Shown here: positions 1 to 64,000 of the stretch, in pieces
How the letters are laid out: each line of letters starts with the position of its first letter
How positions within the stretch are numbered: position 1 is the stretch's first letter
Source of the DNA: an uncultured Pseudomonadales bacterium
GTDB lineage: Bacteria > Patescibacteriota > Microgenomatia > UBA1400 > UBA12028
Length of the DNA stretch: 64,000 bases
Direction: 5' to 3'
Assembly: GCA_964635905.1 (NCBI GenBank)
Contig: CAZWPK010000003.1
Location: 66,459-130,458, forward strand
Made by a program: the position numbers and the translations under genes
Notes under the pieces: model-generated
Databases searched by the model: none
The model's input: the letters and a program-made list of their open reading frames with translations, nothing else
Told to the model about the DNA's origin: nothing

Positions 1-3000
1 CTGCATACTGTGTACACGTTCTTGGGCTACAAGCTGGAGTGGTATCACTTTCAAAAGCATTCCCATTTGATGATAAATAGATACCCGTTTTAAATCGCCA
101 GAGTGTAATTCGATACTGGTTGTTCTCTCCACAGAGAGTTCTTCCAAAATCGCGATATTGTGGGTCATTTAAGAATTCAAGTGCAGATGTAATTTTTGCT
201 CTGGCTTCTGGTTCCCATTCGTCCGAGATTTTACTTCCTTCTAATACGGAGACTTGTTCACCTGCGGGGCCAAACGTAATACAGGCAATCGAACTTGGAG
301 GATTCCCAAAAACGACAGACGCACTCTCCGCATAACTTTGAGTGGCTCCACATTGACCATCAGATTGGACGATACAATAAGTGATGGTTAGTGTGTTTGT
401 AATGAGTGTGTCATCAAACACTGGTACGGATACTCCTTCTTCTGTCGGAGCAGTGTCAGTGAAGTTAATGGTGTACTGAATAGGTCCTTCGCCAAATGCA
501 GGTTTTCCTGCACCAACATCTCCTGATAATCGGTCCAGTTGTGTCTGATCGGCCCGCTTCAAGGCTTTAAGTTCAGAGGGAATGGGGTTTCGACTAATGA
601 AATGCAAGGTATCTGTGACGGCGGAAACACGTATCTGGTATGGGTTTCCATCTGCATCCGATTTTGGCGTAAGTGTAATGGTGTACTGAATCGGTGTGGG
701 GTCTTCAGCAAAGTCATCACTTGGCGTTTTGGTTAATGTGAAGTATTCATTCTCATTTAAGAGAAAACTACCGGGCAGTAAATGGGCACTGGTAATCACC
801 GCTGCAGCTAACACGGACATGGCTGCAGTGCCACCGATCACACCAGTTAAGATGGTTCCGACAGGAGTTGAGATGCTTAAGTTTGGTAAGGTATTGAATA
901 ATGTATTTGTACTTGCCAAGGTTGTATTGGCTGCGTTTCCGAGTGCATTGGTTGCGGTTTGAGAAATAGCGCTTGATGTTTGGGCAAGTTGAGGTGCTGC
1001 TTCACCAGCAAATGAACCTGCTGCAGATGCGGCTTGAGCGCCTAAACCGGGCGGAAGTGAAATTCCAGAAGGGAACCCAAAAGCATTCAAAATCGGTGTA
1101 CCCACTGCTTGAGCAATACTTACATCTCCAACATGAATGGCTAGTGAACCGAATCCTCCTGCAGCGCCTCCTGCAAAGAACCCAATTGCTGCTCCAAGAC
1201 CCGTTCCAATGACAGGTACCACCGAGCCAATGGCTCCACCGGCGATTGCACCTGCGATACTCCCGCTAACACCTAAAACTCCAGCTCCTGTGGCACCTGC
1301 TGCTCCTTGTAGTAACCCTCCTACGATGGCAGATCCAGCTATAGCACCCACCCCACCGACGACCCAGGTTGCTGGATTTGCTGCTGCGAGACGTGCGGCA
1401 TCGGCAAGTTTCCGCAGATTCTGCATTCGAGAGACTGCCTCTTTCTTCTTGTCAGAAGGTTTGGAGAGTTTAGGAATTTTTGATAAAAGTCCTCCATCTT
1501 CGATTTCTCCACTTTCAACTTCCTCAGCGTACGATTGGGGAGATTCAATTGGAATCTGCTCAAACACTTGTGCTCCGACTGGTTCTGAAGATTCAACGAG
1601 TTCATTCTCTTCCGAAGTCTGAGGAATGGTTCGAATGATGCGGGTAATTCTAGAGCGTTTCCGTGGTTGCTGTTGTTGCTCGTACACTTGAACAGACCCT
1701 AAGGCAAGCTGAACGTCCAACAACTCTCGTTGTTCACGAGCAGTTTGAACCCCGGATTCAAGTAGCTTCCGTTGCTTTTCAACAAGTTGTTTCTTGGGAA
1801 CACTATAGAATAGACGTACCGCACGAGTTCCCATGCGGTTGGATAGATCAGCATTCGTGCGAAGCAATTCTCTTTTTTGATTAGGATTAAGATTTGATGC
1901 AAGGAGCACTTTCCCCGTCTCGATTGCCATCTGGCCTCTGAAGAATCCAATTCTATTAAAGAGGTGTGAAGCGAAACCATCGAAGATTTCTGGGTTATTC
2001 TTGATTGCAGCAGCTAGATCTACATAGCCGTTTTGAGAATCGGTCAACTCAGAAAGAATATTCTCTATGATCCAATCTCGATCTTCTTCACTTGCCACAG
2101 ACATGAACGCCGCTGAGTTTGCATAGTTATCAATCGATGCCGCTAACGTTGGGTTTTTAACCAAGAGGTCTTCCCATTGCGAACGTGTAGAAGGAGTAGT
2201 ATTTTCGGTTTCAATCTGGCGTTGTTCTTGATCCGTTTCAGCTTGAGTTGTCGTTGTCTGAGTCAGTTTTTCTTGCCACCCTTGCTCGGTTGCAACAGTT
2301 GTGTAGATCATTTCAATCTCGTTGGCAAGTTGCGGGTCTTGTTGAATTTCAGTTTGAAAGTGAGCGACAAAATCTGAAAAGGACAGTGGAGATAAACTCG
2401 TTGCCTCTGCAAGAACATCTGCTCGAAGCTGTGCTGATTGGGCTTGTGCTCCTACCAGCTCTTCACGAGATTGGAGGCTATCTAACCGCTTTTTTGTGTT
2501 TTCTATATCTGGCTCATCATCGTCATCATCGTCCGATTCGTTTGCCTTTCGGGCTTGTTCTTCAAGCTGTTTACCCCAATCCTTTTCAGTTGAGATTGTT
2601 GCGTACACTTCCTGTAGCACGGTTTCAAATGCTGGATTTTCGCGCAGTTCCCGTTGGAAATAGTCTAGAAATGCTTCATAGGTAGTAGGAGGTAATCCGG
2701 CCGCAAGCCGCACTGCCTCGCTTCGAAGCAGGGTGTTTGCTTTGATAGCTTGATCAACTTGATCTTTTAAGGGTGATTCTTCAGGAGAACCTTGCGAGGA
2801 CTGTTGACCACTTGGAAATGGAATAATCGGTGGTGTAGTAGAAGACGACCGATTCACCGGGGGGTTACTATCACTTCGACTCGTCCGAAGTCTATCTCCC
2901 ACCGCAAACAGTACAGAGTCAGTGAGGGTAGAGAGCTCCAGTATGTGTTCTCGAGTAAAGAAATCTTCTGTTTGGGACAGATCATTGATCTTGATCCAAT

Positions 3001-3247
3001 CACTCTTAAAGCGTTGTTTATTGTTTGGATCTACTAGAAATGCGGGTTCCCTTAAATCCACAATCGCAGAAAGAATGCGTTTCTTTTCGGCGTCGGTGGG
3101 GGAATTGGTTGTATTGGATGCACTAAATGTGCCATCGCGTCCTAACAGTTTGGTTAGGTTAGATGCAATCTGAATCAGAGTTTCTTGATACTCTGTAAAT
3201 TGGGACAAGACAGAATCACGTAGTGAGTTGGAGGCAGCATCCGCCAT
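1..3247 (-). CDS. Large hypothetical protein, C-terminally truncated by the window edge. It has internal ~60-aa tandem repeats, a poly-Asp stretch and a Gly/Ala-rich hydrophobic segment.
   Basis: ATG at 3247..3245 on the minus strand, with an in-frame stop upstream at 3259..3257. I translated ~110 codons by hand in this frame without a stop and spot-checked 1..120 and 1620..1670 with no stops. The plus-strand ORFs in this region read like antisense shadows (Pro/Ala-rich 1137..1622 opposite a Gly/Ala-rich sense stretch). The ORF is absent from the track presumably because it has no stop inside the window. Confidence 0.45.
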   Translation of the reverse strand, partial: MADAASNSLRDSVLSQFTEYQETLIQIASNLTKLLGRDGTFSASNTTNSPTDAEKKRILSAIVDLREPAFLVDPNNKQRFKSDWIKINDLSQTEDFFTREHILELSTLTDSVLFAVGDRLRTSRSDSNPPVNRSSSTTPPIIPFPSGQQSSQGSPEESPLKDQVDQAIKANTLLRSEAVRLAAGLPPTTYEAFLDYFQRELRENPAFETVLQEVYATISTEKDWGKQLEEQARKANESDDDDDDEPDIENTKKRLDSLQSREELVGAQAQSAQLRADVLAEATSLSPLSFSDFVAHFQTEIQQDPQLANEIEMIYTTVATEQGWQEKLTQTTTTQAETDQEQRQIETENTTPSTRSQWEDLLVKNPTLAASIDNYANSAAFMSVASEEDRDWIIENILSELTDSQNGYVDLAAAIKNNPEIFDGFASHLFNRIGFFRGQMAIETGKVLLASNLNPNQKRELLRTNADLSNRMGTRAVRLFYSVPKKQLVEKQRKLLESGVQTAREQRELLDVQLALGSVQVYEQQQQPRKRSRITRIIRTIPQTSEENELVESSEPVGAQVFEQIPIESPQSYAEEVESGEIEDGGLLSKIPKLSKPSDKKKEAVSRMQNLRKLADAARLAAANPATWVVGGVGAIAGSAIVGGLLQGAAGATGAGVLGVSGSIAGAIAGGAIGSVVPVIGTGLGAAIGFFAGGAAGGFGSLAIHVGDVSIAQAVGTPILNAFGFPSGISLPPGLGAQAASAAGSFAGEAAPQLAQTSSAISQTATNALGNAANTTLASTNTLFNTLPNLSISTPVGTILTGVIGGTAAMSVLAAAVITSAHLLPGSFLLNENEYFTLTKTPSDDFAEDPTPIQYTITLTPKSDADGNPYQIRVSAVTDTLHFISRNPIPSELKALKRADQTQLDRLSGDVGAGKPAFGEGPIQYTINFTDTAPTEEGVSVPVFDDTLITNTLTITYCIVQSDGQCGATQSYAESASVVFGNPPSSIACITFGPAGEQVSVLEGSKISDEWEPEARAKITSALEFLNDPQYRDFGRTLCGENNQYRITLWRFKTGIYLSSNGNAFESDTTPACSPRTCTQYA

Positions 3248-3497
3248 AGTTTCCAATTATACCGGGTTTTACAAATGAAATCCTTGGGCAAATCTGGAAT
3301 TTATTCAGGGCATTCCACATTTCCCATAGTTCTGGATCTTACGCCGATATCTGAGGTTTGTTATTACGAAAATCTAACACAACCTTGTGGAGGTCTTGTT
3401 GCTTTAAAGGCAAAGTAGTTGTTAGTTGAATTGCAACAGACTTTCAATTATTTTCCACTAGATCTGGAACGGCAACCAGTGTTACAATTGCGCTTCC

Positions 3498-3827
3498 ATG
3501 AAAGCTTCTATCACTTATTCCGACTTTGAAAAACTTGATCTACGTGTGGGGACGATCATCGCAGCGTCCGCCCCGGACTGGAGTTCAAAGCTGTTGCGTT
3601 TCGAGGTAGACTTTGGCGACGAAGGGAAGAAAGTTATTTTTTCTGGAATCAAAGCATGGTATAGTCCAGATGAATTTGTGGGCAAACAATTTCCTTTTTT
3701 GATTAATCTAGATCCCAAGAATATGGGGCCAGAAGAAAGTCAAGGGATGATGCTGATGGCAGATGGTGTGGACCAACCTCGGCTATTCTCACTTTCGACA
3801 GTTCCAGCAGGAACAGTCATTCGTTAA
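3498..3827 (+). CDS. tRNA-binding domain protein (CsaA/YgjH/Trbp111-like OB fold)
   Basis: 109 aa with DLRVGTI..A and KLL..VD.G motifs typical of Myf/EMAP-type tRNA-binding domains. Confidence 0.55.
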   Translation: MKASITYSDFEKLDLRVGTIIAASAPDWSSKLLRFEVDFGDEGKKVIFSGIKAWYSPDEFVGKQFPFLINLDPKNMGPEESQGMMLMADGVDQPRLFSLSTVPAGTVIR

Positions 3828-3869
3828 TGTGTACTTTATTCGTATCCGTTTCATTTTTAATTTATCGTT

Positions 3870-5792
3870 ATGCCAAAAACTGACAAAGAGACACGTGTGG
3901 ACGAAAAGAAACCCAAAGAAGAAAAGTCAAATAAGTTTACCGCCAATGGGAAAAAGATGATGAAGCTCGAGTTCGGTTTGAACTTGGATCCGCGTAAATC
4001 CATTTTGTGGCTCGTGATCTTCCTACTTTTTGTACCTTTTCTGTTTTCCTTGTTTCGATCTGGATCCAATGGTCGCATTCCATTATCGCAGCTCCTCTCC
4101 GATATCCAAGAGAATAAAGTTTCAAAGGTAGAGGTCGACGGACCCTCGATCACCGCACGCTACGGTGATGGCGAAATCAAGACGAGTCGCAAAGAGGATT
4201 CCCAAGACCTCACCACGATTTTGCGTCAAGCTGATATTTCTCTCACATCATTGGAGGTCATGGTCAAAGATCAAATGCCCGGACGGATTGTGTTGGATAT
4301 TTTGCTCAACATCTTACCCATGGTCCTCATGGTCATCTTTTTCTTGTTCTTGTTTAGACAAGCACGGGGAGCACAAGGGGACATGATGGGGTTTGGCAAA
4401 TCCAAGGCAAAGTTATTTGCAAAAGGGAAACAAGACATCAAATTCTCCGATGTTGGAGGACTCAAAGAAGCCAAGCAAGAATTAGAGGAAATTGTCGATT
4501 TCCTCAAAAACCCCAAGAAATATCACAATGTCGGAGCCAGAACTCCCAAGGGAGCTCTCCTGATTGGACCTGCAGGGACTGGAAAGACGTTATTGGCACG
4601 TGCAGTGGCTGGAGAAGCCAACGCGCCATTCTTTTCAATGGCAGGGTCGGAATTCATGGAAATGCTGGTTGGTGTTGGAGCATCACGAGTACGTGATTTG
4701 TTCGATACAGCCAAAAAATCCGCTCCCTCCATTATTTTCATCGATGAAATCGATGCAATTGGACGGATGCGTGGACATGGAAGTATGGGAGGTCACGATG
4801 AACGGGAACAGACACTCAATCAGATTCTGGTAGAGATGGATGGATTTCAGCCCAATGACGCTGTTGTCGTATTGGCAGCGACGAACCGAGCAGATTTATT
4901 AGATCCTGCCTTAGTCCGACCTGGCAGATTTGATCGACGGGTGACCCTAGATCTCCCCGATTTGGAAGAACGAAAGTATATTCTTTCCATTCATGCCAAG
5001 AATAAGCCAGTGAGCAAAGAGGTCAGTTGGGAACGCATTGCTAAACGGACCGTTGGTTTTTCTGGTGCCGATCTAGAGAACATGCTCAATGAAGCTGCTA
5101 TCTTGATTGCTCGTGAGAACTGTACGGAAATCACCTCGCCAGATTTGGAAGAGGCTGCCTTAAAGGTCAAGCTTGGTCCTGAGAAGAAACGTCTCCAGTC
5201 TGAGATTGAGCGCAAGATGACCGCCTACCACGAAGGTGGACATGCTATTGTGGCGCACTTTTTGCCCCACACGGATCCAGTGCATCGCATCTCCATTGTT
5301 TCTCGAGGTCGTGCGCTTGGGTTTACCATGGCGAGTCCGGAAGCAGATAAATACCAGCAGGTGAAAGAAGAATTGGAAGAAATGATCTCCGTCATGTTGG
5401 GTGGTCGAGCCGCAGAGCATGTTGTGTTTGGCAAACAAACCGGTGGAGTTAGTTCAGATCTGCAGCAAGTCACCAGAATTGCTCGAGCAATGGTGCTTGA
5501 CTACGGGATGAGTGATCTTCCCCCATTAAACTACGGACCTGTCTATGAGATGGGTGACTATGGCCGCGCCATGATGGAACCGTATGAGATCTCAGAAGAG
5601 TTAAAGACAAAAGTAGATTCGGCAGTCGAGAAAATCGTTGATGAAGGTTGGAAGCGCTCGGTTAAAGTTCTTAAAGACCATCGAAAAGCGTTGGATGCAG
5701 TCGCGGATCGACTACTCGAAGTCGAGAGCATGGATGAAGATGATTTTATTAAGGTCGTTGGCTCTCCTAAGAGTAAAGCAGAAGAGAAATAG
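3870..5792 (+). CDS. ftsH: ATP-dependent zinc metalloprotease FtsH
   Basis: N-terminal TM segments, AAA+ Walker [22 protein letters not shown] region, and the HEGGHAIV zinc-binding HEXXH motif. 640 aa. Confidence 0.95.
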
Positions 5793-6192
5793 GTCAAGGA
5801 TATCCTATATCAATTTGATTATCTCGAGAAATCGGTTATACTAGCCGACTATGCGTACAGAGGCTTCAATCAATTCAGCGCTTCGATTTGCAATTTGGCA
5901 ACAAGAAAACAGTAAGCACAGATTTGTTAGAGCCGTTCCTGCAAGCAGGTCAATCCAGGAGGACTCCGCTTCGTTGTTAATGGAAATTGCAATTTTAGAG
6001 CTAAAATACAGTAGCATTGCAAAATCTCCGGTTGTACCAGGAAATGAACCAAAAGTGAGTCCAGAAGAAAATCATCGCCCTGTTACTAGATCAATCCTGA
6101 TGGCATTTGAGCAGGCCGATCTGTCTTTCGATCGACTGTAAATTGTGCATTTACCCTAGTCGGTTTCTATAATTCTTGATAGCATACAAGGC

Positions 6193-7134
6193 ATGTCTAC
6201 ACTCATGCTTATTGATGGCCATGCCTTAGCGTATCGCGCCTATCATGCCTTTCCTCCCCTCACCACATCTAGTGGAGAGCTGGTCAATGCCGTCTATGGC
6301 TTCTCTAGAATCCTCTTAACCGTCCTTCGGGATCTAGAGCCGCAGTATCTCGCGTGCTGCTTTGATTTGCCCAAACCCACTTTTCGCCATACTCAGTACA
6401 CCGGATACAAAGCCCAACGAGAAGAGATGCCGGTAGACTTACAGACGCAAATTGAGCGAATTAAAGAGGTGGTTTTGGCGTTAAATATCCCAACGTTTGC
6501 CGTAGAAGGGTATGAGGCGGACGATGTAATTGGGACATTAGCGATGAAGGGAACCGATGGGCATGATGATGAGGTCGATAAAGTACTTATTGTCACGGGG
6601 GATCGTGATGCGTTTCAGCTCGTTACGGATAAAATCCATGTCTATATGCCTCCTCGAAGTAAAGAAGCCTTTTATACAGAGTTTGGACCCAAGGAAGTGG
6701 AAGAGAAGATGGGACTACGGCCCGATCAAATCGTCGATTACAAGGCTCTAGCTGGGGATGCTAGTGATAATATTCCAGGGATTAAAGGAGTTGGGGACAA
6801 GACAGCCGTACGACTACTACAATCTTTCCAAACATGTGATGGGATTTATGAATCATTAAAGGATTCAGGCTCGTTAACTGAAGACCAACTCAAGCTTCTC
6901 AAGCCAAAAGTTGTCGAAAACCTCACCAATGGGTATGAAGATATGGTGCTTTCTCGACAACTGGCAACAATCGATAGAGAAGTGCCGCTGACTCTAAACT
7001 TAGAAGAATGTGTGCTTAAAAACTATGATAAAACAACCGTCTCGAGACTGTTTGAAGATTTAGACTTTAAGAGCTTAATCAACTTACTCCCTGATGATGG
7101 GTTTGAATCTTCAGTTCAAGAAGCGTTGTTTTAG
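6193..7134 (+). CDS. Stand-alone 5'-3' exonuclease / flap endonuclease (Pol I N-terminal domain-like)
   Basis: MLIDGHALAYRAYHAF plus acidic clusters (EADDVIGT, TGDRDAFQL, GDASDNIPGIKGVG) match the 53EXO/H3TH architecture. 313 aa with no polymerase domain. Confidence 0.85.
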   Translation: MSTLMLIDGHALAYRAYHAFPPLTTSSGELVNAVYGFSRILLTVLRDLEPQYLACCFDLPKPTFRHTQYTGYKAQREEMPVDLQTQIERIKEVVLALNIPTFAVEGYEADDVIGTLAMKGTDGHDDEVDKVLIVTGDRDAFQLVTDKIHVYMPPRSKEAFYTEFGPKEVEEKMGLRPDQIVDYKALAGDASDNIPGIKGVGDKTAVRLLQSFQTCDGIYESLKDSGSLTEDQLKLLKPKVVENLTNGYEDMVLSRQLATIDREVPLTLNLEECVLKNYDKTTVSRLFEDLDFKSLINLLPDDGFESSVQEALF

Positions 7135-7176
7135 GGTACTGCTATTTTAGAAGATAAAGTAAGAAGTGTTTATCCT

Positions 7177-8520
7177 CTAGTGTCCGTGTGATTCTTCGCG
7201 AATACCCAATTTCTGTTTGTCTAATGCCGATAATTTGGAGAGTACTGTTTCCACTACTGTCTTTTCTAGATAGATGTTTCCCGGCAATCTTCCAGTTTTT
7301 ACGAAGTCCTCGAGATCAGGGGTTCGCATGTTTTTGAGGAATAAATACATCTGATCGGAAAAGTGACCGATTTTTTCAAAAAACCTAACAAGTTTGTCTT
7401 CCTTTCCCTTAAAGAGAGTAAAGAACTGTTCATGCACTTTTCCAGCTTGAAGAAGATGTAATGCATCTTGAGGAACTTCAAGTTTTAGCAAAATATCCTC
7501 TAGCTTCGTTGAACCTTCCTTCATCTCTTCCATGCTGTGGACAATCATCATGATTTCACTATGGGACCTGCCTTTTCCAAGATTCGCAATTGCTTCCATG
7601 TAGAGAAGGGCAGGAAGGACATCAGCTACAGAATTCCTAATAGAAAATCTTTTCTTTTCATGGGTAATCGGATCAGTGCCAGAAATGATCGGTGGCTCCT
7701 TTGATTCAACGGTTGCTCCTTCCAGAGGTCGTGATACAAGTTCACTGATAGGGGTGAATTCCGGTGTTTCTGCATGAGTAGTCGCAGTAGCTTGCGCAGG
7801 GGTTGCCTCCGTAGCGACTGAAGGGTCTGGTGTATCCGTTTCCGGTGCGGAATCCAATTCCTCTAAGGTTTCCTGGGTAATCTGAATCATCTCTGCAACA
7901 TTTTTTGCATTGAAATCTAAATATTCTGTTTCCGCTTGTTTAAATTGGTTAAGCAGGTCTGGATGCATGAGTCGAATTTTTTCCTCTAGGGATTGAAGCT
8001 CATGCCAACGATCTTGATAGTCACGTATGGTAGTCCAGAGATGACGTCTCTCGTCAGTAACTAGATCTGGATTTGTCTCTGACTGTAATTGTGTTAGATT
8101 ATCAACGCAGTCTGCCATGAGGAGATTTTGAATTTCCAATTCGTCCTCTAAAAATGTGTACAATTCTGGATTTGTAGTTCTCACTGAATCAGGTAATTTA
8201 TACAATAATTCTGCTACGCTGCCACCTTGCTGGGCATATTCTTGAATTTTATATTCCCAGAAGTCAGATTTTCTCCATTCTTGATCATCAATAATGAAGG
8301 GTTCAGTTCTAGGTTGGACGAGCTGGTCTTGGAAAGTAAGTTTTTGCTTTTCCCTTTCTTGCTGATTTTGCTGGTTTTCATCAAGTTGCTGATTGAAGGC
8401 TTCAGAGAGAGGATTAGAATTAGGGTTCTTGGTCACAAGAGAATTGAGGTTTTGATCGGGATCGTTAAAATCAGGATTGGAGACCACTGTTTCTTGTCGG
8501 CTTTCATCGCTCATATTCAA
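7177..8520 (-). CDS. Hypothetical acidic, Gln/Asn-rich protein
   Basis: 447-aa ORF with no recognisable motifs. The region looks AT-richer than its neighbours by eye. Confidence 0.5.
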   Translation of the reverse strand: MNMSDESRQETVVSNPDFNDPDQNLNSLVTKNPNSNPLSEAFNQQLDENQQNQQEREKQKLTFQDQLVQPRTEPFIIDDQEWRKSDFWEYKIQEYAQQGGSVAELLYKLPDSVRTTNPELYTFLEDELEIQNLLMADCVDNLTQLQSETNPDLVTDERRHLWTTIRDYQDRWHELQSLEEKIRLMHPDLLNQFKQAETEYLDFNAKNVAEMIQITQETLEELDSAPETDTPDPSVATEATPAQATATTHAETPEFTPISELVSRPLEGATVESKEPPIISGTDPITHEKKRFSIRNSVADVLPALLYMEAIANLGKGRSHSEIMMIVHSMEEMKEGSTKLEDILLKLEVPQDALHLLQAGKVHEQFFTLFKGKEDKLVRFFEKIGHFSDQMYLFLKNMRTPDLEDFVKTGRLPGNIYLEKTVVETVLSKLSALDKQKLGIREESHGH

Positions 8521-8557
8521 GTAGAATAAGCTATCTATCGAAAGAATACAAATACTG

Positions 8558-11131
8558 TTGGACTACAAACAGTTTGCAGAAAAATGCTATAATACTTGTG
8601 CTATGCCAGAAGTAAGAACAGCAGGCCAGGAATTATATGCTCACTTTCGACAAGGTGTTGATGTTTTTTCTGATGCGGTACAAATTAACACACTCAGAAA
8701 CGGGTGGCCGACTAACCTTACTAAAGACTATGGGACTGAAATTGACTTAATGGCGAACTTAGTAAGGCTTTATAGAATTAATCCGCAGAATAGACCAAGT
8801 GAAATTGAAGCTAAAACAATTATTGATCTGCGTGGTCGGGCTGAAGCCGACTTGACAGCAAAACGAGCGGAAGCATCTCATGAAGCTGTAGCAGGCGCTG
8901 ATGACGACACGATTGAAATTCATCAGCTTTATATAAGTGAATTAGAAAACTTTCTCCGATATATAAATGCAATTATTTCAAAATTAGATTTAGCCGCTTC
9001 GATTCAACGCGCTAGGCCAACTGTAGAGGAAAGACGAGGTATTGATCCCGATGCTATTTGGGACTCTTATGCAAAATGGAAAAAGCTTGCACAAGAAAAT
9101 GAAGACACAGCTTCTCCAGATGTGGTTGATAGGGTAGAACGTGCTTTATTAAACTATGCAATGGGTGTTTTGGTTACCAATTTCTGGGAAAGTTGGAATG
9201 ATGAAAAGAAGTTTTCGGATGTGATGAAGCTTCCTGTAGGTAAAGACCAGGTCGGTGGGCGAGATATTACAATTGCGGAACTTATAGACAATCATCCACC
9301 CGGTCCTTCCTCCGGTCCAGGTAGTGAAAAATTGATGCGTGAACGTCTTCAAGTGATTATAAAATCCTTTCAAGGTGGAGTGCATTTTAATGAGATGGCG
9401 AAGAGTGATAACACCCATAAGGATTCCGTAGAGCATCTTCAACATTGGATGTTTAATGGAGACGATTGGGAACAGTTAATGTCGATTCCAGCACTCGCTC
9501 CCGGAGAAAAGGATTTAGGTGATGTTGCGGGCGAAGCAATAGGAATTCTTGGAAGTTGGAATTCAAAGTTTATCAAAACCACTGTTGTTGAAAGAGATGT
9601 AATTGCTGCTCAAGTTGATGCAGAGATTGCAAGTGGAAGAATCCGACTTCCCGGTCGAAAAGAACTAGAAGCAGCACTTCATCAATATGAAAGTCAAAAA
9701 GAAAAAACTTTTTCAGGTATTTCCTTTAGAGATGCTGGTGGCTTAGATGCTAAAACTATTCTGTTCTTATACAACAACGTAGCCAGAAAAGATTACGCAA
9801 GATTTGCAAGTGCTTTTTCTATTGAAATTCAAAAGCCCAGAGTAAAAGCCAAAGAAAAAGTGCGTCAAGAAAAATTTGGTTTATTTCCTTTACGAAAATA
9901 TGGGGAAAGTCCACGTAGAGATGAAAGTGGACACATTGTAAAAAATTTAGAAATGTATATCCCTCATGTCACAATCGCTGTTGGTTGTTATCAATTGGGT
10001 CTGGGTGAATATGAAATCATTCGTAGAGAGCACCCAGTGGGAAGCGGAACTGAGACTTTAGGGATTAAATTCACTGACGCAGCTGGTGTCGTGCGCTTAC
10101 TTACCCCCGAAGAGAAAGAGAAAGCTTTGGCAAAAGGGAAAGCAGCGATGTTACTAGGGTTTCATACTTATCAAGCAAATGGCGGTCCGATTGGTGACGA
10201 TAATGTGGAGCGAAAATCAAATATCACTGCTGTTAGACTTTACGATACTGCTCAGTACCGCCTGAACTACGCTTCAACAGGAAGAGAAGGTAGATTTAAT
10301 TTAGGATATGTAAAGCGACTAAATGTTCACCCTCTAGATTACATGGCTGCGAATGGGAAATCCATTCGAAGATTAATGGCAGATAGGACTCATCGTCAAC
10401 ATGCTGATTATAAGCTGATGGGTGATATTCTTCATGCTCAAGTGGTTGAAGACTATAGTTTTGCAGAGAAAATGTATGCAGGTTATACAGGTGGATTGGA
10501 TGATGCCATAGATAATTTTGACATCATGAAGTTGGTTACTCTAGAACGTCCAAATCAGTTCTTCTCTTTAACAGAGTACATCAATATTGATGACAATGGT
10601 TTAACTGCTTTAAAGAAATTTGTTACTCAGAAGATTGGATATCTTGTTGATCGGAATATGGTAATTGGAAGGGAGGATGCCATTCGAAGTGGCTACTTTG
10701 ATGATAAAGTTTGGGAGAAAATTGTCGAAGTAAAACCTGGCGAGTGGGTCTTTAGTCCGTTACCTTCCATGTTAGCCATGACCGCAGAAGACAAAGTTAA
10801 GTTTAATGAAGATATTAAAAAATTTGGGTTTAAGTCAGCAATGATCAAAGCATTTCTTACTCCTATGTTGATAGAAACATTAATGAGAGTAGGTAGGAGA
10901 GAAGTTGAACCCTACTGGATACAAGGGCTAGTATACATTCTTTCGGGTGAAGATCCGGAGTCTAGGTACGCTATTCGAAATAAAGATAACCTAACGGCTG
11001 CACTTTCCACATCGGATGAAGGTGTTGCGTTTAACTACACATCACCCGAGGTATACAGCATGATTGCTACAGCAGCAAAGGAAGTAAAAGGTGGATTAGA
11101 GGTGTTCTTGAGTCAGCAGGGTGGTCATTAG
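8558..11131 (+). CDS. Hypothetical large soluble protein (857 aa)
   Basis: Long uninterrupted ORF divergent from 7177..8520. It has no TM segment and no P-loop (GSGTET is not a Walker A). A TATAAT sits at 8585..8590 just upstream of an alternative ATG at 8603. Confidence 0.6.
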   Translation: MDYKQFAEKCYNTCAMPEVRTAGQELYAHFRQGVDVFSDAVQINTLRNGWPTNLTKDYGTEIDLMANLVRLYRINPQNRPSEIEAKTIIDLRGRAEADLTAKRAEASHEAVAGADDDTIEIHQLYISELENFLRYINAIISKLDLAASIQRARPTVEERRGIDPDAIWDSYAKWKKLAQENEDTASPDVVDRVERALLNYAMGVLVTNFWESWNDEKKFSDVMKLPVGKDQVGGRDITIAELIDNHPPGPSSGPGSEKLMRERLQVIIKSFQGGVHFNEMAKSDNTHKDSVEHLQHWMFNGDDWEQLMSIPALAPGEKDLGDVAGEAIGILGSWNSKFIKTTVVERDVIAAQVDAEIASGRIRLPGRKELEAALHQYESQKEKTFSGISFRDAGGLDAKTILFLYNNVARKDYARFASAFSIEIQKPRVKAKEKVRQEKFGLFPLRKYGESPRRDESGHIVKNLEMYIPHVTIAVGCYQLGLGEYEIIRREHPVGSGTETLGIKFTDAAGVVRLLTPEEKEKALAKGKAAMLLGFHTYQANGGPIGDDNVERKSNITAVRLYDTAQYRLNYASTGREGRFNLGYVKRLNVHPLDYMAANGKSIRRLMADRTHRQHADYKLMGDILHAQVVEDYSFAEKMYAGYTGGLDDAIDNFDIMKLVTLERPNQFFSLTEYINIDDNGLTALKKFVTQKIGYLVDRNMVIGREDAIRSGYFDDKVWEKIVEVKPGEWVFSPLPSMLAMTAEDKVKFNEDIKKFGFKSAMIKAFLTPMLIETLMRVGRREVEPYWIQGLVYILSGEDPESRYAIRNKDNLTAALSTSDEGVAFNYTSPEVYSMIATAAKEVKGGLEVFLSQQGGH

Positions 11132-11343
11132 TTTTCACTATCAGGTTCACTTGTCCCGTTTCCCCCAGCAGGAGAACTGCTTGGATTGTTTTCCTGTCTA
11201 AAAATCTTTTCTCGTTCAGAGGATGAACTTCTTGCATTCTGAATTCCTCTACCAATATGTACGATTAATTTCAATGCTGCTTGAAGATCCACAATTTTCC
11301 CAAACGGATTGGAATTTTCTTTCATAAAATAGATTCTGGGAGA

Positions 11344-13206
11344 TTAGTTTTCACTTGTACTGCCAGTGCTGCCGTTGCCACCTGCTGCGCTAGTGTCAGT
11401 ATTTTCGGCCTCTTTAATTTTGCCTCGAGTCTCAATATTTGTTTTTGCTTCACGAAGACCTTTTCCAAGTTCTTGTGTTGATTTTAGATCTCTTTGGAGA
11501 TGACCGACTGTCGATAATGCTTTTTGTGCATAACCAAGACCGCCACCAACAATTGCTGCTCCGCCGGCTCCTACACCAAGACCACGAGCTGCATCTCTAC
11601 GGATAGTTTGCCATCGCTGACCAGCTGGAGCCTTTCGTGCATTCAACGCTCCTACTGCAGCGCCGCCCGCTAATCCAACACCAGCGCCAATTCCGAGTGC
11701 ACCAATTGCGCCACCCAATCGACCTTGTTTAGCAAAGTCTCCAATCGCTTTACCTGCATCGATATTAAACTTCCCAGAAGCTAACTGTTTGGCAATTTCC
11801 ATGGCTTGAGGGAGCATCGCCAGTAAGCCGAACTTTAGGAAGGCAAGAGCCATGGTTGCTCCAACTCCTTGGTTGGAACCAATCTGAAGTGGAGAAAATC
11901 CTCCAATCCCAGCTTCGCCAGCTGAGTTAAAATCAGGATGATAGGTAAAGTAATTAGCAATCAGGATAAAGAAGATAACGGTAGGGAAGACTAACAAGTT
12001 AGACAAAATACCTTGTATCCAGGCTCCAAAGGTGTTTTGCCCAGGCATTGCTCCAATTAACAGCTGAATAGGAGCAAAGATTACCGAGAAGAATAGACCC
12101 GCATAGGCTTTCAGCAGCCCAAAGAAGATTCTAAATAGGTTGACAAGTAATGCAACCGCAATGACCAGGAACATAATGAGGCCTGCACCAATACCGACTA
12201 CTTGTGAGATTGCTTCACTTTGCTGCAGGCTTCCCATGATATCTGCAACCATTTCAGCGAAATTAGAGGCAACGTTATTAGCAACGCTAGTAAATAGGTT
12301 GGCCCCATTTTCGAAAATACTTCGTTGGAAAGCAATTTGACTTAAGTTTGACCAGGCAAGCTGGTTATCAATTGAGTTAGGAGTAGAAAAGACACCAATC
12401 ATTAAGTAGATTGCCAAATACATGATTTCGATCATAAAACCGGCGATTGCATACGAGAAGGTAATTAACAACAGTGACACAACCATCTTCGGTAATGCTT
12501 GTTGAATGGTTATGGCTGTCTTGCCGCCTTCTTTCCGTAAAGCAATCATGACGCCTACGATTAAGAACAGGATCACAAAAAAGAAATATGCTAAGTTGCG
12601 GAACAATCGCCACAAGTTTAATACGGGACGGAGCGAGGAAAATCCTAGTCCTTGTGCATAGGCTGGAGTTGCCCCAAACGGATTTTGAATACTTTCTTTT
12701 ACATAGGCAATATATTCGGTTCCTGTAGCAGGAGGAATATACATTTTTGAAGAATAATCGATCACAGTACCCATAGCACCAGGGGAATATGAGAGATATT
12801 GCTCTCCTTTACGAGGTACACCAACTCGGGCATTGCCATTAGCATCTACGGTGATAAAAGTAAGACTATTTGCTACATCTGAACCTATTGCTCCCGTGAT
12901 GTATTTTGAAGCAAAAGCCTGAACATTTTGTTCGTTAGTGGTAGATTCTTGCCTAATGGCATCTATTTGTTCTTGTTGAATAGGGGTTAGTGCTTTTGAG
13001 AGTGTGCTTGTTGCATACAAAACTCCCGCAATGAGGAAGAACACAATTGCAAGATGATTATTGACCTTCTTATATGCCTGATAGAATCGGCCAAAAGTTT
13101 GCTTTGAAAAAGAAACGACTTGCATAGCTATATTGTACACTGCCATATTTTTGTCGTAAACGTTAGGTTTATTGCCCACAAACACTGGCTTCAGTGATTG
13201 TGGCAA
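11344..13206 (-). CDS. Polytopic membrane protein, putative VirB6/TrbL-like channel component
   Basis: N-terminal TM segment, a ~170-aa extracytoplasmic loop, six or more further TM helices, then a Gly/Ala-rich disordered C-terminus (GAIGALGIGAGVGLAGGAAVGA). This is the topology typical of the TrbL/VirB6 family. It sits immediately downstream of the SLT-domain gene on the same strand. Confidence 0.5.
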   Translation of the reverse strand: MPQSLKPVFVGNKPNVYDKNMAVYNIAMQVVSFSKQTFGRFYQAYKKVNNHLAIVFFLIAGVLYATSTLSKALTPIQQEQIDAIRQESTTNEQNVQAFASKYITGAIGSDVANSLTFITVDANGNARVGVPRKGEQYLSYSPGAMGTVIDYSSKMYIPPATGTEYIAYVKESIQNPFGATPAYAQGLGFSSLRPVLNLWRLFRNLAYFFFVILFLIVGVMIALRKEGGKTAITIQQALPKMVVSLLLITFSYAIAGFMIEIMYLAIYLMIGVFSTPNSIDNQLAWSNLSQIAFQRSIFENGANLFTSVANNVASNFAEMVADIMGSLQQSEAISQVVGIGAGLIMFLVIAVALLVNLFRIFFGLLKAYAGLFFSVIFAPIQLLIGAMPGQNTFGAWIQGILSNLLVFPTVIFFILIANYFTYHPDFNSAGEAGIGGFSPLQIGSNQGVGATMALAFLKFGLLAMLPQAMEIAKQLASGKFNIDAGKAIGDFAKQGRLGGAIGALGIGAGVGLAGGAAVGALNARKAPAGQRWQTIRRDAARGLGVGAGGAAIVGGGLGYAQKALSTVGHLQRDLKSTQELGKGLREAKTNIETRGKIKEAENTDTSAAGGNGSTGSTSEN

Positions 13207-16200
13207 ACTGACTAGACATTAACTGTGCACACTGACAGTAATTCCGACTTCCACAACCCTGGACTGCTGGCGATTTTCCTACTACTACGCCTCCGCACAG
13301 TTGACCTGCTACGTTTCCACTAGTATCGATCTGAATACGTTTTGTCTCATTACAGCCACCCGCAGAATACTGGTCGGTTGATAAGCAAAGTCCATGGTAG
13401 GCACCAGCTGCCACATACCAGCGGGCAATTCCTTCTACATCGCGGATGTTTGCCAGGTTATAGCGTTGTTTAAGCAACCGAGCTGCGCCTGTAAGTGACG
13501 CTTCCAGTTCACAGGGGTTTCCGCTCACACCTAAATTTGCCCAGACATCGACAACAGCTGCACTGCTACAGGTTTTTGAAAGAATTTGCATAGGACCGGT
13601 GGCACCCACAGAGTTAATGGTGCACGCAATCGTACTTGTGGGTTGAGAATTTGGTGCATTACAAACGGCCGTGATGGTGCCTGCACCTTCAATACGTAAA
13701 AGCCCCCACAATATTTCAGGTGGGACGCCCTCACTGCTTGCTACTGTCTGAATAATCTGCTTTAAGCCATTTCCAGTGGAAGTGTTGGTGATAAAAGAAG
13801 GAATGACGGTGGTACGACAGGCGATTGGTCCTTCCGTAGGCCCAGGGGCTTCTTCTTCCATTCCTTTTGTACAGGCTGCTGGACCTTCTTTTAGGACGGA
13901 TTCAAAGCCAGGATAGGGGGCAGTAGGAACATTGGAATTAGGTCTTCCAATATTACAGATGATTTCCCAGAGCGAACGAGCAAGTTTGCCACCAGGTGTA
14001 ACAGGATTTGCATCAAACTGATTGGTATCGGGACCAACGATTTTCCCTCGCAAACGAATAAGCTCTCCGGATCGAGTTGCAGCGGGTAGTGAAGTTGGAC
14101 CAGCAGTTGCAGCAACGGGTCCAGAATTATACTGAATTCCAATTGGACCACTTTCGGTAGGAGGGGAGGCAATCGCGAAAGAATTGTCGCTTAGTTGTAA
14201 ATATCGAAAACCAACAAATTGATTTTTTTGACGTAATCGATCTTCTTGGGCTTTTGTTAATACCCAAAACTTATTTTGTTGTTGTTCTAAGGGTAAGAAA
14301 CGATCGACCATTTTATTTTCATAGGCTTGTAAATTCCGAAACTCTTCTGGGAGCAGGAAATAGGTTCGAATTCTAGCTTCTGAGCCTCGAGGAGACTGTT
14401 TTGCAGTCAGAACGGTTTGAAGTCTGATCTGAACCTCCGAGACAGGGTCTAAGGTTCCACCAGGGTTAATAATCTGTTTTCGTTCTGACGCTTTTTCACC
14501 AGTGATATCGGTGATACCTGCACATGACTGGCTATATTCTGGATGAATTCTGGTAGGAAAGGTTTCGGCATTGATTCTGCGAACAATAATCGATTCAAGA
14601 CTGTCGGCATCAGGACCCATGCAGTCTACACATTGTATGGTCGCTCCACTGTCGGAAGGATATTTCATTGAGTCTTGTGCAGAGCGATTGATCACGGTTT
14701 CGATTTCTTGCTTTTTTTCATCGGAGATAATTTTTTGCTCCTCTTTACCAAAGATGGAATGCATGGTTTGAATAAACCCACCATTGTAGGTAGGGAATGG
14801 GTCTCCACCACTTGGATTCTTTAACTCTGCAAATCCAGCTGGAACATAGACTTTGGTGATCCGAATTAACGATTTCAAGCGTTGTTCCGCATTGGTGTTG
14901 GTCAGGCCATTGGCTGCCCAGGGGGAGAACCATTTCTGGAAACGATCAAAGGTTGTGGGTACTCCACTTTCGGTGCGATCGGGTGTATCGACATATTGCA
15001 CGATATACGCGGGCTTAAATCCTCTGTGCGTTGTCGGTTCGACTTTACTAAACGCTTCTTCAACAGACTTCCCAAGTCTTGGTGTTTGCTGTGCACAACT
15101 ATACGTGCCAGGAATTTCACTTAAAACTTGCAAATAGGTCTTCCCAGTGCCAGGGATCTCAACATCGAGAGCACATCGACCAGTATCGGTAAGTTCAACG
15201 AGGGAGGAGTTATTAATCGGTGTGGGGGAGGTGCGTGGCATAGTACATAAGGACTGGATCGCACGAAGGAACTGCAGTTTTGTTTCGCACTGTTGTTCTC
15301 TTGAGGAGAGCTTTTTCACGACCCCGTTTGCAAAGGGGCCAACAATATCTTGAATTCCTTCTGCCTGGCTAAAGGGAGCATTATAAAAGCCTTCTAAATC
15401 ATCCAATCGTCGTTTGGGATCTGTGGGACGCGGGGTATCGGCGGATTCGAAGCGAAGTAGCGGTAAGGTGGTTCGCTGATTGTTGATAAGAACAGTTGCA
15501 GTAATTCCAGAGACTCTACATCCGGAGTTTCCATTTGGACATTGGCCATCAATAAAACTGTAGTAGTTGCTAGCAGGATTACTATCCACTTTATCTTCGT
15601 TTTCTAAACCACCGGTAAACTCCATGACACTTCCACAGGTATACATGTAGCGCGCAGCCATTGCTCTTTTCTCGGCGACTGTGGGTTGATCATCGATCCC
15701 AGGATAGATAAACGAGGCGGATTGATTTCGGGAACAGTCATTAAGTACCTCCGCACCGGTGCTGTCATAGGCTTTACCATACACATAAAATAGCCAGTCG
15801 CGTTTGGTAACATTACTATTCTTACAGGGGTCAATAATGAGGGCGGTGGCAGTCTCGACTCCTGACGGGAGCTTCACGGTATCCAGAAATTCCACTTGAT
15901 CTTGGATTGAGGGAGGGGGTTGGGTATTTGGGTTTACTCCAACTCCTCCAAAGTGGACAACTTTTTTCCCCGGGCACATGTCTGTTTCTACGATTCGCCA
16001 TGCATCCAATCCAGAGATTCCAGCAACTCGAGTAGGAATTCCATCAAAGACATTGGCAACTAGTACATCTGCGCCAGCACAAGCTCCACTCGCTCGAAAG
16101 GCTTGCATCCAGGGAACAGGATCCCAGTCTCCGTTATATAAATCGGGGGGTGCGGGAGCGATCCGATAATGTGAATCACTTCCAATTGCAGCGGTAAATA

Positions 16201-16702
16201 CTTTGAACTGTTGAGCATAACGAACTCCTGCTGCACGGGTATCTGTTAAACCTTGATATTCTAATGTTAAGTTATTGAGTTCATTTCCAAGGTACACGAT
16301 TGTTCCCTGGGGAAAGGCTCCCTTGTTTGCAAGCAAGCTTTGTGCATAGGTAGTAAAGACGCTGTCGGGAGTGTTTGGTCCAAAGTCCACGACACGGATA
16401 ACAATTTTGCGATTGGCAGGCTGGGGGATTGGATTGTACGCCGGTCCTCCTAGAGCATTGGCGATCTGAACAACCCCTGTGTATTGTTGAGGCTCAATGA
16501 GGTATCGGTAGAGATCTTCTTGTGCTATTTGGATGTAGCCGGCACCGGCTACTTCAGGACCAACATCTTCACGTCGTACCCCGCTGGTTTGAGCGTATGT
16601 TGTTGAAGCGCTTACCAGTAACAAACCGATAGCCACACTCAAACACAATACAAAAAACTTCCAACAATTTTGGAGCCTAAACACCATACAGATAGTATAC
16701 AA
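13169..16702 (-). CDS. Large secreted cell-wall hydrolase with a C-terminal SLT lytic transglycosylase domain (VirB1-like)
   Basis: 1177 aa with an N-terminal signal/anchor (LVSASTTYAQTSG). The C-terminal domain carries family-1 lytic transglycosylase motifs: EILWGLLRIEGAG (catalytic Glu), GPMQIL, AAGAYHGL. Confidence 0.75.
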   Translation of the reverse strand: MYTICMVFRLQNCWKFFVLCLSVAIGLLLVSASTTYAQTSGVRREDVGPEVAGAGYIQIAQEDLYRYLIEPQQYTGVVQIANALGGPAYNPIPQPANRKIVIRVVDFGPNTPDSVFTTYAQSLLANKGAFPQGTIVYLGNELNNLTLEYQGLTDTRAAGVRYAQQFKVFTAAIGSDSHYRIAPAPPDLYNGDWDPVPWMQAFRASGACAGADVLVANVFDGIPTRVAGISGLDAWRIVETDMCPGKKVVHFGGVGVNPNTQPPPSIQDQVEFLDTVKLPSGVETATALIIDPCKNSNVTKRDWLFYVYGKAYDSTGAEVLNDCSRNQSASFIYPGIDDQPTVAEKRAMAARYMYTCGSVMEFTGGLENEDKVDSNPASNYYSFIDGQCPNGNSGCRVSGITATVLINNQRTTLPLLRFESADTPRPTDPKRRLDDLEGFYNAPFSQAEGIQDIVGPFANGVVKKLSSREQQCETKLQFLRAIQSLCTMPRTSPTPINNSSLVELTDTGRCALDVEIPGTGKTYLQVLSEIPGTYSCAQQTPRLGKSVEEAFSKVEPTTHRGFKPAYIVQYVDTPDRTESGVPTTFDRFQKWFSPWAANGLTNTNAEQRLKSLIRITKVYVPAGFAELKNPSGGDPFPTYNGGFIQTMHSIFGKEEQKIISDEKKQEIETVINRSAQDSMKYPSDSGATIQCVDCMGPDADSLESIIVRRINAETFPTRIHPEYSQSCAGITDITGEKASERKQIINPGGTLDPVSEVQIRLQTVLTAKQSPRGSEARIRTYFLLPEEFRNLQAYENKMVDRFLPLEQQQNKFWVLTKAQEDRLRQKNQFVGFRYLQLSDNSFAIASPPTESGPIGIQYNSGPVAATAGPTSLPAATRSGELIRLRGKIVGPDTNQFDANPVTPGGKLARSLWEIICNIGRPNSNVPTAPYPGFESVLKEGPAACTKGMEEEAPGPTEGPIACRTTVIPSFITNTSTGNGLKQIIQTVASSEGVPPEILWGLLRIEGAGTITAVCNAPNSQPTSTIACTINSVGATGPMQILSKTCSSAAVVDVWANLGVSGNPCELEASLTGAARLLKQRYNLANIRDVEGIARWYVAAGAYHGLCLSTDQYSAGGCNETKRIQIDTSGNVAGQLCGGVVVGKSPAVQGCGSRNYCQCAQLMSSQFATITEASVCGQ

Positions 16703-16711
16703 CGAAGGTCA

Positions 16712-17146
16712 TTAAGGAGAGCCAGGCAATTGTGTGTTGAATTGCAAAATGGTTTGCACCCCGGTAAAGTTCGCAATAAAACGCAGAATGAGGAACGATG
16801 CTAGAGCTACAACAATTCCTAGTATTGCGAAGGTAAGCGCATTCTTGCCACCTTCAACGCCTTTAGTGTTGCTGCCCGCAGTCAAGTACCGAAACGATCC
16901 CACTAAAAACATTACAAAGGCAGCAATTCCAATCATGGTAATCGCAACAGATAAGACATTAGCGACTAAGCATTCAATTCCTTCAAAAGTGGCGACATCA
17001 TTCTCGCTAGCAACGGTGGAATATCCGTGAACACAGCGATTATTAATCGAGCTCCAGGCACTTGTCTGAGCCGAAGCAGGTGGAGTGTTGAGAGAGAAAA
17101 AATAGAAGGCACTTGTTAATACAATCGCAATTACTTTAAATATCAT
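16712..17146 (-). CDS. VirB2/TrbC-like two-helix pilin family protein
   Basis: Signal peptide (PPASAQTS), then hydrophobic helix - TAGSNTKGVEGGKNALT loop - hydrophobic helix. Paralogous to the array at 18423..21566. Confidence 0.65.
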   Translation of the reverse strand: MIFKVIAIVLTSAFYFFSLNTPPASAQTSAWSSINNRCVHGYSTVASENDVATFEGIECLVANVLSVAITMIGIAAFVMFLVGSFRYLTAGSNTKGVEGGKNALTFAILGIVVALASFLILRFIANFTGVQTILQFNTQLPGSP

Positions 17147-17186
17147 ACGTAAAAAGTGTTATTTATTGACCACTTCAAATTATACA

Positions 17187-18359
17187 CTACTGATGTACTG
17201 TTTGACGCCGAAGTCTTTTTCCTAACACCACTAACAGAGCCAGTAGATATAGCGTTGGTACAAAAGGGAAAACACTCGGATAGAAGGGAGAAAAGTAGGC
17301 TAACAGAAAAGTAAGATACCCAAGAAGAATAAAAACTCTGATTTGAAGGGTTTTCTCCTTCCGTAGGAAAAACAACGGGATGAGGAGTAAGACAGCATCA
17401 TGGACATGCACATGCACGCCGCACAGGAGAATGAGCGGAACGAGCATTGCAAAGACTGCACTACTAGGTGCCAACCATACTTTGTTTTTAACACTCCATA
17501 AGGCTGTGATAAGTGTGGTTAGTCCCGTTAAACCAAGCATCAACAGGGTCGGTTTCAAATTTGGAATCAAGCGATGAAGTTGCCATGCAAATCCCTGCCA
17601 AGAAATCATGGCTTCTTTGCTGTGTTCGGGCGAACTAGATGATACATAGGAGATAAATGTTCCAAAGAAGGTACGCACTTCGGTTCCAAGAATAAAAAAA
17701 GAAAGCAAACTGAGGAGAACTCCTCCGATCAGTAACCCTTTAAGAAATGGTCGTTTCTCTCGAAGCATCCAGTACAAAGTAACGAAAATGGCTATTTGAG
17801 GCTTGTACCAAAGCACGCTTGCCAACAACCCAGCCGTAAATGGCTTATTCTTCTGAATCCGGTTTTGAATTATTAAGAGTAATAAGAGACTAAGTAATGA
17901 AGACTGCCCATTTTTTAAGGTGACAAAGAATGGAATGAAGACGCTTGCCTCAAGGAGCAGTTGACTAAAAGAGAGTTTGATAGTGAATTCAGATTTGATC
18001 AGGTAGATGCAGGCAACAAACACGGCAAGATTAAAACTCACCCATATCCCGAATGCGATGTCGACCGGGAGCCAAGCAAGGGGAGCAAAAAGAAGTGCCA
18101 AATAGGGTGGATTAATAAAGGAGAGTGTATAGAACTTCTTTTCATCGACAGGGAAAAACTGTTTTTGAGTTAGTTCTTGTTGGTCGTTTGTATAGAGACT
18201 AGATGGAGTGGTTTGAAGAATATATCCAGAGCTGTAGAACACACGGAAATCAGAGTCGTAGAGATTTGTTTTAGACAGGAGAAAGGCAAGCCACCCAACC
18301 GTAGCAATCAACACGACTTTTAAATAGAGCTGAACTGCAGACACTGCCTGCTTCATCAC
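17187..18359 (-). CDS. Polytopic membrane protein, DUF2029/GT87-like (GT-C type) glycosyltransferase candidate
   Basis: 390 aa with about 10 TM helices and a DFRVFYSSG motif in the first extracytoplasmic loop, resembling the catalytic-Asp loop of GT87/PimE-like mannosyltransferases. It is embedded between pilin genes. Confidence 0.45.
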   Translation of the reverse strand: MMKQAVSAVQLYLKVVLIATVGWLAFLLSKTNLYDSDFRVFYSSGYILQTTPSSLYTNDQQELTQKQFFPVDEKKFYTLSFINPPYLALLFAPLAWLPVDIAFGIWVSFNLAVFVACIYLIKSEFTIKLSFSQLLLEASVFIPFFVTLKNGQSSLLSLLLLLIIQNRIQKNKPFTAGLLASVLWYKPQIAIFVTLYWMLREKRPFLKGLLIGGVLLSLLSFFILGTEVRTFFGTFISYVSSSSPEHSKEAMISWQGFAWQLHRLIPNLKPTLLMLGLTGLTTLITALWSVKNKVWLAPSSAVFAMLVPLILLCGVHVHVHDAVLLLIPLFFLRKEKTLQIRVFILLGYLTFLLAYFSPFYPSVFPFVPTLYLLALLVVLGKRLRRQTVHQ

Positions 18360-18375
18360 TCTATTCTCTCATAAC

Positions 18376-18402
18376 AAAAACCCCCGCTTAAGCGGGGGTT
18401 TT
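18376..18402 (-). terminator. Rho-independent terminator (bidirectional-capable hairpin) downstream of pilin gene 18423..18827
   Basis: aaaaa-CCCCCGC-ttaa-GCGGGGG-tttt. The 7-bp GC stem is flanked by an A-run and a T-run, so it reads stem plus T-tract on both strands. Confidence 0.7.
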
Positions 18403-18422
18403 ATCTGAGTCAATTTTGTTGA

Positions 18423-18827
18423 TTAGAAACCTTGTGGGATTTCAATCGATCCACCGACACTTGTTCCGAAGAATCGGTTAATCACGGCTGCGATTGCAAA
18501 TGCGGAGGCAACGATTGCAAGTCCGATAATTGCGTTCGTAATCTTTTGTCGTGCACTTTCAGTCTTTGATTTATCTCCACCTGCAGTGAGCCATTCGACT
18601 CCACCCCAGATTAAGTAGATAAAGACTAATAGTCCAACGATTCCTAAAATTAATCGGAGTGCTCCGTTAATTAAGGTTCCAATTTGCGTAATACGGAATC
18701 CTGCTTGACCTGCATCGACATCAATGGAGTCCTCATTTGGGACACCCGCTTGTGCCAAGATAGGGGTTACCGTTGCAAAAAATGTTGCTACAGCTGTAGT
18801 AACAGATGACAATACTTTTTTAGCCAT
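18423..18827 (-). CDS. VirB2/TrbC-like pilin family protein, candidate major pilin
   Basis: Signal peptide ending ILAQA. Mature part has helix - LTAGGDKSKTESARQKITNAIIG - helix. AGGAGA RBS 7 nt upstream. An extended -10 promoter lies upstream and a strong terminator downstream. Confidence 0.75.
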   Translation of the reverse strand: MAKKVLSSVTTAVATFFATVTPILAQAGVPNEDSIDVDAGQAGFRITQIGTLINGALRLILGIVGLLVFIYLIWGGVEWLTAGGDKSKTESARQKITNAIIGLAIVASAFAIAAVINRFFGTSVGGSIEIPQGF

Positions 18828-18864
18828 ATATTCTCCTATTAGTTTACTAATAGCTAGTATAACT

Positions 18865-18873
18865 ATTATACCA
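18865..18873 (-). promoter_or_regulatory. Extended -10 promoter element (TGgTATAAT) for pilin gene 18423..18827
   Basis: Minus strand reads tattatggTATAATagttatac...aataGGAGAatatATG. The hexamer is a perfect TATAAT with an upstream TG and an AT-rich spacer region. There is no good -35. Confidence 0.35.
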
Positions 18874-18936
18874 TAATACTAGGGAGATAACGGGTCAGAG
18901 TCAAGAGAGAACTTACGAAGTATTAGAAGTACTTCT

Positions 18937-19587
18937 TTATGGACACGAAGAACCTGCTTGCCAGGACCATGCTTTGGCAGCACCATTTTGACAGCTGCAC
19001 GGTTCCCAGTGTGCATAAGGAATACCAGTGGTTGTTTGACACTTTACATTAGCGGCAGCACCACCTACACAGTATCCTCCAGCGCCACCATCACTGGAGC
19101 TTACTCCAACCTGACAGATCTGAGTCCCCGTTCCAGAACCACCTGAGCCACCACTTCCGCCGTTGCTGCTACCGGGGACATATTGTTGAGGTTGATTTAA
19201 TCCTAACAAGCTTACTGGGCCACCATTGATTCCTAAGAAGTAGAAGAGAATTCCCACAATCGCAAACACTGATGCAAAAATTGCAAAACCCACTATGGCT
19301 TGCGTAATCATGCTTCGCGCTGCTTCGACTTTGCTTTTATCTCCACCCGCAAGTACCCAGTTAGCACCACCCCAAACTAAATATCCAAATAGAATTAACC
19401 CAGTGATTCCTAGTCCCACATTCGCAAGTCGAGCAATCAGTAATCCTAAATCCACCACAAAGTATCCAGCTGTTCCCGCATCCAAGGTGAGGTCGGGTGT
19501 AGCTCCAGGTGCGCCTTGAGCAAAAATTTGAGAAGGAGCAAGAATGAATAGGAGAATGAGAACAAAGAATATAGTCTTAATATTCAT
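18937..19587 (-). CDS. VirB2/TrbC-like pilin with a C-terminal Gly/Ser linker and a small Cys-rich domain
   Basis: Signal peptide (IFAQGAPG), helix - LAGGDKSKVEAARSMITQAIVG - helix, then a GSSNGGSGGSGGSGTGT linker and about 80 aa containing 6 Cys (CQVG..YCVGG..KCQTT..EPCSC..SSCP). Confidence 0.7.
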   Translation of the reverse strand: MNIKTIFFVLILLFILAPSQIFAQGAPGATPDLTLDAGTAGYFVVDLGLLIARLANVGLGITGLILFGYLVWGGANWVLAGGDKSKVEAARSMITQAIVGFAIFASVFAIVGILFYFLGINGGPVSLLGLNQPQQYVPGSSNGGSGGSGGSGTGTQICQVGVSSSDGGAGGYCVGGAAANVKCQTTTGIPYAHWEPCSCQNGAAKAWSWQAGSSCP

Positions 19588-19595
19588 AGATAAAA

Positions 19596-20036
19596 CTAGA
19601 ATTTTCCACCCATGATAGGAGTGGGAAGATTTTGCAAACCACCTGTTCCGGTTGCCGGAACTTGCTGTCTAGACGAAAAGGTCTTCCCGAAAATATTAAG
19701 CTGAATGCGATCACCAAGTCCGAAGAAGTTAAGGACAATTGCATAGATTGCAAACACCGAGGCGAGGACCACTAGTCCAATTGCTGCTTGGGTCAACGTA
19801 GCGCGGGCTTCTTCCACTTTCCCTTTATCTCCACCGGATGTTACCCATTTAAGCGCTCCTAAAAAGAAGAACACTAATACTGCAAGCGCTCCAACAGTTA
19901 ATGCTGCGCGAGCACCTATTTCAATTAGGTTCCCAAACGTTTGAATAGGTGAGATTTCTAATGTGCGGGACTGTAAGTCAATTACTTGTGTTGGGGTTGT
20001 AGGAGCCTTTGGTGCTTGTGCAAGATAGTTCATCAT
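19596..20036 (-). CDS. VirB2/TrbC-like pilin family protein
   Basis: helix - VTSGGDKGKVEEARATLTQAAIG - helix. No classical cleavable signal peptide. The gap to the upstream gene is 1 bp. Confidence 0.7.
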   Translation of the reverse strand: MMNYLAQAPKAPTTPTQVIDLQSRTLEISPIQTFGNLIEIGARAALTVGALAVLVFFFLGALKWVTSGGDKGKVEEARATLTQAAIGLVVLASVFAIYAIVLNFFGLGDRIQLNIFGKTFSSRQQVPATGTGGLQNLPTPIMGGKF

Positions 20037-20037
20037 A

Positions 20038-20391
20038 TTAAAGATTATTGGCGAACTCTGGTTGTAATAGATTAAAGCCTAATAGACTACTAATGAACAA
20101 ACTGATTGCAACGGTACCCACAAGCACGAGCAGACCGATGATTGATTGGGTAATCCTATTTCGTGCACTTTCAATTTTCCCTTTATCACCTCCGGCCAAA
20201 ATCCATTCCAATGCTCCGTAAATCAACATTACCAGAAGGGCAATGCTTCCTAATGTAACCGCAGTTCGCCACAGAGTAACAATAATATTTCCTAGCGCAA
20301 ATGCTCCTGTTCCTGCACCAAAATCTGCTGTAATTGCAGGGTTAGTAATGACATTCTGGTTTAGCTTTGACTGTGCGATGAATGCAAACAT
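20038..20391 (-). CDS. VirB2/TrbC-like pilin family protein
   Basis: helix - ILAGGDKGKIESARNRITQSIIG - helix. 117 aa. Confidence 0.7.
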   Translation of the reverse strand: MFAFIAQSKLNQNVITNPAITADFGAGTGAFALGNIIVTLWRTAVTLGSIALLVMLIYGALEWILAGGDKGKIESARNRITQSIIGLLVLVGTVAISLFISSLLGFNLLQPEFANNL

Positions 20392-20393
20392 AC

Positions 20394-20756
20394 TTATGGT
20401 GTTAATTTTTGTAATACGGAAATAGGATCTAAAATATCAATTCCTAAAACTCCACCCACAATTCCTGAAATTGCATAGGCAGCAATAACCACGACTAGTC
20501 CGAGAGCAGCTTGTGTCATCTGGCTACGAGCACTTTCAACTTTTCCTTTATCTCCACCAGCTGACACCCAAGAGAGTCCAGCAAAGATTAAGTAGATAAG
20601 AAACATTAAGCCAGCTAGGGCCGTTAAAAATCCAATGAAAGTGCTCACAAAGGTGACAACAGGTGTACCAGCGCCGACTGCGTCCGATCCCGTTGGGGCA
20701 AATGGAGAGGCAATTGGGGCGATAGTTCCGAGTCGGACAGCGATAAGATTAAACAT
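20394..20756 (-). CDS. VirB2/TrbC-like pilin family protein
   Basis: helix - VSAGGDKGKVESARSQMTQAALG - helix. 120 aa. Confidence 0.7.
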   Translation of the reverse strand: MFNLIAVRLGTIAPIASPFAPTGSDAVGAGTPVVTFVSTFIGFLTALAGLMFLIYLIFAGLSWVSAGGDKGKVESARSQMTQAALGLVVVIAAYAISGIVGGVLGIDILDPISVLQKLTP

Positions 20757-20761
20757 AAGTA

Positions 20762-21133
20762 TTATGGTGCCTGTGGAATATCTGGATTCAGGATATACAT
20801 TGCATCGCCAAATAATAGGAAACTGATGATACCTGTGATTCCAAACGAGCCGACAATCACGACTAGTCCGAGTAAACTGTTTGTGAGTTGCTGCATTGCT
20901 TGTTCGGTGGCCTTTGGATTTCCAGCAGAGCCAAGATAAGTGTAGCCGGCAGCTATGATATTAAATAAGCCGAACAAACCAGCAATGATGCTGATAAGTT
21001 TAACTACATTAGAAATGAAGCCGAAGATACCGATGCCACCTTGTGACGCAGCGTTAAAACGCTGTACCCCTGGTGGCGGGGTCACAACCCCGAAAATTCC
21101 TTGTGTGATGAGAACATAAGCGGTTGCGTACAT
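20762..21133 (-). CDS. VirB2/TrbC-like pilin family protein (divergent loop variant)
   Basis: helix - LGSAGNPKATEQAMQQLTNSLLG - helix. The start is placed at the internal Met (MYATAYVLI) to avoid overlapping the upstream paralog. The track ORF extends to 21175. Confidence 0.6.
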   Translation of the reverse strand: MYATAYVLITQGIFGVVTPPPGVQRFNAASQGGIGIFGFISNVVKLISIIAGLFGLFNIIAAGYTYLGSAGNPKATEQAMQQLTNSLLGLVVIVGSFGITGIISFLLFGDAMYILNPDIPQAP

Positions 21134-21146
21134 AGTGTAGTTTTTA

Positions 21147-21566
21147 TTATAGCGTAGAGTTAAAGATTTGGACACCAGTGATCAACTCTACGATTTGTAC
21201 AATCCAGTATGCTGCAAAAATTACTACTAACCCTAAAACGGCGGTGACAATCTGGTTTTTCCCTTGCTCCATGTTTTTGGCGTTCCCACCAGAGGCAATG
21301 ATCGCAAAACCTCCTCCGATCAGGAGAAATAGGAAGATTAACCCAGCAACAATGAATGCTAAAGGAACAAAAAGGTTAAGAAAAGCAGCAAGATTGGGGT
21401 ACAGTGAGCTAACACCCCGATCAACAATTGGTCCTCCAGGATAAACGGGAACTCCTTGGCCAGTTTTTAGTGAGGTTCCCAAGTCGATCTGTGACAAGAG
21501 TGTAAGCATATCTACTATGTAGTATACAATATTGCGTATGACTTTTCCTAAAGAAAAGGAACTCAT
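21147..21566 (-). CDS. VirB2/TrbC-like pilin family protein (divergent loop variant), first gene of the array
   Basis: helix - IASGGNAKNMEQGKNQIVTAVLG - helix. The N-terminus is uncertain (internal Met at ~21509). The annotated start overlaps the divergent sigma-factor start by ~35 bp. Confidence 0.6.
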   Translation of the reverse strand: MSSFSLGKVIRNIVYYIVDMLTLLSQIDLGTSLKTGQGVPVYPGGPIVDRGVSSLYPNLAAFLNLFVPLAFIVAGLIFLFLLIGGGFAIIASGGNAKNMEQGKNQIVTAVLGLVVIFAAYWIVQIVELITGVQIFNSTL

Positions 21567-22071
21567 CGACCGATTGAAGAAGGGTGACGAATCAGCCGTA
21601 CGAGAATGGTACCAAGCTTACGCAACCAAGCTCTTGGGGTTTTTTCACTCCAAAGTGCAGGTGAGTAGCGACGCTGAAGAATTAGTGCAAGATACGTTTC
21701 TCTCCTGTCTTGCCTCACTCCCACTGTTCCGAGGAAGCTCAGGGCTCTACAGCTTTATGTTGGGGATCGCCCGTCATGAATTAGCGGACTATTGGAGAAA
21801 GAAGTACGCTAAGAAAGCCATCTCCGCATTGCCATTCGGTGAAGAGATCTTGCTTTCCCTAGCATCAGATCATTCTTCCCACCAAGACCAAGTCCACAAC
21901 ATTCTGTCTTCGCTTCCCGTTGAAATTTCAGAAGTACTGCTTTTAAAGTATGTGGATGGGTACTCCGTCAAACAACTGGCCGATCAGTTCGGGGTTTCCA
22001 ATGTTGCAATGCAAAGTCGGATCTATCGGGCAAAAGAAGCATTTGTAGCCGAGCTTGCTAAACAGGAATAG
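21532..22071 (+). CDS. ECF-type sigma-70 family RNA polymerase sigma factor
   Basis: Region 2 (ELVQDTFLSCLASLPLF...FMLGIARHELADYWRKK) and region 4 HTH (LLLKYVDGYSVKQLADQFGVSNVAMQSRIYRAKEAF). 179 aa. Confidence 0.8.
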   Translation: MRMTFPKEKELIDRLKKGDESAVREWYQAYATKLLGFFHSKVQVSSDAEELVQDTFLSCLASLPLFRGSSGLYSFMLGIARHELADYWRKKYAKKAISALPFGEEILLSLASDHSSHQDQVHNILSSLPVEISEVLLLKYVDGYSVKQLADQFGVSNVAMQSRIYRAKEAFVAELAKQE

Positions 22072-22073
22072 GT

Positions 22074-22295
22074 ATGAAGATGAACGAAGCAGAGTTTTTA
22101 GGTGTGCTCAAGCAAAAAGCCAGATCGCAAGCCAAAATAGATTCAAGTTCGCCGATCCCAAGTTTTTTAAAACCATTCTTTTCAGCGATGGGACTGCATT
22201 TCTGGCAGTTTTTGCTGGGGTTATCGTTTCTGATCAGCATTCCGGTGAGTATCTTAGGATTCGCAACAATATATAGTAGAGCACTGGGACTGTAA
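22074..22295 (+). CDS. Small membrane protein, putative anti-sigma factor
   Basis: 73 aa, starts 3 bp after the sigma-factor stop. Hydrophilic N-terminus followed by a TM segment (FWQFLLGLSFLISIPVSILGFATIY). Assigned by position only. Confidence 0.4.
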   Translation: MKMNEAEFLGVLKQKARSQAKIDSSSPIPSFLKPFFSAMGLHFWQFLLGLSFLISIPVSILGFATIYSRALGL

Positions 22296-22297
22296 GC

Positions 22298-22591
22298 ATG
22301 AAATTTATTTATCACGTTCTAACAACTATTACAGGATTTCTACTTCATCCCTATCCAACTATGCAAAAAGTGGTCGATCAGGATGTGCCACTGACTTATC
22401 TCTTTTTCCCATTGTTTTTATGTATCTTGGGTTGGTGGATAGCTCGCACCTTTGTAGGTTTCTTCTTAGGTATGTTGCCACTGCTTGGTGTGTGGTGGTT
22501 CTTGGAGGTTTGGTGGCTAGTCTTTTGGGCAAGTTGGCAAATTGTCCTTCTCTATCTGTATCTGCGTTTTCGTTCCATTGCATCGAATTAA
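22298..22591 (+). CDS. Small integral membrane protein
   Basis: 97 aa, Trp-rich, with 3 predicted TM helices. Translationally coupled to the preceding gene. Confidence 0.45.
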   Translation: MKFIYHVLTTITGFLLHPYPTMQKVVDQDVPLTYLFFPLFLCILGWWIARTFVGFFLGMLPLLGVWWFLEVWWLVFWASWQIVLLYLYLRFRSIASN

Positions 22592-22656
22592 TTCTCCCCT
22601 GAATGATTTATTCTCTTTTTCCCGACACTATATATGTCTCTTGGGAAAGGAGAACT

Positions 22657-22893
22657 ATGCAAATCTCACGACACTGGCGACTAAACAGTCAGAGGTACCG
22701 CCTTGAAGGAGTACGGTATCAGAACGGACATGTTAGTCTGCAAAACAGGCCAGTTGTGCTTGAGGTACGAGAATTTCGAGGTAAGGAAATCCTTTCTAAG
22801 GCAGTTGAAGTTGCCAATGCACAGCCAGTGACAGTGACAGAGACAGAGGCAGTGACTGTAGCAGATGTAACGACATATGGAAATCGAACATGA
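22657..22893 (+). CDS. Hypothetical small basic protein
   Basis: Start chosen at MQISRHWRL because an AAGGAGA RBS precedes it. The C-terminus has a VTVTETEAVTV low-complexity repeat. Confidence 0.35.
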   Translation: MQISRHWRLNSQRYRLEGVRYQNGHVSLQNRPVVLEVREFRGKEILSKAVEVANAQPVTVTETEAVTVADVTTYGNRT

Positions 22894-23432
22894 TTAGTAA
22901 TCATCTTGATCAAGTCACACTAGTAAATGCGCAAGATGAGGTCATTGGCTCCATGGATAAAGTTGAGGCGCATAAAGGAGATGGAAAGCTGCATCGAGCA
23001 ATCTCTGTGTTTTTGTTCAACGAGAAGGATGAATTGCTTATTCAGCAACGGAGTGCCAAAAAGATTGTGGGTGCGCATCAATGGGCAAATACCTGTTGTG
23101 GAAATGTTCGTCCCACAGATTCATATCTTGAATGTGCTACACGTAGGCTGTCTGAAGAATTAGGAATTACTGGGGTTACGCTAACACCCATTACTAAATT
23201 CATCTATAAGGTTCGGTGTAATGATGAATTTAGCGAGCATGAGGTAGACACAGTTTTTATTGGTACCTACACAGAGAAGGTTATGCCCAACCCCGGAGAG
23301 GTTCAAGCTTACCAGTGGATTATAAAAAGCGAACTTAGAGCACTGATGGACCAGCAAACTCTATCTTTCGCCCCCTGGGTACAGTTCTTGTTGCAGCAAC
23401 CAAAAGTTCAGAAGGTGTTATATGGTGAATAG
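22890..23432 (+). CDS. idi: Isopentenyl-diphosphate delta-isomerase, type 1 (Nudix fold)
   Basis: HRAISVFLFN, WANTCCGNVRP (catalytic Cys) and RRLSEELGIT align with E. coli Idi HLAFSSWLFN / WTNSVCGHP / RRCRYELGVEI. Confidence 0.8.
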   Translation: MISNHLDQVTLVNAQDEVIGSMDKVEAHKGDGKLHRAISVFLFNEKDELLIQQRSAKKIVGAHQWANTCCGNVRPTDSYLECATRRLSEELGITGVTLTPITKFIYKVRCNDEFSEHEVDTVFIGTYTEKVMPNPGEVQAYQWIIKSELRALMDQQTLSFAPWVQFLLQQPKVQKVLYGE

Positions 23433-24213
23433 TCGAGAAACAGGGGAACGAAGAATTCTGGGTGCACTAGCAGTTATTTCTAATCAGTCAGATATTTTGC
23501 TGATTAAAGATCCCCCCAAAGTAGAAGTTGCTGGTGCACAAAATCCGACAGCTATTAGTTGGTGGTCACGAACCGATAAGTATTCTTGGGGACTGCCTGG
23601 TGGAGGAAGGGGAGTTCAATCGAATGGTCAAGAAGAAACTTTGCTGATGACACTCTCTGGTGAGTTTACGGAAGAAGTAACAAAAAGGGAGGGTCGTCCC
23701 CATCGCAGACTTCCGTCTCCAAATACTAGGAGTGTAACCCAACAACCCTATCCCAACGTGGTGGCACAGGAAAAGAAGATTGAAGGGGAGTCTTTGTTTA
23801 TTCACCAATTTGGTGTGACATCCGTACATATCCCGCATGCGGGACTCACTAAGATCGCGCGCAAAGATATTCAACGAGCTTTGGATGAAGAACGAGCAGT
23901 TTGGATAAGTCTTCAGACACTAATAGACATCTTTAATAGTGAGGACCCTAGGTCAGCAAAAAGCGGTGACTTGAATTTTCGCCCTCAAGTTTTGATGACA
24001 GCGTATATTTGGTACCTGACATTCTCGGGGATTTCACCTTCGCATTTTAATGAAACAATCATTGAATCTAATAAAGGTGTCATTAGTTTTGTTGCAGAGT
24101 ATGCTGCTAGAACATATGGAACAATTAAAAATGGCTCGTTTGACATGAACGGTAGACTTGCTCAGCTAAATACATCAGATCGATTATTCTTACTTGGGAA
24201 GCAACGACAATGA
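23422..24213 (+). CDS. Hypothetical protein with a degenerate Nudix-like box
   Basis: WGLPGGG...SGEFTEEV resembles a Nudix box but lacks the RE dyad. It overlaps idi by 11 bp and the next gene by 4 bp, which suggests an operon. Confidence 0.4.
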   Translation: MVNSRETGERRILGALAVISNQSDILLIKDPPKVEVAGAQNPTAISWWSRTDKYSWGLPGGGRGVQSNGQEETLLMTLSGEFTEEVTKREGRPHRRLPSPNTRSVTQQPYPNVVAQEKKIEGESLFIHQFGVTSVHIPHAGLTKIARKDIQRALDEERAVWISLQTLIDIFNSEDPRSAKSGDLNFRPQVLMTAYIWYLTFSGISPSHFNETIIESNKGVISFVAEYAARTYGTIKNGSFDMNGRLAQLNTSDRLFLLGKQRQ

Positions 24214-25043
24214 AACACAATGTTACCCTTCTAAAGCTCGGTGGAGCAGTCATTACCAACAAGGAAATTCCTGAATCTGTTCGGACAGATGTTCTAGACA
24301 GACTGATTAAAGAAATTTCTCAGGCTCAAAAACAATCTTCTAAATTGCTAGTCCTTGGGAATGGCGCCGGTAGTTTTGCCCATGTTCCGGCGACTCGATA
24401 CAAAACCATCGATGGATTTGTTGGTTCAGATAGCCGAATTGGAATGGCAATAACACAGGATAGTGCCGCACGTCTAAATCGCATCGTGGTTGCATCTTGT
24501 CTTCGTGAGGATATTCCGGCTGTAAGTGTGGCACCCTCCAATTCATTAATTACCGAAGCCAAAGTTGCAACAACCTGGTTCTCGGAGGTCTTTGAAGAGT
24601 ATCTTCGTAACCAATTGACCCCCGTAACCTATGGGGATGTGCTCGTCGATCGAAAGCAAGGCTGTACGATCTGGTCTACAGATAAGGTATTTTCCTTTTT
24701 TGCGCGTCAATTTCAACAGCGTGACTGGAATGTCGAACAGATCATCCATGTGACGGAAGCAACTGGAGTATGGCAAAAGGAAGGCAGTGATTGGAAAATG
24801 GATGGCACGGAGAAAGTCATCTATCCTCAGATTACTCCATCCATGCGGGAAGAGGTAAAATTATCGATGACGGATACAAAAGGATTTGATGTCACCGGTG
24901 GAATGTGGCACAAGATTGAGGAAGCCCTATCGTTAACGGAGTTAGGAATCACCACCAGAATCATATCTGGTCTTGAACCTGGTAATGTATACAAAGTATT
25001 AACCGGTGATACTTCGATTGGAACCACGATACATGGTGATTAA
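24210..25043 (+). CDS. Isopentenyl phosphate kinase (amino-acid kinase fold)
   Basis: LLKLGGAVITNK at the N-terminus and GFDVTGGMWHKIEEAL near the C-terminus match archaeal/Chloroflexi IPK (ILKLGGS..., DVTGGM.YKI). Confidence 0.7.
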   Translation: MKHNVTLLKLGGAVITNKEIPESVRTDVLDRLIKEISQAQKQSSKLLVLGNGAGSFAHVPATRYKTIDGFVGSDSRIGMAITQDSAARLNRIVVASCLREDIPAVSVAPSNSLITEAKVATTWFSEVFEEYLRNQLTPVTYGDVLVDRKQGCTIWSTDKVFSFFARQFQQRDWNVEQIIHVTEATGVWQKEGSDWKMDGTEKVIYPQITPSMREEVKLSMTDTKGFDVTGGMWHKIEEALSLTELGITTRIISGLEPGNVYKVLTGDTSIGTTIHGD

Positions 25044-25045
25044 TT

Positions 25046-25552
25046 ATGCCAGTTGATGATCAAGAAGAATTATTCTATTGGGTTAATGAAGCTGACGAAG
25101 TGCTTGGCAGTATCACGCGGTACCAGGCGCATCACTCCTTTAAACTGCATCGATCTATTGGAATCTTACTACGCAATGAGAAACAGGAGATGCTGTTTCA
25201 GCAGAGATCTCTACGTAAAGATCTCGACGGTGGGTTGTGGTTGTTTGCAGTTGGAGGACATGTAGCATTTGGGGATAGTTACGAGACGACCGCAAATCGA
25301 GAATTACAAGAAGAATTAGGAATTACTGCAGAGCTTACTTTTCTTAGAAAAGTAATATTTAACACAGGGAAGGAATATCAAATGGCCGGTATTTTTTCCG
25401 CAACAATTCCAAAAGCGACACCTTTACAATTAGACCCAATTGAAATTCAAGCAACAGCATGGGTTCCAATCAACGGCATTGCAGTGTTTACGCTCTCGCA
25501 TCCCTGCACTAATTGGACGATTGAAACTCTTAAGCAGACAGGATTTTTGTAG
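25046..25552 (+). CDS. Nudix hydrolase (IDI-like but lacking the catalytic Cys)
   Basis: HRSIGILL.N...GGHVAFGDSYETTANRELQEELGIT Nudix box. VGGH replaces the idi Cys motif. Confidence 0.65.
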   Translation: MPVDDQEELFYWVNEADEVLGSITRYQAHHSFKLHRSIGILLRNEKQEMLFQQRSLRKDLDGGLWLFAVGGHVAFGDSYETTANRELQEELGITAELTFLRKVIFNTGKEYQMAGIFSATIPKATPLQLDPIEIQATAWVPINGIAVFTLSHPCTNWTIETLKQTGFL

Positions 25553-25571
25553 GATACAATAGAGACTTCGT

Positions 25572-26270
25572 ATGAAGCAAACTTCCAACATCCCAAACCA
25601 TCTCGCAATCATCATGGATGGAAATCGTCGTTGGGCACGATCCCATGGATGGGAAGCAATACGTGGTCACGAATACGTAGTCGATAACGTTATCGAACCA
25701 ATCGTGGATCGCTGTATTGAACTAGGTATTTCCTATCTAACCTTGTGGGCATTTAGTACAGAAAATTGGGAACGTGACAAACGCGAAATCGAAGGAATGA
25801 TGCAATTATTCCGACGTGCATTTGAGAAGAAGGTTGAAGACTTACATAAAAAAGGAGTGAAACTCCAGATTATTGGCGATATTGATCGGTTTCCCGAAGA
25901 CATTGCCAACAATGCCAAACGCTGGGTAGAGATATCGAAAGATAACACGAAGATTACGGTGAGCTTTGCGTTAAACTATGGGGGAAGGGAAGAATTGTTG
26001 CGCGCAATCAACTTGCTTCATCAACAGACTCCGACAGCGACAACAATTACCCAAGCTGACCTGGAATTACACCTTGCAACTACAGGCATGCCAGATCCCG
26101 ACTTAATCATTCGTCCTGGTGGACAGTTTCGACTATCCGGATTTTTGCCTTGGCAATCAGTGTATTCGGAGCTGTATTTCACTGACATTCTGATGCCGGA
26201 TTTTCAAGTCAATGAATTAAACGCAGCTTTAGAAGACTATGCCAACCGACAGCGTCGATTTGGCAAATAA
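25572..26270 (+). CDS. uppS: Undecaprenyl/isoprenyl diphosphate synthase (cis-prenyltransferase)
   Basis: HLAIIMDGNRRWA, TLWAFSTENWERDK, and the C-terminal RxG and FLPWQS motifs. Confidence 0.9.
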   Translation: MKQTSNIPNHLAIIMDGNRRWARSHGWEAIRGHEYVVDNVIEPIVDRCIELGISYLTLWAFSTENWERDKREIEGMMQLFRRAFEKKVEDLHKKGVKLQIIGDIDRFPEDIANNAKRWVEISKDNTKITVSFALNYGGREELLRAINLLHQQTPTATTITQADLELHLATTGMPDPDLIIRPGGQFRLSGFLPWQSVYSELYFTDILMPDFQVNELNAALEDYANRQRRFGK

Positions 26271-26738
26271 ACCCTTGTTAATTTCCGCACTTTGTTTCTA
26301 AAAACGTGTATGTTCACGAAGTCGGTTGTGGAGTTGCTCCTGATGTGTTTCCACCCGAGGGAATAGCTGTCGAACCTACTGGAGTCGCAGCACTCATCGG
26401 TCCACTTCCACCTCCCAAAGGGAGCGGTGTACTCACTACTGTAGGTGCGGGAGTCGAACCAAGGAGTGGAAGGGGTGTCCCAGCTTTTCAAACGATGAGT
26501 AGTTGTTCTGGATCCGAACTCATACTGTACTTAGATAAAATGGTGTGTGAAGAACAAAATAAACCGTACGCGTATGTTGTTTCCGACAATGGACAGTGTT
26601 ATGCGGTTTTTACCGCCCTTCAAAACCCCCACAGATCGTGCGATTGAAAAGCTAGGGTGTGAATATGGATTTGGTCCAGGGAATATGTTTAACTTCGGAG
26701 TTTCTAACGTTTCGATTCACTAATTCAAAAGTTCAAAT

Positions 26739-27851
26739 TTACAGAATATCAACGCGTAGGATTAGTTCCACTAATTGAGCTAAGAAATAGGAACAAAAGA
26801 GCAGCAAGAAACCGACAATGGCGTTCGTGATCCGTTGTTTTCCTGCCTCTTGGCTTTTGGGATTTGCGGCTCCAGTGAGCATTTCAAATCCTCCCCACAT
26901 AATCATGACGAAAAGAATGAGTCCGGCAAACGTAAACAAGTAAGGCAATAACCGAGAGATGATCCCTCTGGGGGTCGTGAGATCGGCAGTAGGCTGCTCA
27001 GCGAAAATTGAACTATTTAAGCTATCGAAAAGGGCAGTGGTGTTTTCACATACTCCTCGTGGAAAGGTACAGTCGCCAAGACCACACCCTTGAGTATTAC
27101 CACTGGTGCAGTAACTTGCGCCTCTTGAATTGATATACACCCTTGCATATCCATTTTGACGACAGAGAGCTTCTGCTTGACTGCGAAGCATTAATTGGTC
27201 GACGTTAAGGTTGATCTGTTGCCCCATACTGATCTGTCGAGCGTGCTGTTTTTGTTCTCGACTGCACAAGACATCCGTTCCATTTTCCTCAATACAGGTT
27301 TCTGTAACACTTCCATTTCCTAACAGCTGACACGAATCTGGAGCAAGTGTGAGTTGCGCTTGATTTGCGGTGGCTAAACATTGGGTGTTGGTTGCCTCTG
27401 TCCATCCGCAGCAACGTGCATTCGTTCCGCCAGCCGGATCGGTCAGAGAGATATTGGGGCACGTGGAGGGGCAATTATAATTATCTCGTGCATGTGTCCA
27501 CTTTGTTCCACAGGTTACGGTGCTACCGGGTGGGGCTAGAGGAAGAAAAGCAGATGAACATGCCCATTCGCGTCCCGGACGTTGTTGTGGGGTCTGAGTG
27601 AGTCCTAGCGGTGCAAACGCATCGACCCAGGTTGAATTCCGACAGACATAACACAGATTGTCGGTTCCCCAACACGCAGTTCCTTCCGCATACGATGCAA
27701 GCCCGTTTTCACATTTGGGTCCGCAGAGAGCTTGAGCTTTTGATGGCAGGAAAAATCCGACGCAAAAAAACAAACTAAGAATGAATACTTGGATTGTGAT
27801 TGCACTTCGCACCATCTTCTTAGTGTAGAAGATTTTCCATGATTGGTCCAA
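26739..27851 (-). CDS. Secreted Cys-rich extracellular domain fused to a C-terminal VirB2/TrbC-like pilin module
   Basis: Signal peptide (probable start MVRSAITIQV at ~27815). About 270 aa with 26 Cys. The C-terminal 75 aa (TPRGIISRLLPYLFTFAGL...TGAANPKSQEAGKQRITNAIVG...) match the pilin family and are ~85% identical to 27861..28184. Confidence 0.7.
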   Translation of the reverse strand: MDQSWKIFYTKKMVRSAITIQVFILSLFFCVGFFLPSKAQALCGPKCENGLASYAEGTACWGTDNLCYVCRNSTWVDAFAPLGLTQTPQQRPGREWACSSAFLPLAPPGSTVTCGTKWTHARDNYNCPSTCPNISLTDPAGGTNARCCGWTEATNTQCLATANQAQLTLAPDSCQLLGNGSVTETCIEENGTDVLCSREQKQHARQISMGQQINLNVDQLMLRSQAEALCRQNGYARVYINSRGASYCTSGNTQGCGLGDCTFPRGVCENTTALFDSLNSSIFAEQPTADLTTPRGIISRLLPYLFTFAGLILFVMIMWGGFEMLTGAANPKSQEAGKQRITNAIVGFLLLFCSYFLAQLVELILRVDIL

Positions 27852-27860
27852 CAGTGAGAC

Positions 27861-28184
27861 TTACAAGATGTCTACGCGAAGCACTAATTCGACAAGTTGG
27901 GCGATGAAGTACGAACAGAAAAGCAGCATAAACCCGATGATTGCGTTCATGATGCGATTTTTACCTGCTTCCTGACTTTTAGGATCAGAGGCGCCTGTTA
28001 ACATTTCCATTCCACCCCAAATGATCATGATAAAGAGAATTAGGCCAGCAAAGGTGAAAATATACGGGAGTAATTCAGAGATAATTCCACGAGGGGTTTG
28101 AAACTGTGCGACTTTGGCTGGATCAACACCGTCGAATATTTGATCATTAAGGTCTTGGATGAATTGCGCGTTGGGTTCTACCAT
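27861..28184 (-). CDS. VirB2/TrbC-like pilin module protein without a signal peptide
   Basis: The C-terminal 75 aa are near-identical at the protein level to those of 26739..27851 but diverged at the DNA level. The start is set at the internal Met (MVEPNAQ) to avoid overlap. The track ORF runs to 28232. Confidence 0.55.
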   Translation of the reverse strand: MVEPNAQFIQDLNDQIFDGVDPAKVAQFQTPRGIISELLPYIFTFAGLILFIMIIWGGMEMLTGASDPKSQEAGKNRIMNAIIGFMLLFCSYFIAQLVELVLRVDIL

Positions 28185-28191
28185 AGAAATT

Positions 28192-29538
28192 CTATGTGCC
28201 AAATCCTGGGATTTGAAGGAGTTTAACTCCAATAAACTGAAGAATGATCACAGAAAAGATGATGAATAAAATTCCCATAATTGCAGATGTCACCATCTCT
28301 TGACCTTCTTGCACTCGTTTTGGATCACCAGATGAAGTTGTCAGTAAGAATGCTCCATAGAGGATAACTAGGAGAACGATTCCACCAGCAAGGCCTAAGA
28401 TGATTCGTAAGAATGACTGAATCATACCCGTGGGAGATGTTTGAACACAACCAAAAGCTGTCCACAAACTACTAGGAGCGGCACTATCAGAGACGAGTCC
28501 TTCTTGCCCAGGCTCAGCTCCACCGCCACCTGAACCATAACATCTTAAACACTTATCACGGTCTGTTTGACCTTGAGGACCAGTATTATCTGCTTGTAAG
28601 CAGAGAGCAAAAGCGGGGTTTTCAGTGTCTGCTCCTGGGCCTTCTACCGGATTTCCCGTTTGCGGGTCAATTCTAAATGAAGCGAATTGACATGCGACTT
28701 CTACACCGCCGTTGGAATTTTGTCTTATTAGACGGAAGGAGGCACCATTGTACGACTTGTTAAAGACGTCCGTCACGGTTAAAGATGGAGCACAGTTTGT
28801 GGCTGGTGTACAGTTCGTGGATTGTTCCCGGATTTCCTGTCCATTTGCATTGGTTCCTAAGTACTGAAGGTAATACCACCTACCATCATTAGTATTAAAT
28901 CCATTTGATGGAAAATTTGCAGTAATCGATGTGGTTGTAGCTGATATATTAGCTAATGCTGGAGAGAAAACTACAGCACTGCAGGTAGGTTCCTGCGATT
29001 CGAACTCAGGACTTTCTATGTCTAATAAGCTGAGTATTCTAGAAAGATCTTCTTGGCGACAAATTGTCCAAGACTGAGTTGATAATGTAGCATTTAACGT
29101 TTTTCCTTTAAATTGAGCAACATCTCCAGCTGAGAATTGAACCGAAAAAGTATTTCCAGAACGCAAGAGATTAGCTCCGGAGAAGCTTTTTGAATAACCA
29201 TCCCCTGTAAAGGTTAAGGTTGGAGTCTGACCAGTCATGAATGAATCAAGAGTGGTGGTATTATATGAGGTTTGAACAGATATGGAGATCGTGTCACTTG
29301 GTCCAATTAATGCAATTTGTCCACTCCTGATCCGATCTTGATCAACTTGTGGGAGATGACTGAAGTTACCGTTGGTTGAAAAAAGGATAATTTTACGTCC
29401 ATCTGGGGCTACATAAGATTGAGGAATTGATGTGACAGTACACACTGCAGGCGCCTGAGCGAATGCGTTCTGAACAAAACCTACAAAAAATAGAATGGAT
29501 TGCAGGATGATGGCCAACAACTTAAAAGCAGTCCTCAT
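28192..29538 (-). CDS. Secreted ~370-aa extracellular domain fused to a C-terminal VirB2/TrbC-like pilin module
   Basis: Probable start MRTAFKLLAIIL... with signal peptide NAFAQAP (the track ORF extends to 29616). The C-terminus reads helix - TTSSGDPKRVQEGQEMVTSAIMG - helix. Confidence 0.65.
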   Translation of the reverse strand: MRTAFKLLAIILQSILFFVGFVQNAFAQAPAVCTVTSIPQSYVAPDGRKIILFSTNGNFSHLPQVDQDRIRSGQIALIGPSDTISISVQTSYNTTTLDSFMTGQTPTLTFTGDGYSKSFSGANLLRSGNTFSVQFSAGDVAQFKGKTLNATLSTQSWTICRQEDLSRILSLLDIESPEFESQEPTCSAVVFSPALANISATTTSITANFPSNGFNTNDGRWYYLQYLGTNANGQEIREQSTNCTPATNCAPSLTVTDVFNKSYNGASFRLIRQNSNGGVEVACQFASFRIDPQTGNPVEGPGADTENPAFALCLQADNTGPQGQTDRDKCLRCYGSGGGGAEPGQEGLVSDSAAPSSLWTAFGCVQTSPTGMIQSFLRIILGLAGGIVLLVILYGAFLLTTSSGDPKRVQEGQEMVTSAIMGILFIIFSVIILQFIGVKLLQIPGFGT

Positions 29539-29681
29539 ACCTACTAATTTTACCATGAAGCGTGAAAATCTAGAGGGGGAGATCGATTTTAGGTTAGATT
29601 TATAGATAGGTCTCATATCTTGAGGACATTTCCCACTATCTTCGGGTGTGCGAATGATGAGATCTTCGGTAGAATAGAGAG

Positions 29682-31439
29682 ATGTTTCATCGGATCACGC
29701 GAGTCTTAATTGTTATCTTTTTGGCTGGAATTGTATATACCCAGATGCCCATTGGACAGTATTGGGTGGCTGCTGTGGATTCCATTGAAGAACTGCAACG
29801 TCAGATCGATGAGTTAGGGAAGTTAAAAAAAATGTCAGAGGATGCAACTGCTCCCTTAGAGAAGGAAGTGAAGACGTTGGATTCCCGGATAAAGAGTGCT
29901 CAAAATGGAATCGTAACCGCACAAAAGAACTGGGAAGAGGCAGAAAAGCAAATTTCCATTCGTGAAACTAATCTGGGAACAACATATAAGCTCTTCTCTA
30001 GTCGAGTAGCTGAGAGTTATCGTCGTACCCAGGCCTACGATCCCTTTATTTTAATACTTGCTTCCAACGATTTTGTCACCCTATCTAATTCGCTAGCTTA
30101 TCAACAAAAGGCTCGAGAACGCGACCAAGCAGAATTAAAGCGTCTAAGTACGGAAATTAGTTCTCTTGAGGCTGATAAAAAGAAGCATGAAGAAACCAAA
30201 AAAACCTTAGCTGGTCTGCAAAAGAAATTGGATGAAAGTGCAGCGTTCTTTAAAGGAGAGATCGACAAGGCACGCAAGTATCAGCAAGATCTGGCAGGGA
30301 AGATTGCCGCTCTTTCTGCCGAGCAGCAGCGGTTGCTTTCTGAACGATCGGGGACTGCGACAACTAGTGTAGGGAATGCCCCCTCTTCTAAAGAACCCTG
30401 TTCCGGACCACCCGGTTCTCCGACCTATTGTGACCCCGGGTTTTCACCCGGCTTTGCGGTGTTTTCTTTTGGAGCGCCTCATTTTAATGGCCTATCGCAG
30501 TATGGTGCCTACGGACGTGCCAAGACTGGTCAAAACGTGGAGACAATCCTTAAAGCCTATTATGGGGGCGTCGAGATTAAGAAAGATTGGTCCACTGGCG
30601 TGACTATCTCGGTGAGTGGGCATGGAAGTGTGGACATTGAAACCTATACCAAGCGAATCTACGAAATGCCGACATCCTGGGGGGATAACGGGGGATTTGA
30701 AGCACTGAAGGCTCAGGCTGTCGCAGCCCGGTCCTACGCCCTAGCAGTTACCAACAATGGAGAGAAAAGCATTTGTGCCACGGAGGCGTGTCAGGTGTAT
30801 AAGCCATCCAACAAAGGCGGGAAATGGGATGAAGCGGTGGATGCGACTCGAGGATGGGTCTTGATTGCAAATGGAAAGCCCTTTATGGCAAAGTATGCCT
30901 CGACTGCGGGAGGATATATTCAGTCCTACACGTCCAATGGGCATAGCACCCCTGGCTTGTGGGATACCACTAGCGACTGGACACGCTGGGCGGATGGAGC
31001 CTACGAAGGAGCGGGAAAAGGCGATAGTCCTTGGTTCTATAAGGGCTGGTACAAGAGTCGTTCCGGAGATTCCTGTGGGAAAACCCATCCTTGGCTAACG
31101 CAGACAGAATTTGCCGATGTTCTCAATGCCTGGGTTGTTCGATATAAAGGCAATAGTGCCGATGTAGCTCGGATTACTCCAGTTAGCAGTTGTAACGGTG
31201 GGAATCCTTTCTCCATGGATGAGCTCAAAAATAAAGCCAACGAGCTTGGTGGAGCGTTCACAACCGTTTCCTCAATTCGGGTAGAACACGGAAACAACGG
31301 ATTTACGAAAAATGTCATTGTTGACACGAATAAGGGGTCGGTAACGATTCCAGGGGCAGAATTCAAAACCGCATTCAATCTTCGTGCTCCCGGCAGAATC
31401 TCGGTGAAGGGAAATCTGTTTGGCATCGAGCGAAAATAA
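29682..31439 (+). CDS. Coiled-coil protein with a C-terminal SpoIID/LytB domain (peptidoglycan remodelling)
   Basis: N-terminal TM, then ~200 aa of coiled-coil heptads. The C-terminus has LKAQAVAARSYAL, CATEACQVY and YASTAGGY, which match SpoIID/LytB signatures. Confidence 0.7.
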   Translation: MFHRITRVLIVIFLAGIVYTQMPIGQYWVAAVDSIEELQRQIDELGKLKKMSEDATAPLEKEVKTLDSRIKSAQNGIVTAQKNWEEAEKQISIRETNLGTTYKLFSSRVAESYRRTQAYDPFILILASNDFVTLSNSLAYQQKARERDQAELKRLSTEISSLEADKKKHEETKKTLAGLQKKLDESAAFFKGEIDKARKYQQDLAGKIAALSAEQQRLLSERSGTATTSVGNAPSSKEPCSGPPGSPTYCDPGFSPGFAVFSFGAPHFNGLSQYGAYGRAKTGQNVETILKAYYGGVEIKKDWSTGVTISVSGHGSVDIETYTKRIYEMPTSWGDNGGFEALKAQAVAARSYALAVTNNGEKSICATEACQVYKPSNKGGKWDEAVDATRGWVLIANGKPFMAKYASTAGGYIQSYTSNGHSTPGLWDTTSDWTRWADGAYEGAGKGDSPWFYKGWYKSRSGDSCGKTHPWLTQTEFADVLNAWVVRYKGNSADVARITPVSSCNGGNPFSMDELKNKANELGGAFTTVSSIRVEHGNNGFTKNVIVDTNKGSVTIPGAEFKTAFNLRAPGRISVKGNLFGIERK

Positions 31440-31488
31440 GCTTGAACTCTTTTGGATTATTTCTGCTTCCAGGTTGTATAATAGAAGC

Positions 31489-32175
31489 ATGGCTGAAGCT
31501 CATGAATCCAAGTCGCATACATCCCCAAAGGCTGCCGGACTTAAACGACGGACTCGTAAGGAAAATATTCTCGAAGCAGAGAAATACAGTTCGATTTTAA
31601 GAGAATCGAATGGCTCCTATAATCCGTTGGCATCATTTTGTCCAAAACCGGCAAATGTTTCCTTTGAGGTACAGCATGAAGACGAGCCCATTTTGTTGTT
31701 ACTTCGACAGCATCCAATCGTCAATCTTCGCTGGATCATCATTGCGACGTTCATGTTACTTGCTCCCTTAAGTTTGAGTTTTTTCCCATTGCTTGATTGG
31801 TTGCCAGAACGGTTTCAGTTTGTCGCTCTCATTGGTTGGTTTAGTTTGACCTTTGGGTTTATCTTAGAAAACTTTCTGATTTGGTTTTTTAACATCTATA
31901 TCATCACCGATGAGCGCGTGATTGACGTCGACTTTTTTAATTTGCTCTTCAAAAAAGTCTCGGAAGCCAAAATTGAGAACATCGAAGATATTACCTCTGC
32001 AACCGGAGGATTTTTGCAATCCGTGATCGATTTTGGAGAAGTTCGAATTCAAACGTCTGCGGAGATTCCTCAAATTGAATTTGATAAAGTTCCGCATCCT
32101 GGGAAAGTAGCCACGTTTTTAAGTGAAATGCTGGTGCAAGAGGAACAGGAAAAGATTGAAGGAAGGGTGCGATAA
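31489..32175 (+). CDS. Membrane protein with a bacterial PH (bPH_2/YdbT-like) domain
   Basis: Two TM helices followed by IYIITDERVIDVDF and GEVRIQT, typical of bPH_2. Start placed at MAEAHESK (track ORF begins at 31420). Confidence 0.5.
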   Translation: MAEAHESKSHTSPKAAGLKRRTRKENILEAEKYSSILRESNGSYNPLASFCPKPANVSFEVQHEDEPILLLLRQHPIVNLRWIIIATFMLLAPLSLSFFPLLDWLPERFQFVALIGWFSLTFGFILENFLIWFFNIYIITDERVIDVDFFNLLFKKVSEAKIENIEDITSATGGFLQSVIDFGEVRIQTSAEIPQIEFDKVPHPGKVATFLSEMLVQEEQEKIEGRVR

Positions 32176-32182
32176 TACCGTT

Positions 32183-32446
32183 ATGACAGAAGGACAAATT
32201 TTAGGTCTCATGATTGATCCCAATAGCCCTTATCTGTTCTCGGATGCCTTTATCTTTGGCATCTTGCGATGGATGGTCTTGTTAGGATTTGGACTCTACT
32301 TGTTATTTTCGATTGTTATCGTTCGACAAATTCATCTGATGACGACCACCGTGGGAACGGGGTTTGAACTGCCTATAAAAATTCTAGGATATTTACACTT
32401 AGCTTTCGCTGTGACTGTTTGGCTCATTGCCTTTACAACTCTATAA
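32183..32446 (+). CDS. Small membrane protein
   Basis: Two TM helices. Start placed at MTEGQ. Confidence 0.35.
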   Translation: MTEGQILGLMIDPNSPYLFSDAFIFGILRWMVLLGFGLYLLFSIVIVRQIHLMTTTVGTGFELPIKILGYLHLAFAVTVWLIAFTTL

Positions 32447-34259
32447 ATTCCAGCCATCTCGTCGTATGATGGTAGAAATGTCTCCGTTCATTTCTACTCT
32501 AACTGGAATTCCATCAAAAGACTGTTGGTCGGCAACCGTTTCCCAGGAAACTAACGTTGGTACGCTCGTGTGTGCGATGACGTTTTTTGGCTCAAACGCG
32601 CAACAACGAGGAAAAGAGTGTCAATCCGCGATAGAAGAATTGGCGGGGCATCTCACCACGCCAGAACAATTTGTCTCTTTTTTCCAGACTCTTCCATTGA
32701 CGGACGGGGAGCTGGTTGCCGGGCTCATTACACTTCAAGAATCACTGTTCTTTACATTTGGGAAAGCGCAAGCGGTTTTAGTGCGGGGCAATGAGAGTCA
32801 TCCGATTATCAATGAAGATGTTATCCAAACGACCCATTCGTCGTTTATGCGGGGAGAAGTGAGTGAGACAGACGACGTGTACCTCGGAACGCAGTCTTTC
32901 TTTGAATCGTTGTTTACTATCGTTTCCACCTCACTCCATCCAGAGAAGATGCTGTCGTCCTACCCCTCTGATTCACAAAACACGGCGGCGAATGCAGGGC
33001 TTTGTGTGGCGCTTGTGCAACTCAAAGAGCCAGAAGTAGAAGAACCCACAGTCCCACTTCCAGCAATTCAAACTCTGCCTCCATCCACCATAAGTCCTCC
33101 GCCGTTGTCGCATCGACCATTGCAGACACGACGCATCAAAGTTGGATTCAAACGCTCCAAACTTGTCGGAGCCTTGGGAGTTGTCATCGCTTTTTGTATT
33201 GTAATCGTTCTTGGAAACTCTCTCATTTTGGGTCGACGCAACGCGCGTGTAGAATCCGTAATCAAGCCCTACTCTTTACGGCTAGAACAGGCAAAAGGGC
33301 AATCCGAGAAGGTTGCCAAGATCCAAGCGCTATCTGCACTACTAACTGATCTTGAACAATCTAGAGTACAGTATGCCTCCGATCGCCTCATTTCTCGCCG
33401 ATTTGATGCGTTATTTCAATCGGCAAAAGCAGAGTATGAGGCAGTTTCCGCACAAAAAGAGATTGCCAAACTTTCAGTGTTCTATGATTTTAGATTAGTT
33501 GCGGCGGATTTTGTCGCATCTTCCTTTGCGTTTGATCGTCCAGGGAAATTAGCCGTTTGTTTAGATCGTACTCAAAACAGGCTTCTCTCACTGTCATTGG
33601 AAAATAAAGCCCCCCAAACCTTATCCATTGCCGACAAATTGACTGAGTCGACTGCGGTTACCGTGCAAAATCGTAAAGCCTATGTGGTGGGTACGCAGGG
33701 TGTAATCGAATTATCACTTCCTTTAGATACAATGGGAAAGCTTGTGGCTTCGGCACCCACTGATTGGCAACCGCGATTGATCTCTGCCTTTGGAGATAAT
33801 GTGTATGCTTTAGATCGAAAACAGCGCAATATTATGCGCTTTGATGTCACCGACCCAACCAGCAGTCCGTCAGCTTGGATCAAAGATAAAGAGGGGATTA
33901 ATTTTGATGAGCTAAGTTCTCTGGTGGTGGATGGGGACGTTTGGGTTGGAACAACCCAAGGAACTGTCTTGCGCTTTTCCAGAGGTGAACAGATTGGGTT
34001 CAAGCTAGAACAGGCAGTGAGCTTGCCAACCTCTACGATTGCACTGTATACAACCGAAACAAGTACCCTACTGTACATTCTTGAACCCCGAGGAAAGCGA
34101 CTGCTTGTCTATCAAAAAGATGGGACCTATGTCGCATCGGTGATCAGTCCTGATTTAGAGACAGCCAGTAGTGTTATCGTCGATGAAGAAACGCAGACAG
34201 CCTACATTTTAGCTGGCAGTCTGATCTATAGTGTCAGCTTGCAAATCCCTTCCTCCTAA
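32427..34259 (+). CDS. Hypothetical 610-aa protein with one TM segment
   Basis: Long ORF. TM at VGALGVVIAFCIVIVLG. The C-terminal half is rich in predicted beta strands. Confidence 0.55.
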   Translation: MPLQLYKFQPSRRMMVEMSPFISTLTGIPSKDCWSATVSQETNVGTLVCAMTFFGSNAQQRGKECQSAIEELAGHLTTPEQFVSFFQTLPLTDGELVAGLITLQESLFFTFGKAQAVLVRGNESHPIINEDVIQTTHSSFMRGEVSETDDVYLGTQSFFESLFTIVSTSLHPEKMLSSYPSDSQNTAANAGLCVALVQLKEPEVEEPTVPLPAIQTLPPSTISPPPLSHRPLQTRRIKVGFKRSKLVGALGVVIAFCIVIVLGNSLILGRRNARVESVIKPYSLRLEQAKGQSEKVAKIQALSALLTDLEQSRVQYASDRLISRRFDALFQSAKAEYEAVSAQKEIAKLSVFYDFRLVAADFVASSFAFDRPGKLAVCLDRTQNRLLSLSLENKAPQTLSIADKLTESTAVTVQNRKAYVVGTQGVIELSLPLDTMGKLVASAPTDWQPRLISAFGDNVYALDRKQRNIMRFDVTDPTSSPSAWIKDKEGINFDELSSLVVDGDVWVGTTQGTVLRFSRGEQIGFKLEQAVSLPTSTIALYTTETSTLLYILEPRGKRLLVYQKDGTYVASVISPDLETASSVIVDEETQTAYILAGSLIYSVSLQIPSS

Positions 34260-34291
34260 AGATAGCGACTCTGCCGTATAATTGGCCCATC

Positions 34292-34738
34292 ATGACTCCG
34301 TTGATTGAAAATAAAAAAGCTCGAAAGGATTACACGATTATCGATACGTTGGAAGCGGGAATCGTTTTGACTGGGCAAGAAGTGAAATCTCTGCGCGCGA
34401 AACGTGGGGTCATCTCTGATAGCTTTGTCAAAATCATGGGAAATGAAGCCTTTTTGATTAATGCCCGCATTGAGCAACATCAAACCACAGCCCACGTGAC
34501 CTATGATCCCACCATGTCCAGGAAATTACTGCTCCATCGACGTCAAATTCGTATGCTTGAAGAAGCTACGCACACCAAGGGATTTAGTGCAATCCCCCTC
34601 ATGCTTGGGGTGAAATCAAATTTCATTAAGGTCCTCATTGGTCTAGGAAAAGGAAAAAAGTTAGTAGATCGAAAAGAGGAACTCAAACAACGCGATTTAC
34701 GGCGCGAAGAAGATTCTCTACTCAAAAAGCTTCGTTAG
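34292..34738 (+). CDS. smpB: SsrA-binding protein
   Basis: KKARKDYTIIDTLEAGIVLTGQEVKSLR...LLLHRRQI, the classic SmpB signature. Confidence 0.9.
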   Translation: MTPLIENKKARKDYTIIDTLEAGIVLTGQEVKSLRAKRGVISDSFVKIMGNEAFLINARIEQHQTTAHVTYDPTMSRKLLLHRRQIRMLEEATHTKGFSAIPLMLGVKSNFIKVLIGLGKGKKLVDRKEELKQRDLRREEDSLLKKLR

Positions 34739-35139
34739 GGTGGAGATGCCCGGATTGAACCGGGGTCCGTATATGAACCTTGCCATCGTCTACACACGTA
34801 GGTCATTCTTGATCAAGCTAGATCGGTGAACTTCCAAGCCGTATTCTAGCGTCTCCAATGCTAAATCTTTTATCGGTAGGATTGGATACGACCGACAAGT
34901 CACACTGACTGGGTTTCCACCCATTCGCTTACATCAGTGAGATAAGACGAATGAATGCTAGCTTAAGCTAATGCGTAAGCTGGTTGTTCGTTGGTGCCAA
35001 ACACGAAGTTTGCCACACGAGCGAACAAGTTGCTAAGTTTTGAGTTAGCAGTTATTGTTTTGGCTCTGTTTTACATCTTCTCTAGCCAAAGATGGTGTGC
35101 AGATGGTAAAGAGCGATACACGTCGAAACGTACATCCCC
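34739..35139 (-). ncRNA. ssrA: tmRNA (SsrA), standard one-piece form
   Basis: Minus-strand 5' end GGGGAUGUACGUUUCGACGUG (the conserved UUCGACG). The 3' end has a T-arm CCCGG-TTCAAT-CCGGG and an acceptor CATCTCC-A-CC pairing with the 5' GGGGATG. An internal ORF encodes the tag ANFVFGTNEQPAYALA followed by TAA. The 3' end abuts the smpB stop. Confidence 0.8.
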
Positions 35140-35182
35140 AAAGGGACACTTAGTATAGCAGCTTCCCTCTAGTATTTCAAAT

Positions 35183-35953
35183 TTATTCCCCATGGGCGAG
35201 TACTAGCGCAACGACGACTTTCACCCCGGATTTTTTAAGTGTTCGGGCACATTCCTGAAGCGTAGACCCCGTTGTACAGACATCGTCGATGAGAATGACT
35301 TTTGGGGGAATTTTTGACGAATTTGGAACTGAAATATTCATGGAATCTTTGAGATTGAGGAGACGGTGTTCCCGCGATAGCTGAGCTTGCGGTGGTGTGC
35401 TTTTTGTTTTTATTAAGAGGTTTGGAAGTAGATAGATGCCAAGTTTGGTTGATAATTGTTGTGCATACAACTGGCTTGCATTAAATCCTCGTTCCCACCG
35501 CTTTTTCCAGTGCAGTGGAACCGGAACGATGGCAGTTGTTTGTCTTGAAAACGAGTTCCAAATTCCAAGTTTTTCCCCTTGCCAATGCAGGAGATTCCCA
35601 CCCAGACTTGCCATATCATAGATGAGACGATATTTAACTGCTCTAATTAATATGGCGATGACTCCATCATAGTTTGAAACGGCATACAGCCCATCCAGTG
35701 TCGTTTTACTTTTACACCGGCTATGTACTCCAAAATGGTTGAGTTCTTTCATGCAGCCAGGGCAAAGGTACGTAGAATTGAAATGCATCGTTTGAAAACA
35801 GGTTGAACAGAGATAGTCCCCAAAGGCACCACATCCGATACAGTCTTTGGGAAAGATAACGTCCAAGAGAAACGTAAGATGCCCCATATTCTTAGCATAC
35901 ATCGTTCTCAAGATGTCTGATATACTAGAGGTACGGATTGAAGATTGTGGCAA
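35183..35953 (-). CDS. comFC: ComF family protein (competence phosphoribosyltransferase, ComFC-like)
   Basis: N-terminal zinc-ribbon Cys pairs (CIGCG..C..C, CPGC) and the C-terminal PRTase motif VILIDDVCTTGSTL. The true start may be the internal Met at ~35902. Confidence 0.75.
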   Translation of the reverse strand: MPQSSIRTSSISDILRTMYAKNMGHLTFLLDVIFPKDCIGCGAFGDYLCSTCFQTMHFNSTYLCPGCMKELNHFGVHSRCKSKTTLDGLYAVSNYDGVIAILIRAVKYRLIYDMASLGGNLLHWQGEKLGIWNSFSRQTTAIVPVPLHWKKRWERGFNASQLYAQQLSTKLGIYLLPNLLIKTKSTPPQAQLSREHRLLNLKDSMNISVPNSSKIPPKVILIDDVCTTGSTLQECARTLKKSGVKVVVALVLAHGE

Positions 35954-35978
35954 AAAATACGGCCACTTTTATCAATGG

Positions 35979-36065
35979 GGAGAGGTCGCATAGTGGCCTA
36001 GTGCGGAAGTCTTGAAAACTTCTGTGGGTTTACGCTCACCGTGGGTTCGAATCCCACCCTCTCCG
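35979..36065 (+). tRNA. tRNA-Ser (anticodon UGA), type II with a long variable arm
   Basis: Acceptor GGAGAGG/CCTCTCC, anticodon stem GAAGT/ACTTC with loop CUUGAAA, T-arm GTGGG-TTCGAAT-CCCAC, discriminator G. Confidence 0.8.
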
Positions 36066-37817
36066 CAATACTGAACAAACAGGCTCTAGATCAAGCATTT
36101 GCACGGATAGATCAGCATATTTCCCAGGTTGTAATCTATTTGCTGTGTCCAACATTTCTCTCTTGCCTTTTTCAACTAAAAAGTACGATTTATCCCCATC
36201 TATCAGTAATTTTCGTTCAAATACTCGTAGGTTAGAACCAAGTTTCTTTAATACATAAGTCTTTTCTTGAACCGTGCCATGCTCAAATTGGTATCTTGCG
36301 GTACTGACAAAATCAAATGTTTCCTTAGTTTGAGCGATCCACTGTTGCTGTTGAACGTCAGCTTCTTCAAGTTTCTTTTTTAGGTCTGCTTTCTTATTTG
36401 AGATAGATAATTCCTCTTCCTCGTATAGTTTTTTTCTATCACCATCGTATTCAAGATACTCAGGAGAAATGCGTATTCGAATAAGCGACTTTAACTGATC
36501 ATCCATCCGCTTATACTCTCGAAGTAGTCTCTCTTTTACTTCCGTGTCTTTTTTTTCTTCTGTCAGGTTTAACTCATGAATATACTCAAACGCCCAATTT
36601 TTAAACTCCTCTGGAATTTCAAACCTTTGTAATTCTTGATCTATTTTCCTTTCCAGATCTTTCACAGACAGACTTCCTTGAGTACAGTTTTCATGGATCT
36701 TTTTCGTACAACGGTAATGGACATACTGAAGCGTCTTAGGATGTTCCATCTCTTCCAATTTTGTATTACAAGCAGGGCATTTGCTGGTTAATTTTCCTTT
36801 ATGGAATTTGGTCTTACAGACTGGGCAGATTATTTGCCATTTTTCTTCACAAGTGATTGACCCCTGACATTCTCCGCAGATCAGCACTTGTTTATATGGA
36901 AAGTCCTTTTTTGTGTAATGAGAAGTTCTTTTTCCCGATAAACGAATTTGTATTTGCTCAAATTCTCCTTCTTTGATCATTGGTTCATGTTTTCCAGTCT
37001 CTTCTTTAATTTCCTTTTCAACCCTCCTCCTCATGAGTCTATAGTAAAAAGGATCTCTAAGTATTCCGTAGAAAGTTGTTCGACTCATGGGGCGACTTGG
37101 GTGCTTCAAGGTCTGACGTGTCTTGTATCCCCACTCGTTGTTTAGTAAATCAAAGATCTTCATAGGAGCCCCACCTCCCGCAATCATTTTTAGGGCATTT
37201 TGGATTATTGGGAAACGCTCTCGATCTGTGATAATTGTATTTTCCTTTGTTAAAGGGTTCGTATAATTCAAATACCCAGGCTTCGCAGGACCACCCCACT
37301 CTTTCCTTTCAATGAATTTCTCTCGATTGCCTCGACGAACATTCTTACTAAGATCATCAGATGATTTTTTAGTGAGAGTAAAGTCAATTCCTAGAGACAT
37401 CTTGTCATCACTGTTATTGGTAAAAATTCTCTGTGGGGTTCTAAATTCAATTAGTTTTTCCTCATCAAAAAGATAGATAAAACTCCCTGAATCCTTACTG
37501 TTTCGTGCAATTCGAGATGAATCCCAAGCTAAAACTGCATTTCCTTCTCCCATTTCAATGCGTTGAACCATTTCGTTAAAATACGTTCTCCCAATTTTAA
37601 AAGCACTTTTTGACTCTTTATACAATTCGACTATTCTCAATCCAAACCTATTCGCATACTCGGAGAGTATTTTCTCTTGATCAGGGAGTGATGCTATTTG
37701 CTTGTCCTCACTATCACTGCTCTTACGACAATAGATAAAGAATTTAATTTTTTGGAGATCAATTTCATGAGTTCGCAATGGAAAACCGCCACTTGTTAAA
37801 ATAGCGAATGAAAACAA
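36036..37817 (-). CDS. Large serine recombinase (phage/ICE-type integrase) with its 5' end interrupted by an IS30-family element
   Basis: Resolvase catalytic domain (FIYCRKSSDSEDKQIASLPDQ, LAWDSSRIARN), a recombinase domain and a Cys4 zinc ribbon (CGECQG...CPVC...CPAC). The last 10 codons are antisense to the tRNA-Ser T-arm (GWDSNPR). The first ~15 codons (..SGGFPLR..) are read out of the left IS inverted repeat, so the native N-terminus is probably displaced. Confidence 0.75.
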   Translation of the reverse strand: MFSFAILTSGGFPLRTHEIDLQKIKFFIYCRKSSDSEDKQIASLPDQEKILSEYANRFGLRIVELYKESKSAFKIGRTYFNEMVQRIEMGEGNAVLAWDSSRIARNSKDSGSFIYLFDEEKLIEFRTPQRIFTNNSDDKMSLGIDFTLTKKSSDDLSKNVRRGNREKFIERKEWGGPAKPGYLNYTNPLTKENTIITDRERFPIIQNALKMIAGGGAPMKIFDLLNNEWGYKTRQTLKHPSRPMSRTTFYGILRDPFYYRLMRRRVEKEIKEETGKHEPMIKEGEFEQIQIRLSGKRTSHYTKKDFPYKQVLICGECQGSITCEEKWQIICPVCKTKFHKGKLTSKCPACNTKLEEMEHPKTLQYVHYRCTKKIHENCTQGSLSVKDLERKIDQELQRFEIPEEFKNWAFEYIHELNLTEEKKDTEVKERLLREYKRMDDQLKSLIRIRISPEYLEYDGDRKKLYEEEELSISNKKADLKKKLEEADVQQQQWIAQTKETFDFVSTARYQFEHGTVQEKTYVLKKLGSNLRVFERKLLIDGDKSYFLVEKGKREMLDTANRLQPGKYADLSVQMLDLEPVCSVLRRGWDSNPR

Positions 37818-38791
37818 GGAAGCATTTAAGTGATCAGGAACGGGATCAGATTGCAGTCTGGAGAGCCCAAAAAACTAGTATTCGGGAGATTGCTCGGAGA
37901 CTGGGACGACATCACTCCTCCATTGAAGCAGAGCTCCAGAGGAACCGATGGGGTGAAGCATATATTGCCATCCATGCAAAGAAAGAGACGAGGAAGAGAA
38001 TGCAGACTGCTAGGAAGAAACATCCTCTAAAGGATCCTGCAACATATGCGTATGTATTGGAGAGACTCCGGTGGGGATGGAGTCCAGAAGAGATCTCTGG
38101 AAGATTGGAATTGGAGAGAGGAGAAAAGTTCTTGCATCATGAAAGTATCTACCGATTCATCTATGCCCAGAAAAACAAAGGTTTGAAGTTGTGGGAGTAC
38201 CTTCCCAGAAAACAGAAGAAAAGAAGGAAACAAACAGGGAGAAGTAGTCACAAGAGTAGGATTCCAAACAGAGTCTCCATTCACCAGAGGCCAGAGGAGA
38301 TTGAGTCAAGAGAGGTGTTTGGACATTGGGAGGGAGATTCAGTGGTGGGACTAGGAAAGAAGGAATCCATACAGAGGTAGAGAGAAAGACCAGGTTTCTT
38401 CTCGCTAAGAAGGTTGCAAAGATCGGAGCTGTGGAAACAGCTGATGCTCAGGTCCAACTGTTTGCACCACTTCCAAACAAAGCAAGGAAGACCACCACGG
38501 TGGACAATGGAAAAGAATTCACTAAACATGAACAGGTCACGATACATATGGGACTGAAGATCTATTTTGCAGATCCATATTCATCTTGGCAAAGAGGAAC
38601 CAATGAAAACACAAATGGAAGACTGAGAAGATATCTTCCCAAGAAAACCAGTTTCAAAGAATTGGAACAAACAGAGCTGGATGAGATTGTAGCAGAGATC
38701 AACAATCATCCCAGAAAGTGTTTACAATACAGAAAGCCAGTAGAAGCATTTAATCAGGAGTTAACAACTACTGGCGGTTTTCCATTGCGAA
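37772..38791 (+). mobile_element. IS30-family insertion sequence (~1020 bp) with 20-bp perfect terminal inverted repeats
   Basis: Left inverted repeat ttcgcaatggaaaaccgcca at 37772..37791, and its exact reverse complement at 38772..38791. The transposase reads out through the right repeat (..TGGFPLRM*). Confidence 0.7.
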
Positions 38792-38796
38792 TGTAG
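37808..38796 (+). pseudogene. IS30-family DDE transposase split by a -1 frameshift into two ORFs
   Basis: ORF1 37808..38380 carries the HTH and the first Asp (GHWEGDSVVG). ORF2 38326..38796 carries DNGKEF and WQRGTNENTNG. The catalytic triad is therefore split across frames, and no canonical slippery heptamer is visible in the overlap. Confidence 0.65.
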
Positions 38797-38876
38797 GAAA
38801 CTTAGTTGAGAGAATCAATATGGTATTATAGGTGATATAGAGACTACTATCTCTTTCAGTAAACAGGAGGTTTTGT

Positions 38877-39713
38877 ATGTCAGAAATTCCAAATCCACCA
38901 CCTAACCCTGGACAGAAAACACAGGCAGAAATTGATGCAGAGTACGCAGGTATTAAACCTATTATCGATGCTTCTACGGTTCCTGATTCAGTACCTTTAG
39001 CTCATCAAGAAACTGGAGCTGGGGATATATTCAAACCTGTCATTGAAATCAAGAGAGGTGAAAATCGTGAATTTGGTGAGAAGTTCCCTCCAATGCCAGA
39101 CGTTCTCTTATCAAAGGTTGATGAGATTCGTGGTGTGGAGGACTTATATCCAGTCTTAGACCTTATTCGTACGTCTAATCAAGAAGGTACATTAGTGGGT
39201 GAATATTACGATTCGCTTAAAGTTCGCATAGCCGAAAAGATGACGAGAGTATTAGTTCGAGCTGCTAAAGCCTCAACACTTGACCCAGAGATAATAGGAT
39301 TGGAAATGCGGAAGTATGCATCCTATTCTTACCTCTCTCCAGAGCAAGTTCAAACAGTAGAAGCCGCTATCCGCTCACGCTCAGAGTTTAATTTGGCAAC
39401 TGCCTCCCTTGTTGATATCCATCGAAAATATGGAACACGAGGGAACTTACAAAACGATATAGATAATATTGATGACCCTACATACTTAATGTTCATTGCA
39501 GAGTCCATAGATGACCAAATAAGAGGAGGTGGAGCTATTGGGAAGGATGGACGAAGAGAAGAAGCAAGCGCTCTTGATTCCGCAACGAAAGCGTATGGAG
39601 AAGGCATAATTTATGCAATCTCAGAGAGAATGTTGGAATTAAAAAATCCAATGCAGGCGGCAATGCGGAGAATATCTCAGAAGATGGAAAAGTACCTCCG
39701 AGATTCTAAGTAA
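38877..39713 (+). CDS. Hypothetical protein (278 aa)
   Basis: GGAGG RBS. No recognisable motifs. It lies in the AT-rich island. Confidence 0.5.
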   Translation: MSEIPNPPPNPGQKTQAEIDAEYAGIKPIIDASTVPDSVPLAHQETGAGDIFKPVIEIKRGENREFGEKFPPMPDVLLSKVDEIRGVEDLYPVLDLIRTSNQEGTLVGEYYDSLKVRIAEKMTRVLVRAAKASTLDPEIIGLEMRKYASYSYLSPEQVQTVEAAIRSRSEFNLATASLVDIHRKYGTRGNLQNDIDNIDDPTYLMFIAESIDDQIRGGGAIGKDGRREEASALDSATKAYGEGIIYAISERMLELKNPMQAAMRRISQKMEKYLRDSK

Positions 39714-39876
39714 TAAATAAGTAGCCTACTTGCTTACTAAATTCTTACTTGTTTAAATTGCAACAACCATTTCAGATGTATTTATGGTGTTCAAAGTTCT
39801 AAAATAGGTTAGAACTTCGTTCACGGTTCTCCGCCACAACTGACAGAAATAAAAACAAAGTTACATAAATAGACAA

Positions 39877-40863
39877 CTATTTTGCTAATTCTCTTTTAAT
39901 TTCAGCAATGGTCAATCGATCTTTGTCTTGTAATTTTCTGATCTTTTTAATGATGGACACCTGGTCTTGACCATATAACTGATATCCGCCTTGGGAATAC
40001 TCAGCCACTTGTAATAATCCCTCTTTTGTCCAGTGACGAATGGTTGGCACGGTTGCACCAACGAGCTCAGCCAGCTCGCCAATTTTGAGGACATTTTTCT
40101 TTTCTAACACTCTCTCTTGAGCTTTACCCTCTAAAGCTTGAAGGTAAATATCTAATGAGCGATTTATTGCTTCATACATTAGAGCGTAGTAATCCGCGAG
40201 TGAGCCTCCAAGTTGAGCCTTTTCAATACTGGTAATGTATTGCTTCCGTTCCTCTTTACGGATAATGGCTGGAGGATAACCAACTTGCATGAGTAGTAAG
40301 TTCATCAGTAAACGAGCAACTCTGCCATTCCCGTCCACAAAAGGGTGAATACTTACTAACTTGAAATGAGCATCCACGGCTACCGTCAAAGGATTGTCCA
40401 TATTCTTCTGTAACCATGAAACATACTCGCCCATGAGCTCTGGGACCTTCATGGCATTGGGCATAATAACGGTTGAACCTGCGATGCGAACCGGAACAGT
40501 GCGATATCGTCCGGCTTGGTTATCAGCGATTTTTTGGAGAATCAGCTGATGCAAATCCAAGATTGTATTCTCTGTAATATCCTGTTTTGTCGTATCAATT
40601 CGGTGAATCACCCAATCAAAGGCTTGGGCATGGTTCACTGCCTCTAAGTACTCTTGAAGGGTCTTCCCATCGACTGTGACGCCTTTTTCCACCACTAAAG
40701 CAGTTTCAGCTCTAGAGAGGGTATTCCCCTCAATAGCGTTGGACGTATACGTCAACTCAATCTTAAACCATTCACGAAGGTTCGTTACAAGATCAACCGA
40801 AAAAGGCCTGAAACCATCCAATCGTTGTTTTTTCTCCTCTAGTGTAGCCAGAATGTTTGCCAT
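39877..40863 (-). CDS. Fic (AMPylase) family protein with an N-terminal inhibitory motif and a C-terminal MerR-type HTH
   Basis: Fic active site HPFVDGNGRVARLLMN. Inhibitory [ST]xxxE[GN] motif TYTSNAIEGN near the N-terminus. The C-terminus (LKIGELAELVGATVPTIRHWTKEGLL...) resembles a MerR-family HTH. Confidence 0.75.
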   Translation of the reverse strand: MANILATLEEKKQRLDGFRPFSVDLVTNLREWFKIELTYTSNAIEGNTLSRAETALVVEKGVTVDGKTLQEYLEAVNHAQAFDWVIHRIDTTKQDITENTILDLHQLILQKIADNQAGRYRTVPVRIAGSTVIMPNAMKVPELMGEYVSWLQKNMDNPLTVAVDAHFKLVSIHPFVDGNGRVARLLMNLLLMQVGYPPAIIRKEERKQYITSIEKAQLGGSLADYYALMYEAINRSLDIYLQALEGKAQERVLEKKNVLKIGELAELVGATVPTIRHWTKEGLLQVAEYSQGGYQLYGQDQVSIIKKIRKLQDKDRLTIAEIKRELAK

Positions 40864-41279
40864 GTAATGTTAAGTGTAACGTTACACTTCATGGTTGTCA
40901 AGCCAGATATCAAGTACCTACACATCACCAATTTTAGTGGTTTTATGTCTGTGTTGTCGCAAATACGAAGACGGAAAATTCAGTTCCATGCCGTCAGTAA
41001 GGTTTTCAAAAGTTTTTTATGATTTGGCAGAGATCTCCAGGCTTTGAAGGCTGGAGGTGAATGCCTGCCCGGAGTGAAGCGGCGGTACAATGTCATGATT
41101 GATGATTCAACTCATATTGGGAGACAGATCCACTGCAGAGTTTATCGAGATTCTGTGGGAGAATGGAGCGCATGTACAAATTACAGCATAAATTGATTTT
41201 TTGCAGTAACGCTTCTCGGTAAAGTAAATAAGGTATTCACATTCCAGCACACAACTCTGGTTGTTCTACCATAGTAGCT

Positions 41280-41627
41280 ATGCACATTTCTGTTCAAATA
41301 ATCAAAAAACAAACCAACTCCACTCTCAATCGTTCTCAGAAGATGTGGTTGATCTTGATCATTGGGGTCTCTGTAGTGCATCTTATTCGGGATATCCTGC
41401 AGGAATTTGGGATACGATACTGGATTTCAACAATTCTGGTGAAGCCAGGACCACATACGAAGGCATTACTTTGGCATCCCTACAATACACTGATCATCGA
41501 GCTTTTTCTCATTCTTTGTTCACTTGTTATCCTCAAGCGCGAACGGTTTGGACGACTAGGATGGGCAACCGTCTTCGCTGTTATCGTTACCGGATTGGCC
41601 TGGGTCTACTACTGGTATTTCGTGTGA
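41280..41627 (+). CDS. Hypothetical small membrane protein
   Basis: Three hydrophobic segments. Weak call that overlaps the alternative ORF 41261..41680. Confidence 0.3.
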   Translation: MHISVQIIKKQTNSTLNRSQKMWLILIIGVSVVHLIRDILQEFGIRYWISTILVKPGPHTKALLWHPYNTLIIELFLILCSLVILKRERFGRLGWATVFAVIVTGLAWVYYWYFV

Positions 41628-41691
41628 AAGCTTTGCGTTTGATCGAGCAGGGGAAAAGTGTTAGACTACAAGTACGGTAATTAAAATTGAC

Positions 41692-41717
41692 AAGGTGGGT
41701 TTCCCACCTTTTTTTAA
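41692..41717 (+). terminator. Rho-independent terminator
   Basis: aaGGTGGG-ttt-CCCACCtt followed by TTTTTTT. It lies between the island genes and nusA. Confidence 0.6.
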
Positions 41718-41731
41718 AGCGAAGTTCTTGA

Positions 41732-42862
41732 GTGCTTCAAGGATTTGCATGTAGTTTAGGAGTTACTATGGCAGCTGTTTCGTCATCTGCTAGTGCACGT
41801 ACAGAATTTGCAACGGCACTAGCTCAAATTGCTTCGGAGCGTGGAATAGAAGTATCCACCATTATTGCTGCAATTGGAGAAGCCATTAAAGCGGCCTACC
41901 GTAAGGACTATTTATTAGTACATCCTGAGGAAGAGTTTGAGGATGCTGATTTTGACGTGGTTGTGAATGAAGACACTGGAGAAGCTCGAGTCTATGATGT
42001 CACGGTAGAACCAAAGAAAGATGTTACCCCTCCAGGGTTTGGTCGGATTGCTGCTCAAACCGCCAAACAGGTCATATTGCAAAAAGTTCGCGAAGCGGAA
42101 AAGGATGCAATCATTGCGGATTATTCTACGAAGATCGGCAACCTAATTCAAGGAACAGTGATTCGTTACGATGACGAGCACGTGATTGTGGATATTGGGC
42201 GCGGTCAGGCCTGGATGCCCGTAGAAGAACAGATGCGTGGAGAACCTTATCGCATCAATAGTCGATTTACCTTCTTTATTAAAGAAATTCGAGAAACACA
42301 TCGAGGCAAGACAATTATTGTGTCCCGTGCCGACAAGCAGCTGATCGCGAAATTATTCGAACGAGAAGTTCCTGAAGTGTCTTCCGGAGCCGTCGAAATA
42401 GTCTCTATCGCTCGAGAAGCTGGTGTTCGTACCAAGATCGCGGTAGCCTCCGCTCAAGAAGGAGTCGATCCAGTGGGTGCTTGTGTCGGTCAAAAGGGAG
42501 TTCGAGTTCAAGAAGTGATCAAAGAGGTGAATAACGAGAAAATTGACATTATTCAACACTCGTCCGATCAACGCATGTTCATTCAAACAGCTTTGGCCCC
42601 AGCAGAACACCTCAAGGTAACCTTAGACGACCCCTCAAAGACAGCCAAAGTTATCTGTCCCGATGATCAGCTCTCGTTAGCAATTGGACGCAATGGTCAA
42701 AACGCTAGACTCGCTGCTCGTTTGACAGGGTGGAGAATTACGATTGTGGGAGAAACCATCACCCCTGAAATTGAAACTACGGAGTTTGCTCCAGAAGAAC
42801 CAACCGTAGAGCCAGTAGTATCAGCAGAGGCTGAACCAGTCTTAGAAACGAAAACAGCATAA
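41732..42862 (+). CDS. nusA: Transcription termination/antitermination factor NusA
   Basis: NusA N-terminal domain (ALAQIASERGIEVSTIIAAIGEAIKAAYRK), S1 and tandem KH regions (GACVGQKGVRVQEV). The start is likely the internal MAAVSSS at ~41768. Confidence 0.85.
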   Translation: MLQGFACSLGVTMAAVSSSASARTEFATALAQIASERGIEVSTIIAAIGEAIKAAYRKDYLLVHPEEEFEDADFDVVVNEDTGEARVYDVTVEPKKDVTPPGFGRIAAQTAKQVILQKVREAEKDAIIADYSTKIGNLIQGTVIRYDDEHVIVDIGRGQAWMPVEEQMRGEPYRINSRFTFFIKEIRETHRGKTIIVSRADKQLIAKLFEREVPEVSSGAVEIVSIAREAGVRTKIAVASAQEGVDPVGACVGQKGVRVQEVIKEVNNEKIDIIQHSSDQRMFIQTALAPAEHLKVTLDDPSKTAKVICPDDQLSLAIGRNGQNARLAARLTGWRITIVGETITPEIETTEFAPEEPTVEPVVSAEAEPVLETKTA

Positions 42863-42874
42863 AGGAAGAATTCA

Positions 42875-44290
42875 ATGTCACTTTTACCTCGACCACCAGT
42901 AATTGCAATCATGGGACATGTTGACCACGGGAAAACATCGCTCTTGGATGCAATTCGCAAGACCAATGTGGCCGGTGGGGAAGCTGGCGGAATTACGCAG
43001 CATATTGGCGCGTATCAGATCGAGTACAACAAGCGGTTACTCACCTTCTTAGACACCCCGGGACATGCGGCGTTTTCTAAAATGCGCTCCCGTGGTGCCA
43101 ATGTTACGGATATCGTCATTTTGGTAGTCGCTGCCGATGATGGTGTGAAGCCGCAAACCTTGGAATCGATTCAACATATCAAACAATCCGGAGTAGAGTA
43201 CATCGTGGCAATCAATAAAATTGATATGCCTGGAGCTGATCCAACCCGGGTCAAAACGCAGCTGGCTGAACACGAAGTCTTTGTCGAAGGATTTGGTGGA
43301 AGTGTCTCGGTTGTTGAAGTCAGTGCGAAGACCAAGCAGGGTATGGATGCCTTACTTGATTTAATCCTCCTTACCGCGGATGTCGCTGATCTTCAAGCAG
43401 ATCCACAAGCTTCTTTTAAAGGTGTTGTGATCGAATCCGGAAAAGATCCTCGAAAAGGGGTCTATGCCACGGTCTTAATCCAAGAAGGTTCCTTAAAACT
43501 CAAAGACACATTCTATGTCGGGGACATTGCAGAAAAAGTGCGCATTATGCAGGATGCATTTGGCAAACCTGTAGCGTTGGCAACCCCATCGATGCCAGTC
43601 CAAGTGCTGGGATGGACCGACGTTCCCGCAGTGGGTTCCACCGTAACTGGTGCAGCTATCTCTCAGGATGCAGTTGAGCGTGCAGCTGTTGTTCCACCCG
43701 ATGCAGAAAAACTCAGTGTCATCATAAAAGCAGATGTCGTTGGATCACAAGAAGCGCTAGTTGGCAGTATGCCAGCAGATGTGAATGTGATTGTTTCCAG
43801 TGTCGGTGACGTGAGTGATTCGGATGTCTTATTGGCGCAAACAACCGGAGCACGCATTTTGGGATTTGGAATTAAGGTAACAAAATCAGTACAAGATCTG
43901 GCAGATGTGCATGGAGTTAAAATTAAAAACTATCGCATTATCTACGAGTTATTAGAGGATCTTGAACGACAAGTGTTCCTCTTTAAGAATCCGAAAGCCA
44001 ACGAACAGGTGATTGGTAAAGCAGAAATCATCGCCCAGTTTGAGATTAAAGGGGATAAGATTGCCGGATGTAAAATCATCGAAGGCGAGTTTAAACGTGG
44101 ACAAAATATCTACTATCACTTAAAACGTGCCGAAGCTGAGATCGGAGATCCTCGAATTCGTTCCTTAAAACAGGGGAAGATGGATGTGGAATCTGTCAAA
44201 GCTCCCAACGAATGTGGATTAGTCTTTAGAGGTACTGTTCGCTTCCAAATTGGTGACACCATTGAGTGTTACAGCTTCAAAGAAATTTAA
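42875..44290 (+). CDS. infB: Translation initiation factor IF-2, short form lacking the N-terminal domains
   Basis: G domain ([29 protein letters not shown]) followed by beta-barrel and C-terminal domains. Only 471 aa. The nusA-infB order is conserved. Confidence 0.85.
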
Positions 44291-44355
44291 TCGTTTCAAA
44301 CCACGCCACGGATTGGAATTTCACAAGCAACGGAAAAACGGTGGAGATTTGTGTA

Positions 44356-45291
44356 TTAAGTTCGTTTCCGTTCGGCAATCCAGACTCCAGACAAGATAAG
44401 GAGCATCGCAGCAATTTCAAAACCACCGATCCTTTCTCCTAGAAGCACGACTGCCAGAGGAATAGAGATGACTGGCTGGAGATAGGTAAATAAGCCTGCT
44501 TCCGAAGCTTCAATCCCTGCTTGTCCTTTAATATATGCTGTCAGCCCGATAATTGACCCAAATACCGCTGCAAACACCACTACGATGATGACGCGTAGTG
44601 AAGTGAAATCCTGGATCATTACAGAATACAGTGAGGACACGGAAAACGATGACTCGACCAGGCTTAAGATCAAAAATGTAACAAGGCCGACGATAAAACT
44701 AATACTACTTACGAATAATTTAGGGATATGTTTAAAGGTAGATTTTGCTTTCAAGAAATAAATCACTGTAGCCAACGTGTGCACTAAAATCAGAACATTA
44801 CCGCGCATCAGTCCACCCATCGAGGGGGATAACATCGCCAAAAGTGGAGAGACAACTAAGAGAAGTGTTCCAATGATTGCCAAAAAGAGTCCCCACAACT
44901 CCCGTTTTTCCTCTTTCTCTTTGAGGAAATAGACACCTCCAAGCGTAAGTAAAATGGGTGCAGTAGTCCCGATCAAATTCGCTTCAATAGACGTTGTATA
45001 TTGCAAACCAACATATAAGACAGACAGAGCCAGTGAGGTTCCAATCAGCTCTAGCGAAACAATTGTTTTGATTGCCTGAAAAGGCATTTTTACTCGGGGG
45101 AAATAATGCCAGAGAATAGGAACTGAAAGAATGGATGCGAGTAGAAATCGATAGAAGAGGTAGCGAAAGGGTGAGGTATCCTGTAGTCCCCATTTAGCAA
45201 AGGGAAGGAGTGCTCCCCAACACATCGTGTTGATCAGCAGATAGAAGTAGGAAGTCGCTCGTAGTTTGGCTTTTTTGGAGATCACTTTCAT
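44356..45291 (-). CDS. EamA/DMT-superfamily transporter
   Basis: 311 aa with about 10 TM helices in two EamA-like repeats. Confidence 0.6.
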   Translation of the reverse strand: MKVISKKAKLRATSYFYLLINTMCWGALLPFAKWGLQDTSPFRYLFYRFLLASILSVPILWHYFPRVKMPFQAIKTIVSLELIGTSLALSVLYVGLQYTTSIEANLIGTTAPILLTLGGVYFLKEKEEKRELWGLFLAIIGTLLLVVSPLLAMLSPSMGGLMRGNVLILVHTLATVIYFLKAKSTFKHIPKLFVSSISFIVGLVTFLILSLVESSFSVSSLYSVMIQDFTSLRVIIVVVFAAVFGSIIGLTAYIKGQAGIEASEAGLFTYLQPVISIPLAVVLLGERIGGFEIAAMLLILSGVWIAERKRT

Positions 45292-45420
45292 CTACTATAC
45301 GGGATAGAGTGACCACAGGGGAAGTCTGAGACAACCAAGTCAGATAGAATCTCAAAAAGTTGCTTGTATTTGATACAATGACACCCTGTAGTAATCTCTG
45401 GAGGGGTCGCATAGTGGTTT

Positions 45421-45505
45421 AGTGCAGCGGTTTACTAAACCGCCGTAACGAAAGTTACCGAGGGTTCGAATCCCTCCCCCTCCGCAACAAAGTTGTATTT
45501 CTTAC
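45421..45505 (+). tRNA. Type II (Ser-like) tRNA with an atypical anticodon loop UUACUAA (canonical reading gives anticodon ACU)
   Basis: Acceptor GGAGGGG/CCCCTCC, long variable arm, T-arm GAGGG-TTCGAAT-CCCTC, discriminator G. Anticodon stem GCGGT/ACCGC. It is a near-copy of the downstream tRNA-Ser(GCU) with G34 changed to A. Confidence 0.6.
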
Positions 45506-45525
45506 TTCCTTCTATTCTTGAGAAG

Positions 45526-46500
45526 CTATCTTTTCCACATAGTCTCGCCAGAAGTCAAAACGTTTTCGCCTCTTTTCTGTCGTTTCAATGTCAGATAGAG
45601 CATTGCAAGGTCGGAAAAATTTTCAAATTCTCTCTTTAATTCAGGTGTATCAAGAAAAGACTCTCTCTTTTTTCCTTGTGTCAATCTCCGAACCCTATCG
45701 CGTGCTTCAAAGAAACGCGGCTCAATTGTGCTCAATTCAGGTGTACTCACCAATCTGTCAAAAAGCAAAGCCAAATCAGGGTCAGTTGCTAGAAAATAAT
45801 CTCTAAGTTGTTTTCGTCCTTCAAAGTACCTTTGAATGCGGCGTACAGCATCACGTGCAGTACTTTCATGTACCCTGAAAACTTGAGCTTCGTCTGCGAT
45901 CGGAATCTCCATACCAAAACGATGGTGAAAGAGGATTCGTAAATAAGTATCATCCGAATGAACATTTGGAAATTCGGAAATAAATGCAGTATCCATACCA
46001 TAACAGTCTCCTCGAAAGGTGCGTGCTCCACTAGAAATGCATTTAGTATAAAAGGCGAGTTCTCCGACCAGACTGACGGAATTTTTAACACTGGGAATCC
46101 CGTCTAATGGGATAGGGTAAGGAGTTGACAGTGACCCTGCTACAGGAATTCCACTTGAAAGCACTTTTATTAAAGCTTCAAAAGTAGTATCAAGGGGTTC
46201 GACATCATCATTCAGGAAAATACAGTATGGTAGTGAAAAAGCTCTAGTAAATTCCAATCCACGATTCATCGCTAAGCGACGACTTCCTTTCTCCTCCACA
46301 TGGAGCTTTACATCATTTTTCCCATTCAGCTCATTCTTCAACCAGTTGCTAGTTCCAGCATCGCAACCATTCGCGTCGATGTACCACAAAAAGTCACCTT
46401 CAAATTTCTGATTTAATCGTTGAAAAGTACCTAAAAACTTATTGGTATGTTCTGCATCATTAATGATGTGTAGTGGAACAATAATTGTTGCTTTGTGCAT
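45526..46500 (-). CDS. Putative glycosyltransferase (GT2-like)
   Basis: N-terminal TIIVPLHIIN and the acidic YIDANG / LNDDVEPLD motifs are consistent with a GT-A fold. Confidence 0.4.
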   Translation of the reverse strand: MHKATIIVPLHIINDAEHTNKFLGTFQRLNQKFEGDFLWYIDANGCDAGTSNWLKNELNGKNDVKLHVEEKGSRRLAMNRGLEFTRAFSLPYCIFLNDDVEPLDTTFEALIKVLSSGIPVAGSLSTPYPIPLDGIPSVKNSVSLVGELAFYTKCISSGARTFRGDCYGMDTAFISEFPNVHSDDTYLRILFHHRFGMEIPIADEAQVFRVHESTARDAVRRIQRYFEGRKQLRDYFLATDPDLALLFDRLVSTPELSTIEPRFFEARDRVRRLTQGKKRESFLDTPELKREFENFSDLAMLYLTLKRQKRGENVLTSGETMWKR

Positions 46501-46783
46501 ACAAGGTTAGTATTTTACCATTTTCATACTTTTTTATGCGATTCACTCGGATTTTTTTGTAAACTACCTCTTCTGTAGAGTCCTAGCTATGGATAACTGA
46601 GCACAATGTGTAACTAACTCAAGGTATCTTGAGCTGGGTGGTCAGATTCCTCAAGGGATTATTTGGATTCAAATGATTGGATAAATGTGTCAATCTGATT
46701 TACCCTTTCCTGCGGCGTGGATCACTGCAGGTGTTGTGTAGCCTGTAACAATATTGCATTTCTTTTGATACACTTCACTCACT

Positions 46784-47179
46784 ATGAAAACTATTCTAGT
46801 TGATGCCGTCTATGCGTTTGTCGTCAAAACGGAACAGGGCTTTTCAATCTACAAACCGATGCACGAGATGCTGGATCAGTTTCCCAACCCCAAAATAGTG
46901 TTAACAGGCGCTGATGATGAACAGATGAAAGAGTTTGGATTAACAGCACTACCCTACGAGCTTTTTTCCTTAAAACATCATCCGGAGAAATCCGATCCCA
47001 AGTACTACACCTTGATGCTGGAACACTTTGGTCTTACGGCTGAGGACGTTGTCTATTTTGAGCATAACGCCGACGCGGTGAAGAGCGCTCAGTCCGTGGG
47101 GATTACTACCTACCACTATGATCCCGAGGCACGCAGTATCGACCTACTTCGAAGTTTCTTAGCCGCAAACCTTGATTGA
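46784..47179 (+). CDS. Hypothetical protein (possible HAD-like fold)
   Basis: 131-aa ORF. The C-terminal VVYFEHNADAVKSAQSVGI resembles HAD motif III/IV, but motif I is degenerate. Confidence 0.3.
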   Translation: MKTILVDAVYAFVVKTEQGFSIYKPMHEMLDQFPNPKIVLTGADDEQMKEFGLTALPYELFSLKHHPEKSDPKYYTLMLEHFGLTAEDVVYFEHNADAVKSAQSVGITTYHYDPEARSIDLLRSFLAANLD

Positions 47180-47194
47180 TGAAAAAACCACACT

Positions 47195-47641
47195 ATGCCA
47201 TCCGTACTCTCCTCAGTTAAAGCACTTTTGTTTCATCAGGGAAAGTTTATAGTTCTCAAAGAAGAGCTGCATAAAAAAGACATTTGGGATCTTCCGGGAG
47301 GGAAAATCGAATACGGTGAAAATCCCAGTGATGCCCTGCATCGTGAGATTCAAGAAGAGCTTTGTTTGAGTGTTGAGATCAAGCTCTCAGTGGGACTATG
47401 GTATTTCTTTTCAGCAACACATCAGCATCAAGTAATTTGCCATACGTATCTGTGTACTCCGGTAGGTGAACTGCAGATTGATACCACAAAGAATCCAGCA
47501 GATGAGAATTTTACGGAGCTTCGATGGGTAACGATAGATGAAGTGTTAGCTTCTAAGGAAATCATTTTAGAGGAAAGTTTGGTACTGTTACTCAAAGGTC
47601 TGCAAGTCGACCCCCGATTTACTTCTGAGTATAAAAAATAG
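47195..47641 (+). CDS. Nudix hydrolase (MutT-like)
   Basis: Nudix box GGKIEYGENPSDALHREIQEELCL. Confidence 0.7.
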   Translation: MPSVLSSVKALLFHQGKFIVLKEELHKKDIWDLPGGKIEYGENPSDALHREIQEELCLSVEIKLSVGLWYFFSATHQHQVICHTYLCTPVGELQIDTTKNPADENFTELRWVTIDEVLASKEIILEESLVLLLKGLQVDPRFTSEYKK

Positions 47642-47737
47642 GTTTAGATGCCTCTGCATAACGGGGAGCAGTCTGCCCAAAAACCTGCCATCCTCTTTTA
47701 CGATCCAATTTGATATCATTGTGCCAGATTTCTCTGA

Positions 47738-47824
47738 GGAAGCGTCGCATAGTGGCCTAGTGCAGCGGTTTGCTAAACCGCGACCCTTAATCGGGTCTCG
47801 TGGGTTCGAATCCCACCGCTTCCG
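47738..47824 (+). tRNA. tRNA-Ser (anticodon GCU)
   Basis: Acceptor GGAAGCG/CGCTTCC, anticodon stem GCGGT/ACCGC with loop UUGCUAA, long variable arm, T-arm GTGGG-TTCGAAT-CCCAC. Confidence 0.8.
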
Positions 47825-47919
47825 CCTCTGTGCTTGATACCATCACACCCCTTAACTTTTGAATGTTTCGTTTTTTGCATTTTCTCTGTAGGATGTGACT
47901 AGTAGATCTACACACAGAT

Positions 47920-48432
47920 ATGTCATATCCCGCGTATTCGATTTGGCTGATGCCAGATCAAGAGTCTTCCGCAAGTATTAAGCAACTCATCGATCCCTTG
48001 AGCTTAAAGTATCATTCCCATTCGTTTGAACCCCATATTACGTTGTTATCGCGAATTGGAAAAAGTGAAGGATATGTCCGGGATCGCGTGAAAGATCTGT
48101 CCAAGGTGATTCATCCCTTTGAGATAGAGCTCAAAGAAATCGAATACAATACGACCTATTTTCAGTGCGTCCTCGCTCAGATCAAGCCCACTCTGGAATT
48201 AATGGAAGCTAGAGTTCTTGCGCAAGATCTCTTAGAAGCGGATAAAACAATGTTTTATAATCCGCACTTAAGTCTCTTGTATGGGGATTTTGTCTTGGAA
48301 GAACGAGAAAAAATCAGTCGACAAATTACTCTTCCCATTCACACGCTTCGAATTGAGAAGATATGGATGACCCCATCTGGAGTTCGACCGGAGCAGTGGG
48401 TAACCTTAGAAGAGTTTGTGTTAACCCCATAA
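47920..48432 (+). CDS. 2H phosphoesterase family protein (LigT/ThpR-like cyclic phosphodiesterase)
   Basis: Two H-x-[TS]-x motifs (HITL, HLSLLY) spaced as in the 2H family. Confidence 0.6.
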   Translation: MSYPAYSIWLMPDQESSASIKQLIDPLSLKYHSHSFEPHITLLSRIGKSEGYVRDRVKDLSKVIHPFEIELKEIEYNTTYFQCVLAQIKPTLELMEARVLAQDLLEADKTMFYNPHLSLLYGDFVLEEREKISRQITLPIHTLRIEKIWMTPSGVRPEQWVTLEEFVLTP

Positions 48433-48444
48433 GTTTTAATCCTA

Positions 48445-48923
48445 TGAACTGGAAACTTCCTCCCCGCATAAAAATCTATGAAGCCCTTGGGTGTGTAGCC
48501 GATGAACGATTGACGTTAAACGAGAAGGGTGCAGAAGTAACATCATCGGATGGGTCAAAAACCTACACCGTTATTTTTGATGCAGAGCAGAAAATGATCT
48601 GTGCAAATGATAATGGGTCATTTTGGCAAGGATATTCGGGCTATCCCGCAATCGCGTACTTACTAAAAACGGAATCACTTTCCTTCGAGCCGGAGATCGC
48701 AGAACTTCTTTCAGGAATTGCATGGAAGAAAATCAATCAACTCCATAAAAATGACTGGGAGAAAACAGAGGCATGGATTTATACGCAACAGCTTAGTAAT
48801 GACAAAACCAAGATCCAATCGTTGGAACGCTATGCCAGTCAGCTAGCTCGAGCGATTGATGCACTTTCACTGCAGCAACCCCCAAAGCGACTTCGACCTC
48901 CTAGCGTCAAAAAAGCTGATTAA
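48445..48923 (+). CDS. Hypothetical protein
   Basis: Start placed at MNWKLPPR (track ORF begins at 48363). No motifs. Confidence 0.4.
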
Positions 48924-51900
48924 TCAGCGATGCCTTCGGGCCAGCAGTGCGAAAAGAATTCACACTCCGAGCAGGCAGCTGTGTTTGGAGTATGGTCAAA
49001 CTTTAGGGCTCTAATTTCTTGCATCACCGTTCGGATGGTCGTTTTGAGCTCTTCAACTTCTTCTCTACTAATGCTAAACGACTCTTGTTTATGTTTTCCA
49101 CTCGTTTTATCGGGTTCAATAAAATCAAGCACGAAGTTTTCTGCGGTTGGAGTAAAGGTTTTGTCTAGCTCTGTGAGCAATTTATAAAAAACCAATTGTC
49201 GTTTGTAGGCAGGATCTTTTTTCCCAGTTTTACCTTCAATTTCATTGCGGGTACGCAGACGACCTGTTTTGTAATCGATGATGCGCACAATTTTATCGGA
49301 TTCACTCAGCCAATCAATCCGATCAACTTTTCCGGTTAACGGGATATCGTCCAAATAGGTTTTAGACCACCCCGATCCAAACTGCCGTTCACAGAAGAGT
49401 GGAACAGTAAATTGATCCAGATTGGACTGGTAATACGACTGCAAGATGAGTTCTCCATGGCGACGGCGTTTTTTTTCTGCCTCGGGCGTTAAGAGCTCAT
49501 TTTGTAATGCGCTGTTAAAGGATTCCAAGAGAAAATCGACCGATGGAGTTAGTTTGTCAGCCTGAAGTTTCAGGAAAAAGAGTTCTAATGCTTTGTGAAT
49601 TGCGGTACCTAAGGCTTGATGTTCTGATTGCGCACGAGGAACTTTTAATAAGTGGTTAAGTTTAAATTTATACGGACACTGTAGATAGGTGTTTAGAGCA
49701 GTTGGGGACAACTTGAACCTTGCCACTAGATCTGACAAAAACTCTTCTTCTTGATTGGTTCGTACCACGGGCGGTCTTGGAGATACCAATTTTTCTAGGA
49801 GTGCAGCCGGACTAGATTCAAACTGTTCTAAACTGACGTCTTGGAGGTATGTTGGGTTTATTTCCGTGGTAAAAATGCTGGGAACGGTCTCTTTGCTAGA
49901 ATCGCCGGAGATTAATGTCGACGGTATACTCAGTGTGACCGATGATTTCGCTCGGGTGAGGGCGACATAAAATAATCGACGTTCATCTTCATTCGGATCT
50001 TTGGAGGAGATGTCCATGGACGTAATGATCGATTCGGGGAGTGGAAGCAGGTTACGAGTGGAATTGTTTCCCCACTTTTTGTCGATTGCAGTCAGGATAA
50101 ACACGTATTCCCATTCCTGACCTTTTGATTTATGGGCGGTAGTGAGATGGACGGCGTGATGTTGTATATTTTGATCTTCTTCTGTAATCGATAGATCATG
50201 TGCATTTAAGGTTTCAATTACCCGTAAAAATCTATCTAAATTCAGCGTATGGTCAAGGTTTGCAAGTCGTTTAATCTCATTAAACAGAGTATTAACGCGG
50301 TTGAGATCCTCTACTACACTTTGGCGTTGTAACACAAAAGGGAGGAAACCAGAGCTTTGCAGAACCGATTCAAACCAAGTGACAAAGGTATGGTTTGTTT
50401 CTGCGTTCAGCAATGCAACAAGTTTTAATACAAAACGCTGGATCGCTGCAATAGCAGGATCCGCATTACAAACAAATGAGGCTGGAAGGTACGCATCAAT
50501 TGGAATGCCTACTGAAGGTGTCTCGCTGGATGATTGGTTCTCATCGTTTGCTGGCGGGTTTAACACTAGGGTGACTTCTTGGACATCGCCAGTAGATTCA
50601 GGTGCACTGGAATCTCCAGGAACAACTGCAGGCACGTTTTCTAAAATGACATCTAAAATCTGAGTATGTTGGGTTGCGGCTTTCCGTGTCAATTTAAGAA
50701 TTGCTAACGGATCTAAGCCCGTCCATTCAAAATTGAGCAGAGTGAAAAGGTCCATGTCTTCGATTCCCGTTTTGAGGCCGGAAATGACACGCAATAACAA
50801 CAATAATTGTCCAATGATTGGGGTAGTTAGAATGTTGACCCCTCCATCAATTTCATACAGAATGCCCCATTTGGCTAAGGCACTGGAAATGGCAATAGAG
50901 TCGTTGTTGTGACGATAGATCACAGCAATGGATGATGGATCAACCTTTGCATCGAGCAGCTCTTTAATTTTTTCCGCAACAAATACAACTTCAAGTTGAC
51001 CCGATGAGGGACGAATGAGTGACAGGGGAGTACCTTCACCTTTTTGGCTTAGTAGTGTATGTGCATGTCCCGTTAAGGTGTCTAAGCGGATATTGTTATG
51101 GAGAATTAACGACTGTGCAGCGTCCAAGATCGTCTGAGTGCTTCGATAATTTTGTTCTAAATGCACAACGGTAGCCGCGGGGTACTGTTTAATAAAGTTG
51201 AGTACATTTTCTGCGGAGGCACCTTGGAAACGATAAATGCTTTGATTGATGTCTCCAACGACAAACAGATTTGCGGATTCTCCCCAGAAAGAACTTAATA
51301 AATTGATCACATGAAACTGGGCGCCGTTGGTATCTTGATATTCATCAATTAAAATAAAGTGAAATTTTTCTTGATAGGTCGCAAGCAATAACTCCTCTGT
51401 TTGAAACGCATGCGATACCAGCATGATCATATCGTCGAAATCAAATCTTCCAACTTTTGAAAGGGTATCTTGATACTGGCGATAAATAATGAGGAGATCT
51501 CGGTGTTTTGAAATGTTTTTTTCTTTGAGTAATCGAGCGGTTTTCTTGAGTTCGACGGTGTTATTTTCCCTTACTTCCTGGTCAATAATCTCTTGCAATT
51601 GATCCGGTGTAATCCCTTCACGTTTCAAATCAGAAATTGATTTAATAATGGCTTTGACATAGTAGTCTGGAGCGTTTAAGGGTTTTAAGATTTCAAGCTC
51701 GTTGTTGGCAATGATGGTAGAAAAAATCTCATACCGTTCAAGTTCTGATAACGCCTGAGCATCGGGGGGAAGAGGGAAGTATTCAGGGTGATCGGAAATG
51801 ACATCGGCGCAGAATGCATGGAAGGTGGAGATGTAGACGTAATACCCAGTCTGACCAATGAGGCTGATGAGCCGTTTTCGCATCGCAGCAGCTCCACTTT

Positions 51901-52102
51901 CTGTAAAGGTGAGAGCCAAGATTGAACTGGGGTTTGTGTCTGTTTTGCTTAAGATATTGGCAATGCGCGTTGCAAGAATCTGTGTTTTACCAGTTCCGGG
52001 ACCTGCAACGACCATCACCGGGCCTTCTAACGTATCTACCGCAAGTTTTTGTTCTGCATTTAAGGCAGCATAGGCTGTTAGGAAGGACGATGACACTGGC
52101 AT
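48920..52102 (-). CDS. UvrD/PcrA-family DNA helicase fused to a C-terminal RecB/AddA-like PD-(D/E)XK nuclease with a Cys cluster
   Basis: Helicase motif I VMVVAGPGTGKTQILATRI and motif II FILIDEYQDTN. The C-terminus has a nuclease domain with Cys in CPYKFK and CSECEFFSHCW. Start placed at MPVSSSF (52102) to avoid an 80-bp overlap with typA. Confidence 0.8.
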   Translation of the reverse strand: MPVSSSFLTAYAALNAEQKLAVDTLEGPVMVVAGPGTGKTQILATRIANILSKTDTNPSSILALTFTESGAAAMRKRLISLIGQTGYYVYISTFHAFCADVISDHPEYFPLPPDAQALSELERYEIFSTIIANNELEILKPLNAPDYYVKAIIKSISDLKREGITPDQLQEIIDQEVRENNTVELKKTARLLKEKNISKHRDLLIIYRQYQDTLSKVGRFDFDDMIMLVSHAFQTEELLLATYQEKFHFILIDEYQDTNGAQFHVINLLSSFWGESANLFVVGDINQSIYRFQGASAENVLNFIKQYPAATVVHLEQNYRSTQTILDAAQSLILHNNIRLDTLTGHAHTLLSQKGEGTPLSLIRPSSGQLEVVFVAEKIKELLDAKVDPSSIAVIYRHNNDSIAISSALAKWGILYEIDGGVNILTTPIIGQLLLLLRVISGLKTGIEDMDLFTLLNFEWTGLDPLAILKLTRKAATQHTQILDVILENVPAVVPGDSSAPESTGDVQEVTLVLNPPANDENQSSSETPSVGIPIDAYLPASFVCNADPAIAAIQRFVLKLVALLNAETNHTFVTWFESVLQSSGFLPFVLQRQSVVEDLNRVNTLFNEIKRLANLDHTLNLDRFLRVIETLNAHDLSITEEDQNIQHHAVHLTTAHKSKGQEWEYVFILTAIDKKWGNNSTRNLLPLPESIITSMDISSKDPNEDERRLFYVALTRAKSSVTLSIPSTLISGDSSKETVPSIFTTEINPTYLQDVSLEQFESSPAALLEKLVSPRPPVVRTNQEEEFLSDLVARFKLSPTALNTYLQCPYKFKLNHLLKVPRAQSEHQALGTAIHKALELFFLKLQADKLTPSVDFLLESFNSALQNELLTPEAEKKRRRHGELILQSYYQSNLDQFTVPLFCERQFGSGWSKTYLDDIPLTGKVDRIDWLSESDKIVRIIDYKTGRLRTRNEIEGKTGKKDPAYKRQLVFYKLLTELDKTFTPTAENFVLDFIEPDKTSGKHKQESFSISREEVEELKTTIRTVMQEIRALKFDHTPNTAACSECEFFSHCWPEGIAD

Positions 52103-52169
52103 GGCATCAAGCGTACCACGGCCTACAACCGATGAAAAGACGAAAAAGAATGGCAACGTTAAGTACGAG

Positions 52170-53999
52170 TTATTCTTTTTTCTTTGAAGCCCGAGCGCGT
52201 TCCGCCTGTGTGAGTAATCGTTTGCGAAGACGGAGAGTTGAGGGAACAACTTCTAATAATTCGTCATCAGCAAGAAAATCTAAGGATTGTTCTAATGAGA
52301 AGCGCACGGGAGGCGTTAATTTCACCATCATATCTTTGGTGGCTGAGCGCACATTACTACTGGCTTTCACTTTGTTGACGTTCACTTCCATGTCTTGTTC
52401 GCGTGAGTTTAAGCCGACGATCATTCCCATGTAGGTTTCTTCTCCAACCCCAATGAAGAGCAGTCCACGTTGTTGGGCGTTATCGAGTCCTTCCGTAGCA
52501 CTCTTGCCATGTTCGGAAGCGACCAGAACACCATTGCGTAATTGACTAAATTCAGTTCCGACCGGTCGATACTCTAAAAAGATCGAACTCATTTGTAATG
52601 TTCCACGGGTATCCGTGAGTAGTTTGGTTCGAGCTCCCAAGAGGTTGCGTTCGGAGATTTCAAAGACCATTCGCGTATCTCCGCGTCCGTTCGGATCAAT
52701 CGATTGTGTGACGGCACGGCGCTGACCAAATTCGGTGGTAATTACACCGACAAACTCGTCAGGAATATCTATCGTTACTTCATCGAAGGGCTCTAGTTTG
52801 ACTCCATTTTCCTCTTTCAAAATGACCTGAGGTCTAGAGACTTCAAGCTCATAGCCTTCTCGACGCATGGTTTCAATCAAGACAGCCAGGTGGAGTTCAC
52901 CGCGTCCGGAAACAACGAATCCAACCCCAGTTGGATCTTCTTCGATGCGTAGTCCCAAATTGGTTTCTTTTTCTTTGAGTAAGCGTTCTTGAATTTGACG
53001 AGAAGTTAGATATTTCCCTTCACGTCCCGCCAGTGGAGAGGTGTTGGGACCAATAGTAATTTTAATGGTGGGTTCACTGACTTTAATCGAAGGGAGAGCC
53101 TCTGGGGTGGTCGGAGCGGTAACCGTCCAGCCAATCGAGAGTTCTTTCATTCCGGCAATGGCGACAATATCTCCAGAGACAGCAGATTCAACCGGGACCT
53201 TTTCAATTCCTTTGGAGACAAACAATTTTTCAACACTATATGTTGCTTGATGACCGTCTTGGGTTACCAACGCAGCGCGATCACCTGTATGTAATGTTCC
53301 CCGTGTAATACGACCAATACACATTTTCCCTAGGTAGGGGTCGCGCTCAAGTGTTGAGATTAAGAGCTGGAAGGGAGCTTCATCGTCCCCTCGGGCTGAG
53401 GGTACGGTTTTTAGAATCTGCTCAAAGAGGGGAAGTAAATTTCCCTCGCTCATTTTCTCTTCTTCTGTGGGCAAATGATCCCAAGCTTTTCCTTCTCGTC
53501 CGATGGCATAAATGACAGGGAAATCGAGCATGGATTCGTCATCGGCAAGATGGAGGAACAAATTTTCTACTTGATGAAGAACAGTTGAAGGTTCTGCATC
53601 TCGCTTGTCAATTTTATTAATCACAACGATTAATTTTAGTTTTCGTTTAATTGCCTGTTGTAAGACGAAACGTGTTTGGGGGAGTGGGCCTTCTGCTGCA
53701 TCCACGAGTAAGAGGGCGCCATCTGCCATGTTAATGATGCGTTCTACTTCACCACCAAAGTCAGCGTGACCTGGGGTATCAATGATATTGATCTTTACTT
53801 CACCATATTGAACCGCGGTGTTTTTTGCAAGAATGGTGATTCCTTTTTCTCGCTCTAAATCATTACTGTCCAAAATCGTTGTTTGTTGCATTTCTGCTTG
53901 ATTATCGCGGAAGGAATGTGTTTGTTTGAGTAGTTCGTCGACAAGGGTTGTCTTCCCGTGGTCAACGTGTGCAATGATGGCAATGTTTCGAATATCCAT
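52170..53999 (-). CDS. typA: Translational GTPase TypA/BipA
   Basis: MDIRNIAIIAHVDHGKTTLVD, DTPGHADF, NKIDK, and an EF-G-like domain arrangement. Start at MDIRN. Confidence 0.9.
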   Translation of the reverse strand: MDIRNIAIIAHVDHGKTTLVDELLKQTHSFRDNQAEMQQTTILDSNDLEREKGITILAKNTAVQYGEVKINIIDTPGHADFGGEVERIINMADGALLLVDAAEGPLPQTRFVLQQAIKRKLKLIVVINKIDKRDAEPSTVLHQVENLFLHLADDESMLDFPVIYAIGREGKAWDHLPTEEEKMSEGNLLPLFEQILKTVPSARGDDEAPFQLLISTLERDPYLGKMCIGRITRGTLHTGDRAALVTQDGHQATYSVEKLFVSKGIEKVPVESAVSGDIVAIAGMKELSIGWTVTAPTTPEALPSIKVSEPTIKITIGPNTSPLAGREGKYLTSRQIQERLLKEKETNLGLRIEEDPTGVGFVVSGRGELHLAVLIETMRREGYELEVSRPQVILKEENGVKLEPFDEVTIDIPDEFVGVITTEFGQRRAVTQSIDPNGRGDTRMVFEISERNLLGARTKLLTDTRGTLQMSSIFLEYRPVGTEFSQLRNGVLVASEHGKSATEGLDNAQQRGLLFIGVGEETYMGMIVGLNSREQDMEVNVNKVKASSNVRSATKDMMVKLTPPVRFSLEQSLDFLADDELLEVVPSTLRLRKRLLTQAERARASKKKE

Positions 54000-54131
54000 A
54001 CACTTACTTTCCTTTAATTGGCTCGCAATGCCTACACCTAGGTAAGGACCTAGAAAAATCAACTCACGAACTTCAAGGGAACGAGGCTGACGAAGCAAAA
54101 CTATAGGTTAATTATTATACGCTATTTTCTT

Positions 54132-54878
54132 TCAGTTGTCAGCTCTTTCCTTAGATTGGGGCTCTGTGCTGATAAAGACGAAGGATGCAAGGATGGCTTT
54201 AAGCGTTTGCCGATCCCGATTCGGGCCGGAAAAGACGATTGCAGACTGAGAGCTCATTTGAGCAAACACGTCGATGAGATCTTGTGAATTACTCGTATAG
54301 GTAAGTTCTACGGCGGGAAGATTTCCAATCTTTACGGTAGACTGTGGAGAAAGTAAAGCTCCAGAGACGGAGGTTTGCTGAGCATTCTCCAATCGTTCCT
54401 GCACTAGACTTTCCAGGGTTTGCCAGAGGGGAACGACAGTAATCTGATAGTCGCGCTGTAAAGTCGGAGAGGTATCAACTTGGGCAGGAGACAACGACGT
54501 TACTGAGGTGGCATTCGTCTCTTTTAAGGGGGACACCACCCATGACGGTGGGTAATGAAACCGATACGATCCGGCAGGATGGATGAATTCCTTCCAGTCA
54601 CTTTGAAAGACACTCGTTTCTGGTTCGGGGCAGGGAGCGAAGCTGCAGTTGGGGCCTTGTCTGCCCACAAAAGAGCCGTCAGGGCACTGCAGTGCTTCCA
54701 TCGTACACATTACCTCTTCACTCGGAGGAACCAGACGTTGTGGGGCTGAGGCTGAATAGACCCCCAGCAGATAACCTACCGTTCCCACGCACAGCACCGA
54801 TAGTCCCACAATGACCCCAATTATACTGAGGGTCGCAATCCACTCTTTTCCGGGGCTATGTGTCGGACGAAACATCAT
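54132..54878 (-). CDS. Hypothetical membrane-anchored protein with a Cys-rich region
   Basis: N-terminal TM (LSIIGVIVGLSVLCVG), then CTMEALQCPDG..GPNCSFAPCP. Confidence 0.45.
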   Translation of the reverse strand: MMFRPTHSPGKEWIATLSIIGVIVGLSVLCVGTVGYLLGVYSASAPQRLVPPSEEVMCTMEALQCPDGSFVGRQGPNCSFAPCPEPETSVFQSDWKEFIHPAGSYRFHYPPSWVVSPLKETNATSVTSLSPAQVDTSPTLQRDYQITVVPLWQTLESLVQERLENAQQTSVSGALLSPQSTVKIGNLPAVELTYTSNSQDLIDVFAQMSSQSAIVFSGPNRDRQTLKAILASFVFISTEPQSKERADN

Positions 54879-55047
54879 ACTGGTAGTCTAGCTTTGTATG
54901 GAGGAGCTTGGCAAGTTGAGTTTACGCAGGCTGATACGGATCGTTGTACCCACGTGTTCGATAGGCACGTTCCAGATGATCTATCACATTCGAACATATT
55001 TGCTAATATACATCTGATGACTTCTATTATTTGAAAGGTATTTATCT

Positions 55048-56169
55048 ATGACACGTTTGGGAGTGATTTTTGGATCGCGTTCAGTGGAACATGAGGTAAG
55101 TATCATCACTGCTTGCCAGCTCATGAAGAATGCCAGTACAAAGAACTATACCGTGGTTCCTCTCTATATTGATAAGCAAGGGAAGTGGTGGTCCGGTGAC
55201 CGGGCGATGACCATTGCGGGGTTTAAGGGACAAGATTTAGATAATCCGACTGGATTTGAGGCGGTGGATTTTTCGCCCGATCCAAGCCGCGATCATGGAA
55301 TTGATGTGGCGATTATCTGTACCCATGGAACACATGGAGAAGATGGCTCTATTCAAGGATTATTAGAGTTAGCTGGAATTCCCTACCAAGGTCCAGGCGT
55401 GGTTGGTTCTGCGTTGTGTATGGATAAAATTCTGACCAAACATGTGTTGCGAGCGTCGGGAATACCCGTCGTACCATTTCAGTGGTGTACCAAAGACGAG
55501 TGGAATCAAGATTCGCAAACAGTAGTGTCTCGATTGCTCGATACCAAACAAACAGAACCACATCGTCTCTCATTCCCACTGTTTGTAAAGCCAGCCAATT
55601 TGGGATCCAGTGTTGGTATCAGTAAAGCCACCGACCAATTATCGTTAGAAGCAGCCATTGAAGTGGCCTTCCAGTTTGATCGTCGTGTCCTAATTGAGCA
55701 GGGAAAAGAAGATATCAAAGAAATCAATGTCTCAGTCTTAGGGTTTACTGAATTGATCGCTTCAACTCCAGAGGAGCCTGTTTCGAGTGGAGAGCTACTT
55801 TCCTATAGCGACAAGTATGAACAGGGAGGTAAAAAAACTGGTGGGATGGCATCCTTACATCGTCGGATTCCTGCGCCGATTCCTATGAGTTTGACAAAGA
55901 TTATTCAAGAAACGGCGATCAATGCCTGCCGGTCTCTGGATGTCAGTGGTGTGGTTCGTATCGATTTTCTCGTAAACCCAGGAACTGGAGAGTACTGGCT
56001 TAATGAGTTAAATACAATTCCTGGAAGTATGTCCTTTTATTTATGGGAAGCGTCAGGAGTTACGTATCCGGAATTAATAGATCGATTGGTGGCAATTGCG
56101 CTTGAACGACAAGCCTCGATGGAAACCATGGTTACATCGATCGCAACTCCCATTATTACCAATAGTTAA
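55048..56169 (+). CDS. ddl: D-alanine--D-alanine ligase (ATP-grasp)
   Basis: LGVIFGSRSVEHEVSI, HGTHGEDGSIQGLLELAGIPYQGPGVVGSALCMDK and the C-terminal ATP-grasp motifs. Confidence 0.85.
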   Translation: MTRLGVIFGSRSVEHEVSIITACQLMKNASTKNYTVVPLYIDKQGKWWSGDRAMTIAGFKGQDLDNPTGFEAVDFSPDPSRDHGIDVAIICTHGTHGEDGSIQGLLELAGIPYQGPGVVGSALCMDKILTKHVLRASGIPVVPFQWCTKDEWNQDSQTVVSRLLDTKQTEPHRLSFPLFVKPANLGSSVGISKATDQLSLEAAIEVAFQFDRRVLIEQGKEDIKEINVSVLGFTELIASTPEEPVSSGELLSYSDKYEQGGKKTGGMASLHRRIPAPIPMSLTKIIQETAINACRSLDVSGVVRIDFLVNPGTGEYWLNELNTIPGSMSFYLWEASGVTYPELIDRLVAIALERQASMETMVTSIATPIITNS

Positions 56170-56172
56170 CGC

Positions 56173-56580
56173 CTATTCCTCGGAAACGAGAAGCCAGTGA
56201 AAAAAGCTGAGTGTCCAGGCTAATAAAAAGGTGAAAAGAAAATACGTCCACAGTAGTTTTAGCGTGATTTCCGGAATAATAAATCGTCCTAACTGAATGC
56301 TTGATAGATGAAAGGGTGTGATGGAAAAACCGGGAACCAGCAAAACGACCAGAACAATGACGATGATGTTAAGCACCCAGGCGAATAATCCTAAGGTAAT
56401 AATGTTAATAGGAAGCCAGAGAATCTTTAAGAAAGGTTTGCCGATCGTGTTGAGAACGTAGAGAGTAGTGGCTGCCGACAATAAAATCGCCAGACTTCGA
56501 ATTTGGATAAACGTAAAGACACTATCCAGTAAATACAGTGAGACTAAATGTAAAAACCATTCCCGAATAATTGCGCGCAT
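56173..56580 (-). CDS. Hypothetical integral membrane protein
   Basis: 135 aa with four predicted TM helices. Confidence 0.4.
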   Translation of the reverse strand: MRAIIREWFLHLVSLYLLDSVFTFIQIRSLAILLSAATTLYVLNTIGKPFLKILWLPINIITLGLFAWVLNIIVIVLVVLLVPGFSITPFHLSSIQLGRFIIPEITLKLLWTYFLFTFLLAWTLSFFHWLLVSEE

Positions 56581-56592
56581 GCACTCATCATA

Positions 56593-58008
56593 CTACTTCA
56601 GGAAATTGTTCGTACGCTTGATCGTATGCAGGCGTTTAGCAAAACGATGAGATTCATCACGAATAGTTTGAATTAATAGAGTTGCGGCGATTTCATCGGT
56701 TAAGGGAATTTCTTTATACGTCAATGATGGAATCGCTGTTTTCTTCGTAGACTTTGAGAGAATCGGAATAAGGAGACGATCTGGTTTTTTGGCGATGGAA
56801 ATCACAATGGATGGCCACTTCCAGACCGACAACACAGATCGCAATTGCCCTTTCCCACCATCAATGAGGATGACATCTGGGATTCCCCATTCTGGATGTC
56901 CTTGGCGTCGAGTCAGTGCTTCTTTAAGCATTCCAAAATCATTGGGGGTAGAAAGCGTTTGTATTCCGAAATGCTTGTATTCCTGATGATCCATTTGCCC
57001 ATTGATGGCCACCACCATGGAACAGGACGCATTCGTCCCCATAATATTACTAACATCGTATCCTTCAATGCGAGTCAGCGGAGCTGTTGCCGGTACACTT
57101 AAATATTGACGTAATACGGCGCGTAAGCTGACCAAGGATTCTTCCTGTAAATTGCTGGTTAAGGTAGGCAAAATGAGGTCCGGAGCTAACCGATATTTCG
57201 GGGACGTTACATGCACAATCGTTTGGAGTCGATCGCGAATGAGGGCGGCTTGTTCAAACTCTTTAAAGAGAACATGACGCTCAATCTCCTGTTTGTAACT
57301 ACTGATTAATTGGGCAGTTTTGCCATTTAGGAATTGCTTGACCTCCGTCATTTTACGCTGATATTCCTCTTTCGAACAGGTTCCCACACAAGCTCCGTCA
57401 CACAGATTAATGTGATAATAAAAACACGCACGTCGCTTTTTTTGGGAAACTTGATCCGGATGGTCGCACCATTTAAAGATGCTACGAGCGATGGAAAGGA
57501 CCTGCGATACGCGTAATCCGGAAGGAAAGGGACCAAAGGTTGTTAGTTTACGTACACTTCGAAGAATTTCTGGCTTGCGAGCCGTGAAAATTCGAGGATA
57601 GGAGTCTTTTGACAGACAGATATACAGATCCGACTTATCGTCTTTTAACAGGATATTAAAATGCGGCTGATAACGCTTAATCAGCTCCGCTTCTACCAGA
57701 AGTGCTTGTAGTTCACTTTCTAAGACTTCCCACTGCACTTTACGTGTTTGTTGGGTTAGGGCAAAAATTTGCGGGCGGTCATCTTGTGCATGGGCATACT
57801 GACTTAAGCGTTTTTTTAACGACTTTGCTTTTCCCACGTACAGTACCTTATCGTTTTCGTCGAGGAACCAGTAAACGCCAGGTAATAAAGGTAGCGATTC
57901 CCAAGATTGCTGCCACCACGACGGTAACGAGGAGGAGAGGGAGGTTGTCTTGGAGGGTGCTTTGGACGGTAATGGCATGATCAAAACTTTGATTTTGGAT
58001 TCGAACAT
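56593..58008 (-). CDS. uvrC: Excinuclease ABC subunit C, short form
   Basis: GIY-YIG (LPGVYWFLDENDKVLYVGKAKSLKKRLSQY), a Cys-rich UvrC region, and the endonuclease motif IDGGKGQL. Only 471 aa, with no C-terminal HhH. The 5' end overlaps the stop of the upstream gene by 130-160 bp. Confidence 0.7.
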   Translation of the reverse strand: MFESKIKVLIMPLPSKAPSKTTSLSSSLPSWWQQSWESLPLLPGVYWFLDENDKVLYVGKAKSLKKRLSQYAHAQDDRPQIFALTQQTRKVQWEVLESELQALLVEAELIKRYQPHFNILLKDDKSDLYICLSKDSYPRIFTARKPEILRSVRKLTTFGPFPSGLRVSQVLSIARSIFKWCDHPDQVSQKKRRACFYYHINLCDGACVGTCSKEEYQRKMTEVKQFLNGKTAQLISSYKQEIERHVLFKEFEQAALIRDRLQTIVHVTSPKYRLAPDLILPTLTSNLQEESLVSLRAVLRQYLSVPATAPLTRIEGYDVSNIMGTNASCSMVVAINGQMDHQEYKHFGIQTLSTPNDFGMLKEALTRRQGHPEWGIPDVILIDGGKGQLRSVLSVWKWPSIVISIAKKPDRLLIPILSKSTKKTAIPSLTYKEIPLTDEIAATLLIQTIRDESHRFAKRLHTIKRTNNFLK

Positions 58009-59737
58009 TTACTGTCGTTGCATAGGTAGACAGGATGTCTTTTCTGGGTAAAGCGATGGGTATATCGACGCTTCCTAATGGTGCCAATGTTACTTTATCA
58101 GACAGCTCAAGGCTACCAGCAGTATTTTGTACGCGGATGGTTGTAGGTACGGCATAGACAGCCGATAAGGATGTGTTGGTTAGTCGTAGACGATAGGTAT
58201 TTTGAAGGCCAAACAGTGCACTGGGGCTCACGTGTAAATCCGTACTAAAGTTTTGGGTAGAGCTAGGGATGGAATCCACGAATTCCACATGGATTTGTTT
58301 ACCCTCTTGGGTCGGGGATGTATACATTCCAGCAGCCAATGGAAACTGGCTGGAAATTCCCAGCGTAGCAAACGCAATATGGCTAAAATCCATTCGAGAA
58401 AAGTAGTTGACACCGCCGGTGGTATGTTCCCAGGTTGGATCGACAGCAATCCATTGCTCGGTCGTTTCATCCCAGTATTCTGGCCATGAATGGAGCACAT
58501 CACGCACCAAACTTAAGGGACGCAATGATTCATTTTGGGTATAGGCGTAGCCAATCACCGAGCGAGCAGGGATTCCTGCGGCGCGCGAAAGCGAGACAAA
58601 CAGATCGGTAAATTCTTGGCAGAGGGCTTGATTGGGCTGTTCAAGCACGCGGCTGGCTCCATACCGTTCATTAGAATCAGATAACCGTTTGTAGTCATAC
58701 ACAAGGTTTTTTACCACATATGCATAAATCGCCTCGGGGGTTTTCAACTCTTTGGCTAGTTTTTGAATGGTGTGATCGTTGGTTTGCCAGTAGGGTTGTG
58801 TTTTTAAATACTCCGATCCTGGCCGTTTGGTGGTGAATTTTGCATGATCTTGAGAAGTTAATCGTAGATTTACGTAGAGTGTTGCCGAGATTGAAAGTTG
58901 TTCTCCGGAGGCTAATTCATAGTTGGCCATCCAGTTACCGTCAGCGTCGGGAGTGATGGAGACAGGGATTGGTTCTATAGAATCGATATAGACACGCTGA
59001 TACCGCGTGTCGGATGGTAACGCCACGGACATCGTCCCTTTCGTGTTTGTTGGATTTGAGAGAATATAGGAGAGCAAGACTTTAGCATTCTGTTGATCGC
59101 CAAAAATCACACTAATCCCACGATCTTGCGGGGCATTTGGGAAACTCACAATGACGTTTCCATTTTCACTTCTTGTGGTGAAATCTTTTGGAAATGCCAC
59201 GCTGGGTGTTTGGTACTGCTCATCGACGACAAGGTGTACCACATAGCGGGAAAACTCTTGCGTACGCGCTAATTTGGGAATGTTCACTTCCAGAGTTTTT
59301 GTGGTAACTGTGGCTAAATCCGTGGTGTCATATTCGACCACAAAATTTCTCGTTTGGTCTTTTCCTACAACTTTATCTGGGAATGCAATTTGGATCGTGG
59401 TTTTATTGCTTTGACTCGTTGTTGTGGGTTTTAGCTGTAAACCATTGCTGGTCACTACAATGTTACTGACTGTATTGGATCCCACTTCCAAGGCGTAATG
59501 CGTCGCATAGGTGGTGGAGGTGGTGTTTGCTAAAGAGAATTGAGCCTTCACATGAACAGTTCCGTTTTTTCCTATGGTATAGGTACTTTCTAATTGGGTA
59601 GCAAATCGATCGACGGCATGGACGTTGATCGGGATAAAAAAACCGAGCAATAGTAGTCCGATGGTGGAAGTTAGAATGGATACAATTGACATCACGTGTC
59701 TGTCTATTGTACTTGGTGGGATCAACTTCAAGTACAT
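57848..59737 (-). CDS. Transglutaminase-like domain membrane protein
   Basis: N- and C-terminal TM anchors. Transglutaminase-core Cys/His region (ALCQEFTDLFVSLSRAAGIPARSVIGY ... LHSWPEYWD). Confidence 0.6.
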   Translation of the reverse strand: MYLKLIPPSTIDRHVMSIVSILTSTIGLLLLGFFIPINVHAVDRFATQLESTYTIGKNGTVHVKAQFSLANTTSTTYATHYALEVGSNTVSNIVVTSNGLQLKPTTTSQSNKTTIQIAFPDKVVGKDQTRNFVVEYDTTDLATVTTKTLEVNIPKLARTQEFSRYVVHLVVDEQYQTPSVAFPKDFTTRSENGNVIVSFPNAPQDRGISVIFGDQQNAKVLLSYILSNPTNTKGTMSVALPSDTRYQRVYIDSIEPIPVSITPDADGNWMANYELASGEQLSISATLYVNLRLTSQDHAKFTTKRPGSEYLKTQPYWQTNDHTIQKLAKELKTPEAIYAYVVKNLVYDYKRLSDSNERYGASRVLEQPNQALCQEFTDLFVSLSRAAGIPARSVIGYAYTQNESLRPLSLVRDVLHSWPEYWDETTEQWIAVDPTWEHTTGGVNYFSRMDFSHIAFATLGISSQFPLAAGMYTSPTQEGKQIHVEFVDSIPSSTQNFSTDLHVSPSALFGLQNTYRLRLTNTSLSAVYAVPTTIRVQNTAGSLELSDKVTLAPLGSVDIPIALPRKDILSTYATTVNVRIQNQSFDHAITVQSTLQDNLPLLLVTVVVAAILGIATFITWRLLVPRRKR

Positions 59738-59749
59738 TCTCCTGATTCT

Positions 59750-60412
59750 TTATAACAATTGTTGCTGTGCCGTATAGTGCTTCACGGATTCTGGAAGATA
59801 GTCATGACGACCTTGCAAGACCGCAGTAGATGAGGCGTGAGTTGCCAAGTCCGAAAGGAAACGGGCATCGGGTGGAAGTATGCAGAGCTGTTGAGAATCT
59901 AAATAGGGAAACAACTCTGGAGCTAAACTTTTTTGTATTTGAAGTGGAGTATGGAGTGCTGCACGAGGAACAATATATAACCGTGCAAGTATTAGAATTT
60001 CTTTCCAATCCTTCCAGCGCGTAAAGGAAGCTGCTGCATCGGCTCCCATCACAATTCCGATCGTTTGTGATTTTGGAATTTTCGTACGCAAGAAACGCAG
60101 AGTGTTAATCGTATAGTTACCGGATATTCCTTCGTCAAGAAGTTTCAATTCAATGTCGCTGATCTGAATTTTTCCCTGATCAAGGTTGGAAAGTTCACTC
60201 CGAAACGCTTCTGTTAACATAGATACTCGGTGCTCGAATGGAAGTGTGTATTGTCCCCAGGTTGGAGTGTCGGGAGAGGGAACGACAGTAATTCCGAATG
60301 TGGGGGCAATGAGTTCTAGCGCAATTCTAATCACACTGATGTAGCCGTGATGGGCAAGATTGAAGCGGCCAAAATAGAAGAGGTGATCAACGGATGGAAT
60401 TGATGCTGACAT
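59750..60412 (-). CDS. nadD: Nicotinate-nucleotide adenylyltransferase-like nucleotidyltransferase
   Basis: FGRFNLAHHGY ((H/T)xGH-like) and the downstream ASSTAV (SSTxIR-like) motif. Confidence 0.55.
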   Translation of the reverse strand: MSASIPSVDHLFYFGRFNLAHHGYISVIRIALELIAPTFGITVVPSPDTPTWGQYTLPFEHRVSMLTEAFRSELSNLDQGKIQISDIELKLLDEGISGNYTINTLRFLRTKIPKSQTIGIVMGADAAASFTRWKDWKEILILARLYIVPRAALHTPLQIQKSLAPELFPYLDSQQLCILPPDARFLSDLATHASSTAVLQGRHDYLPESVKHYTAQQQLL

Positions 60413-60475
60413 TCTGGCAGGCAGTATAGCAGTCTTTGATCAGTTCTGTCAGCGTTTCTTTGGTATACTCGCCTC

Positions 60476-62242
60476 ATGAGCTCCCAGATTGCCCAGGTAA
60501 AAGATGCGATTGATATTGTGGCCTTGATTTCAGAAAAGGTTAAATTAACCAAAGCCGGCAAAAACTATAAAGGTTTATGTCCTTTTCACAGTGAAAAGTC
60601 TCCTTCTTTTTTTGTAACTCCCGAGCTTGGTAGATATAAGTGCTTTGGTTGTGGTGAGTCAGGGGATGCGTTTACCTACTTACAGAAAACAGAGAACCTC
60701 TCCTTTGCAGAAAGCTTGCGAGAACTTGCAAGTAAAGCAGGAATCAAACTGGAATCCGTTCCACTTACGCAGGAAGATCATCACAAAGATCGTCTTAAAG
60801 AAATTCTTTCTTTGAGTAAAGAGTTCTATCATTACTTGTTAACCTCGCATGAGGTTGGGCAGACTGCACGTGACTACATAACCAAACGTGGGGTAACCAA
60901 CGATACGATTCGGTTGTTTGGACTGGGAGTGGCGCCGGATGCCTGGGATAGTCTCCTGCATTATTTGGTTGGGAAAAAAGGATTTGATCAGGATGATGTT
61001 GTCGATGCCGGGTTAGCAATTCGATCTGAGAAAGGGCATTACTATGACCGCTTTCGCCATCGACTAATGTTTCCCCTCACTGATAAGCGCGGACAAGTGG
61101 TAGGCTTTTCCGGTCGACTGCTGGATAACAGTGCCAAAGAAGCAAAGTACATTAATTCCCCGGAAACGCAGCTGTATCACAAGAGCGAACTATTGTTTGG
61201 CTATTCCCAACTTTCAACTGCAATTCGTCAATCTGAAGAAGTGGTGGTCTGTGAGGGGGAATTTGACGTCATTAGTTCTTTTCAAGCCCACGTCAACAAT
61301 GTCGTCGCCATTAAAGGTTCCGCATTGTCCCTCACTCAAATACAATTGCTCTCCCATTCCGTGCGCCGGATTTGTTTGGCTCTAGATGCCGATTCTGCAG
61401 GAATTGAAGCCACAAAACGCGCTATTCAACTGGTGAAGGAAAGTGAGGTAGATGTAAATCTACGGGTCATTCCCGTTGCGGGTGGCAAAGACCCGGATGA
61501 AGTCGCTCGGTCTTCACCTGCAAAGTGGCGGGAAATGGTGCAAAAGAATATTTCCGTGTATGAATATTTAATCGATGTTTCCTTTGCCGCCAATGACGTC
61601 AAATCGGGAGATGGGAAAAAGGAAATCACCAAAGAGTTGGTGCCACTGCTAAGTCAAATTCAAAACGCGGTTGAGCAAGCACACTACGTGCAACAGGTTG
61701 CGCGTCGATTGGGAGTCTCGGAAGAAATTTTTGAAAAAGAACTACGGAAAGCAAAATTGCCGCCGACATTTTCAAAATCGGAGGGATCAAAAAAGTTAGA
61801 AGAAGTAAGCAAGCCAAAGAATCGTTCGGAAGTTTTGCAGCGCTATCTCTTTTTAGTCTTACTGGCAAGTGATGGAGCGGACTTTCCCTCAAGACTAGAA
61901 CAATTACGACAAAATGGAACATTTTCTGGAGTGTATGCAAAGTTACTCTCGGTAAGCGTTGCGTTTACTGTTACCGACCCATTAAGTTTTACGCAGGCTC
62001 TGCCGGAAGAATTGAAAGAATTCTTTACGAGTTTGTATTTGGAAGCTTCCGAATTAGGGACCCAAGCGGATTTGAAATCAGAGTTTGAAAATGCCTTGTT
62101 AGAACTCACTGAAATTGTAAAAAAAGAAGATAAAATCAAACTGGCAAAAGAAGTTGGATTATTAGAAAGTAAAGAAAACTTAACCCCACAAGAAGAAATG
62201 CATTTAAAAGAACTTACCGTGAAAATGAAAGAGCTTTCCTAA
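60476..62242 (+). CDS. dnaG: DNA primase
   Basis: CHC2 zinc finger (CPFHSEKSPSF..C..C), RNA-polymerase domain and TOPRIM (VVVCEGEFDVIS, ALDADSAG). Confidence 0.9.
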   Translation: MSSQIAQVKDAIDIVALISEKVKLTKAGKNYKGLCPFHSEKSPSFFVTPELGRYKCFGCGESGDAFTYLQKTENLSFAESLRELASKAGIKLESVPLTQEDHHKDRLKEILSLSKEFYHYLLTSHEVGQTARDYITKRGVTNDTIRLFGLGVAPDAWDSLLHYLVGKKGFDQDDVVDAGLAIRSEKGHYYDRFRHRLMFPLTDKRGQVVGFSGRLLDNSAKEAKYINSPETQLYHKSELLFGYSQLSTAIRQSEEVVVCEGEFDVISSFQAHVNNVVAIKGSALSLTQIQLLSHSVRRICLALDADSAGIEATKRAIQLVKESEVDVNLRVIPVAGGKDPDEVARSSPAKWREMVQKNISVYEYLIDVSFAANDVKSGDGKKEITKELVPLLSQIQNAVEQAHYVQQVARRLGVSEEIFEKELRKAKLPPTFSKSEGSKKLEEVSKPKNRSEVLQRYLFLVLLASDGADFPSRLEQLRQNGTFSGVYAKLLSVSVAFTVTDPLSFTQALPEELKEFFTSLYLEASELGTQADLKSEFENALLELTEIVKKEDKIKLAKEVGLLESKENLTPQEEMHLKELTVKMKELS

Positions 62243-62247
62243 CTCCT

Positions 62248-62763
62248 ATGACTGATGAGCAGGTTGATATTTTGGATGACCACGGGAACGTGCTGTATTC
62301 CACCTTAAAAACGCAAGCTCACAAACTAGGGCTATTGCATACAACGGTAATTAGTCAGGTGATTAGCCGGGATGGCAAGTGGTTACTGGTACAGCAAGCC
62401 GCTAATCGTCAGGATCCTGGTCAGTTTGTCTCTCCGATTGGAGGACACGTGAAAGCAGCAGAGTCGTGTGAAGCGGCATTAATTCGAGAAGGCGCGGAAG
62501 AACTAGGGATTGAGGTTGAAAAATTCCAGCTCATTGGCCAATTTGTCTTTAATCGACCAGTGATTGGACGTAAGGAAAACCATTGGTTCGTTGTCTATGA
62601 AGTGTTTTGTGATCAGTCGATCTCTCTGAATGAAGAATCTACTGATTTTGTGTGGTTATCTCCACAAGAAATGAAGGAACAATTTCGACAGCATCCCGCC
62701 TATTTTGGGGCATCTTTTCATGCGGTGATTGATCACCTTTATCCACACCTCAAAACGATTTAA
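62248..62763 (+). CDS. Nudix hydrolase
   Basis: Nudix box GGHVKAAESCEAALIREGAEELGIEV. Confidence 0.7.
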   Translation: MTDEQVDILDDHGNVLYSTLKTQAHKLGLLHTTVISQVISRDGKWLLVQQAANRQDPGQFVSPIGGHVKAAESCEAALIREGAEELGIEVEKFQLIGQFVFNRPVIGRKENHWFVVYEVFCDQSISLNEESTDFVWLSPQEMKEQFRQHPAYFGASFHAVIDHLYPHLKTI

Positions 62764-62802
62764 TTATTCGAATAGATAGATCTTTTTAATCACAGCTTGC
62801 CC

Positions 62803-62831
62803 TTGTGTTTTTTTGATCTATTGCGTATAAT
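62803..62831 (+). promoter_or_regulatory. Sigma-70-type promoter upstream of rpoD
   Basis: TTGTGT, a 17-nt spacer, then TATAAT. It lies 159 bp upstream of the rpoD ATG. Confidence 0.4.
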
Positions 62832-62989
62832 CACTCTATTATTTGCTTGAGGTAGGCCATAGTCCAATATACTATTTTGCACGTTACAACCAATGCACGT
62901 GCTCCAAGTTCTCAAGCAATATTGACTGTACAATTTTCCAAATAACCCATGCCTGGCAGAACCTGCACAGGCTTTTTATCTATTTTGTT

Positions 62990-64000
62990 TATGACAACAA
63001 CATTGAAAAATGCGATTGACGAGCTCGTGAAACGTGGCAAGAACCAAGGGTATCTTACCCAGGATGATATCCTCGCTGTGTTTGCGGAACCAGAAGAGCA
63101 CGTAACGCAGCTCGATGACTTTTATAAAAAAGTATTTTCCTTTGGAATTGACGTGTTTGAGAATGTCTCGGAAGAAGACATGAAACAGGACGCCGCTGTT
63201 TCTACCGACTTAGAAAAAGAATTAGAAATGTTGTCATCGCTCGATGACAAGAGTGTGTCCGATCCCGTCCGCATGTATTTAAAAGAGATCGGTCGTATTC
63301 CTCTTTTAAACCGTGAAGAAGAAGTCGATTTAGCCCAGCGTGTCGAACAGGGTGATTTGCAAGCCAAAGCCAAGCTTACCGAAAGTAACTTACGACTCGT
63401 TGTCTCCATTGCCAAAAAATATATTGGTCGGGGAATGACATTTTTAGACCTCATCCAAGAAGGAAATAAAGGTCTTATTCGTGCCGTTGAAAAGTACGAC
63501 TGGACCAAGGGATTTAAATTTTCCACCTATGCTACCTGGTGGATCCGTCAGGCTATCACCCGTGCCATCGCAGACCAAGCCCGAACCATTCGTATTCCCG
63601 TCCACATGGTCGAAACCATCAATAAGATGATGCGGGTACAGCGTAAATTGATGCAGGATTTGGGAAGAGAACCAGAACCATCGGAAATCGCGATCGCCAT
63701 GGGTGATCAAATGGATGAAGAAAAAGTGCGTGAGATTATGAAGATCTCACAAAAAACAACGTCACTAGAAACTCCAATTGGTGATGATGAAGATTCTTAT
63801 TTGGGTGATTTCATTGCCGATGAAACGCAAGCTTCTCCGTATGATGCCACAAGCAAAAAGTTACTCAAAGAAAACATTGATGAAGTACTTTCAGCCCTCT
63901 CCGATCGGGAAGCTAAAGTGTTAGCGATGCGATTTGGACTCAATGGCGCACGACCAATGACATTAGAAGAAGTGGGACAGAAATTTGGTGTTACCCGTGA
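62990..64000 (+). CDS. rpoD: RNA polymerase sigma factor RpoD (primary sigma-70), 3' end truncated by the window
   Basis: Region 1.2/2 ([52 protein letters not shown]) and region 3. The ORF has no stop in the window and is absent from the track. Confidence 0.9.

What the first reader, a model, noticed from the sequence alone, without database searches (positions are those of the whole stretch)
11344..16702. Giant SLT-domain secreted protein plus VirB6-like channel protein downstream of the pilins
The 1177-aa protein has an unassigned ~1000-aa N-terminal region followed by a clear family-1 lytic transglycosylase domain (E...GPMQI...AYHG). It overlaps by 38 bp a polytopic protein with a VirB6/TrbL-like topology and a Gly/Ala-rich tail. 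The pairing of a cell-wall-piercing enzyme, a channel protein and pilins resembles Gram-positive and CPR-type T4SS or conjugation modules. The ATPase components are missing here.
Basis: partly seen in the sequence, partly recalled or inferred. Interest (0 to 1): 0.6.

Follow-up and report, generated by a model that had tools for sequence, protein, structure and literature searches.

The report
Split type IV secretion island, Woesebacteria
These two genes, together with the pilin genes beside them, are one half of the type IV secretion machine already known from ultra-small CPR bacteria: a divergent channel protein (VirB6-like) and a giant secreted protein built from swappable sugar-cutting modules, one of them a cell-wall-cutting domain.

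Summary
Both ORFs are real. The window is chromosomal DNA of a Candidatus Woesebacteria (CPR/Patescibacteria) genome.

**Giant protein (1177 aa).** It has a Sec signal peptide and 28 Cys in the mature chain. It has three parts:
- A GH5-like (beta/alpha)8 barrel (res 45-330). It keeps the acid/base Glu (E141) but has Gly (G253) where relatives carry the nucleophile Glu.
- A 630-aa core with no detectable match to any solved structure.
- A divergent SLT/goose-lysozyme-like domain (res 967-1169; E1005, GPMQ, AYHG). It falls below Pfam's cut-off but is supported by hhalign (92%, P=6e-7) and Foldseek.

**620-aa protein.** It is a divergent VirB6/TrbL-like polytopic protein. Its best PDB fold matches are TrwI/VirB6.

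**Context.**
- The order pilins, large secreted protein, VirB6-like recurs across relatives: 58 of 59 species-level loci have at least 2 pilin genes upstream. An ECF sigma factor accompanies the long arrays (26 loci).
- In four relatives a VirB4 ATPase lies within about 9 kb. A PrgI/VirB3-like gene was confirmed in the one locus scanned.
- The window holds no VirB4 or VirD4.

**Verdict.** This is an island of the known Patescibacteria T4SS. New here are the VirB6 reported as scarce in Microgenomatia, and a mosaic "slot" protein in which the SLT domain is optional (13 of 59 loci).

The parts
21532..22071 (+). ECF-type sigma factor, transcribed divergently from the pilin operon
   Evidence: Pfam Sigma70_r2, r4_2 and Sigma70_ECF. 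The same gene sits at the same position in 26 of 59 related loci, only those with long pilin arrays.
18423..21566 (-). Array of seven VirB2-like T4SS pilin genes: 21147-21566, 20762-21175, 20394-20756, 20038-20391, 19596-20036, 18937-19587, 18423-18827
   Evidence: Each hits PF18895 T4SS_pilin (E 1.6e-11 to 4.5e-5). The 18423 gene also hits the NCBIfam Mbov_0395 pilin-like conjugal transfer family (8.6e-8).
17187..18359 (-). GT87-family polytopic glycosyltransferase inserted in the pilin array
   Evidence: Pfam GT87 4.7e-20. Not seen at this position in the other loci examined.
16712..17146 (-). Eighth pilin gene, directly upstream of the giant gene
   Evidence: PF18895 1.2e-5.
13169..16702 (-). 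Giant secreted 'slot' protein, 1177 aa (1172 aa from the annotated ATG)
   Evidence: ORF. Signal-peptide-like N-terminus and 28 Cys in the mature part. 79 relatives among 1.84 billion representatives, with mosaic N/M/C domains. AF2 mean pLDDT 77.
15713..16570 (-). N domain (res 45-330): GH5-like clan GH-A (beta/alpha)8 barrel. Acid/base Glu E141 (16280-16282) is kept; the nucleophile position is Gly G253 (15944-15946).
   Evidence: Eight alternating strand/helix units. Foldseek top hits are GH-A hydrolases and phage GH5 proteins at E=1.6e-4. The Glu of G[NV]E.NN is kept in 51 of 51 members. 22 members have TE[FYIW]G where the window has HFGGVG.
13823..15712 (-). Middle region (res 331-960): Cys-rich core of the family, fold unassigned
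   Evidence: The A7 profile gives 0 PDB hits at E<=10. Res about 380-600 is the segment shared with slot proteins of L001-L003.
13196..13804 (-). C domain (res 967-1169): divergent SLT/goose-lysozyme-like lytic transglycosylase domain; presumed catalytic Glu E1005 (13688-13690)
   Evidence: Glu is invariant and the NSxGAVGPMQI and AGxYxG motifs are conserved in 18 members. hhalign vs 5 E. coli SLT domains gives Prob 92.2, P=5.9e-7, with controls <=0.4%. The top PDB profile hits are all lytic transglycosylases, though E is 0.25-1.1. Foldseek finds MltF and phage LT_GEWL proteins. Pfam SLT is below cut-off.
11344..13206 (-). Divergent VirB6/TrbL-like polytopic membrane protein (620 aa from TTG 13206, or 600 aa from ATG 13146). 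TM core at res 190-480 (11767-12639), Gly/Ala-rich then charged C-terminal tail.
   Evidence: 8-9 hydrophobic segments. At least 298 relatives. AF2 core pLDDT 80-94. Foldseek top hits are TrwI/VirB6. NCBIfam ICE membrane-protein families hit in 9 of 32 members. Relatives found in at least 459 GTDB species genomes.
26739..29616 (-). Second cluster of three proteins with a C-terminal T4SS_pilin domain (370, 123 and 474 aa)
   Evidence: PF18895 1.3e-9, 3.6e-13, 2.9e-5. A 392-aa counterpart lies at the edge of the P0003 locus.
8558..11131 (+). Convergent 857-aa protein with no signal peptide, TM segment, Walker A or Pfam hit. Its position is conserved but its sequence is not. Membership in the module is uncertain.
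   Evidence: Large convergent ORFs (990-1370 aa) occupy the same place in L001, L002, L003, L009 and L010 but do not align with it.

Best explanation
The region is the surface-and-membrane half of the Patescibacteria-type (monoderm, MPF-FATA-related) type IV secretion system, placed on the chromosome apart from its VirB4 ATPase.

**Proposed mechanism**
- A dedicated ECF sigma factor is inferred to drive one long operon.
- The operon first encodes eight sequence-divergent VirB2-like pilins, which are inserted into the membrane.
- It then encodes a Sec-exported giant protein, and last a VirB6-like polytopic protein. By analogy with TrwI/VirB6, the VirB6-like protein would form the membrane platform from which pilins are extracted and through which substrate passes.
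- The giant protein is the locus's wall-active accessory. Its C-terminal SLT-like domain, with the catalytic-type Glu E1005, would cleave the glycan strands of peptidoglycan locally. That would let the pilus or channel cross a wall: the VirB1/PrgK role.
- Its N-terminal GH5-like barrel lacks the nucleophile Glu, so it more likely binds a glycan than hydrolyses it.
- The central 630-aa core is the conserved scaffold that ties the protein to the machine.

**Shown versus inferred**
- Shown: domain identities, conserved gene order, and physical linkage to VirB4 in four relatives, with a PrgI/VirB3-like gene confirmed in one of them.
- Inferred: enzyme activity, which wall (its own or the host's) is cut, sigma-factor control, and the presence of VirB4 elsewhere in this genome.
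For: **Pilins.** All eight upstream small genes hit PF18895.

**VirB6-like protein.**
- The AF2 TM core is confident. Foldseek against the PDB puts TrwI/VirB6 chains at 8 of the top 9 places, prob 0.90-1.00.
- 9 of 32 members hit MMCAP2_0566 and 8 of 32 hit the Mbov_0396 ICE membrane-protein model.
- One member carries a UniRef TrbL/VirB6 name.

**Giant protein.**
- hhalign of the C-domain family against E. coli Slt70/EmtA/MltC/MltD/MltF gives Prob 92.2, P=5.9e-7. It aligns the Glu, GxMQ and AYxxG motifs, and all controls stay at or below 0.4%.
- Fold hits include MltF and phage LT_GEWL proteins.
- The GH-A barrel is supported by fold hits and residue conservation.

**Synteny.**
- The same order appears in 7 of 7 loci inspected by hand.
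- Of 59 GTDB species loci, 58 have pilins upstream and 50 have a large ORF directly upstream.

**Link to the ATPase.** VirB4 follows within about 9 kb in L024, L052, L059 and L063: phmmer against pCF10 PrgJ down to 2e-40, and Pfam P-loop_TraG 8e-31 (L063) and 1.5e-24 (L024). In L024 a PrgI-family gene (PF12666, 4e-6, only just above Pfam's cut-off) precedes it.

**Literature.**
- Pilin arrays are abundant in Microgenomatia, virB4 usually sits near dnaA/dnaN there, and VirB6 is reported 'scarce, suggesting extreme divergence' (PMC12102498).
- The T4SS and its pilin array are essential in Southlakia (PMC10633639).
Against: - No VirB4, VirD4, VirB3 or VirB8 homologue is in the 64-kb window, and I could not search the rest of this genome.
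- The window's VirB6-like protein has no Pfam TrbL hit. Only 1 of 32 relatives has one, at E=0.008. hhalign against PrgH alone is negative, and Foldseek TM-scores are only about 0.4.
- The SLT domain fails Pfam's threshold and is modelled with low-confidence loops.
- Only 13 of 59 related loci carry this domain in the slot protein. Wall cleavage by this domain therefore cannot be a universal requirement of the machine.
- The giant has no membrane anchor, unlike PrgK-type hydrolases as I recall them (not checked here).
Confidence: 0.72

Rival explanations
1. The giant protein is aimed at the host cell, not at the producer's own wall. On this reading it is a pilus-associated or co-secreted 'warhead' or adhesin whose exchangeable enzyme modules (GH5-like, SLT-like, GDSL esterase, NAGPA) are matched to the envelope of the bacterium the epibiont lives on.
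For: - The family is a domain mosaic: N 25, NM 21, NMC 10, M 9, MC 6, C 5, NC 3 among 79 relatives.
- Some members carry GDSL-lipase or NAGPA domains instead.
- The slot is conserved but its occupant varies widely. 27 of 59 occupants match none of the three domains.
- The protein is Sec-exported, Cys-rich and unanchored.
- Its structural neighbours include phage tail and tape-measure lysins.
- CPR bacteria are obligate epibionts and their T4SS is essential for growth on the host (PMC10633639).
Against: No direct evidence of localisation or target. Woesebacteria hosts are unknown. The producer makes peptidoglycan itself (Ddl and SpoIID genes in the window), so a self-directed role is equally possible. 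This rival is compatible with the T4SS reading and differs only in the target.
Confidence: 0.3
2. The locus builds an adhesive VirB2-type pilus that works without any VirB4. It would be a self-contained pilus system, not part of a secretion machine.
For: In all long-array loci with the sigma factor, no VirB4 lies within 10 kb. The window has none in 64 kb.
Against: In L024, L052, L059 and L063 the same gene order continues to VirB4 on the same strand, with PrgI/VirB3 confirmed in L024. No VirB2 pilus is known to assemble without VirB4 (established T4SS knowledge; reviews PMC12857230, PMC12624023). Microgenomatia genomes usually carry virB4 near dnaA (PMC12102498).
Confidence: 0.1
3. The two genes are a housekeeping peptidoglycan-turnover pair: a lytic transglycosylase plus an unrelated membrane transporter, lying next to pilins by chance.
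For: The flanks are housekeeping genes: FtsH, 5'-3' exonuclease, mevalonate/isoprenoid genes. The locus is chromosomal and syntenic.
Against: Linkage to pilins holds in 58 of 59 species. The membrane protein's best fold match is VirB6. The SLT domain is absent from most positional counterparts, which is the opposite of what a housekeeping enzyme would show.
Confidence: 0.03
4. The region is part of an integrated conjugative element that transfers DNA.
For: The components resemble Gram-positive and Mycoplasma ICE conjugation genes. A serine recombinase and IS-like genes lie about 20 kb away, at 36-38 kb.
Against: No relaxase or coupling protein is in the window. The locus sits in the same housekeeping context across genomes whose VirB6-like proteins are only 33-44% identical to the window's. 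Composition across the locus is unremarkable: GC 0.43-0.46. Relaxases are rare in Patescibacteria T4SS loci (PMC12102498).
Confidence: 0.04

Closest known systems
Patescibacteria/CPR type IV secretion system (Southlakia epibionticum SEML1_0006-0019; surveyed in PMC12102498, PMC10633639, PMC12857230)
   Same: A monoderm T4SS with an array of sequence-divergent VirB2-like pilins, a VirB6-like membrane protein and wall hydrolases. It is chromosomal and lacks a relaxase. Pilin arrays are reported as especially abundant in Microgenomatia.
   Different: - Here the pilin/VirB6 part is separated from VirB4.
- It has its own ECF sigma factor.
- The VirB6 is of the divergent kind the survey reported as 'scarce' in Microgenomatia.
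- The hydrolase is a 1177-aa mosaic protein in a fixed slot between pilins and VirB6. In Southlakia, peptidase and lysozyme homologues sit downstream of virB4.
VirB6/TrbL family (TrwI of R388, PDB 7o3v/8rtd; Mycoplasma ICE Mbov_0396/MMCAP2_0566 proteins)
   Same: A polytopic helical membrane protein and the best fold match. Family members give weak profile hits to the ICE membrane-protein models. A pilin-like gene lies next to it, as the Mycoplasma locus-tag numbering (0395/0396, 0565/0566) suggests for those ICEs.
   Different: - The window protein has no Pfam TrbL hit.
- It has a roughly 130-residue extracytoplasmic region after TM1 with invariant AYAQGLGF.
- It has a Gly/Ala-rich and then charged C-terminal tail.
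- hhalign against pCF10 PrgH alone shows nothing.
T4SS peptidoglycan hydrolases: VirB1 (Agrobacterium); PrgK (pCF10), TraG (pIP501), TcpG (pCW3), Orf14 (Tn916)
   Same: A lysozyme-fold glycan-cleaving domain encoded inside a T4SS gene cluster beside VirB6. The Gram-positive versions are large and multi-domain (PMC12102498).
   Different: - This protein has a cleavable signal peptide, not a membrane anchor.
- The SLT-like domain is C-terminal.
- No CHAP/NlpC-P60 or LytM Pfam domain was detected.
- It adds a nucleophile-less GH5-like barrel and a 630-aa unknown core.
- hhalign against PrgK alone is negative.
Family 1 lytic transglycosylases / goose-type lysozyme superfamily (Slt70, MltC, MltE, MltF; phage LT_GEWL proteins)
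   Same: A Glu at the end of a helix, a GxMQ motif, an A-x-Y-x-G motif and a helical fold.
   Different: It has 'EG' where the family has 'ES', 'GPMQ' for 'GLMQ' and 'AGAYHG' for 'AYNAG'. It has extra Cys-rich insertions. It scores below Pfam's gathering threshold.
Clan GH-A glycoside hydrolases (GH5 and relatives)
   Same: A (beta/alpha)8 barrel with an N-E acid/base motif after strand 4. Distant family members have TE[FYIW]G after strand 7, the classic nucleophile motif.
   Different: In the window protein and its close relatives the nucleophile Glu is replaced by Gly (HFGGVG). No Pfam GH family is hit.

Membership tests
VirB6/TrbL (T4SS inner-membrane channel/platform protein) | Polytopic membrane protein with at least 5 TM helices | tested here: met
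   8-9 hydrophobic segments by a Kyte-Doolittle scan. The AF2 helical bundle at res 190-480 has pLDDT 80-94.
VirB6/TrbL (T4SS inner-membrane channel/platform protein) | Sequence match to the family profile (Pfam PF04610 TrbL) | tested here: not met
   No hit for the window protein. 1 of 32 relatives hits at E=0.008. Weak hits to the related NCBIfam ICE membrane-protein models occur in 9 of 32 members, best 2.6e-5 and all far below cut-off. One relative is named TrbL/VirB6 by UniRef.
VirB6/TrbL (T4SS inner-membrane channel/platform protein) | Fold similarity to a solved VirB6 | tested here: met
   Foldseek against the PDB: TrwI/VirB6 chains of 8rtd, 7o3v and 8rt9 take 8 of the top 9 places, E 1.9e-3 to 8e-2, prob 0.90-1.00. 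TM-score is only about 0.4.
VirB6/TrbL (T4SS inner-membrane channel/platform protein) | Encoded with other T4SS genes, above all VirB4 | tested here: inconclusive
   It lies next to VirB2-like pilins in the window and in 58 of 59 relatives. VirB4 is within about 9 kb in L024, L052, L059 and L063, with PrgI confirmed in L024. There is none within the 64-kb window. The rest of this genome was not searchable.
SLT / family 1 lytic transglycosylase (PF01464; lysozyme-like superfamily) | Score above Pfam's gathering threshold | tested here: not met
   15.7 bits against a cut-off of 21.3, E=0.011, for the C-terminal 243 aa. 0 of 32 family members hit at E<=0.01.
SLT / family 1 lytic transglycosylase (PF01464; lysozyme-like superfamily) | Catalytic Glu plus GLMQ and AYNxG motifs in order | tested here: met
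   E1005 is invariant in 18 of 18 members. GAVGPMQ and AGxY(invariant)xG are conserved. hhalign pairs them with the E. coli motifs. The Ser after the Glu is replaced by Gly.
SLT / family 1 lytic transglycosylase (PF01464; lysozyme-like superfamily) | Profile-profile homology to bona fide SLT domains | tested here: met
   hhalign of A4 against Slt70/EmtA/MltC/MltD/MltF: Prob 92.2, P=5.9e-7, 109 columns. Unrelated, reversed and shuffled controls give Prob <=0.4. All 8 top PDB profile hits are lytic transglycosylases, but E is 0.25-1.1.
SLT / family 1 lytic transglycosylase (PF01464; lysozyme-like superfamily) | Lysozyme-like helical fold | tested here: met
   The model is helical at 978-1102, with E1005 at the end of helix 995-1005. 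Foldseek finds phage LT_GEWL (prob 0.99, 25% id over 124 columns), the PRD1 transglycosylase and SLT-domain phage proteins, and MltF 5aa1 (prob 0.75). Loops have low confidence.
SLT / family 1 lytic transglycosylase (PF01464; lysozyme-like superfamily) | Formation of 1,6-anhydro-MurNAc products from peptidoglycan | not testable with these tools
   Needs an enzyme assay.
Clan GH-A glycoside hydrolase (GH5-like) | (beta/alpha)8 barrel | tested here: met
   Eight strand/helix units at res 47-289, pLDDT mostly 85-94. Ranks 1-36 against the PDB are clan GH-A-type glycosidases, prob 0.38-1.00 and mostly >=0.84. Phage GH5 proteins hit at E=1.6e-4 and 3.2e-4.
Clan GH-A glycoside hydrolase (GH5-like) | Acid/base Glu in an N-E motif after strand 4 | tested here: met
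   GNELNN with E141. The Glu is conserved in 51 of 51 N-domain relatives.
Clan GH-A glycoside hydrolase (GH5-like) | Nucleophile Glu after strand 7 | tested here: not met
   The window has HFGGVG (G253). 22 distant members have TE[FYIW]G and 16 have HFEGWG or HLEGWG. The window's own clade has Gly or Ala. It is therefore not filed as an active GH.
Clan GH-A glycoside hydrolase (GH5-like) | Match to a curated GH family profile | tested here: not met
   No Pfam or NCBIfam hit. The N-domain profile finds no GH in the PDB by sequence.
Patescibacteria T4SS locus | Array of divergent VirB2-like pilins (PF18895) in a CPR chromosome | tested here: met
   Eight in the operon plus three nearby. The organism is Candidatus Woesebacteria.
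Patescibacteria T4SS locus | VirB4 of the Patescibacteria clade in the same genome | not tested
   Only 64 kb of this genome was available. VirB4 is present in the equivalent loci of four relatives and is usual near dnaA in Microgenomatia (PMC12102498).

The most novel reading that the evidence does not exclude
The slot between the pilin array and VirB6 holds a fast-evolving, domain-shuffled family of giant secreted proteins that serve as the host-contact or host-breaching end of the CPR T4SS. A conserved core would dock on the pilus or channel. Exchangeable glycan-active heads (dead GH5 lectin, SLT lysin, GDSL esterase, NAGPA) would be matched to the envelope of each epibiont's host. The equally hypervariable cytoplasmic giants encoded convergently next to VirB6 would be the translocated substrates. 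That would give a sequence-readable determinant of host range for uncultured CPR bacteria.
Probability: 0.2. Interest if true: 0.75.

Novelty: new variant of a known kind. Interest (0 to 1): 0.45.

Why it matters
- **The system matters.** The T4SS of CPR bacteria is essential for their epibiotic life, yet its parts list is incomplete. The 2025 survey could hardly find VirB6 or VirB1 in Microgenomatia.
- **A candidate for the missing VirB6.** A divergent VirB6-like gene sits directly behind the pilin arrays in at least 459 species-level genomes. It is joined to VirB4 in some lineages and split from it in others.
- **A new accessory family.** The gene before VirB6 is a conserved position filled by mosaic giant proteins. 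Their wall-active modules, including a cryptic SLT domain and a nucleophile-less GH5 barrel, escape standard profiles.
- **Practical value.** This supplies profiles and testable candidates for how a monoderm pushes a VirB2 pilus through a wall, and possibly for host specificity.

Tried and rejected
- **Direct searches on the giant.** Pfam and NCBIfam gave nothing at E<=0.01. phmmer against the PDB gave nothing.
- **N-domain and middle-region profiles against the PDB.** These returned only chance hits (EsxB, purine repressor) or none.
- **PDB hits of the 620-aa protein to light-harvesting proteins** were judged chance matches of helical membrane segments. The A1 family profile did not reproduce them.
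- **A single NCBIfam hit of one relative to CPR pilus protein PamT.** I followed it to the Pam pilus preprint. That system uses Ig-like donor-strand-exchange pilins and is unrelated.
- **Third homologue search, using the 32-sequence alignment,** returned the same five proteins.
- **hhalign of the VirB6-like family against PrgH, and of the C domain against PrgK, each as a single sequence,** was negative: 0.6% and 0.1%.
- **tblastn of the VirB6-like core against 72,556 plasmids** gave one chance hit. R388 and RP4 records were not in the collection.
- **The promoter/terminator scan** found no more sites than shuffled sequence.
- **The convergent 857-aa protein as a hidden ATPase** was rejected. 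It has no Walker A, and its positional counterparts are not alignable.

Full report
**Observation**

The giant protein, starting five codons later, is identical to MBP9700157.1, a hypothetical protein of a Candidatus Woesebacteria MAG. The rest of the window carries housekeeping genes: FtsH, 5'-3' exonuclease, AddA/UvrD-type helicase-nuclease, BipA, UvrC, DnaG, NusA, IF-2, Ddl and mevalonate/isoprenoid genes. This is chromosomal DNA of a CPR/Patescibacteria (Microgenomates) bacterium.

Upstream on the same strand lie eight small genes that all hit Pfam T4SS_pilin PF18895. A GT87 glycosyltransferase is inserted before the last of them. An ECF sigma factor gene is transcribed divergently from the array. 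Three more proteins with a C-terminal pilin domain lie at 26.7-29.6 kb.

No ORF in the 64 kb has a VirB4/VirD4-type Pfam hit. The only Walker-A motifs belong to FtsH, IF-2, BipA and AddA, plus chance matches in the Fic-domain protein and the giant's C-terminal tail.

The 38-bp overlap is not robust. An ATG at 13146, 22 nt after the giant's stop codon, gives a 600-aa product, and close relatives were called at 601 and 612 aa.

**The 620-aa protein**

- It has 8-9 hydrophobic segments and a Gly/Ala-rich, then charged, tail.
- It belongs to a large CPR family: 298 hits in the word-indexed search, and relatives in at least 459 species-level GTDB genomes.
- Direct profile evidence for VirB6 is thin.
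  - The window protein has no Pfam hit. One of 32 relatives hits TrbL at E=0.008.
  - Nine of 32 hit the NCBIfam MMCAP2_0566 conjugal-transfer family and eight hit the Mbov_0396 ICE transmembrane family, all far below cut-off.
  - One relative is named TrbL/VirB6 in UniRef.
- An AlphaFold2 model from a 32-sequence alignment is confident in the membrane core (pLDDT 80-94, res 190-480). Its best PDB matches by Foldseek are the TrwI/VirB6 chains of the R388 T4SS. They take 8 of the top 9 places with prob 0.90-1.00, but TM-scores are only about 0.4.
- hhalign against pCF10 PrgH as a single sequence, and tblastn against plasmids, found nothing.

I conclude it is a divergent VirB6-like protein, with about 80% confidence.

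**The giant protein**

It has one N-terminal hydrophobic segment followed by TYAQ and no other TM segment. The mature chain has 28 Cys, consistent with an exported, disulfide-rich protein. It has only four relatives in the word-indexed search. An exhaustive phmmer over 1.84 billion representatives found 79.

These relatives share it piecewise. The N domain (res about 30-330), middle region (330-960) and C domain (960-1177) occur in the combinations N 25, NM 21, NMC 10, M 9, MC 6, C 5 and NC 3. A few members carry GDSL-lipase or NAGPA domains.

An AlphaFold2 model (33 sequences, mean pLDDT 77, pTM 0.66) shows three regions: eight strand/helix units at res 47-289, a mixed middle, and a helical C domain.

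*N domain.*
- Foldseek against the PDB returns almost only clan GH-A TIM-barrel glycosidases (GH5/26 mannanases, GH79 heparanases, GH2, GH86, GH1, GH53, GH128; E 1.5e-3 to 0.1). MltF appears at rank 48.
- Against viral models the top hits are phage GH5 proteins (E=1.6e-4), followed by LT_GEWL and SLT proteins.
- In an alignment of 51 N domains, the Glu of G[NV]E.NN (E141, after strand 4) is invariant.
- The position after strand 7 reads TE[FYIW]G in 22 distant members, which is the classic GH-A nucleophile motif. It reads HFEGWG or HLEGWG in 16 others, and HFGGVG in the window protein and its close relatives.
- The window's barrel therefore keeps the acid/base residue but lacks the nucleophile. 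I read it as a glycan-binding or otherwise non-canonical domain, not an active retaining hydrolase.

*C domain.*
- Pfam SLT scores only 15.7 bits (E=0.011, cut-off 21.3). No family member does better.
- An 18-member alignment has an invariant Glu (E1005, in LWGxxRIEG), a conserved NSxGAVGPMQI and an AGxYxG with an invariant Tyr.
- Its profile's eight best PDB hits are all lytic transglycosylases (MltC, Slt/LtgA). They are aligned on the Glu and GLMQ motifs but with E of 0.25-1.1.
- I built an alignment of the SLT domains of E. coli Slt70, EmtA, MltC, MltD and MltF. hhalign gave Prob 92.2, P=5.9e-7, over 109 columns that include all three motifs.
- Unrelated alignments, the reversed alignment and five column-shuffled versions gave Prob <=0.4.
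- In the model, E1005 closes helix 995-1005.
- The SLT-like assignment stands, but as a divergent member that fails Pfam's own test.

*Middle region.* Its profile finds nothing in the PDB. It could not be searched alone by fold. Res about 380-600 is the segment shared with the positional counterparts in other loci.

**Context**

In seven loci inspected gene by gene the order is the same:
1. isoprenoid or NUDIX genes;
2. a divergent ECF sigma factor;
3. 6-8 pilins;
4. a large exported protein of 790-1240 aa;
5. sometimes a roughly 290-aa gene on the other strand;
6. the VirB6-like gene;
7. a convergent large ORF.

I then fetched 80 species-level loci from GTDB genomes and scored their ORFs. The profiles were built from the window's pilins, the VirB6-like family and the three giant domains. 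I also ran phmmer with pCF10 PrgJ (VirB4) and PcfC (VirD4). Results for the 59 loci with at least 9 kb upstream:

| Feature | Loci (of 59) |
|---|---|
| At least 2 pilin ORFs upstream | 58 |
| At least 3 pilin ORFs upstream (mostly 7-10) | 37 |
| ORF of at least 500 aa directly upstream | 50 |
| ECF sigma factor (only with long arrays) | 26 |
| SLT-like C domain in the slot protein | 13 |
| N domain in the slot protein | 10 |
| Middle region in the slot protein | 16 |
| None of the three domains | 27 |

In L024, L052, L059 and L063 a VirB4-like ORF follows on the same strand within about 9 kb. Pfam confirms VirB4 in L063 (P-loop_TraG 8e-31, AAA_10, CagE_TrbE_VirB) and in L024 (1.5e-24). It also finds a PrgI/VirB3-family protein just before VirB4 in L024 (27.7 bits, cut-off 27), and a Peptidase_M23 protein just after VirB4 in L063.

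The module is therefore physically part of a T4SS gene cluster in some lineages and split from the ATPase part in the window's lineage. That is not met.

**Comparison with the literature**

- The Patescibacteria T4SS is known. In Southlakia epibionticum it is essential for epibiotic growth, contains an essential pilin array and lacks a relaxase (PMC10633639).
- A 2025 survey (PMC12102498) relates it to the monoderm MPF-FATA class. It finds 441 VirB2 arrays of 2-11 genes, especially in Microgenomatia and Saccharimonadia.
- The same survey reports virB4 near dnaA/dnaN in Microgenomatia. It notes that VirB6 homologues are 'scarce' there, 'suggesting extreme sequence divergence', and that VirB1 homologues are few and rarely near virB4.
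- A 2025 review lists these systems as the only monoderm T4SSs with VirB2 pilins (PMC12857230).

Against that background the kind of system is known. What this analysis adds:
- the divergent VirB6-like gene directly behind the arrays;
- a conserved slot filled by mosaic giant proteins with cryptic wall-active domains;
- the associated ECF sigma factor;
- the split versus contiguous architectures.

The recently described Pam pilus of CPR bacteria is a different, Ig-fold, donor-strand-exchange system.

**Mechanism, with status of each step**

- Shown: pilin, VirB6-like, SLT-like and GH-A-like identities, the gene order, and the linkage to VirB4 in four relatives (PrgI confirmed in one).
- Inferred from established T4SS knowledge: VirB6 forms the membrane platform for pilin extraction and substrate passage, and a lysozyme-fold enzyme opens the peptidoglycan for the apparatus.
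- Open: whether the giant cuts the producer's wall (VirB1/PrgK-like) or the host's. Its optional, shuffled enzyme modules, its lack of an anchor and its phage-lysin-like neighbours favour the host. Nothing tested here decides it.
- Not verifiable here: that VirB4 exists elsewhere in this genome.

**Verdict**

This is a new variant of a known kind. Interest is moderate (0.45). It is useful for completing the CPR T4SS parts list, and it offers a possible handle on host specificity.

Noticed in passing
window 26739-29616 (-): A second cluster of three proteins (370, 123 and 474 aa), each with a C-terminal T4SS_pilin domain. The two large ones have long N-terminal extensions. A 392-aa counterpart sits at the edge of the P0003 locus. 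Loci of the 'two-pilin' type (e.g. L018, L024, L072) use similar enlarged pilin-domain proteins.
   Followed up: partly
window 17187-18359 (-): A GT87-family polytopic (GT-C type) glycosyltransferase sits inside the pilin array, between the seventh and eighth pilin genes. It might glycosylate pilins or the giant protein. It was not seen at this position in the other loci inspected.
   Followed up: no
window 21532-22071 (+); also L001, L002, L003, L009, L010 and 20 further GTDB loci: An ECF sigma factor is transcribed divergently from the pilin operon. It is followed by two to four small ORFs with no Pfam hit in the window and the P0003 locus (possible anti-sigma). It is present in 26 of 59 loci and only where the pilin array is long. 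This suggests dedicated regulation of the array.
   Followed up: partly
window 8558-11131 (+) and 7177-8520 (-); L001 11635-14616, L002 11989-16101, L003 12038-15856, L009 11732-15409, L010 11785-15048: Large ORFs (857-1370 aa) convergent on the VirB6-like gene have no signal peptide, TM segment, Walker A or Pfam hit. They are essentially not alignable between loci despite their conserved position. They are hypervariable cytoplasmic proteins beside the channel gene and could be candidate substrates.
   Followed up: partly
L024 13912-21466; L052; L059; L063 10232-16847: In some relatives the module continues as a roughly 1100-aa protein, a 135-aa protein, a PrgI/VirB3-like protein fused to a CarboxypepD_reg-like domain (328 aa), a roughly 325-aa protein, then VirB4. 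In L063 an 885-aa Peptidase_M23 protein follows VirB4. Giant M23 proteins (1400-1530 aa) also lie 4-9 kb beyond VirB6 in L003, L009 and L010.
   Followed up: partly
window 36036-40863: GC dips to 0.39-0.41. The stretch holds a serine recombinase (593 aa), an overlapping HTH_38/transposase-like gene and a Fic/DOC-MerR fusion. It may be a small mobile insertion unrelated to the T4SS island.
   Followed up: no
L012-L091 (record titles): Many GTDB species-representative MAGs that carry this CPR module are titled 'uncultured Pseudomonadales/Gammaproteobacteria bacterium'. The complete genome CP011212.1, titled 'candidate division TM6 bacterium', carries the full module (L072). The deposited taxonomy labels look unreliable.
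   Followed up: no
L001 8843-9760, L002 8948-9835, L003 9014-9904, L010 8979-9845, L024 8834-9757 (all opposite strand): A conserved gene of about 290-305 aa (36-43% identity between the three loci compared, L001-L003) sits between the slot protein and the VirB6-like gene in many loci, on the other strand. It has no Pfam hit and is absent from the window.
   Followed up: no

What the first reader, a model, noticed from the sequence alone, without database searches (positions are those of the whole stretch)
17187..18359. GT-C/DUF2029-like polytopic membrane enzyme embedded in the pilin array
A 390-aa protein with ~10 TM helices and a DFRVFYSSG motif in the first outside loop sits between two pilin genes on the same strand. 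This is reminiscent of GT87/PimE-type glycosyltransferases, and of pilin O-glycosylation systems in general. It could glycosylate the pilins or a surface glycan associated with the appendage.
Basis: inference. Interest (0 to 1): 0.55.

Follow-up and report, generated by a model that had tools for sequence, protein, structure and literature searches.

The report
GT87 glycosyltransferase inside T4SS-pilin array
A membrane sugar-transferring enzyme of the mycobacterial PimE family (GT87) sits inside a tandem array of conjugation-type (VirB2-like) pilin genes in an ultrasmall Woesebacteria-like bacterium, which suggests, without proving, that this lineage decorates its pilus or the membrane around it with sugar.

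Summary
Window 17187..18359 (-) encodes a 390-aa (probably 389-aa) polytopic membrane protein with DFRVFYSSG at residues 37-45, flanked by same-strand pilin genes.

The family call is right:
- Pfam GT87/DUF2029 scores 72.8 bits against a cutoff of 25.
- The AlphaFold model (pLDDT 88.7) matches PimE best (TM 0.68-0.72).
- D37 is invariant in 43/43 relatives.
- Q152 and K186, counterparts of PimE's phosphate-binding Q163 and K195, are at least 90% conserved.
- There are no Wzy_C, PMT or transporter hits.

It is not a PimE orthologue (20 bits against 413).

The "pilins" are T4SS/VirB2-like (PF18895), not type IV pilins. Such arrays are already described in Patescibacteria, but without any glycosyltransferase.

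The GT87 gene is an accessory insertion. It sits in one slot, after a conserved terminator that follows the major pilin and before the last pilin. It is present in five distinct related arrays, and inverted inside a very distant one. It is absent from three otherwise syntenic arrays.

The acceptor is unknown. No clear pilin feature tracks its presence, and no donor synthase lies in the window. Best guess: a polyprenyl-phosphate-sugar-dependent enzyme that modifies a membrane-embedded pilus component. This is a moderately interesting new context for a known enzyme family.

The parts
17187..18359 (-). GT87-family GT-C glycosyltransferase, 390 aa (389 aa from the ATG at 18356). Putative catalytic base is D37 in DFRVFYSSG. 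Other conserved residues: Q152, K186 (YKPQ), H316/H318/H320-D321.
   Evidence: Pfam PF09594 E 4.7e-20, 72.8 bits against cutoff 25. AF2 pLDDT 88.7. Foldseek top hits are PimE 9dm5/9dm7. The profile hits the PimE sequence at E 9.7e-12. D37 is invariant in 43 sequences.
18373..18398 (-). Intrinsic terminator-like hairpin (CCCCCGC-TTAA-GCGGGGG plus a T-run) between the major pilin gene and the GT87 gene.
   Evidence: Folding of 18360..18425 gives -24.5 kcal/mol, z = -5.95 against shuffles. A hairpin is present at the same place, with different stem sequences, in L001, L003, L004, L012, L017, L018 and L019. The simple terminator scan did not list it.
18423..18827 (-). Putative major T4SS (VirB2-like) pilin, 134 aa, with a Sec-type signal peptide. 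It is the most conserved paralogue of the array.
   Evidence: PF18895 44.6 bits against cutoff 26.6. The TM core is nearly identical across arrays.
16712..17146 (-). 'Last' T4SS-pilin paralogue, 144 aa, with a conserved Cys pair. It starts 40 nt downstream of the GT87 stop.
   Evidence: PF18895 25.7 bits. Custom pilin HMM E 1e-41. Orthologues aligned.
18937..21566 (-). Six further T4SS-pilin paralogues: 18937-19587, 19596-20036, 20038-20391, 20394-20756, 20762-21175 and 21147-21566. The 216-aa one carries a Gly/Ser/Thr-rich linker and a Cys-rich C-terminal domain.
   Evidence: PF18895 hits near the cutoff for three of them. All six hit the custom HMM at E <= 1e-36. Alignment A2.
13169..16702 (-). 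1177-aa secreted protein that follows the array. Its C-terminus is weakly SLT/lysozyme-like, so it may play a VirB1-like wall-lytic role.
   Evidence: Pfam SLT E 0.15 at residues 985-1103, below threshold. An orthologue occupies the same position in every array examined.
11344..13206 (-). 620-aa polytopic membrane protein, a probable VirB6/TrbL-like channel component.
   Evidence: Weak NCBIfam hits to Mbov_0396/MMCAP2_0566 ICE transmembrane proteins. At least 298 homologues, and one source name begins 'Trb'.
21532..22071 (+). ECF-type sigma factor, divergent from the pilin array and syntenic in all arrays.
   Evidence: Pfam Sigma70_r2, Sigma70_r4_2 and Sigma70_ECF. Conserved position.
25572..26270 (+). 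Context only: undecaprenyl-diphosphate synthase, which makes the lipid carrier that a GT-C donor would use. Isoprenoid-precursor genes precede it at 22890-25552.
   Evidence: Pfam Prenyltransf 247.6 bits. NUDIX and AA_kinase hits. These genes also neighbour GT87-less arrays, so their presence is not evidence of a link.

Best explanation
The gene encodes a compact GT-C(A)-fold glycosyltransferase of family GT87.

Inferred from the PimE mechanism: it takes a single sugar from a polyprenyl-phosphate-sugar donor on the outer face of the cytoplasmic membrane. Invariant D37, just after TM1 at the start of the first juxtamembrane helix, would act as the catalytic base. K186, Q152 and the His cluster at 316-320 would hold the phosphate.

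Shown: the gene is an accessory insertion in a conserved operon-like array of VirB2-type pilin genes in a Woesebacteria-like (Patescibacteria) lineage. It sits directly after the terminator that follows the major pilin gene and directly before the last pilin gene.

Inferred: it is expressed at a lower level than the major pilin. The favoured acceptor is a membrane-embedded component of this pilus system. The pilins themselves come first, because their short N- and C-termini lie at the outer membrane surface before assembly. The 1177-aa secreted protein is second. The enzyme has no soluble acceptor-binding domain, which suits an acceptor that diffuses in the membrane.

My confidence in the enzyme class is about 0.9. 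My confidence in a pilus-linked acceptor is about 0.4.
For: Enzyme class:
- Pfam GT87 scores 72.8 bits against a cutoff of 25 and is the only family hit at E <= 1.
- A 17-sequence profile hits M. abscessus PimE 9dm5 at E 9.7e-12 over residues 81-320, with GQ aligned to GQ.
- The AF2 model has pLDDT 88.7 and pTM 0.89. Its best PDB matches are PimE (TM 0.68-0.72), then PIGU, GPI-mannosyltransferase I, ALG6, ALG12 and ALG9.
- D37 is invariant in 17/17 and 43/43 homologues, and Q152 and K186 are at least 90% conserved.
- In PimE, D58, Q163 and K195 are essential and H321/H322 contribute (PMC12041525).
- A member of the same Patescibacteria-like GT87 clade (P0154) sits next to an undecaprenyl-phosphate translocase gene (PF04018, E 1e-30). 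This fits a polyprenyl-phosphate-linked donor.

Link to the pilus:
- The gene occupies the same slot in the window and in L001, L003, L004, L012 and L017, with GT87 identity down to 36-39%.
- In L006 the ECF sigma is only 26-28% identical to the window's, yet a GT87 (31% identical) lies inverted with pilin ORFs on both sides. On a rough NJ tree it falls in a different subclade of the family.
- More distant GT87 genes from other bacteria have no pilin neighbours.
- The terminator after the major pilin is conserved, with different stem sequences.
- Precedent: the GT-C enzyme TfpW is encoded immediately downstream of pilA and glycosylates that pilin (10.1101/2020.04.19.049825).
Against: - Every characterised GT87 enzyme (PimE, and from my own knowledge Rv2181 and AftC) acts on lipid-anchored glycans, never on proteins.
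- Three syntenic arrays (L018, L019, L021) have no GT87 within 10 kb. L018 is as close to the window by sigma identity (55%) as GT87-bearing L004 and L017. The enzyme is therefore dispensable for the apparatus.
- The major pilin and the Ser/Thr/Gly-rich tailed pilin look the same with and without GT87.
- The whole region is syntenic across these genomes, so a conserved position could be inheritance rather than selection.
- One clade member (L020) has a non-pilin upstream neighbour.
- No polyprenyl-phosphate-sugar synthase (GT2) was found in the 64-kb window.
- The D37 = PimE D58 equivalence is positional. HMM alignments to PimE start at residue 78-81.
Confidence: 0.42

Rival explanations
1. 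General envelope glycosyltransferase. The GT87 builds or decorates a membrane-anchored glycolipid, lipoglycan or teichoic-acid-like polymer, as PimE, Rv2181 and the YfhO-type systems do. It has no specific role in the pilus, and its position in the array is a neutral insertion inherited by descent.
For: All characterised GT87 members use lipid-anchored acceptors (own knowledge). The gene is missing from three syntenic arrays. No clear pilin feature tracks it. The Patescibacteria-like GT87 clade has about 35 representative clusters, and the one other context seen is a UndP translocase, not pilins. The whole neighbourhood is syntenic anyway.
Against: A GT87 is embedded in pilin arrays in two distant lineages with different orientation (sigma 26-28% identical). 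The insertion sits precisely between the terminator and the last pilin with short spacers (8-40 nt to the next pilin). That placement suggests co-expression with the downstream pilin, the 1177-aa protein and the VirB6-like gene.
Confidence: 0.3
2. Pilus-lipid glycosyltransferase. VirB2-type pili are stoichiometric pilin:lipid assemblies. The GT87 glycosylates the membrane lipid that co-assembles with these pilins, or the lipid annulus around them, and so changes the pilus surface or lumen.
For: Bacterial and archaeal VirB2-type pili contain about 1:1 lipid (PMC9905601). GT87 enzymes are lipid-glycan transferases. The enzyme is compact, with no soluble domain. It is embedded in the array.
Against: There is no direct evidence. 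In known structures the lipid head groups face the lumen, where a sugar would be awkward. It is unknown whether these Patescibacteria pilins form lipid-containing pili at all.
Confidence: 0.1
3. The acceptor is the 1177-aa secreted, wall-lytic-like protein or another secreted product of the operon, not the pilins.
For: The GT87 lies in the same downstream transcription unit as the 1177-aa gene: after the terminator, same strand, short spacers. That protein has Ser/Thr/Pro-rich stretches.
Against: The 1177-aa orthologue is present unchanged in position in GT87-less arrays. The GT87 has no soluble domain to recognise a large globular protein.
Confidence: 0.1
4. Non-catalytic GT-C-fold scaffold (PIGU-like) that helps insert or chaperone the pilins.
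For: PIGU chains are among the next-best structural matches (TM 0.49-0.52).
Against: The catalytic Asp and the phosphate-binding Lys and Gln are conserved across 43 sequences. That conservation is not expected of a pseudoenzyme.
Confidence: 0.03

Closest known systems
PimE (Mycobacterium; GT87; PDB 9DM5/9DM7), a polyprenyl-phosphate-mannose:Ac1PIM4 alpha-1,2-mannosyltransferase
   Same: Same Pfam family, and it is the best sequence-profile and structural match in the PDB. Both are compact, about 390-415 aa, with no soluble domain. Both carry an Asp just after TM1, and the Gln and Lys that bind the donor phosphate are conserved.
   Different: Only 16-18% identical. It fails the NCBIfam PimE equivalog model (20.3 bits against 413). 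Tyr42 is 5 residues from the Asp rather than 4, and it is not universally conserved. The host is a Patescibacteria-like bacterium; I know of no phosphatidylinositol mannosides in that group (own knowledge, not tested). The genomic context is a pilin array, not cell-envelope lipoglycan genes.
TfpW (Pseudomonas aeruginosa group IV pilin arabinosyltransferase, GT-C)
   Same: A GT-C enzyme encoded immediately next to the pilin gene it modifies, working on the periplasmic face. It is the best functional analogy for the favoured hypothesis.
   Different: TfpW is 646 aa with a C-terminal TPR domain, is Emb-like rather than GT87, and modifies a type IV pilin. The enzyme here is 390 aa with no extra domain, and its neighbours are VirB2-type pilins.
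VirB2-like pilin arrays of Patescibacteria (Microb Genom 2025, PMC12102498)
   Same: The flanking genes are exactly this: tandem, highly divergent PF18895 pilins. [quoted passage not shown] Here there are 8 pilin genes around the GT87 and 3 more PF18895 proteins 5 kb away.
   Different: The paper never uses the word stem 'glycosyl' (0 occurrences). It does not identify the interrupting non-pilin genes. The GT87 insertion is therefore undescribed there.
PglL/TfpO O-oligosaccharyltransferases (Wzy_C) and PMT (GT39) protein O-mannosyltransferases
   Same: Polytopic membrane enzymes that glycosylate pilins or secreted proteins on the outer face from lipid-linked donors.
   Different: No Wzy_C or PMT Pfam hit even at E <= 1. 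The family and fold subclass differ.

Membership tests
GT87 / Pfam PF09594 (formerly DUF2029) | Score above the Pfam gathering threshold | tested here: met
   72.8 bits against 25, E 4.7e-20, residues 81-305 cover model positions 1-225 of 237.
GT87 / Pfam PF09594 (formerly DUF2029) | GT-C(A) fold: N-terminal TM core plus juxtamembrane helices, with PimE as nearest solved structure | tested here: met
GT87 / Pfam PF09594 (formerly DUF2029) | Conserved catalytic Asp in the first extracytoplasmic segment (PimE D58) | tested here: met
   D37 is invariant in 17/17 and 43/43. It lies 8 residues after TM1, at the N-cap of helix 38-50. The equivalence to D58 is positional, because HMM alignments to PimE begin at residue 78-81.
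GT87 / Pfam PF09594 (formerly DUF2029) | Donor-phosphate ligands (PimE Q163, K195, H321/H322) | tested here: met
   GQ151-152 aligns with PimE's GQ. K186 (YKPQ) lies within one column of PimE's K in the profile alignment. Both are at least 90% conserved. An H316-x-H318-x-H320-D321 cluster is conserved in the clade.
GT87 / Pfam PF09594 (formerly DUF2029) | Uses a polyprenyl-phosphate-mannose (or -arabinose) donor | not testable with these tools
   No GT2 donor synthase in the window. UppS is nearby. A clade member neighbours a UndP translocase.
PimE orthologue (NCBIfam NF009915 equivalog) | Score above the equivalog cutoff | tested here: not met
   20.3 bits against a cutoff of 413. It is a family member, not an orthologue.
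Pilin O-oligosaccharyltransferase (PglL/TfpO, Wzy_C) or PMT (GT39) | Wzy_C or PMT domain | tested here: not met
   GT87 is the only Pfam family at E <= 1.
Pilin-linked GT-C (TfpW-like arrangement) | The GT-C gene is adjacent to and co-oriented with a pilin gene, and the arrangement is conserved | tested here: met
   Same slot in the window and in L001, L003, L004, L012 and L017; inside the array but inverted in L006.
Pilin-linked GT-C (TfpW-like arrangement) | The pilin is actually glycosylated in a GT-dependent way | not testable with these tools
   Needs mass spectrometry or genetics. Sequence comparison of pilins with and without GT87 was uninformative, apart from a weak lead in the last pilin.
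Patescibacteria VirB2-like pilin array (flanking genes) | Tandem PF18895/PF04956 pilin paralogues | tested here: met
   PF18895 hits. Custom HMM E <= 1e-36 for all eight paralogues of the array. Matches the description in PMC12102498.

The most novel reading that the evidence does not exclude
A GT87 enzyme, a family known only for building mycobacterial lipoglycans, has been recruited in a lineage of ultrasmall Patescibacteria to glycosylate a VirB2-type (conjugation-type) pilin or the lipid that co-assembles with it. To my knowledge that would be the first glycosylated T4SS pilus and the first protein or pilus-lipid acceptor for GT87. It could tune host recognition or phage evasion in an episymbiont. 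That role is my speculation, by analogy with glycosylation of type IV pili.
Probability: 0.3. Interest if true: 0.65.

Novelty: new variant of a known kind. Interest (0 to 1): 0.45.

Why it matters
VirB2-like pilin arrays are widespread in Patescibacteria, and the one studied experimentally is reported as essential (PMC12102498). What the filaments look like and how they vary between lineages is unknown.

A lineage-specific glycosyltransferase inside the array gives a concrete, testable handle on surface variation of this appendage:
- mass spectrometry of the pilins;
- a D37 mutant;
- comparison with natural arrays that have and lack the GT87.

It would also extend GT87 beyond actinobacterial lipoglycan synthesis. 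If the enzyme is only a general envelope enzyme, the finding reduces to a routine annotation of a DUF2029 protein.

Tried and rejected
1. A single-sequence phmmer search against PDB sequences found nothing. The 17-sequence profile was needed to reach PimE.
2. I tried to align the N-terminal DF..FY segment to PimE with a profile of residues 1-125. Only the NPP/TM2 region aligned, so D37 = D58 stays a positional inference.
3. The genome contigs and metagenome-contig scans with the clade alignment returned few loci: 1 and 4. The three distant ones (L014-L016) come from bacteria with Mla and sigma-54 genes and have no pilins.
4. I looked for a polyprenyl-phosphate-sugar synthase (GT2), GtrA or DUF368 in the window by Pfam on about 45 ORFs. 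None was found.
5. I looked for Ser/Thr-rich or other features in the pilins that track GT87 presence. The major pilin and the Gly/Ser/Thr-tailed pilin are alike in arrays with and without GT87. The only lead is weak. The last pilin has C-[VT]-[HD]-G-Y and a C-terminal FNTQ in all 6 GT87-bearing arrays and in none of the 3 GT87-less arrays, but these are few independent lineages.
6. I used the last homologue search on P0154 to sample the wider clade. It returned only itself on a 1.7-kb contig.
7. The terminator scan did not list the hairpin at 18373-18398. Direct folding shows it clearly.
9. Rejected readings:
   - Transporter: no such hits, and MFS/MATE matches have TM below 0.25.
   - Wzy_C/PMT.
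   - Mobile-element cargo: the window is chromosomal, with housekeeping genes on both sides.
Full report
**Observation**

The ORF at 17187..18359 (-) exists and gives 390 aa from a GTG start. The identical database protein is 389 aa, so translation probably starts at the ATG at 18356. DFRVFYSSG occupies residues 37-45. Hydropathy gives about 10 strong hydrophobic peaks, and the AlphaFold2 model is almost entirely helical, with 19 helices.

Both same-strand neighbours are pilin-like: 18423..18827 upstream and 16712..17146 downstream. They are PF18895 'T4SS_pilin' proteins, the VirB2/TrbC-like pilins of type IV secretion or conjugation systems, not type IV pilins. With the six further paralogues at 18937..21566, the array has eight pilin genes. 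Three more PF18895 proteins lie at 26739..29616.

The window is chromosomal. It carries FtsH, NusA, IF-2, SmpB/tmRNA, DnaG, Ddl and UvrC. The nearest named homologue comes from a Candidatus Woesebacteria MAG.

**What the protein is**

- Pfam GT87 (PF09594, formerly DUF2029) is the only family hit at E <= 1. It scores 72.8 bits against a gathering score of 25.
- The NCBIfam PimE equivalog model hits weakly (20.3 bits against 413). The protein is therefore a family member, not a PimE orthologue.
- A single-sequence search of PDB sequences found nothing. A 17-sequence profile finds M. abscessus PimE at E 9.7e-12 over residues 81-320.
- The AF2 model built on that alignment has pLDDT 88.7 and pTM 0.89.
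- Its best Foldseek matches in the PDB are the two PimE entries (E 1.4e-5 and 5.2e-5, TM 0.68-0.72). Next come other GT-C(A) proteins: PIGU, GPI mannosyltransferase I, ALG6, ALG12 and ALG9. Transporters appear only at TM below 0.25.

The PimE cryo-EM paper identifies these residues (PMC12041525):
- D58, at the tip of the first juxtamembrane helix, is the catalytic base.
- Y62, Y92, Q163, K195 and W319 are essential; H321 and H322 contribute.
- K195 and H322 stabilise the phosphate.

The counterparts here:
- D37 is invariant in 17/17 and then 43/43 homologues. It lies 8 residues after TM1, at the N-cap of helix 38-50.
- Q152 and K186 (in YKPQ) are at least 90% conserved. The GQ pair aligns with PimE's GQ.
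- A His cluster, H316-x-H318-x-H320-D321, is conserved in the clade.

One caveat applies. No HMM alignment to PimE reaches the N-terminal segment, so D37 = D58 is a positional inference.

**Anatomy of the locus**

On the minus strand the order is:
1. A divergent ECF sigma factor at 21532..22071.
2. Six pilin paralogues.
3. The most conserved ('major') pilin at 18423..18827.
4. A strong hairpin plus T-run at 18373..18398 (-24.5 kcal/mol, z = -5.95).
5. The GT87 gene.
6. The 'last' pilin at 16712..17146, 40 nt after the GT87 stop.
7. A 1177-aa secreted protein with a weak C-terminal SLT-like region.
8. A 620-aa polytopic protein with weak similarity to Mycoplasma ICE VirB6-like proteins. It has at least 298 homologues.

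The hairpin after the major pilin is present in seven other arrays with different stem sequences, so it is a conserved element. A terminator behind the major subunit gene implies that everything downstream, the GT87 included, is made in smaller amounts. This is an inference. Short -10-like TAnAAT motifs sit just upstream of the next start codon, so I cannot say whether the GT87 is expressed by read-through or from its own promoter.

**Comparative evidence**

The GT87 is in the same slot in every close relative. The loci are L001/L002, L003, L004/L005, L009-L013 and L017. GT87 identity across them runs from 100% down to 36-39%.

The array itself is much more widespread than the GT87. Three arrays with the same synteny (sigma, pilins, ~1100-1250-aa protein, VirB6-like) have no GT87 within 10 kb: L018, L019 and L021. 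By ECF-sigma identity, L018 (55% to the window, 63% to L004) is as close as the GT87-bearing L004 and L017. The gene has therefore been lost or gained within the group and is not needed for the apparatus.

Conversely, L006 comes from a far more distant genome, with sigma only 26-28% identical. It carries a 31%-identical GT87 in inverted orientation with pilin ORFs on both sides. On a rough NJ tree that protein does not group with the window subclade.

An exhaustive HMM search finds 13,481 GT87-like representatives. About 35 of them form a Patescibacteria-like clade around the query. One of these (P0154/L020) sits next to an undecaprenyl-phosphate translocase gene (PF04018, E 1e-30) rather than a pilin. 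More distant GT87 genes from other bacteria have no pilin neighbours.

The association with pilin arrays is therefore real, and it recurs or persists across deep divergence. It is neither universal for the enzyme clade nor for the arrays.

**Acceptor**

I could not determine it.

- The major pilin is nearly identical in its membrane core with and without GT87, and its termini show no consistent difference.
- The pilin with a Gly/Ser/Thr-rich linker and a Cys-rich C-terminal domain occurs in both kinds of array.
- The only co-varying feature is weak. The last pilin has C-[VT]-[HD]-G-Y after its first Cys and a C-terminal FNTQ in all six GT87-bearing arrays and in none of the three GT87-less ones. 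These represent few independent lineages.
- No polyprenyl-phosphate-sugar synthase is encoded in the window.
- Undecaprenyl-diphosphate synthase and isoprenoid-precursor genes lie between the two pilin sets, but they also neighbour GT87-less arrays.

**Mechanism proposed**

By homology with PimE, the enzyme transfers one sugar from a polyprenyl-phosphate-sugar on the outer membrane face, with D37 as base. It is compact and has no soluble domain. TfpW, by contrast, carries a large periplasmic C-terminal TPR region. From my own knowledge, PglB and the PMT enzymes also carry large soluble domains. Such an enzyme suits an acceptor that lives in the membrane.

VirB2-type pilins are membrane hairpins before assembly, with both termini outside (established knowledge). 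That makes them topologically suitable acceptors. VirB2-type pili also contain stoichiometric lipid (PMC9905601), which gives a lipid-acceptor variant of the same idea.

The main rival is a general envelope glycolipid or wall-polymer glycosyltransferase whose position is inherited. My estimates:

| Reading | Probability |
|---|---|
| Enzyme class (GT87 glycosyltransferase) | ~0.9 |
| Pilus protein as acceptor | ~0.4 |
| General envelope enzyme | ~0.3 |
| Pilus lipid as acceptor | ~0.1 |
| 1177-aa protein as acceptor | ~0.1 |

**Comparison with what is known**

- The enzyme is a divergent member of GT87 (membership features met) but not a PimE orthologue.
- Functionally, the closest analogy is TfpW. 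This is a GT-C enzyme encoded immediately downstream of pilA that glycosylates that type IV pilin. Its family, size and pilin class all differ.
[quoted passage not shown] That paper contains no word beginning 'glycosyl'.
- Full-text searches found no paper linking DUF2029/GT87 to Patescibacteria, and only one paper, on eukaryotic N-glycosylation, that contains both 'DUF2029' and 'pili'.
- From my own knowledge, no VirB2/TraA-type pilin has been shown to be glycosylated. The known modifications are N-acetylation and cyclisation.

**Verdict**

The family assignment is correct. The functional link to the pilus is plausible but unproven. This is a new genomic context, and possibly a new acceptor class, for a known enzyme family, and it is of moderate interest.

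Noticed in passing
window 19596-20036, 20038-20391, 20394-20756 (-); also paralogues in L004, L017, L018, L019, L021: Several array pilins begin with a very short conserved N-terminus M-x-x-L-[IL]-A-Q (MFAFIAQ, MMNYLAQ, MLTLLAQ, MFILLAQ...). The major and last pilins instead have full Sec signal peptides that end in the same ...[LF]AQ motif. This looks like a shared processing site with a 5-8-residue leader, and I cannot explain it.
   Followed up: partly
window 26739-29616 (-): A second set of three PF18895 proteins of 370, 123 and 474 aa. Two of them carry long N-terminal extensions ahead of a C-terminal pilin domain.
   Followed up: no
window 22890-26270 (+): Isoprenoid genes lie between the two pilin sets: NUDIX (IDI-like), a 263-aa unknown, AA_kinase (isopentenyl-phosphate-kinase-like), a second NUDIX, and undecaprenyl-diphosphate synthase. 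The adjacency to the pilin array is conserved in L001, L003 and L018. HMG-CoA reductase is nearby in L006 and L019.
   Followed up: partly
window 13169-16702 (-): A 1177-aa secreted protein conserved after every array. It has a 'YLGNELNN' glycoside-hydrolase-like motif near the N-terminus and a sub-threshold SLT/lysozyme-like C-terminus (residues 985-1103, E 0.15). It may be a wall-degrading component.
   Followed up: no
window 18357-18372 and 17147-17186 (-); same positions in L004, L017, L018, L019: -10-like TAnAAT motifs lie only 6-12 nt upstream of the start codon of the gene that follows the conserved terminator, and also before the last pilin (TGTATAAT). This hints at very short or leaderless transcripts.
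   Followed up: no
window 35979-38796: A large serine recombinase (36036-37817, -) overlaps the end of tRNA-Ser(TGA) at 35979-36066. It is followed by a split IS30-like transposase (37808-38380 HTH_38; 38326-38796 rve) and a Fic-MerR fusion protein at 39877-40863. This looks like an integration hotspot.
   Followed up: no
window 45400-45485 (+): ARAGORN calls a tRNA-Ser with anticodon ACT, which is unusual for bacteria, in addition to tRNA-Ser GCT at 47738-47826.
   Followed up: no
L008 1454-11580: In an unrelated metagenomic contig, two GT87 genes and a PMT_2 gene lie within a few kb of Tad-pilus genes (secretin, RcpC, CpaE-like ATPase). This is another GT-C/pilus neighbourhood, possibly coincidental.
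   Followed up: no
L017 20228-21875: In the GT87-bearing array L017, PrgI-like and TraC/VirB4-like genes lie about 8-10 kb beyond the VirB6-like gene. No VirB4-like ATPase was detected in the corresponding part of the window: the 857-aa and 447-aa proteins at 7177-11131 have no significant Pfam hit.
   Followed up: partly

Follow-up and report, generated by a model that had tools for sequence, protein, structure and literature searches.

In CPR genomes, the isopentenyl phosphate kinase (IPK) gene is syntenic with the genes for type-1 isopentenyl-diphosphate isomerase (IDI-I) and cis-prenyltransferase (cis-IPPS), and it adjoins the IDI-I gene even in genomes without most mevalonate (MVA) genes; MVA genes are also syntenic with cis-IPPS, and the function of CPR IPK has been called uncharacterised (Hoshino & Gaucher 2018, PMC6107057). 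In plants, cytosolic IPK and Nudix hydrolases set the balance of the monophosphates IP/DMAP against the diphosphates IPP/DMAPP, and with it prenyl diphosphate flux (Henry et al. 2015, 2018, as described in PMC8248349). The alternative mevalonate pathway of Chloroflexi and haloarchaea proceeds through mevalonate kinase (MVK) and phosphomevalonate decarboxylase, and then IPK (Dellas et al. 2013, PMC3857490).

The window analysed here is a 64-kb stretch; the contig on which it lies measures 147,574 bp and is part of a larger MAG. At positions 22890–26270, the window carries the three core genes of the CPR (Microgenomates) clusters that Hoshino & Gaucher described in organisms of this kind, together with genes for two further proteins, B and D. 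The IPK–IDI–cis-IPPS core was already published (PMC6107057); the Nudix-fold partners B and D go unmentioned in that account. The words 'Nudix' and 'hydrolase' are absent from the text of Hoshino & Gaucher, which includes neither the B family encoded between IDI and IPK, nor the IDI-derived protein D, the small ORF upstream of idi or the linkage to an ECF sigma factor.

The block consists of five plus-strand ORFs, encoding IDI-I (protein A), protein B, IPK (protein C), protein D and UppS (protein E). Consecutive genes overlap by 11 nt (idi/B) and 4 nt (B/IPK) and are then separated by gaps of 2 nt (IPK/D) and 19 nt (D/uppS), as expected from the overlapping or adjacent arrangement first proposed. 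The same order occurs in many independent contigs, which indicates that these genes did not come together by chance. The idi-B-IPK-D-uppS block is a true five-gene operon, the genes of which are probably co-transcribed, and its host is a small-genome Patescibacteria/Woesebacteria-type bacterium. We consider it somewhat more probable than not that the block is a late-isoprenoid lipid-carrier operon typical of Microgenomates/Woesebacteria-type Patescibacteria, with Nudix accessories and with IP supplied by a mevalonate route encoded elsewhere.

The first gene (22890..23432) encodes a type-1 IPP isomerase with the catalytic Cys, as predicted. Protein A scored 148 bits against the NCBIfam IDI equivalog NF002995 (cutoff 127) and 130 bits against TIGR02150 (cutoff 106), and its best PDB matches were the Salmonella and E. 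coli enzymes (~1e-20). The E. coli IDI positions H25, H32, C67, E87, Y104, E114, E116 and W161 are kept, as are K21, R51 and K55; H69 is replaced by Asn in protein A and in every CPR homologue compared. As an IDI-I, protein A would interconvert IPP and DMAPP. The start codon of idi is overlapped by the stop of a small plus-strand ORF (22657..22893; 78 aa with the ATG at 22657 as its start, 22603 being the start of the longest ORF), for which Pfam gave no match. Three relatives (L022, L023 and L029) carry at this slot a zinc-ribbon peptide, read as DUF35_N-like, with the aligned pattern RHWRL..L.GE.CP.C...FPPR..CP.C. In the window and in L004, L009, L016 and L021, the aligned pattern is RHWRLN..RYRLEGVRY.NG.VSLQ.RP and all four Cys are gone; the N-terminus of the small ORF is a Cys-less form of this peptide.

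The third gene (24210..25043, plus strand) encodes an IPK of the archaeal/Chloroflexi type. Protein C scored 185.5 bits against NF040647 IPPK_Arch (cutoff 120), compared with scores of 22 (proB) and 24 bits (FomA), and matched the archaeal IPKs 3ll9, 7n9d and 3k4o in the PDB (6e-28 to 2e-24), with FomA reaching only 1e-4. Its motifs KLGG..K, GAGSFAH, PVTYGD, DVTGGM..K and GT correspond to the conserved IPK residues of Dellas et al. 2013 (PMC3857490), all of which are present, and the predicted reaction is IP + ATP to IPP. Aspartokinase and glutamate-5-kinase identities were ruled out by the NCBIfam scores and the PDB matches to IPK. The last gene (25572..26270, plus strand) encodes the undecaprenyl-type polyprenyl diphosphate synthase UppS, a cis-prenyltransferase, based on matches to PF01255 (1.3e-73) and TIGR00055 uppS (233.5 bits, cutoff 109.6) and on the motif DGNRRWA. 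The cell-wall lipid carrier would accordingly owe both its C5 building blocks and its polyprenyl chain to this operon, and the proposed link of the block to UppS is conserved in relatives.

Protein D (25046..25552, plus strand) matched Pfam NUDIX (2.8e-16), and its PDB matches were DR0079, IDI and YfcD. It is 33% identical to protein A and scored 60 and 46 bits against the IDI models, under the cutoff of both. At IDI positions, C67 is replaced by Gly, E116 by Gln and Y104 by Phe, while H25, H32, H69, E114, W161, R51 and K55 are retained, and the near-canonical Nudix box reads GHVAFGDSYETTANRELQEELGI. Protein D is, by these residues, an IDI paralogue in which the isomerase Cys and Glu are gone and the metal and diphosphate ligands are retained. 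The predicted ligand is a C5 prenyl diphosphate, which protein D would hydrolyse to the monophosphate, so the Nudix dephosphorylation of IPP/DMAPP originally suggested is plausible for this protein. Methanosarcina has an archaeal, IDI-like Nudix hydrolase specific for IPP/DMAPP. Protein D is most similar to the branch of IDI, E. coli YfcD and Deinococcus DR0079, and, as in the IDI-like Nudix hydrolases, the isomerase Cys is absent; however, its scores were far too low for the YfcD model (50 bits, cutoff 152) and the Methanosarcina Nudix model NF041653 (43 bits, cutoff 300), and the protein nearest to it is the adjacent CPR IDI.

The D gene lies directly upstream of uppS, and another substrate is conceivable. 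In de novo synthesis, new C55-PP has to be turned into the monophosphate carrier in the cytoplasm, and the pyrophosphatase for this step is described as unidentified (PMC12401180); some Nudix enzymes, such as plant NUDX1, hydrolyse prenyl diphosphates (PMC8857926), and no BacA or PAP2 domain was found in the window. Protein D, or protein B with its extra domain, would be the candidate, and the D–uppS adjacency is kept in two distant clades, that of the window and that of L024 and L037, where a D-like gene also lies directly upstream of uppS. We nevertheless regard this role as very improbable: the IDI residues retained in protein D, including W161 and the metal ligands, fit a buried C5 diphosphate, and nothing in protein D points to a long lipid groove; the conserved C-terminal residues of protein B (R187, N217 and N237) are polar, not hydrophobic; neither protein has a membrane-association feature; and UppS occurs without D or B in many related loci.

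Of the two Nudix-fold proteins claimed, D was thus recognized directly by Pfam, whereas the assignment of B came only from its family profile and predicted fold. Protein B (23422..24213, plus strand; 263 aa) gave no direct match in Pfam, NCBIfam or PDB sequence searches. A word-indexed search found only 5 homologues, and a profile search found 55 full-length family members (clusters), all from CPR, of which 34 matched Pfam NUDIX PF00293. The AF2 model (pLDDT 91.2, pTM 0.90) consists of an N-terminal Nudix-fold domain (approximately residues 1–140) followed by a C-terminal domain of approximately 120 aa with no detectable homologue. In a Foldseek search against the PDB, all 50 matches listed were of Nudix fold and nearly all were Nudix hydrolases, the best having TM-scores of 0.5–0.6 on the target. 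Within the family, E72, E81 and E84 are each conserved in 52 of 55 members, as is R63, and E85 and R187 in all 55. The dN/dS of B against L004 was ~0.15, indicating purifying selection. Taken together, the alignment and the model suggest that B is a lineage-specific Nudix enzyme which keeps the metal-binding Glu residues, of a CPR-restricted family encoded between idi and the IPK gene.

B may instead be a Nudix-fold protein with a regulatory or scaffolding role and no hydrolase activity: a regulator that senses a ligand, like NrtR or AraR, or a subunit that partners IDI. It always directly follows idi, and the 11-nt overlap of its start with the idi stop, as translational coupling, could reflect complex formation; the box Arg is replaced by Gly in the window copy, approximately half of the family holds a 4–5-residue insertion in the Nudix box, and the Nudix-type regulator AraR (5bs6) was among the weaker fold matches. 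We consider this unlikely, since the Nudix-box metal-binding Glu residues are kept in 52–55 of 55 members, a degree of conservation uncommon in Nudix domains without catalysis, the 50 fold matches listed included no NrtR structure, and the C-terminal domain matched nothing, winged-helix domains included. Two further Nudix ORFs lie in the window (47195–47641 and 62248–62763). Nudix genes are thus common in this genome, and part of the association with isoprenoid genes could be incidental; both B and D, absent from many related loci, would then be ordinary housekeeping 'sanitising' hydrolases of MutT/ADP-ribose type that merely sit in the operon. This is the least probable of the readings, because B lay between idi and the IPK gene in every B-family context examined, with no other context found, and D is an IDI paralogue with its ligand residues, not a MutT-type protein.

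Some 30 related CPR loci, drawn from different GTDB genomes and samples, show the order IDI, B or B-like Nudix, IPK, UppS, always beside genes for pilins, SpoIID and an ECF sigma factor. The absence of B and D from many related loci indicates that neither is essential to the core. More distant relatives share these flanking genes and have HMGR-HMGS-thiolase, or MVK and an MVD-like decarboxylase, in the locus itself: the orders are IDI-HMGR-HMGS-thiolase-x-B-IPK-Tag-D-like-UppS in L037, IDI-racemase-MVD-like-IPK in L028, and Nudix-MVK-MVD-like-IPK in L036, with thiolase, HMGS, HMGR and UppS further on. HMGR and IPK were judged, from contigs of matching length, to be on one contig in four relatives, and HMGR-MVK-MVD-like-IPK operons recurred in metagenomes (11 of 80 loci). 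Given these mevalonate genes inside the locus, the kinase more likely closes a mevalonate route than acts in salvage on its own. As in the alternative mevalonate pathway, the window IPK belongs to the same family and the relatives have MVK-MVD-like-IPK operons, the L036 MVD-like protein being closest to the Anaerolinea phosphomevalonate decarboxylase 6n0x. In contrast to that pathway, genes for MVK and a decarboxylase are missing from the window, and the relatives' MVD-like proteins pass the diphosphomevalonate decarboxylase model and carry the MDD-like Lys/Ser motifs KYWGK and GSGSA, so that a decarboxylate-then-phosphorylate route is not established even in those relatives.

The original prediction had cast the block as a salvage and cycling module. 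In its pure form, salvage would mean that de novo IPP synthesis has been lost and that IP, isopentenol or prenyl phosphates come from a host or the environment, with IPK activating them, IDI and UppS using the product, and the Nudix enzymes recycling or trimming scavenged prenyl diphosphates. No MVK, MVD, HMGR, HMGS or MEP genes were found in the window and ~13 kb of extra flank (~77 kb), and relatives with an IPK at least 60% identical likewise showed none at distances of up to 10 kb from the IPK gene. The CPR lifestyle is generally a scavenging one, and the loss of the zinc-ribbon Cys upstream of idi looks like decay of a thiolase/HMGS partner. Retention of IPK beside IDI-I in some CPR without most MVA genes (PMC6107057) points the same way. 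However, the ~77 kb inspected is a small part of the genome, relatives sharing the flanking genes have mevalonate genes in the locus, and Pfam and NCBIfam detected no transporter or alcohol kinase in the operon. We know of no natural uptake route for IP or isopentenol, and Nudix plus IPK yields no net IP. Pure salvage therefore seems a possible but rather doubtful account; of the module as first described, the gene identities stood and cycling is plausible, while the pair would cycle IP and supply none.

In the lipid-carrier reading that we prefer, IPK would convert IP to IPP, IDI-I would equilibrate IPP with DMAPP, and UppS would polymerise IPP to the polyprenyl diphosphate that carries peptidoglycan precursors. 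Net IP would most likely come from a mevalonate route, through mevalonate kinase and an MVD-like decarboxylase with genes at another place in the genome. B and D would be dedicated accessories of the operon, and D, as an IDI duplicate turned hydrolase, would most likely convert IPP/DMAPP to IP/DMAP, so that D and IPK might together set the monophosphate/diphosphate balance. An IPK/Nudix cycle of this kind is documented in plants (PMC8248349), which likewise have both IPK and Nudix hydrolases. In plants the genes are not linked, whereas the partners in the window share one operon with UppS; moreover, the plant hydrolases are not IDI paralogues, AtNUDX1 being a weak match for D (2e-4). Counting against such a cycle, a hydrolase and a kinase acting on one metabolite pair in one operon looks wasteful for an energy-poor organism.

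Upstream of the block, an ECF-type sigma factor gene (21532..22071, plus strand; Pfam Sigma70_r2, Sigma70_r4_2 and Sigma70_ECF) opens the co-directional, tightly spaced gene array that uppS closes, and it is found at the same place in the loci of relatives. As the first gene of this array, it may be co-transcribed with the isoprenoid genes or be their regulator. Between the two lie small hydrophobic plus-strand ORFs at 22074–22295 (73 aa) and 22298–22591 (97 aa), neither of which matched Pfam or NCBIfam. Small ORFs were called at the corresponding positions in the relatives' loci, and one of the pair may encode an anti-sigma or membrane partner.

Five open reading frames (ORFs) on the plus strand at 22890–26270 form a compact block: ORF A (idi, 22890–23432, 180 aa), ORF B (Nudix-like, 23422–24213, 263 aa), ORF C (isopentenyl phosphate kinase [IPK], 24210–25043, 277 aa), ORF D (Nudix hydrolase, 25046–25552, 168 aa) and ORF E (uppS, 25572–26270, 232 aa). 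The successive junctions from A to E are an 11 nt overlap, a 4 nt overlap, a 2 nt gap and a 19 nt gap, and from this gene spacing we infer co-transcription of the block. A scan for promoters and terminators at 21300–26900 gave counts at the level of chance, and an Rfam search near the block detected no regulatory RNA. The original prediction, which named the products as type-1 isopentenyl diphosphate (IPP) isomerase (IDI-I), IPK, UppS and two Nudix-fold proteins, was largely right: A, C and E scored above the cutoffs of equivalog models, and D matched the Pfam NUDIX family.

ORF A passed both IDI-I equivalog models, NF002995 with 148.2 bits (cutoff 127) and TIGR02150 with 129.8 bits (cutoff 105.8), and in the PDB sequence search it matched the IDIs of E. 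coli and Salmonella at approximately 1e-20. In an alignment with 13 homologues from Patescibacteria (CPR), Cys67, Glu116, Tyr104 and Trp161 (E. coli numbering) were kept throughout. Among the metal ligands of ORF A, His25, His32, Glu114 and Glu116 were kept and His69 was replaced by Asn, so the ligand set is incomplete. The same Asn was present in every CPR IDI-I homologue aligned, with all other catalytic and ligand residues retained. Since this substitution is clade-wide, a functional variant is likelier than decay, and Asn69 in CPR IDI-I is probably such a variant.

ORF C scored 185.5 bits against the IPK equivalog NF040647 (cutoff 120), compared with 24 bits for FomA and 22 bits for proB. 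The PDB sequence search returned archaeal IPKs at 6e-28 to 2e-24, and FomA at 1e-4. Assignment as an aspartokinase or glutamate-5-kinase was ruled out by these scores, and the kinase is an IPK, as had been proposed. The motifs LKLGGAVITNK, GAGSFAH, PVTYGD, DVTGGMWHK and IGTT were identified in ORF C, and after assignment of its residues to the M. jannaschii numbering by motif, the conserved IPK residues K6, G8, G9, K15, G54, H60, P140, G144, D213, T215, G216, K221, G253 and T254 (Dellas 2013 Table 2, PMC3857490) were found in place. ORF E scored 233.5 bits against TIGR00055 (uppS; cutoff 109.55), matched PF01255 at 1.3e-73 and carries the catalytic motif IIMDGNRRWA (DGNRRWA).

ORF D matched PF00293 (NUDIX) at 2.8e-16, and its matches in the PDB sequence search were DR0079, IDI and YfcD. 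D shares 33% identity with ORF A, and was compared residue by residue in an alignment with E. coli IDI and 13 CPR IDIs. H25, H32, H69, E114, W161, R51 and K55 (E. coli IDI numbering) are retained in D, K21 is replaced by Arg, and Cys67, Glu116 and Tyr104 are replaced by Gly, Gln and Phe, respectively. D was rejected as a type-1 isomerase on its score of 60 bits on the IDI equivalog (cutoff 127) and the replacement of Cys67 and Glu116. In E. coli IDI, the proton transfers are performed by Cys67 and Glu116, and the residues that D retains are those of metal and diphosphate binding. Because the proton-transfer residues were lost and the metal- and diphosphate-binding residues were kept, D looks like a hydrolase rather than an isomerase. 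Judged from its sequence, it looks like an IDI duplicate that would still bind a C5 prenyl diphosphate but hydrolyse it. The Nudix box of D is near-canonical (GHVAFGDSYETTANRELQEELGI); set against GX5EX7REUXEEXGU, it reads G-HVAFG-D-SYETTAN-RELQEELGI, with Asp for the first Glu.

In contrast to the direct Pfam match of D, ORF B itself gave no match in Pfam or NCBIfam (E up to 10) or in the PDB sequence search, and a word-indexed search detected five homologues only. With a profile search that covered 1.84 billion representative sequences, we identified 55 proteins of 216–385 aa (most 240–310 aa), nearly all aligning over almost the full length. PF00293 was matched by 34 of these 55 family members (best 4e-9), and in the PDB the family profile matched Nudix chains only (E 0.004–1). 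The AF2 model of B had a pLDDT of 35 when built from a 5-sequence alignment, and a pLDDT of 91.2 and a pTM of 0.90 when built from the 55-sequence alignment. All 50 PDB matches listed by Foldseek for the B model were Nudix-fold proteins, nearly all of them hydrolases, including YmfB/NudJ, Orf135, NudI, NUDT22 and ADP-ribose pyrophosphatases, and the matches listed covered the N-terminal domain (approximately 140 residues) alone. A domain profile of the C-terminal domain (approximately 120 residues) gave no match in the PDB.

Conservation in the B family is centred on the Nudix box, with G61, G62, R63, E72, E81, E84 and E85 in 52–55 of the 55 members; the Nudix-box Glu residues E81, E84 and E85 are also kept in the window copy. 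In the C-terminal domain, R187-P188 is invariant, and N217, N237 and G238 are also conserved. The Nudix-box Arg is present in 35 of the 55 members and is Gly in the window copy, where 9 residues, and not approximately 5, separate the box Gly from the first Glu, as in about half of the family. The dN/dS of B against its orthologue in the close relative L004 was approximately 0.15, and B is under purifying selection. The family matches, the fold model, the conservation of the box and the purifying selection thus mark B as a real, divergent member of a CPR-restricted Nudix family, and it is probably catalytic. The count of two Nudix-fold proteins therefore holds for D directly and for B through the family profile and the model, while every direct search with B was negative. 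Weighing the Gly at the box Arg and the 11 nt overlap with idi against the retained glutamates, we consider it improbable that B is a regulatory or scaffold protein. As for an NrtR/AraR-type regulator, we found no support: NrtR was absent from the 50 fold matches listed, the C-terminal domain had no PDB match, and AraR (5bs6) matched the B model weakly and in part (TM 0.31–0.36).

The five-gene block was present in identical form on three Logan contigs, and the same five genes were found in a relative with a 94% identical IPK. Approximately 30 loci, drawn from Logan, JGI, NCBI and GTDB genomes, showed the order IDI, variable slot, IPK and UppS. Their upstream flanks share a pilin-like gene array, a gene for an ECF sigma factor and two to three small ORFs, and their downstream flanks share SpoIID and pilin-like genes. 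The variable slot contains a B-family protein of 250–306 aa, a protein of 177–214 aa with a Nudix box and the same terminal RP(F/Q) motif as B, or short ORFs, or is empty. D is confined to the window's clade among the loci compared; a D-like gene, with 25–35% identity depending on the alignment, lies immediately upstream of uppS in two Woesebacteria loci (L024 and L037). Because the contents of the slot vary and D is limited to few loci, the conserved core is IDI–IPK–UppS, with the B-like Nudix protein as a frequent partner and D as an occasional one. The empty slots and the narrow distribution of D would agree with the Nudix genes being incidental housekeeping genes; set beside the recurrence of the B family in the slot between IDI and IPK and the relation of D to IDI, we consider this very improbable. 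The close IPK homologues were all from Woesebacteria, Cerribacteria, Pacebacteria or 'Patescibacteria group' metagenome-assembled genomes (MAGs), and a cluster-mate of the window's FtsH is named Candidatus Woesebacteria. The genome is a CPR genome, in agreement with its description as reduced. Several MAG records with the CPR-type locus (L016, L017, L021, L026, L027, L029, L031 and L032) have 'uncultured Pseudomonadales' or 'Vitreimonas sp.' in their titles, and their taxonomy is likely mislabelled at the source.

Compared with L004, the closest sequenced relative, the left half of the region (22657–24213) showed identities of 57% for the small ORF, 71% for IDI and 69% for B, versus 94% for IPK, 86% for D and 94% for UppS in the right half (24210–26270), and 95% for the ECF sigma factor. 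This mosaic divergence suggests that the left half was replaced by recombination or is under relaxed constraint. Just downstream of uppS, a 113-aa ORF (26306–26647, plus strand, GTG start) with no family match is present in the near-identical contigs L001–L003, and other genes take its place in L004.

Next to the source of isopentenyl phosphate (IP). No gene of the mevalonate (MVA; HMGS, HMGR, MVK, decarboxylase) or MEP (dxs, ispC–H) pathway was detected in the 64 kb window and approximately 13 kb of flank, the latter reached over short Logan contigs by walking outward from FtsH and from the Nudix gene at the end of the window, or within 10 kb of the IPK gene in relatives with an IPK at least 60% identical. 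More distant relatives have the same flanking genes, with mevalonate genes inside the locus. The gene order is IDI–HMGR–HMGS–thiolase–95 aa–B–IPK–adenine glycosylase–D-like–UppS in L037/L024 (IPK 55% identical), and IDI–racemase–MVD-like–IPK in the related locus L028. In L036 (IPK 50% identical), Nudix–MVK–MVD-like–IPK is followed by thiolase–HMGS–HMGR–UppS on the opposite strand. Judged by equal contig sizes (395125, 68960, 38152 and 25868), HMGR and IPK share a contig in at least four relatives, for which 120 of 5073 CPR HMGR matches were compared and the relatives matched were those with 50–55% IPK identity only. A metagenome scan with CPR HMGRs detected HMGR–MVK–MVD-like–IPK in at least 11 of the 80 loci listed, and no contig of the window's clade was among the matches listed for the HMGR alignment. 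This operon was located at L036:1159–3808 and in L053, L054, L059, L066, L068, L070, L073, L076, L078, L106 and L119. The MVD-like decarboxylase of L036 gave its best match to 6n0x, the Anaerolinea phosphomevalonate decarboxylase, with 265 bits (canonical enzymes, at most 204 bits); it also passed the diphosphomevalonate decarboxylase model and has the MDD-like motifs KYWGK and GSGSA. Two proteins of 463 and 479 aa encoded between IPK and the thiolase/HMGS/HMGR genes (L036:3832–6672) had no Pfam or NCBIfam match.

Overall, the usual genomic partners of IPK are MVK and an MVD-like decarboxylase, and the natural reading is thus that IPK is the finishing step of a mevalonate route. We favour, with some confidence, a late-isoprenoid carrier-lipid operon with a D/IPK valve, B as a dedicated Nudix protein and IP supplied by mevalonate genes elsewhere. 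IPK would convert IP to IPP, IDI-I would convert IPP to DMAPP, and UppS would elongate the chain. D would probably hydrolyse IPP/DMAPP, judging from its residues, and together with IPK would form a monophosphate/diphosphate valve; B would act as a dedicated Nudix enzyme, and mevalonate would probably be the source of IP, by way of genes at another site in the genome. Salvage proper, with no de novo synthesis, agrees with the lack of pathway genes around the block and in the nearest relatives; given the mevalonate genes inside the more distant loci, we regard it as doubtful. In the Woesebacteria-type clade, the locus, and perhaps the whole genome, may have lost its mevalonate genes, with the clade-specific B, a Nudix fold plus a novel domain always placed between IDI and IPK, as a new enzyme making IP from a scavenged or unconventional precursor, or with B or D providing the missing cytoplasmic dephosphorylation of polyprenyl diphosphate; we hold this to be an outside chance. 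If true, a symbiont would have in IDI–B–IPK–(D)–UppS a self-contained route to the lipid carrier of its cell wall. The likelihoods of these readings are not meant to add up to one, since several of them apply to separate parts of the block and may be true at once.

MVA genes together with an archaeal-type IPK have been reported in CPR, mostly Microgenomates, where the role of IPK was described as uncharacterised and explicitly left open (Hoshino & Gaucher 2018, PMC6107057). In the same study, IPK was commonly syntenic with IDI-I even in CPR without most MVA genes, and the MVA genes clustered with cis-IPPS. Neither Nudix proteins nor hydrolases are mentioned there, and two further publications that name both CPR and IPK make no mention of Nudix. 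The proposed IP/IPP salvage and cycling module feeding UppS was thus partly pre-empted by the published IPK–IDI–cis-IPPS synteny, and salvage itself is not established. For the D/IPK pair, salvage and cycling is a reasonable hypothesis. In plants, an IPK/Nudix system sets the IP/IPP ratio (PMC8248349); for D, hydrolysis of IPP/DMAPP is predicted from its residues. In bacteria, no cytoplasmic phosphatase has yet been identified for C55-PP made de novo (PMC12401180), and one of the Nudix proteins, either D, encoded directly upstream of uppS, or B, could be this polyprenyl diphosphate pyrophosphatase; with the C5-type binding residues retained in D, we consider this very improbable. Three elements are new in this analysis: the Nudix family of B, which is specific to CPR and has a fixed place between IDI and IPK, the IDI-derived predicted hydrolase next to uppS, and the conserved ECF sigma factor and pilin neighbourhood. 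At this kind of locus, CPR IPK nearly always shares a putative operon with IDI and UppS, frequently together with a dedicated Nudix family not described before and, in certain lineages, with a predicted hydrolase that derives from IDI. The locus yields concrete candidates, in the form of four proteins that are small and soluble, for work on two questions. The first is how ultra-small bacteria supply and control synthesis of the peptidoglycan lipid carrier, the only isoprenoid that is obviously essential to them; the second is whether an IP/IPP valve like that of plants, or else salvage, exists in bacteria. Should the Nudix proteins prove ordinary, the block would simply be a known type of CPR cluster, well annotated.

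Directly upstream of the block and co-directional with it lie the gene of an ECF sigma factor and a pair of small hydrophobic ORFs (21532–22591, plus strand), with gaps of 2–11 nt. Nearly every related locus keeps them in synteny with the isoprenoid genes, which suggests envelope-stress control of lipid-carrier supply. A further small ORF (22603/22657–22893, plus strand), conserved in relatives, is translationally coupled to idi. In three relatives (L022:8–229, L023:7491–7709 and L029:7519–7752), it encodes a CxxC...CxxC zinc-ribbon peptide, which we read as DUF35_N-like, the type partnering archaeal thiolase/HMGS. In the clade of the window, none of the four Cys is retained, yet approximately the first 35 residues are still conserved; this ORF may be left over from an upper mevalonate module that was lost, or encode a repurposed peptide. 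On both sides of the isoprenoid genes lie arrays that encode proteins, small and large, with the PF18895 'T4SS pilin' motif at the C-terminus (16712–21566 and 26739–29616, both on the minus strand), at positions conserved across relatives.

The window as a whole contains many small PF18895 proteins, FtsH, NusA, IF2, DnaG, Ddl, SpoIID and tmRNA, and many ORFs without any family. A cluster at 34739–40863 comprises tmRNA, SmpB, tRNA-Ser(TGA), a large serine recombinase (36036–37817, minus strand), a split HTH_38/rve transposase (37808–38796, plus strand) and a Fic-MerR fusion (39877–40863, minus strand), and looks like a mobile element integrated beside tRNA/tmRNA. A tRNA-Ser at 45400–45485 (plus strand) has the anticodon loop TTACTAA with the anticodon ACT, unusual for bacteria; 2.3 kb from it, at 47738–47826, is a normal tRNA-Ser(GCT). 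Further canonical Nudix genes were found at 47195–47641 and 62248–62763 (both plus strand), giving five Nudix-fold genes in 64 kb including IDI; the former is followed by a CPDase/2H-phosphoesterase gene at 47920–48432.
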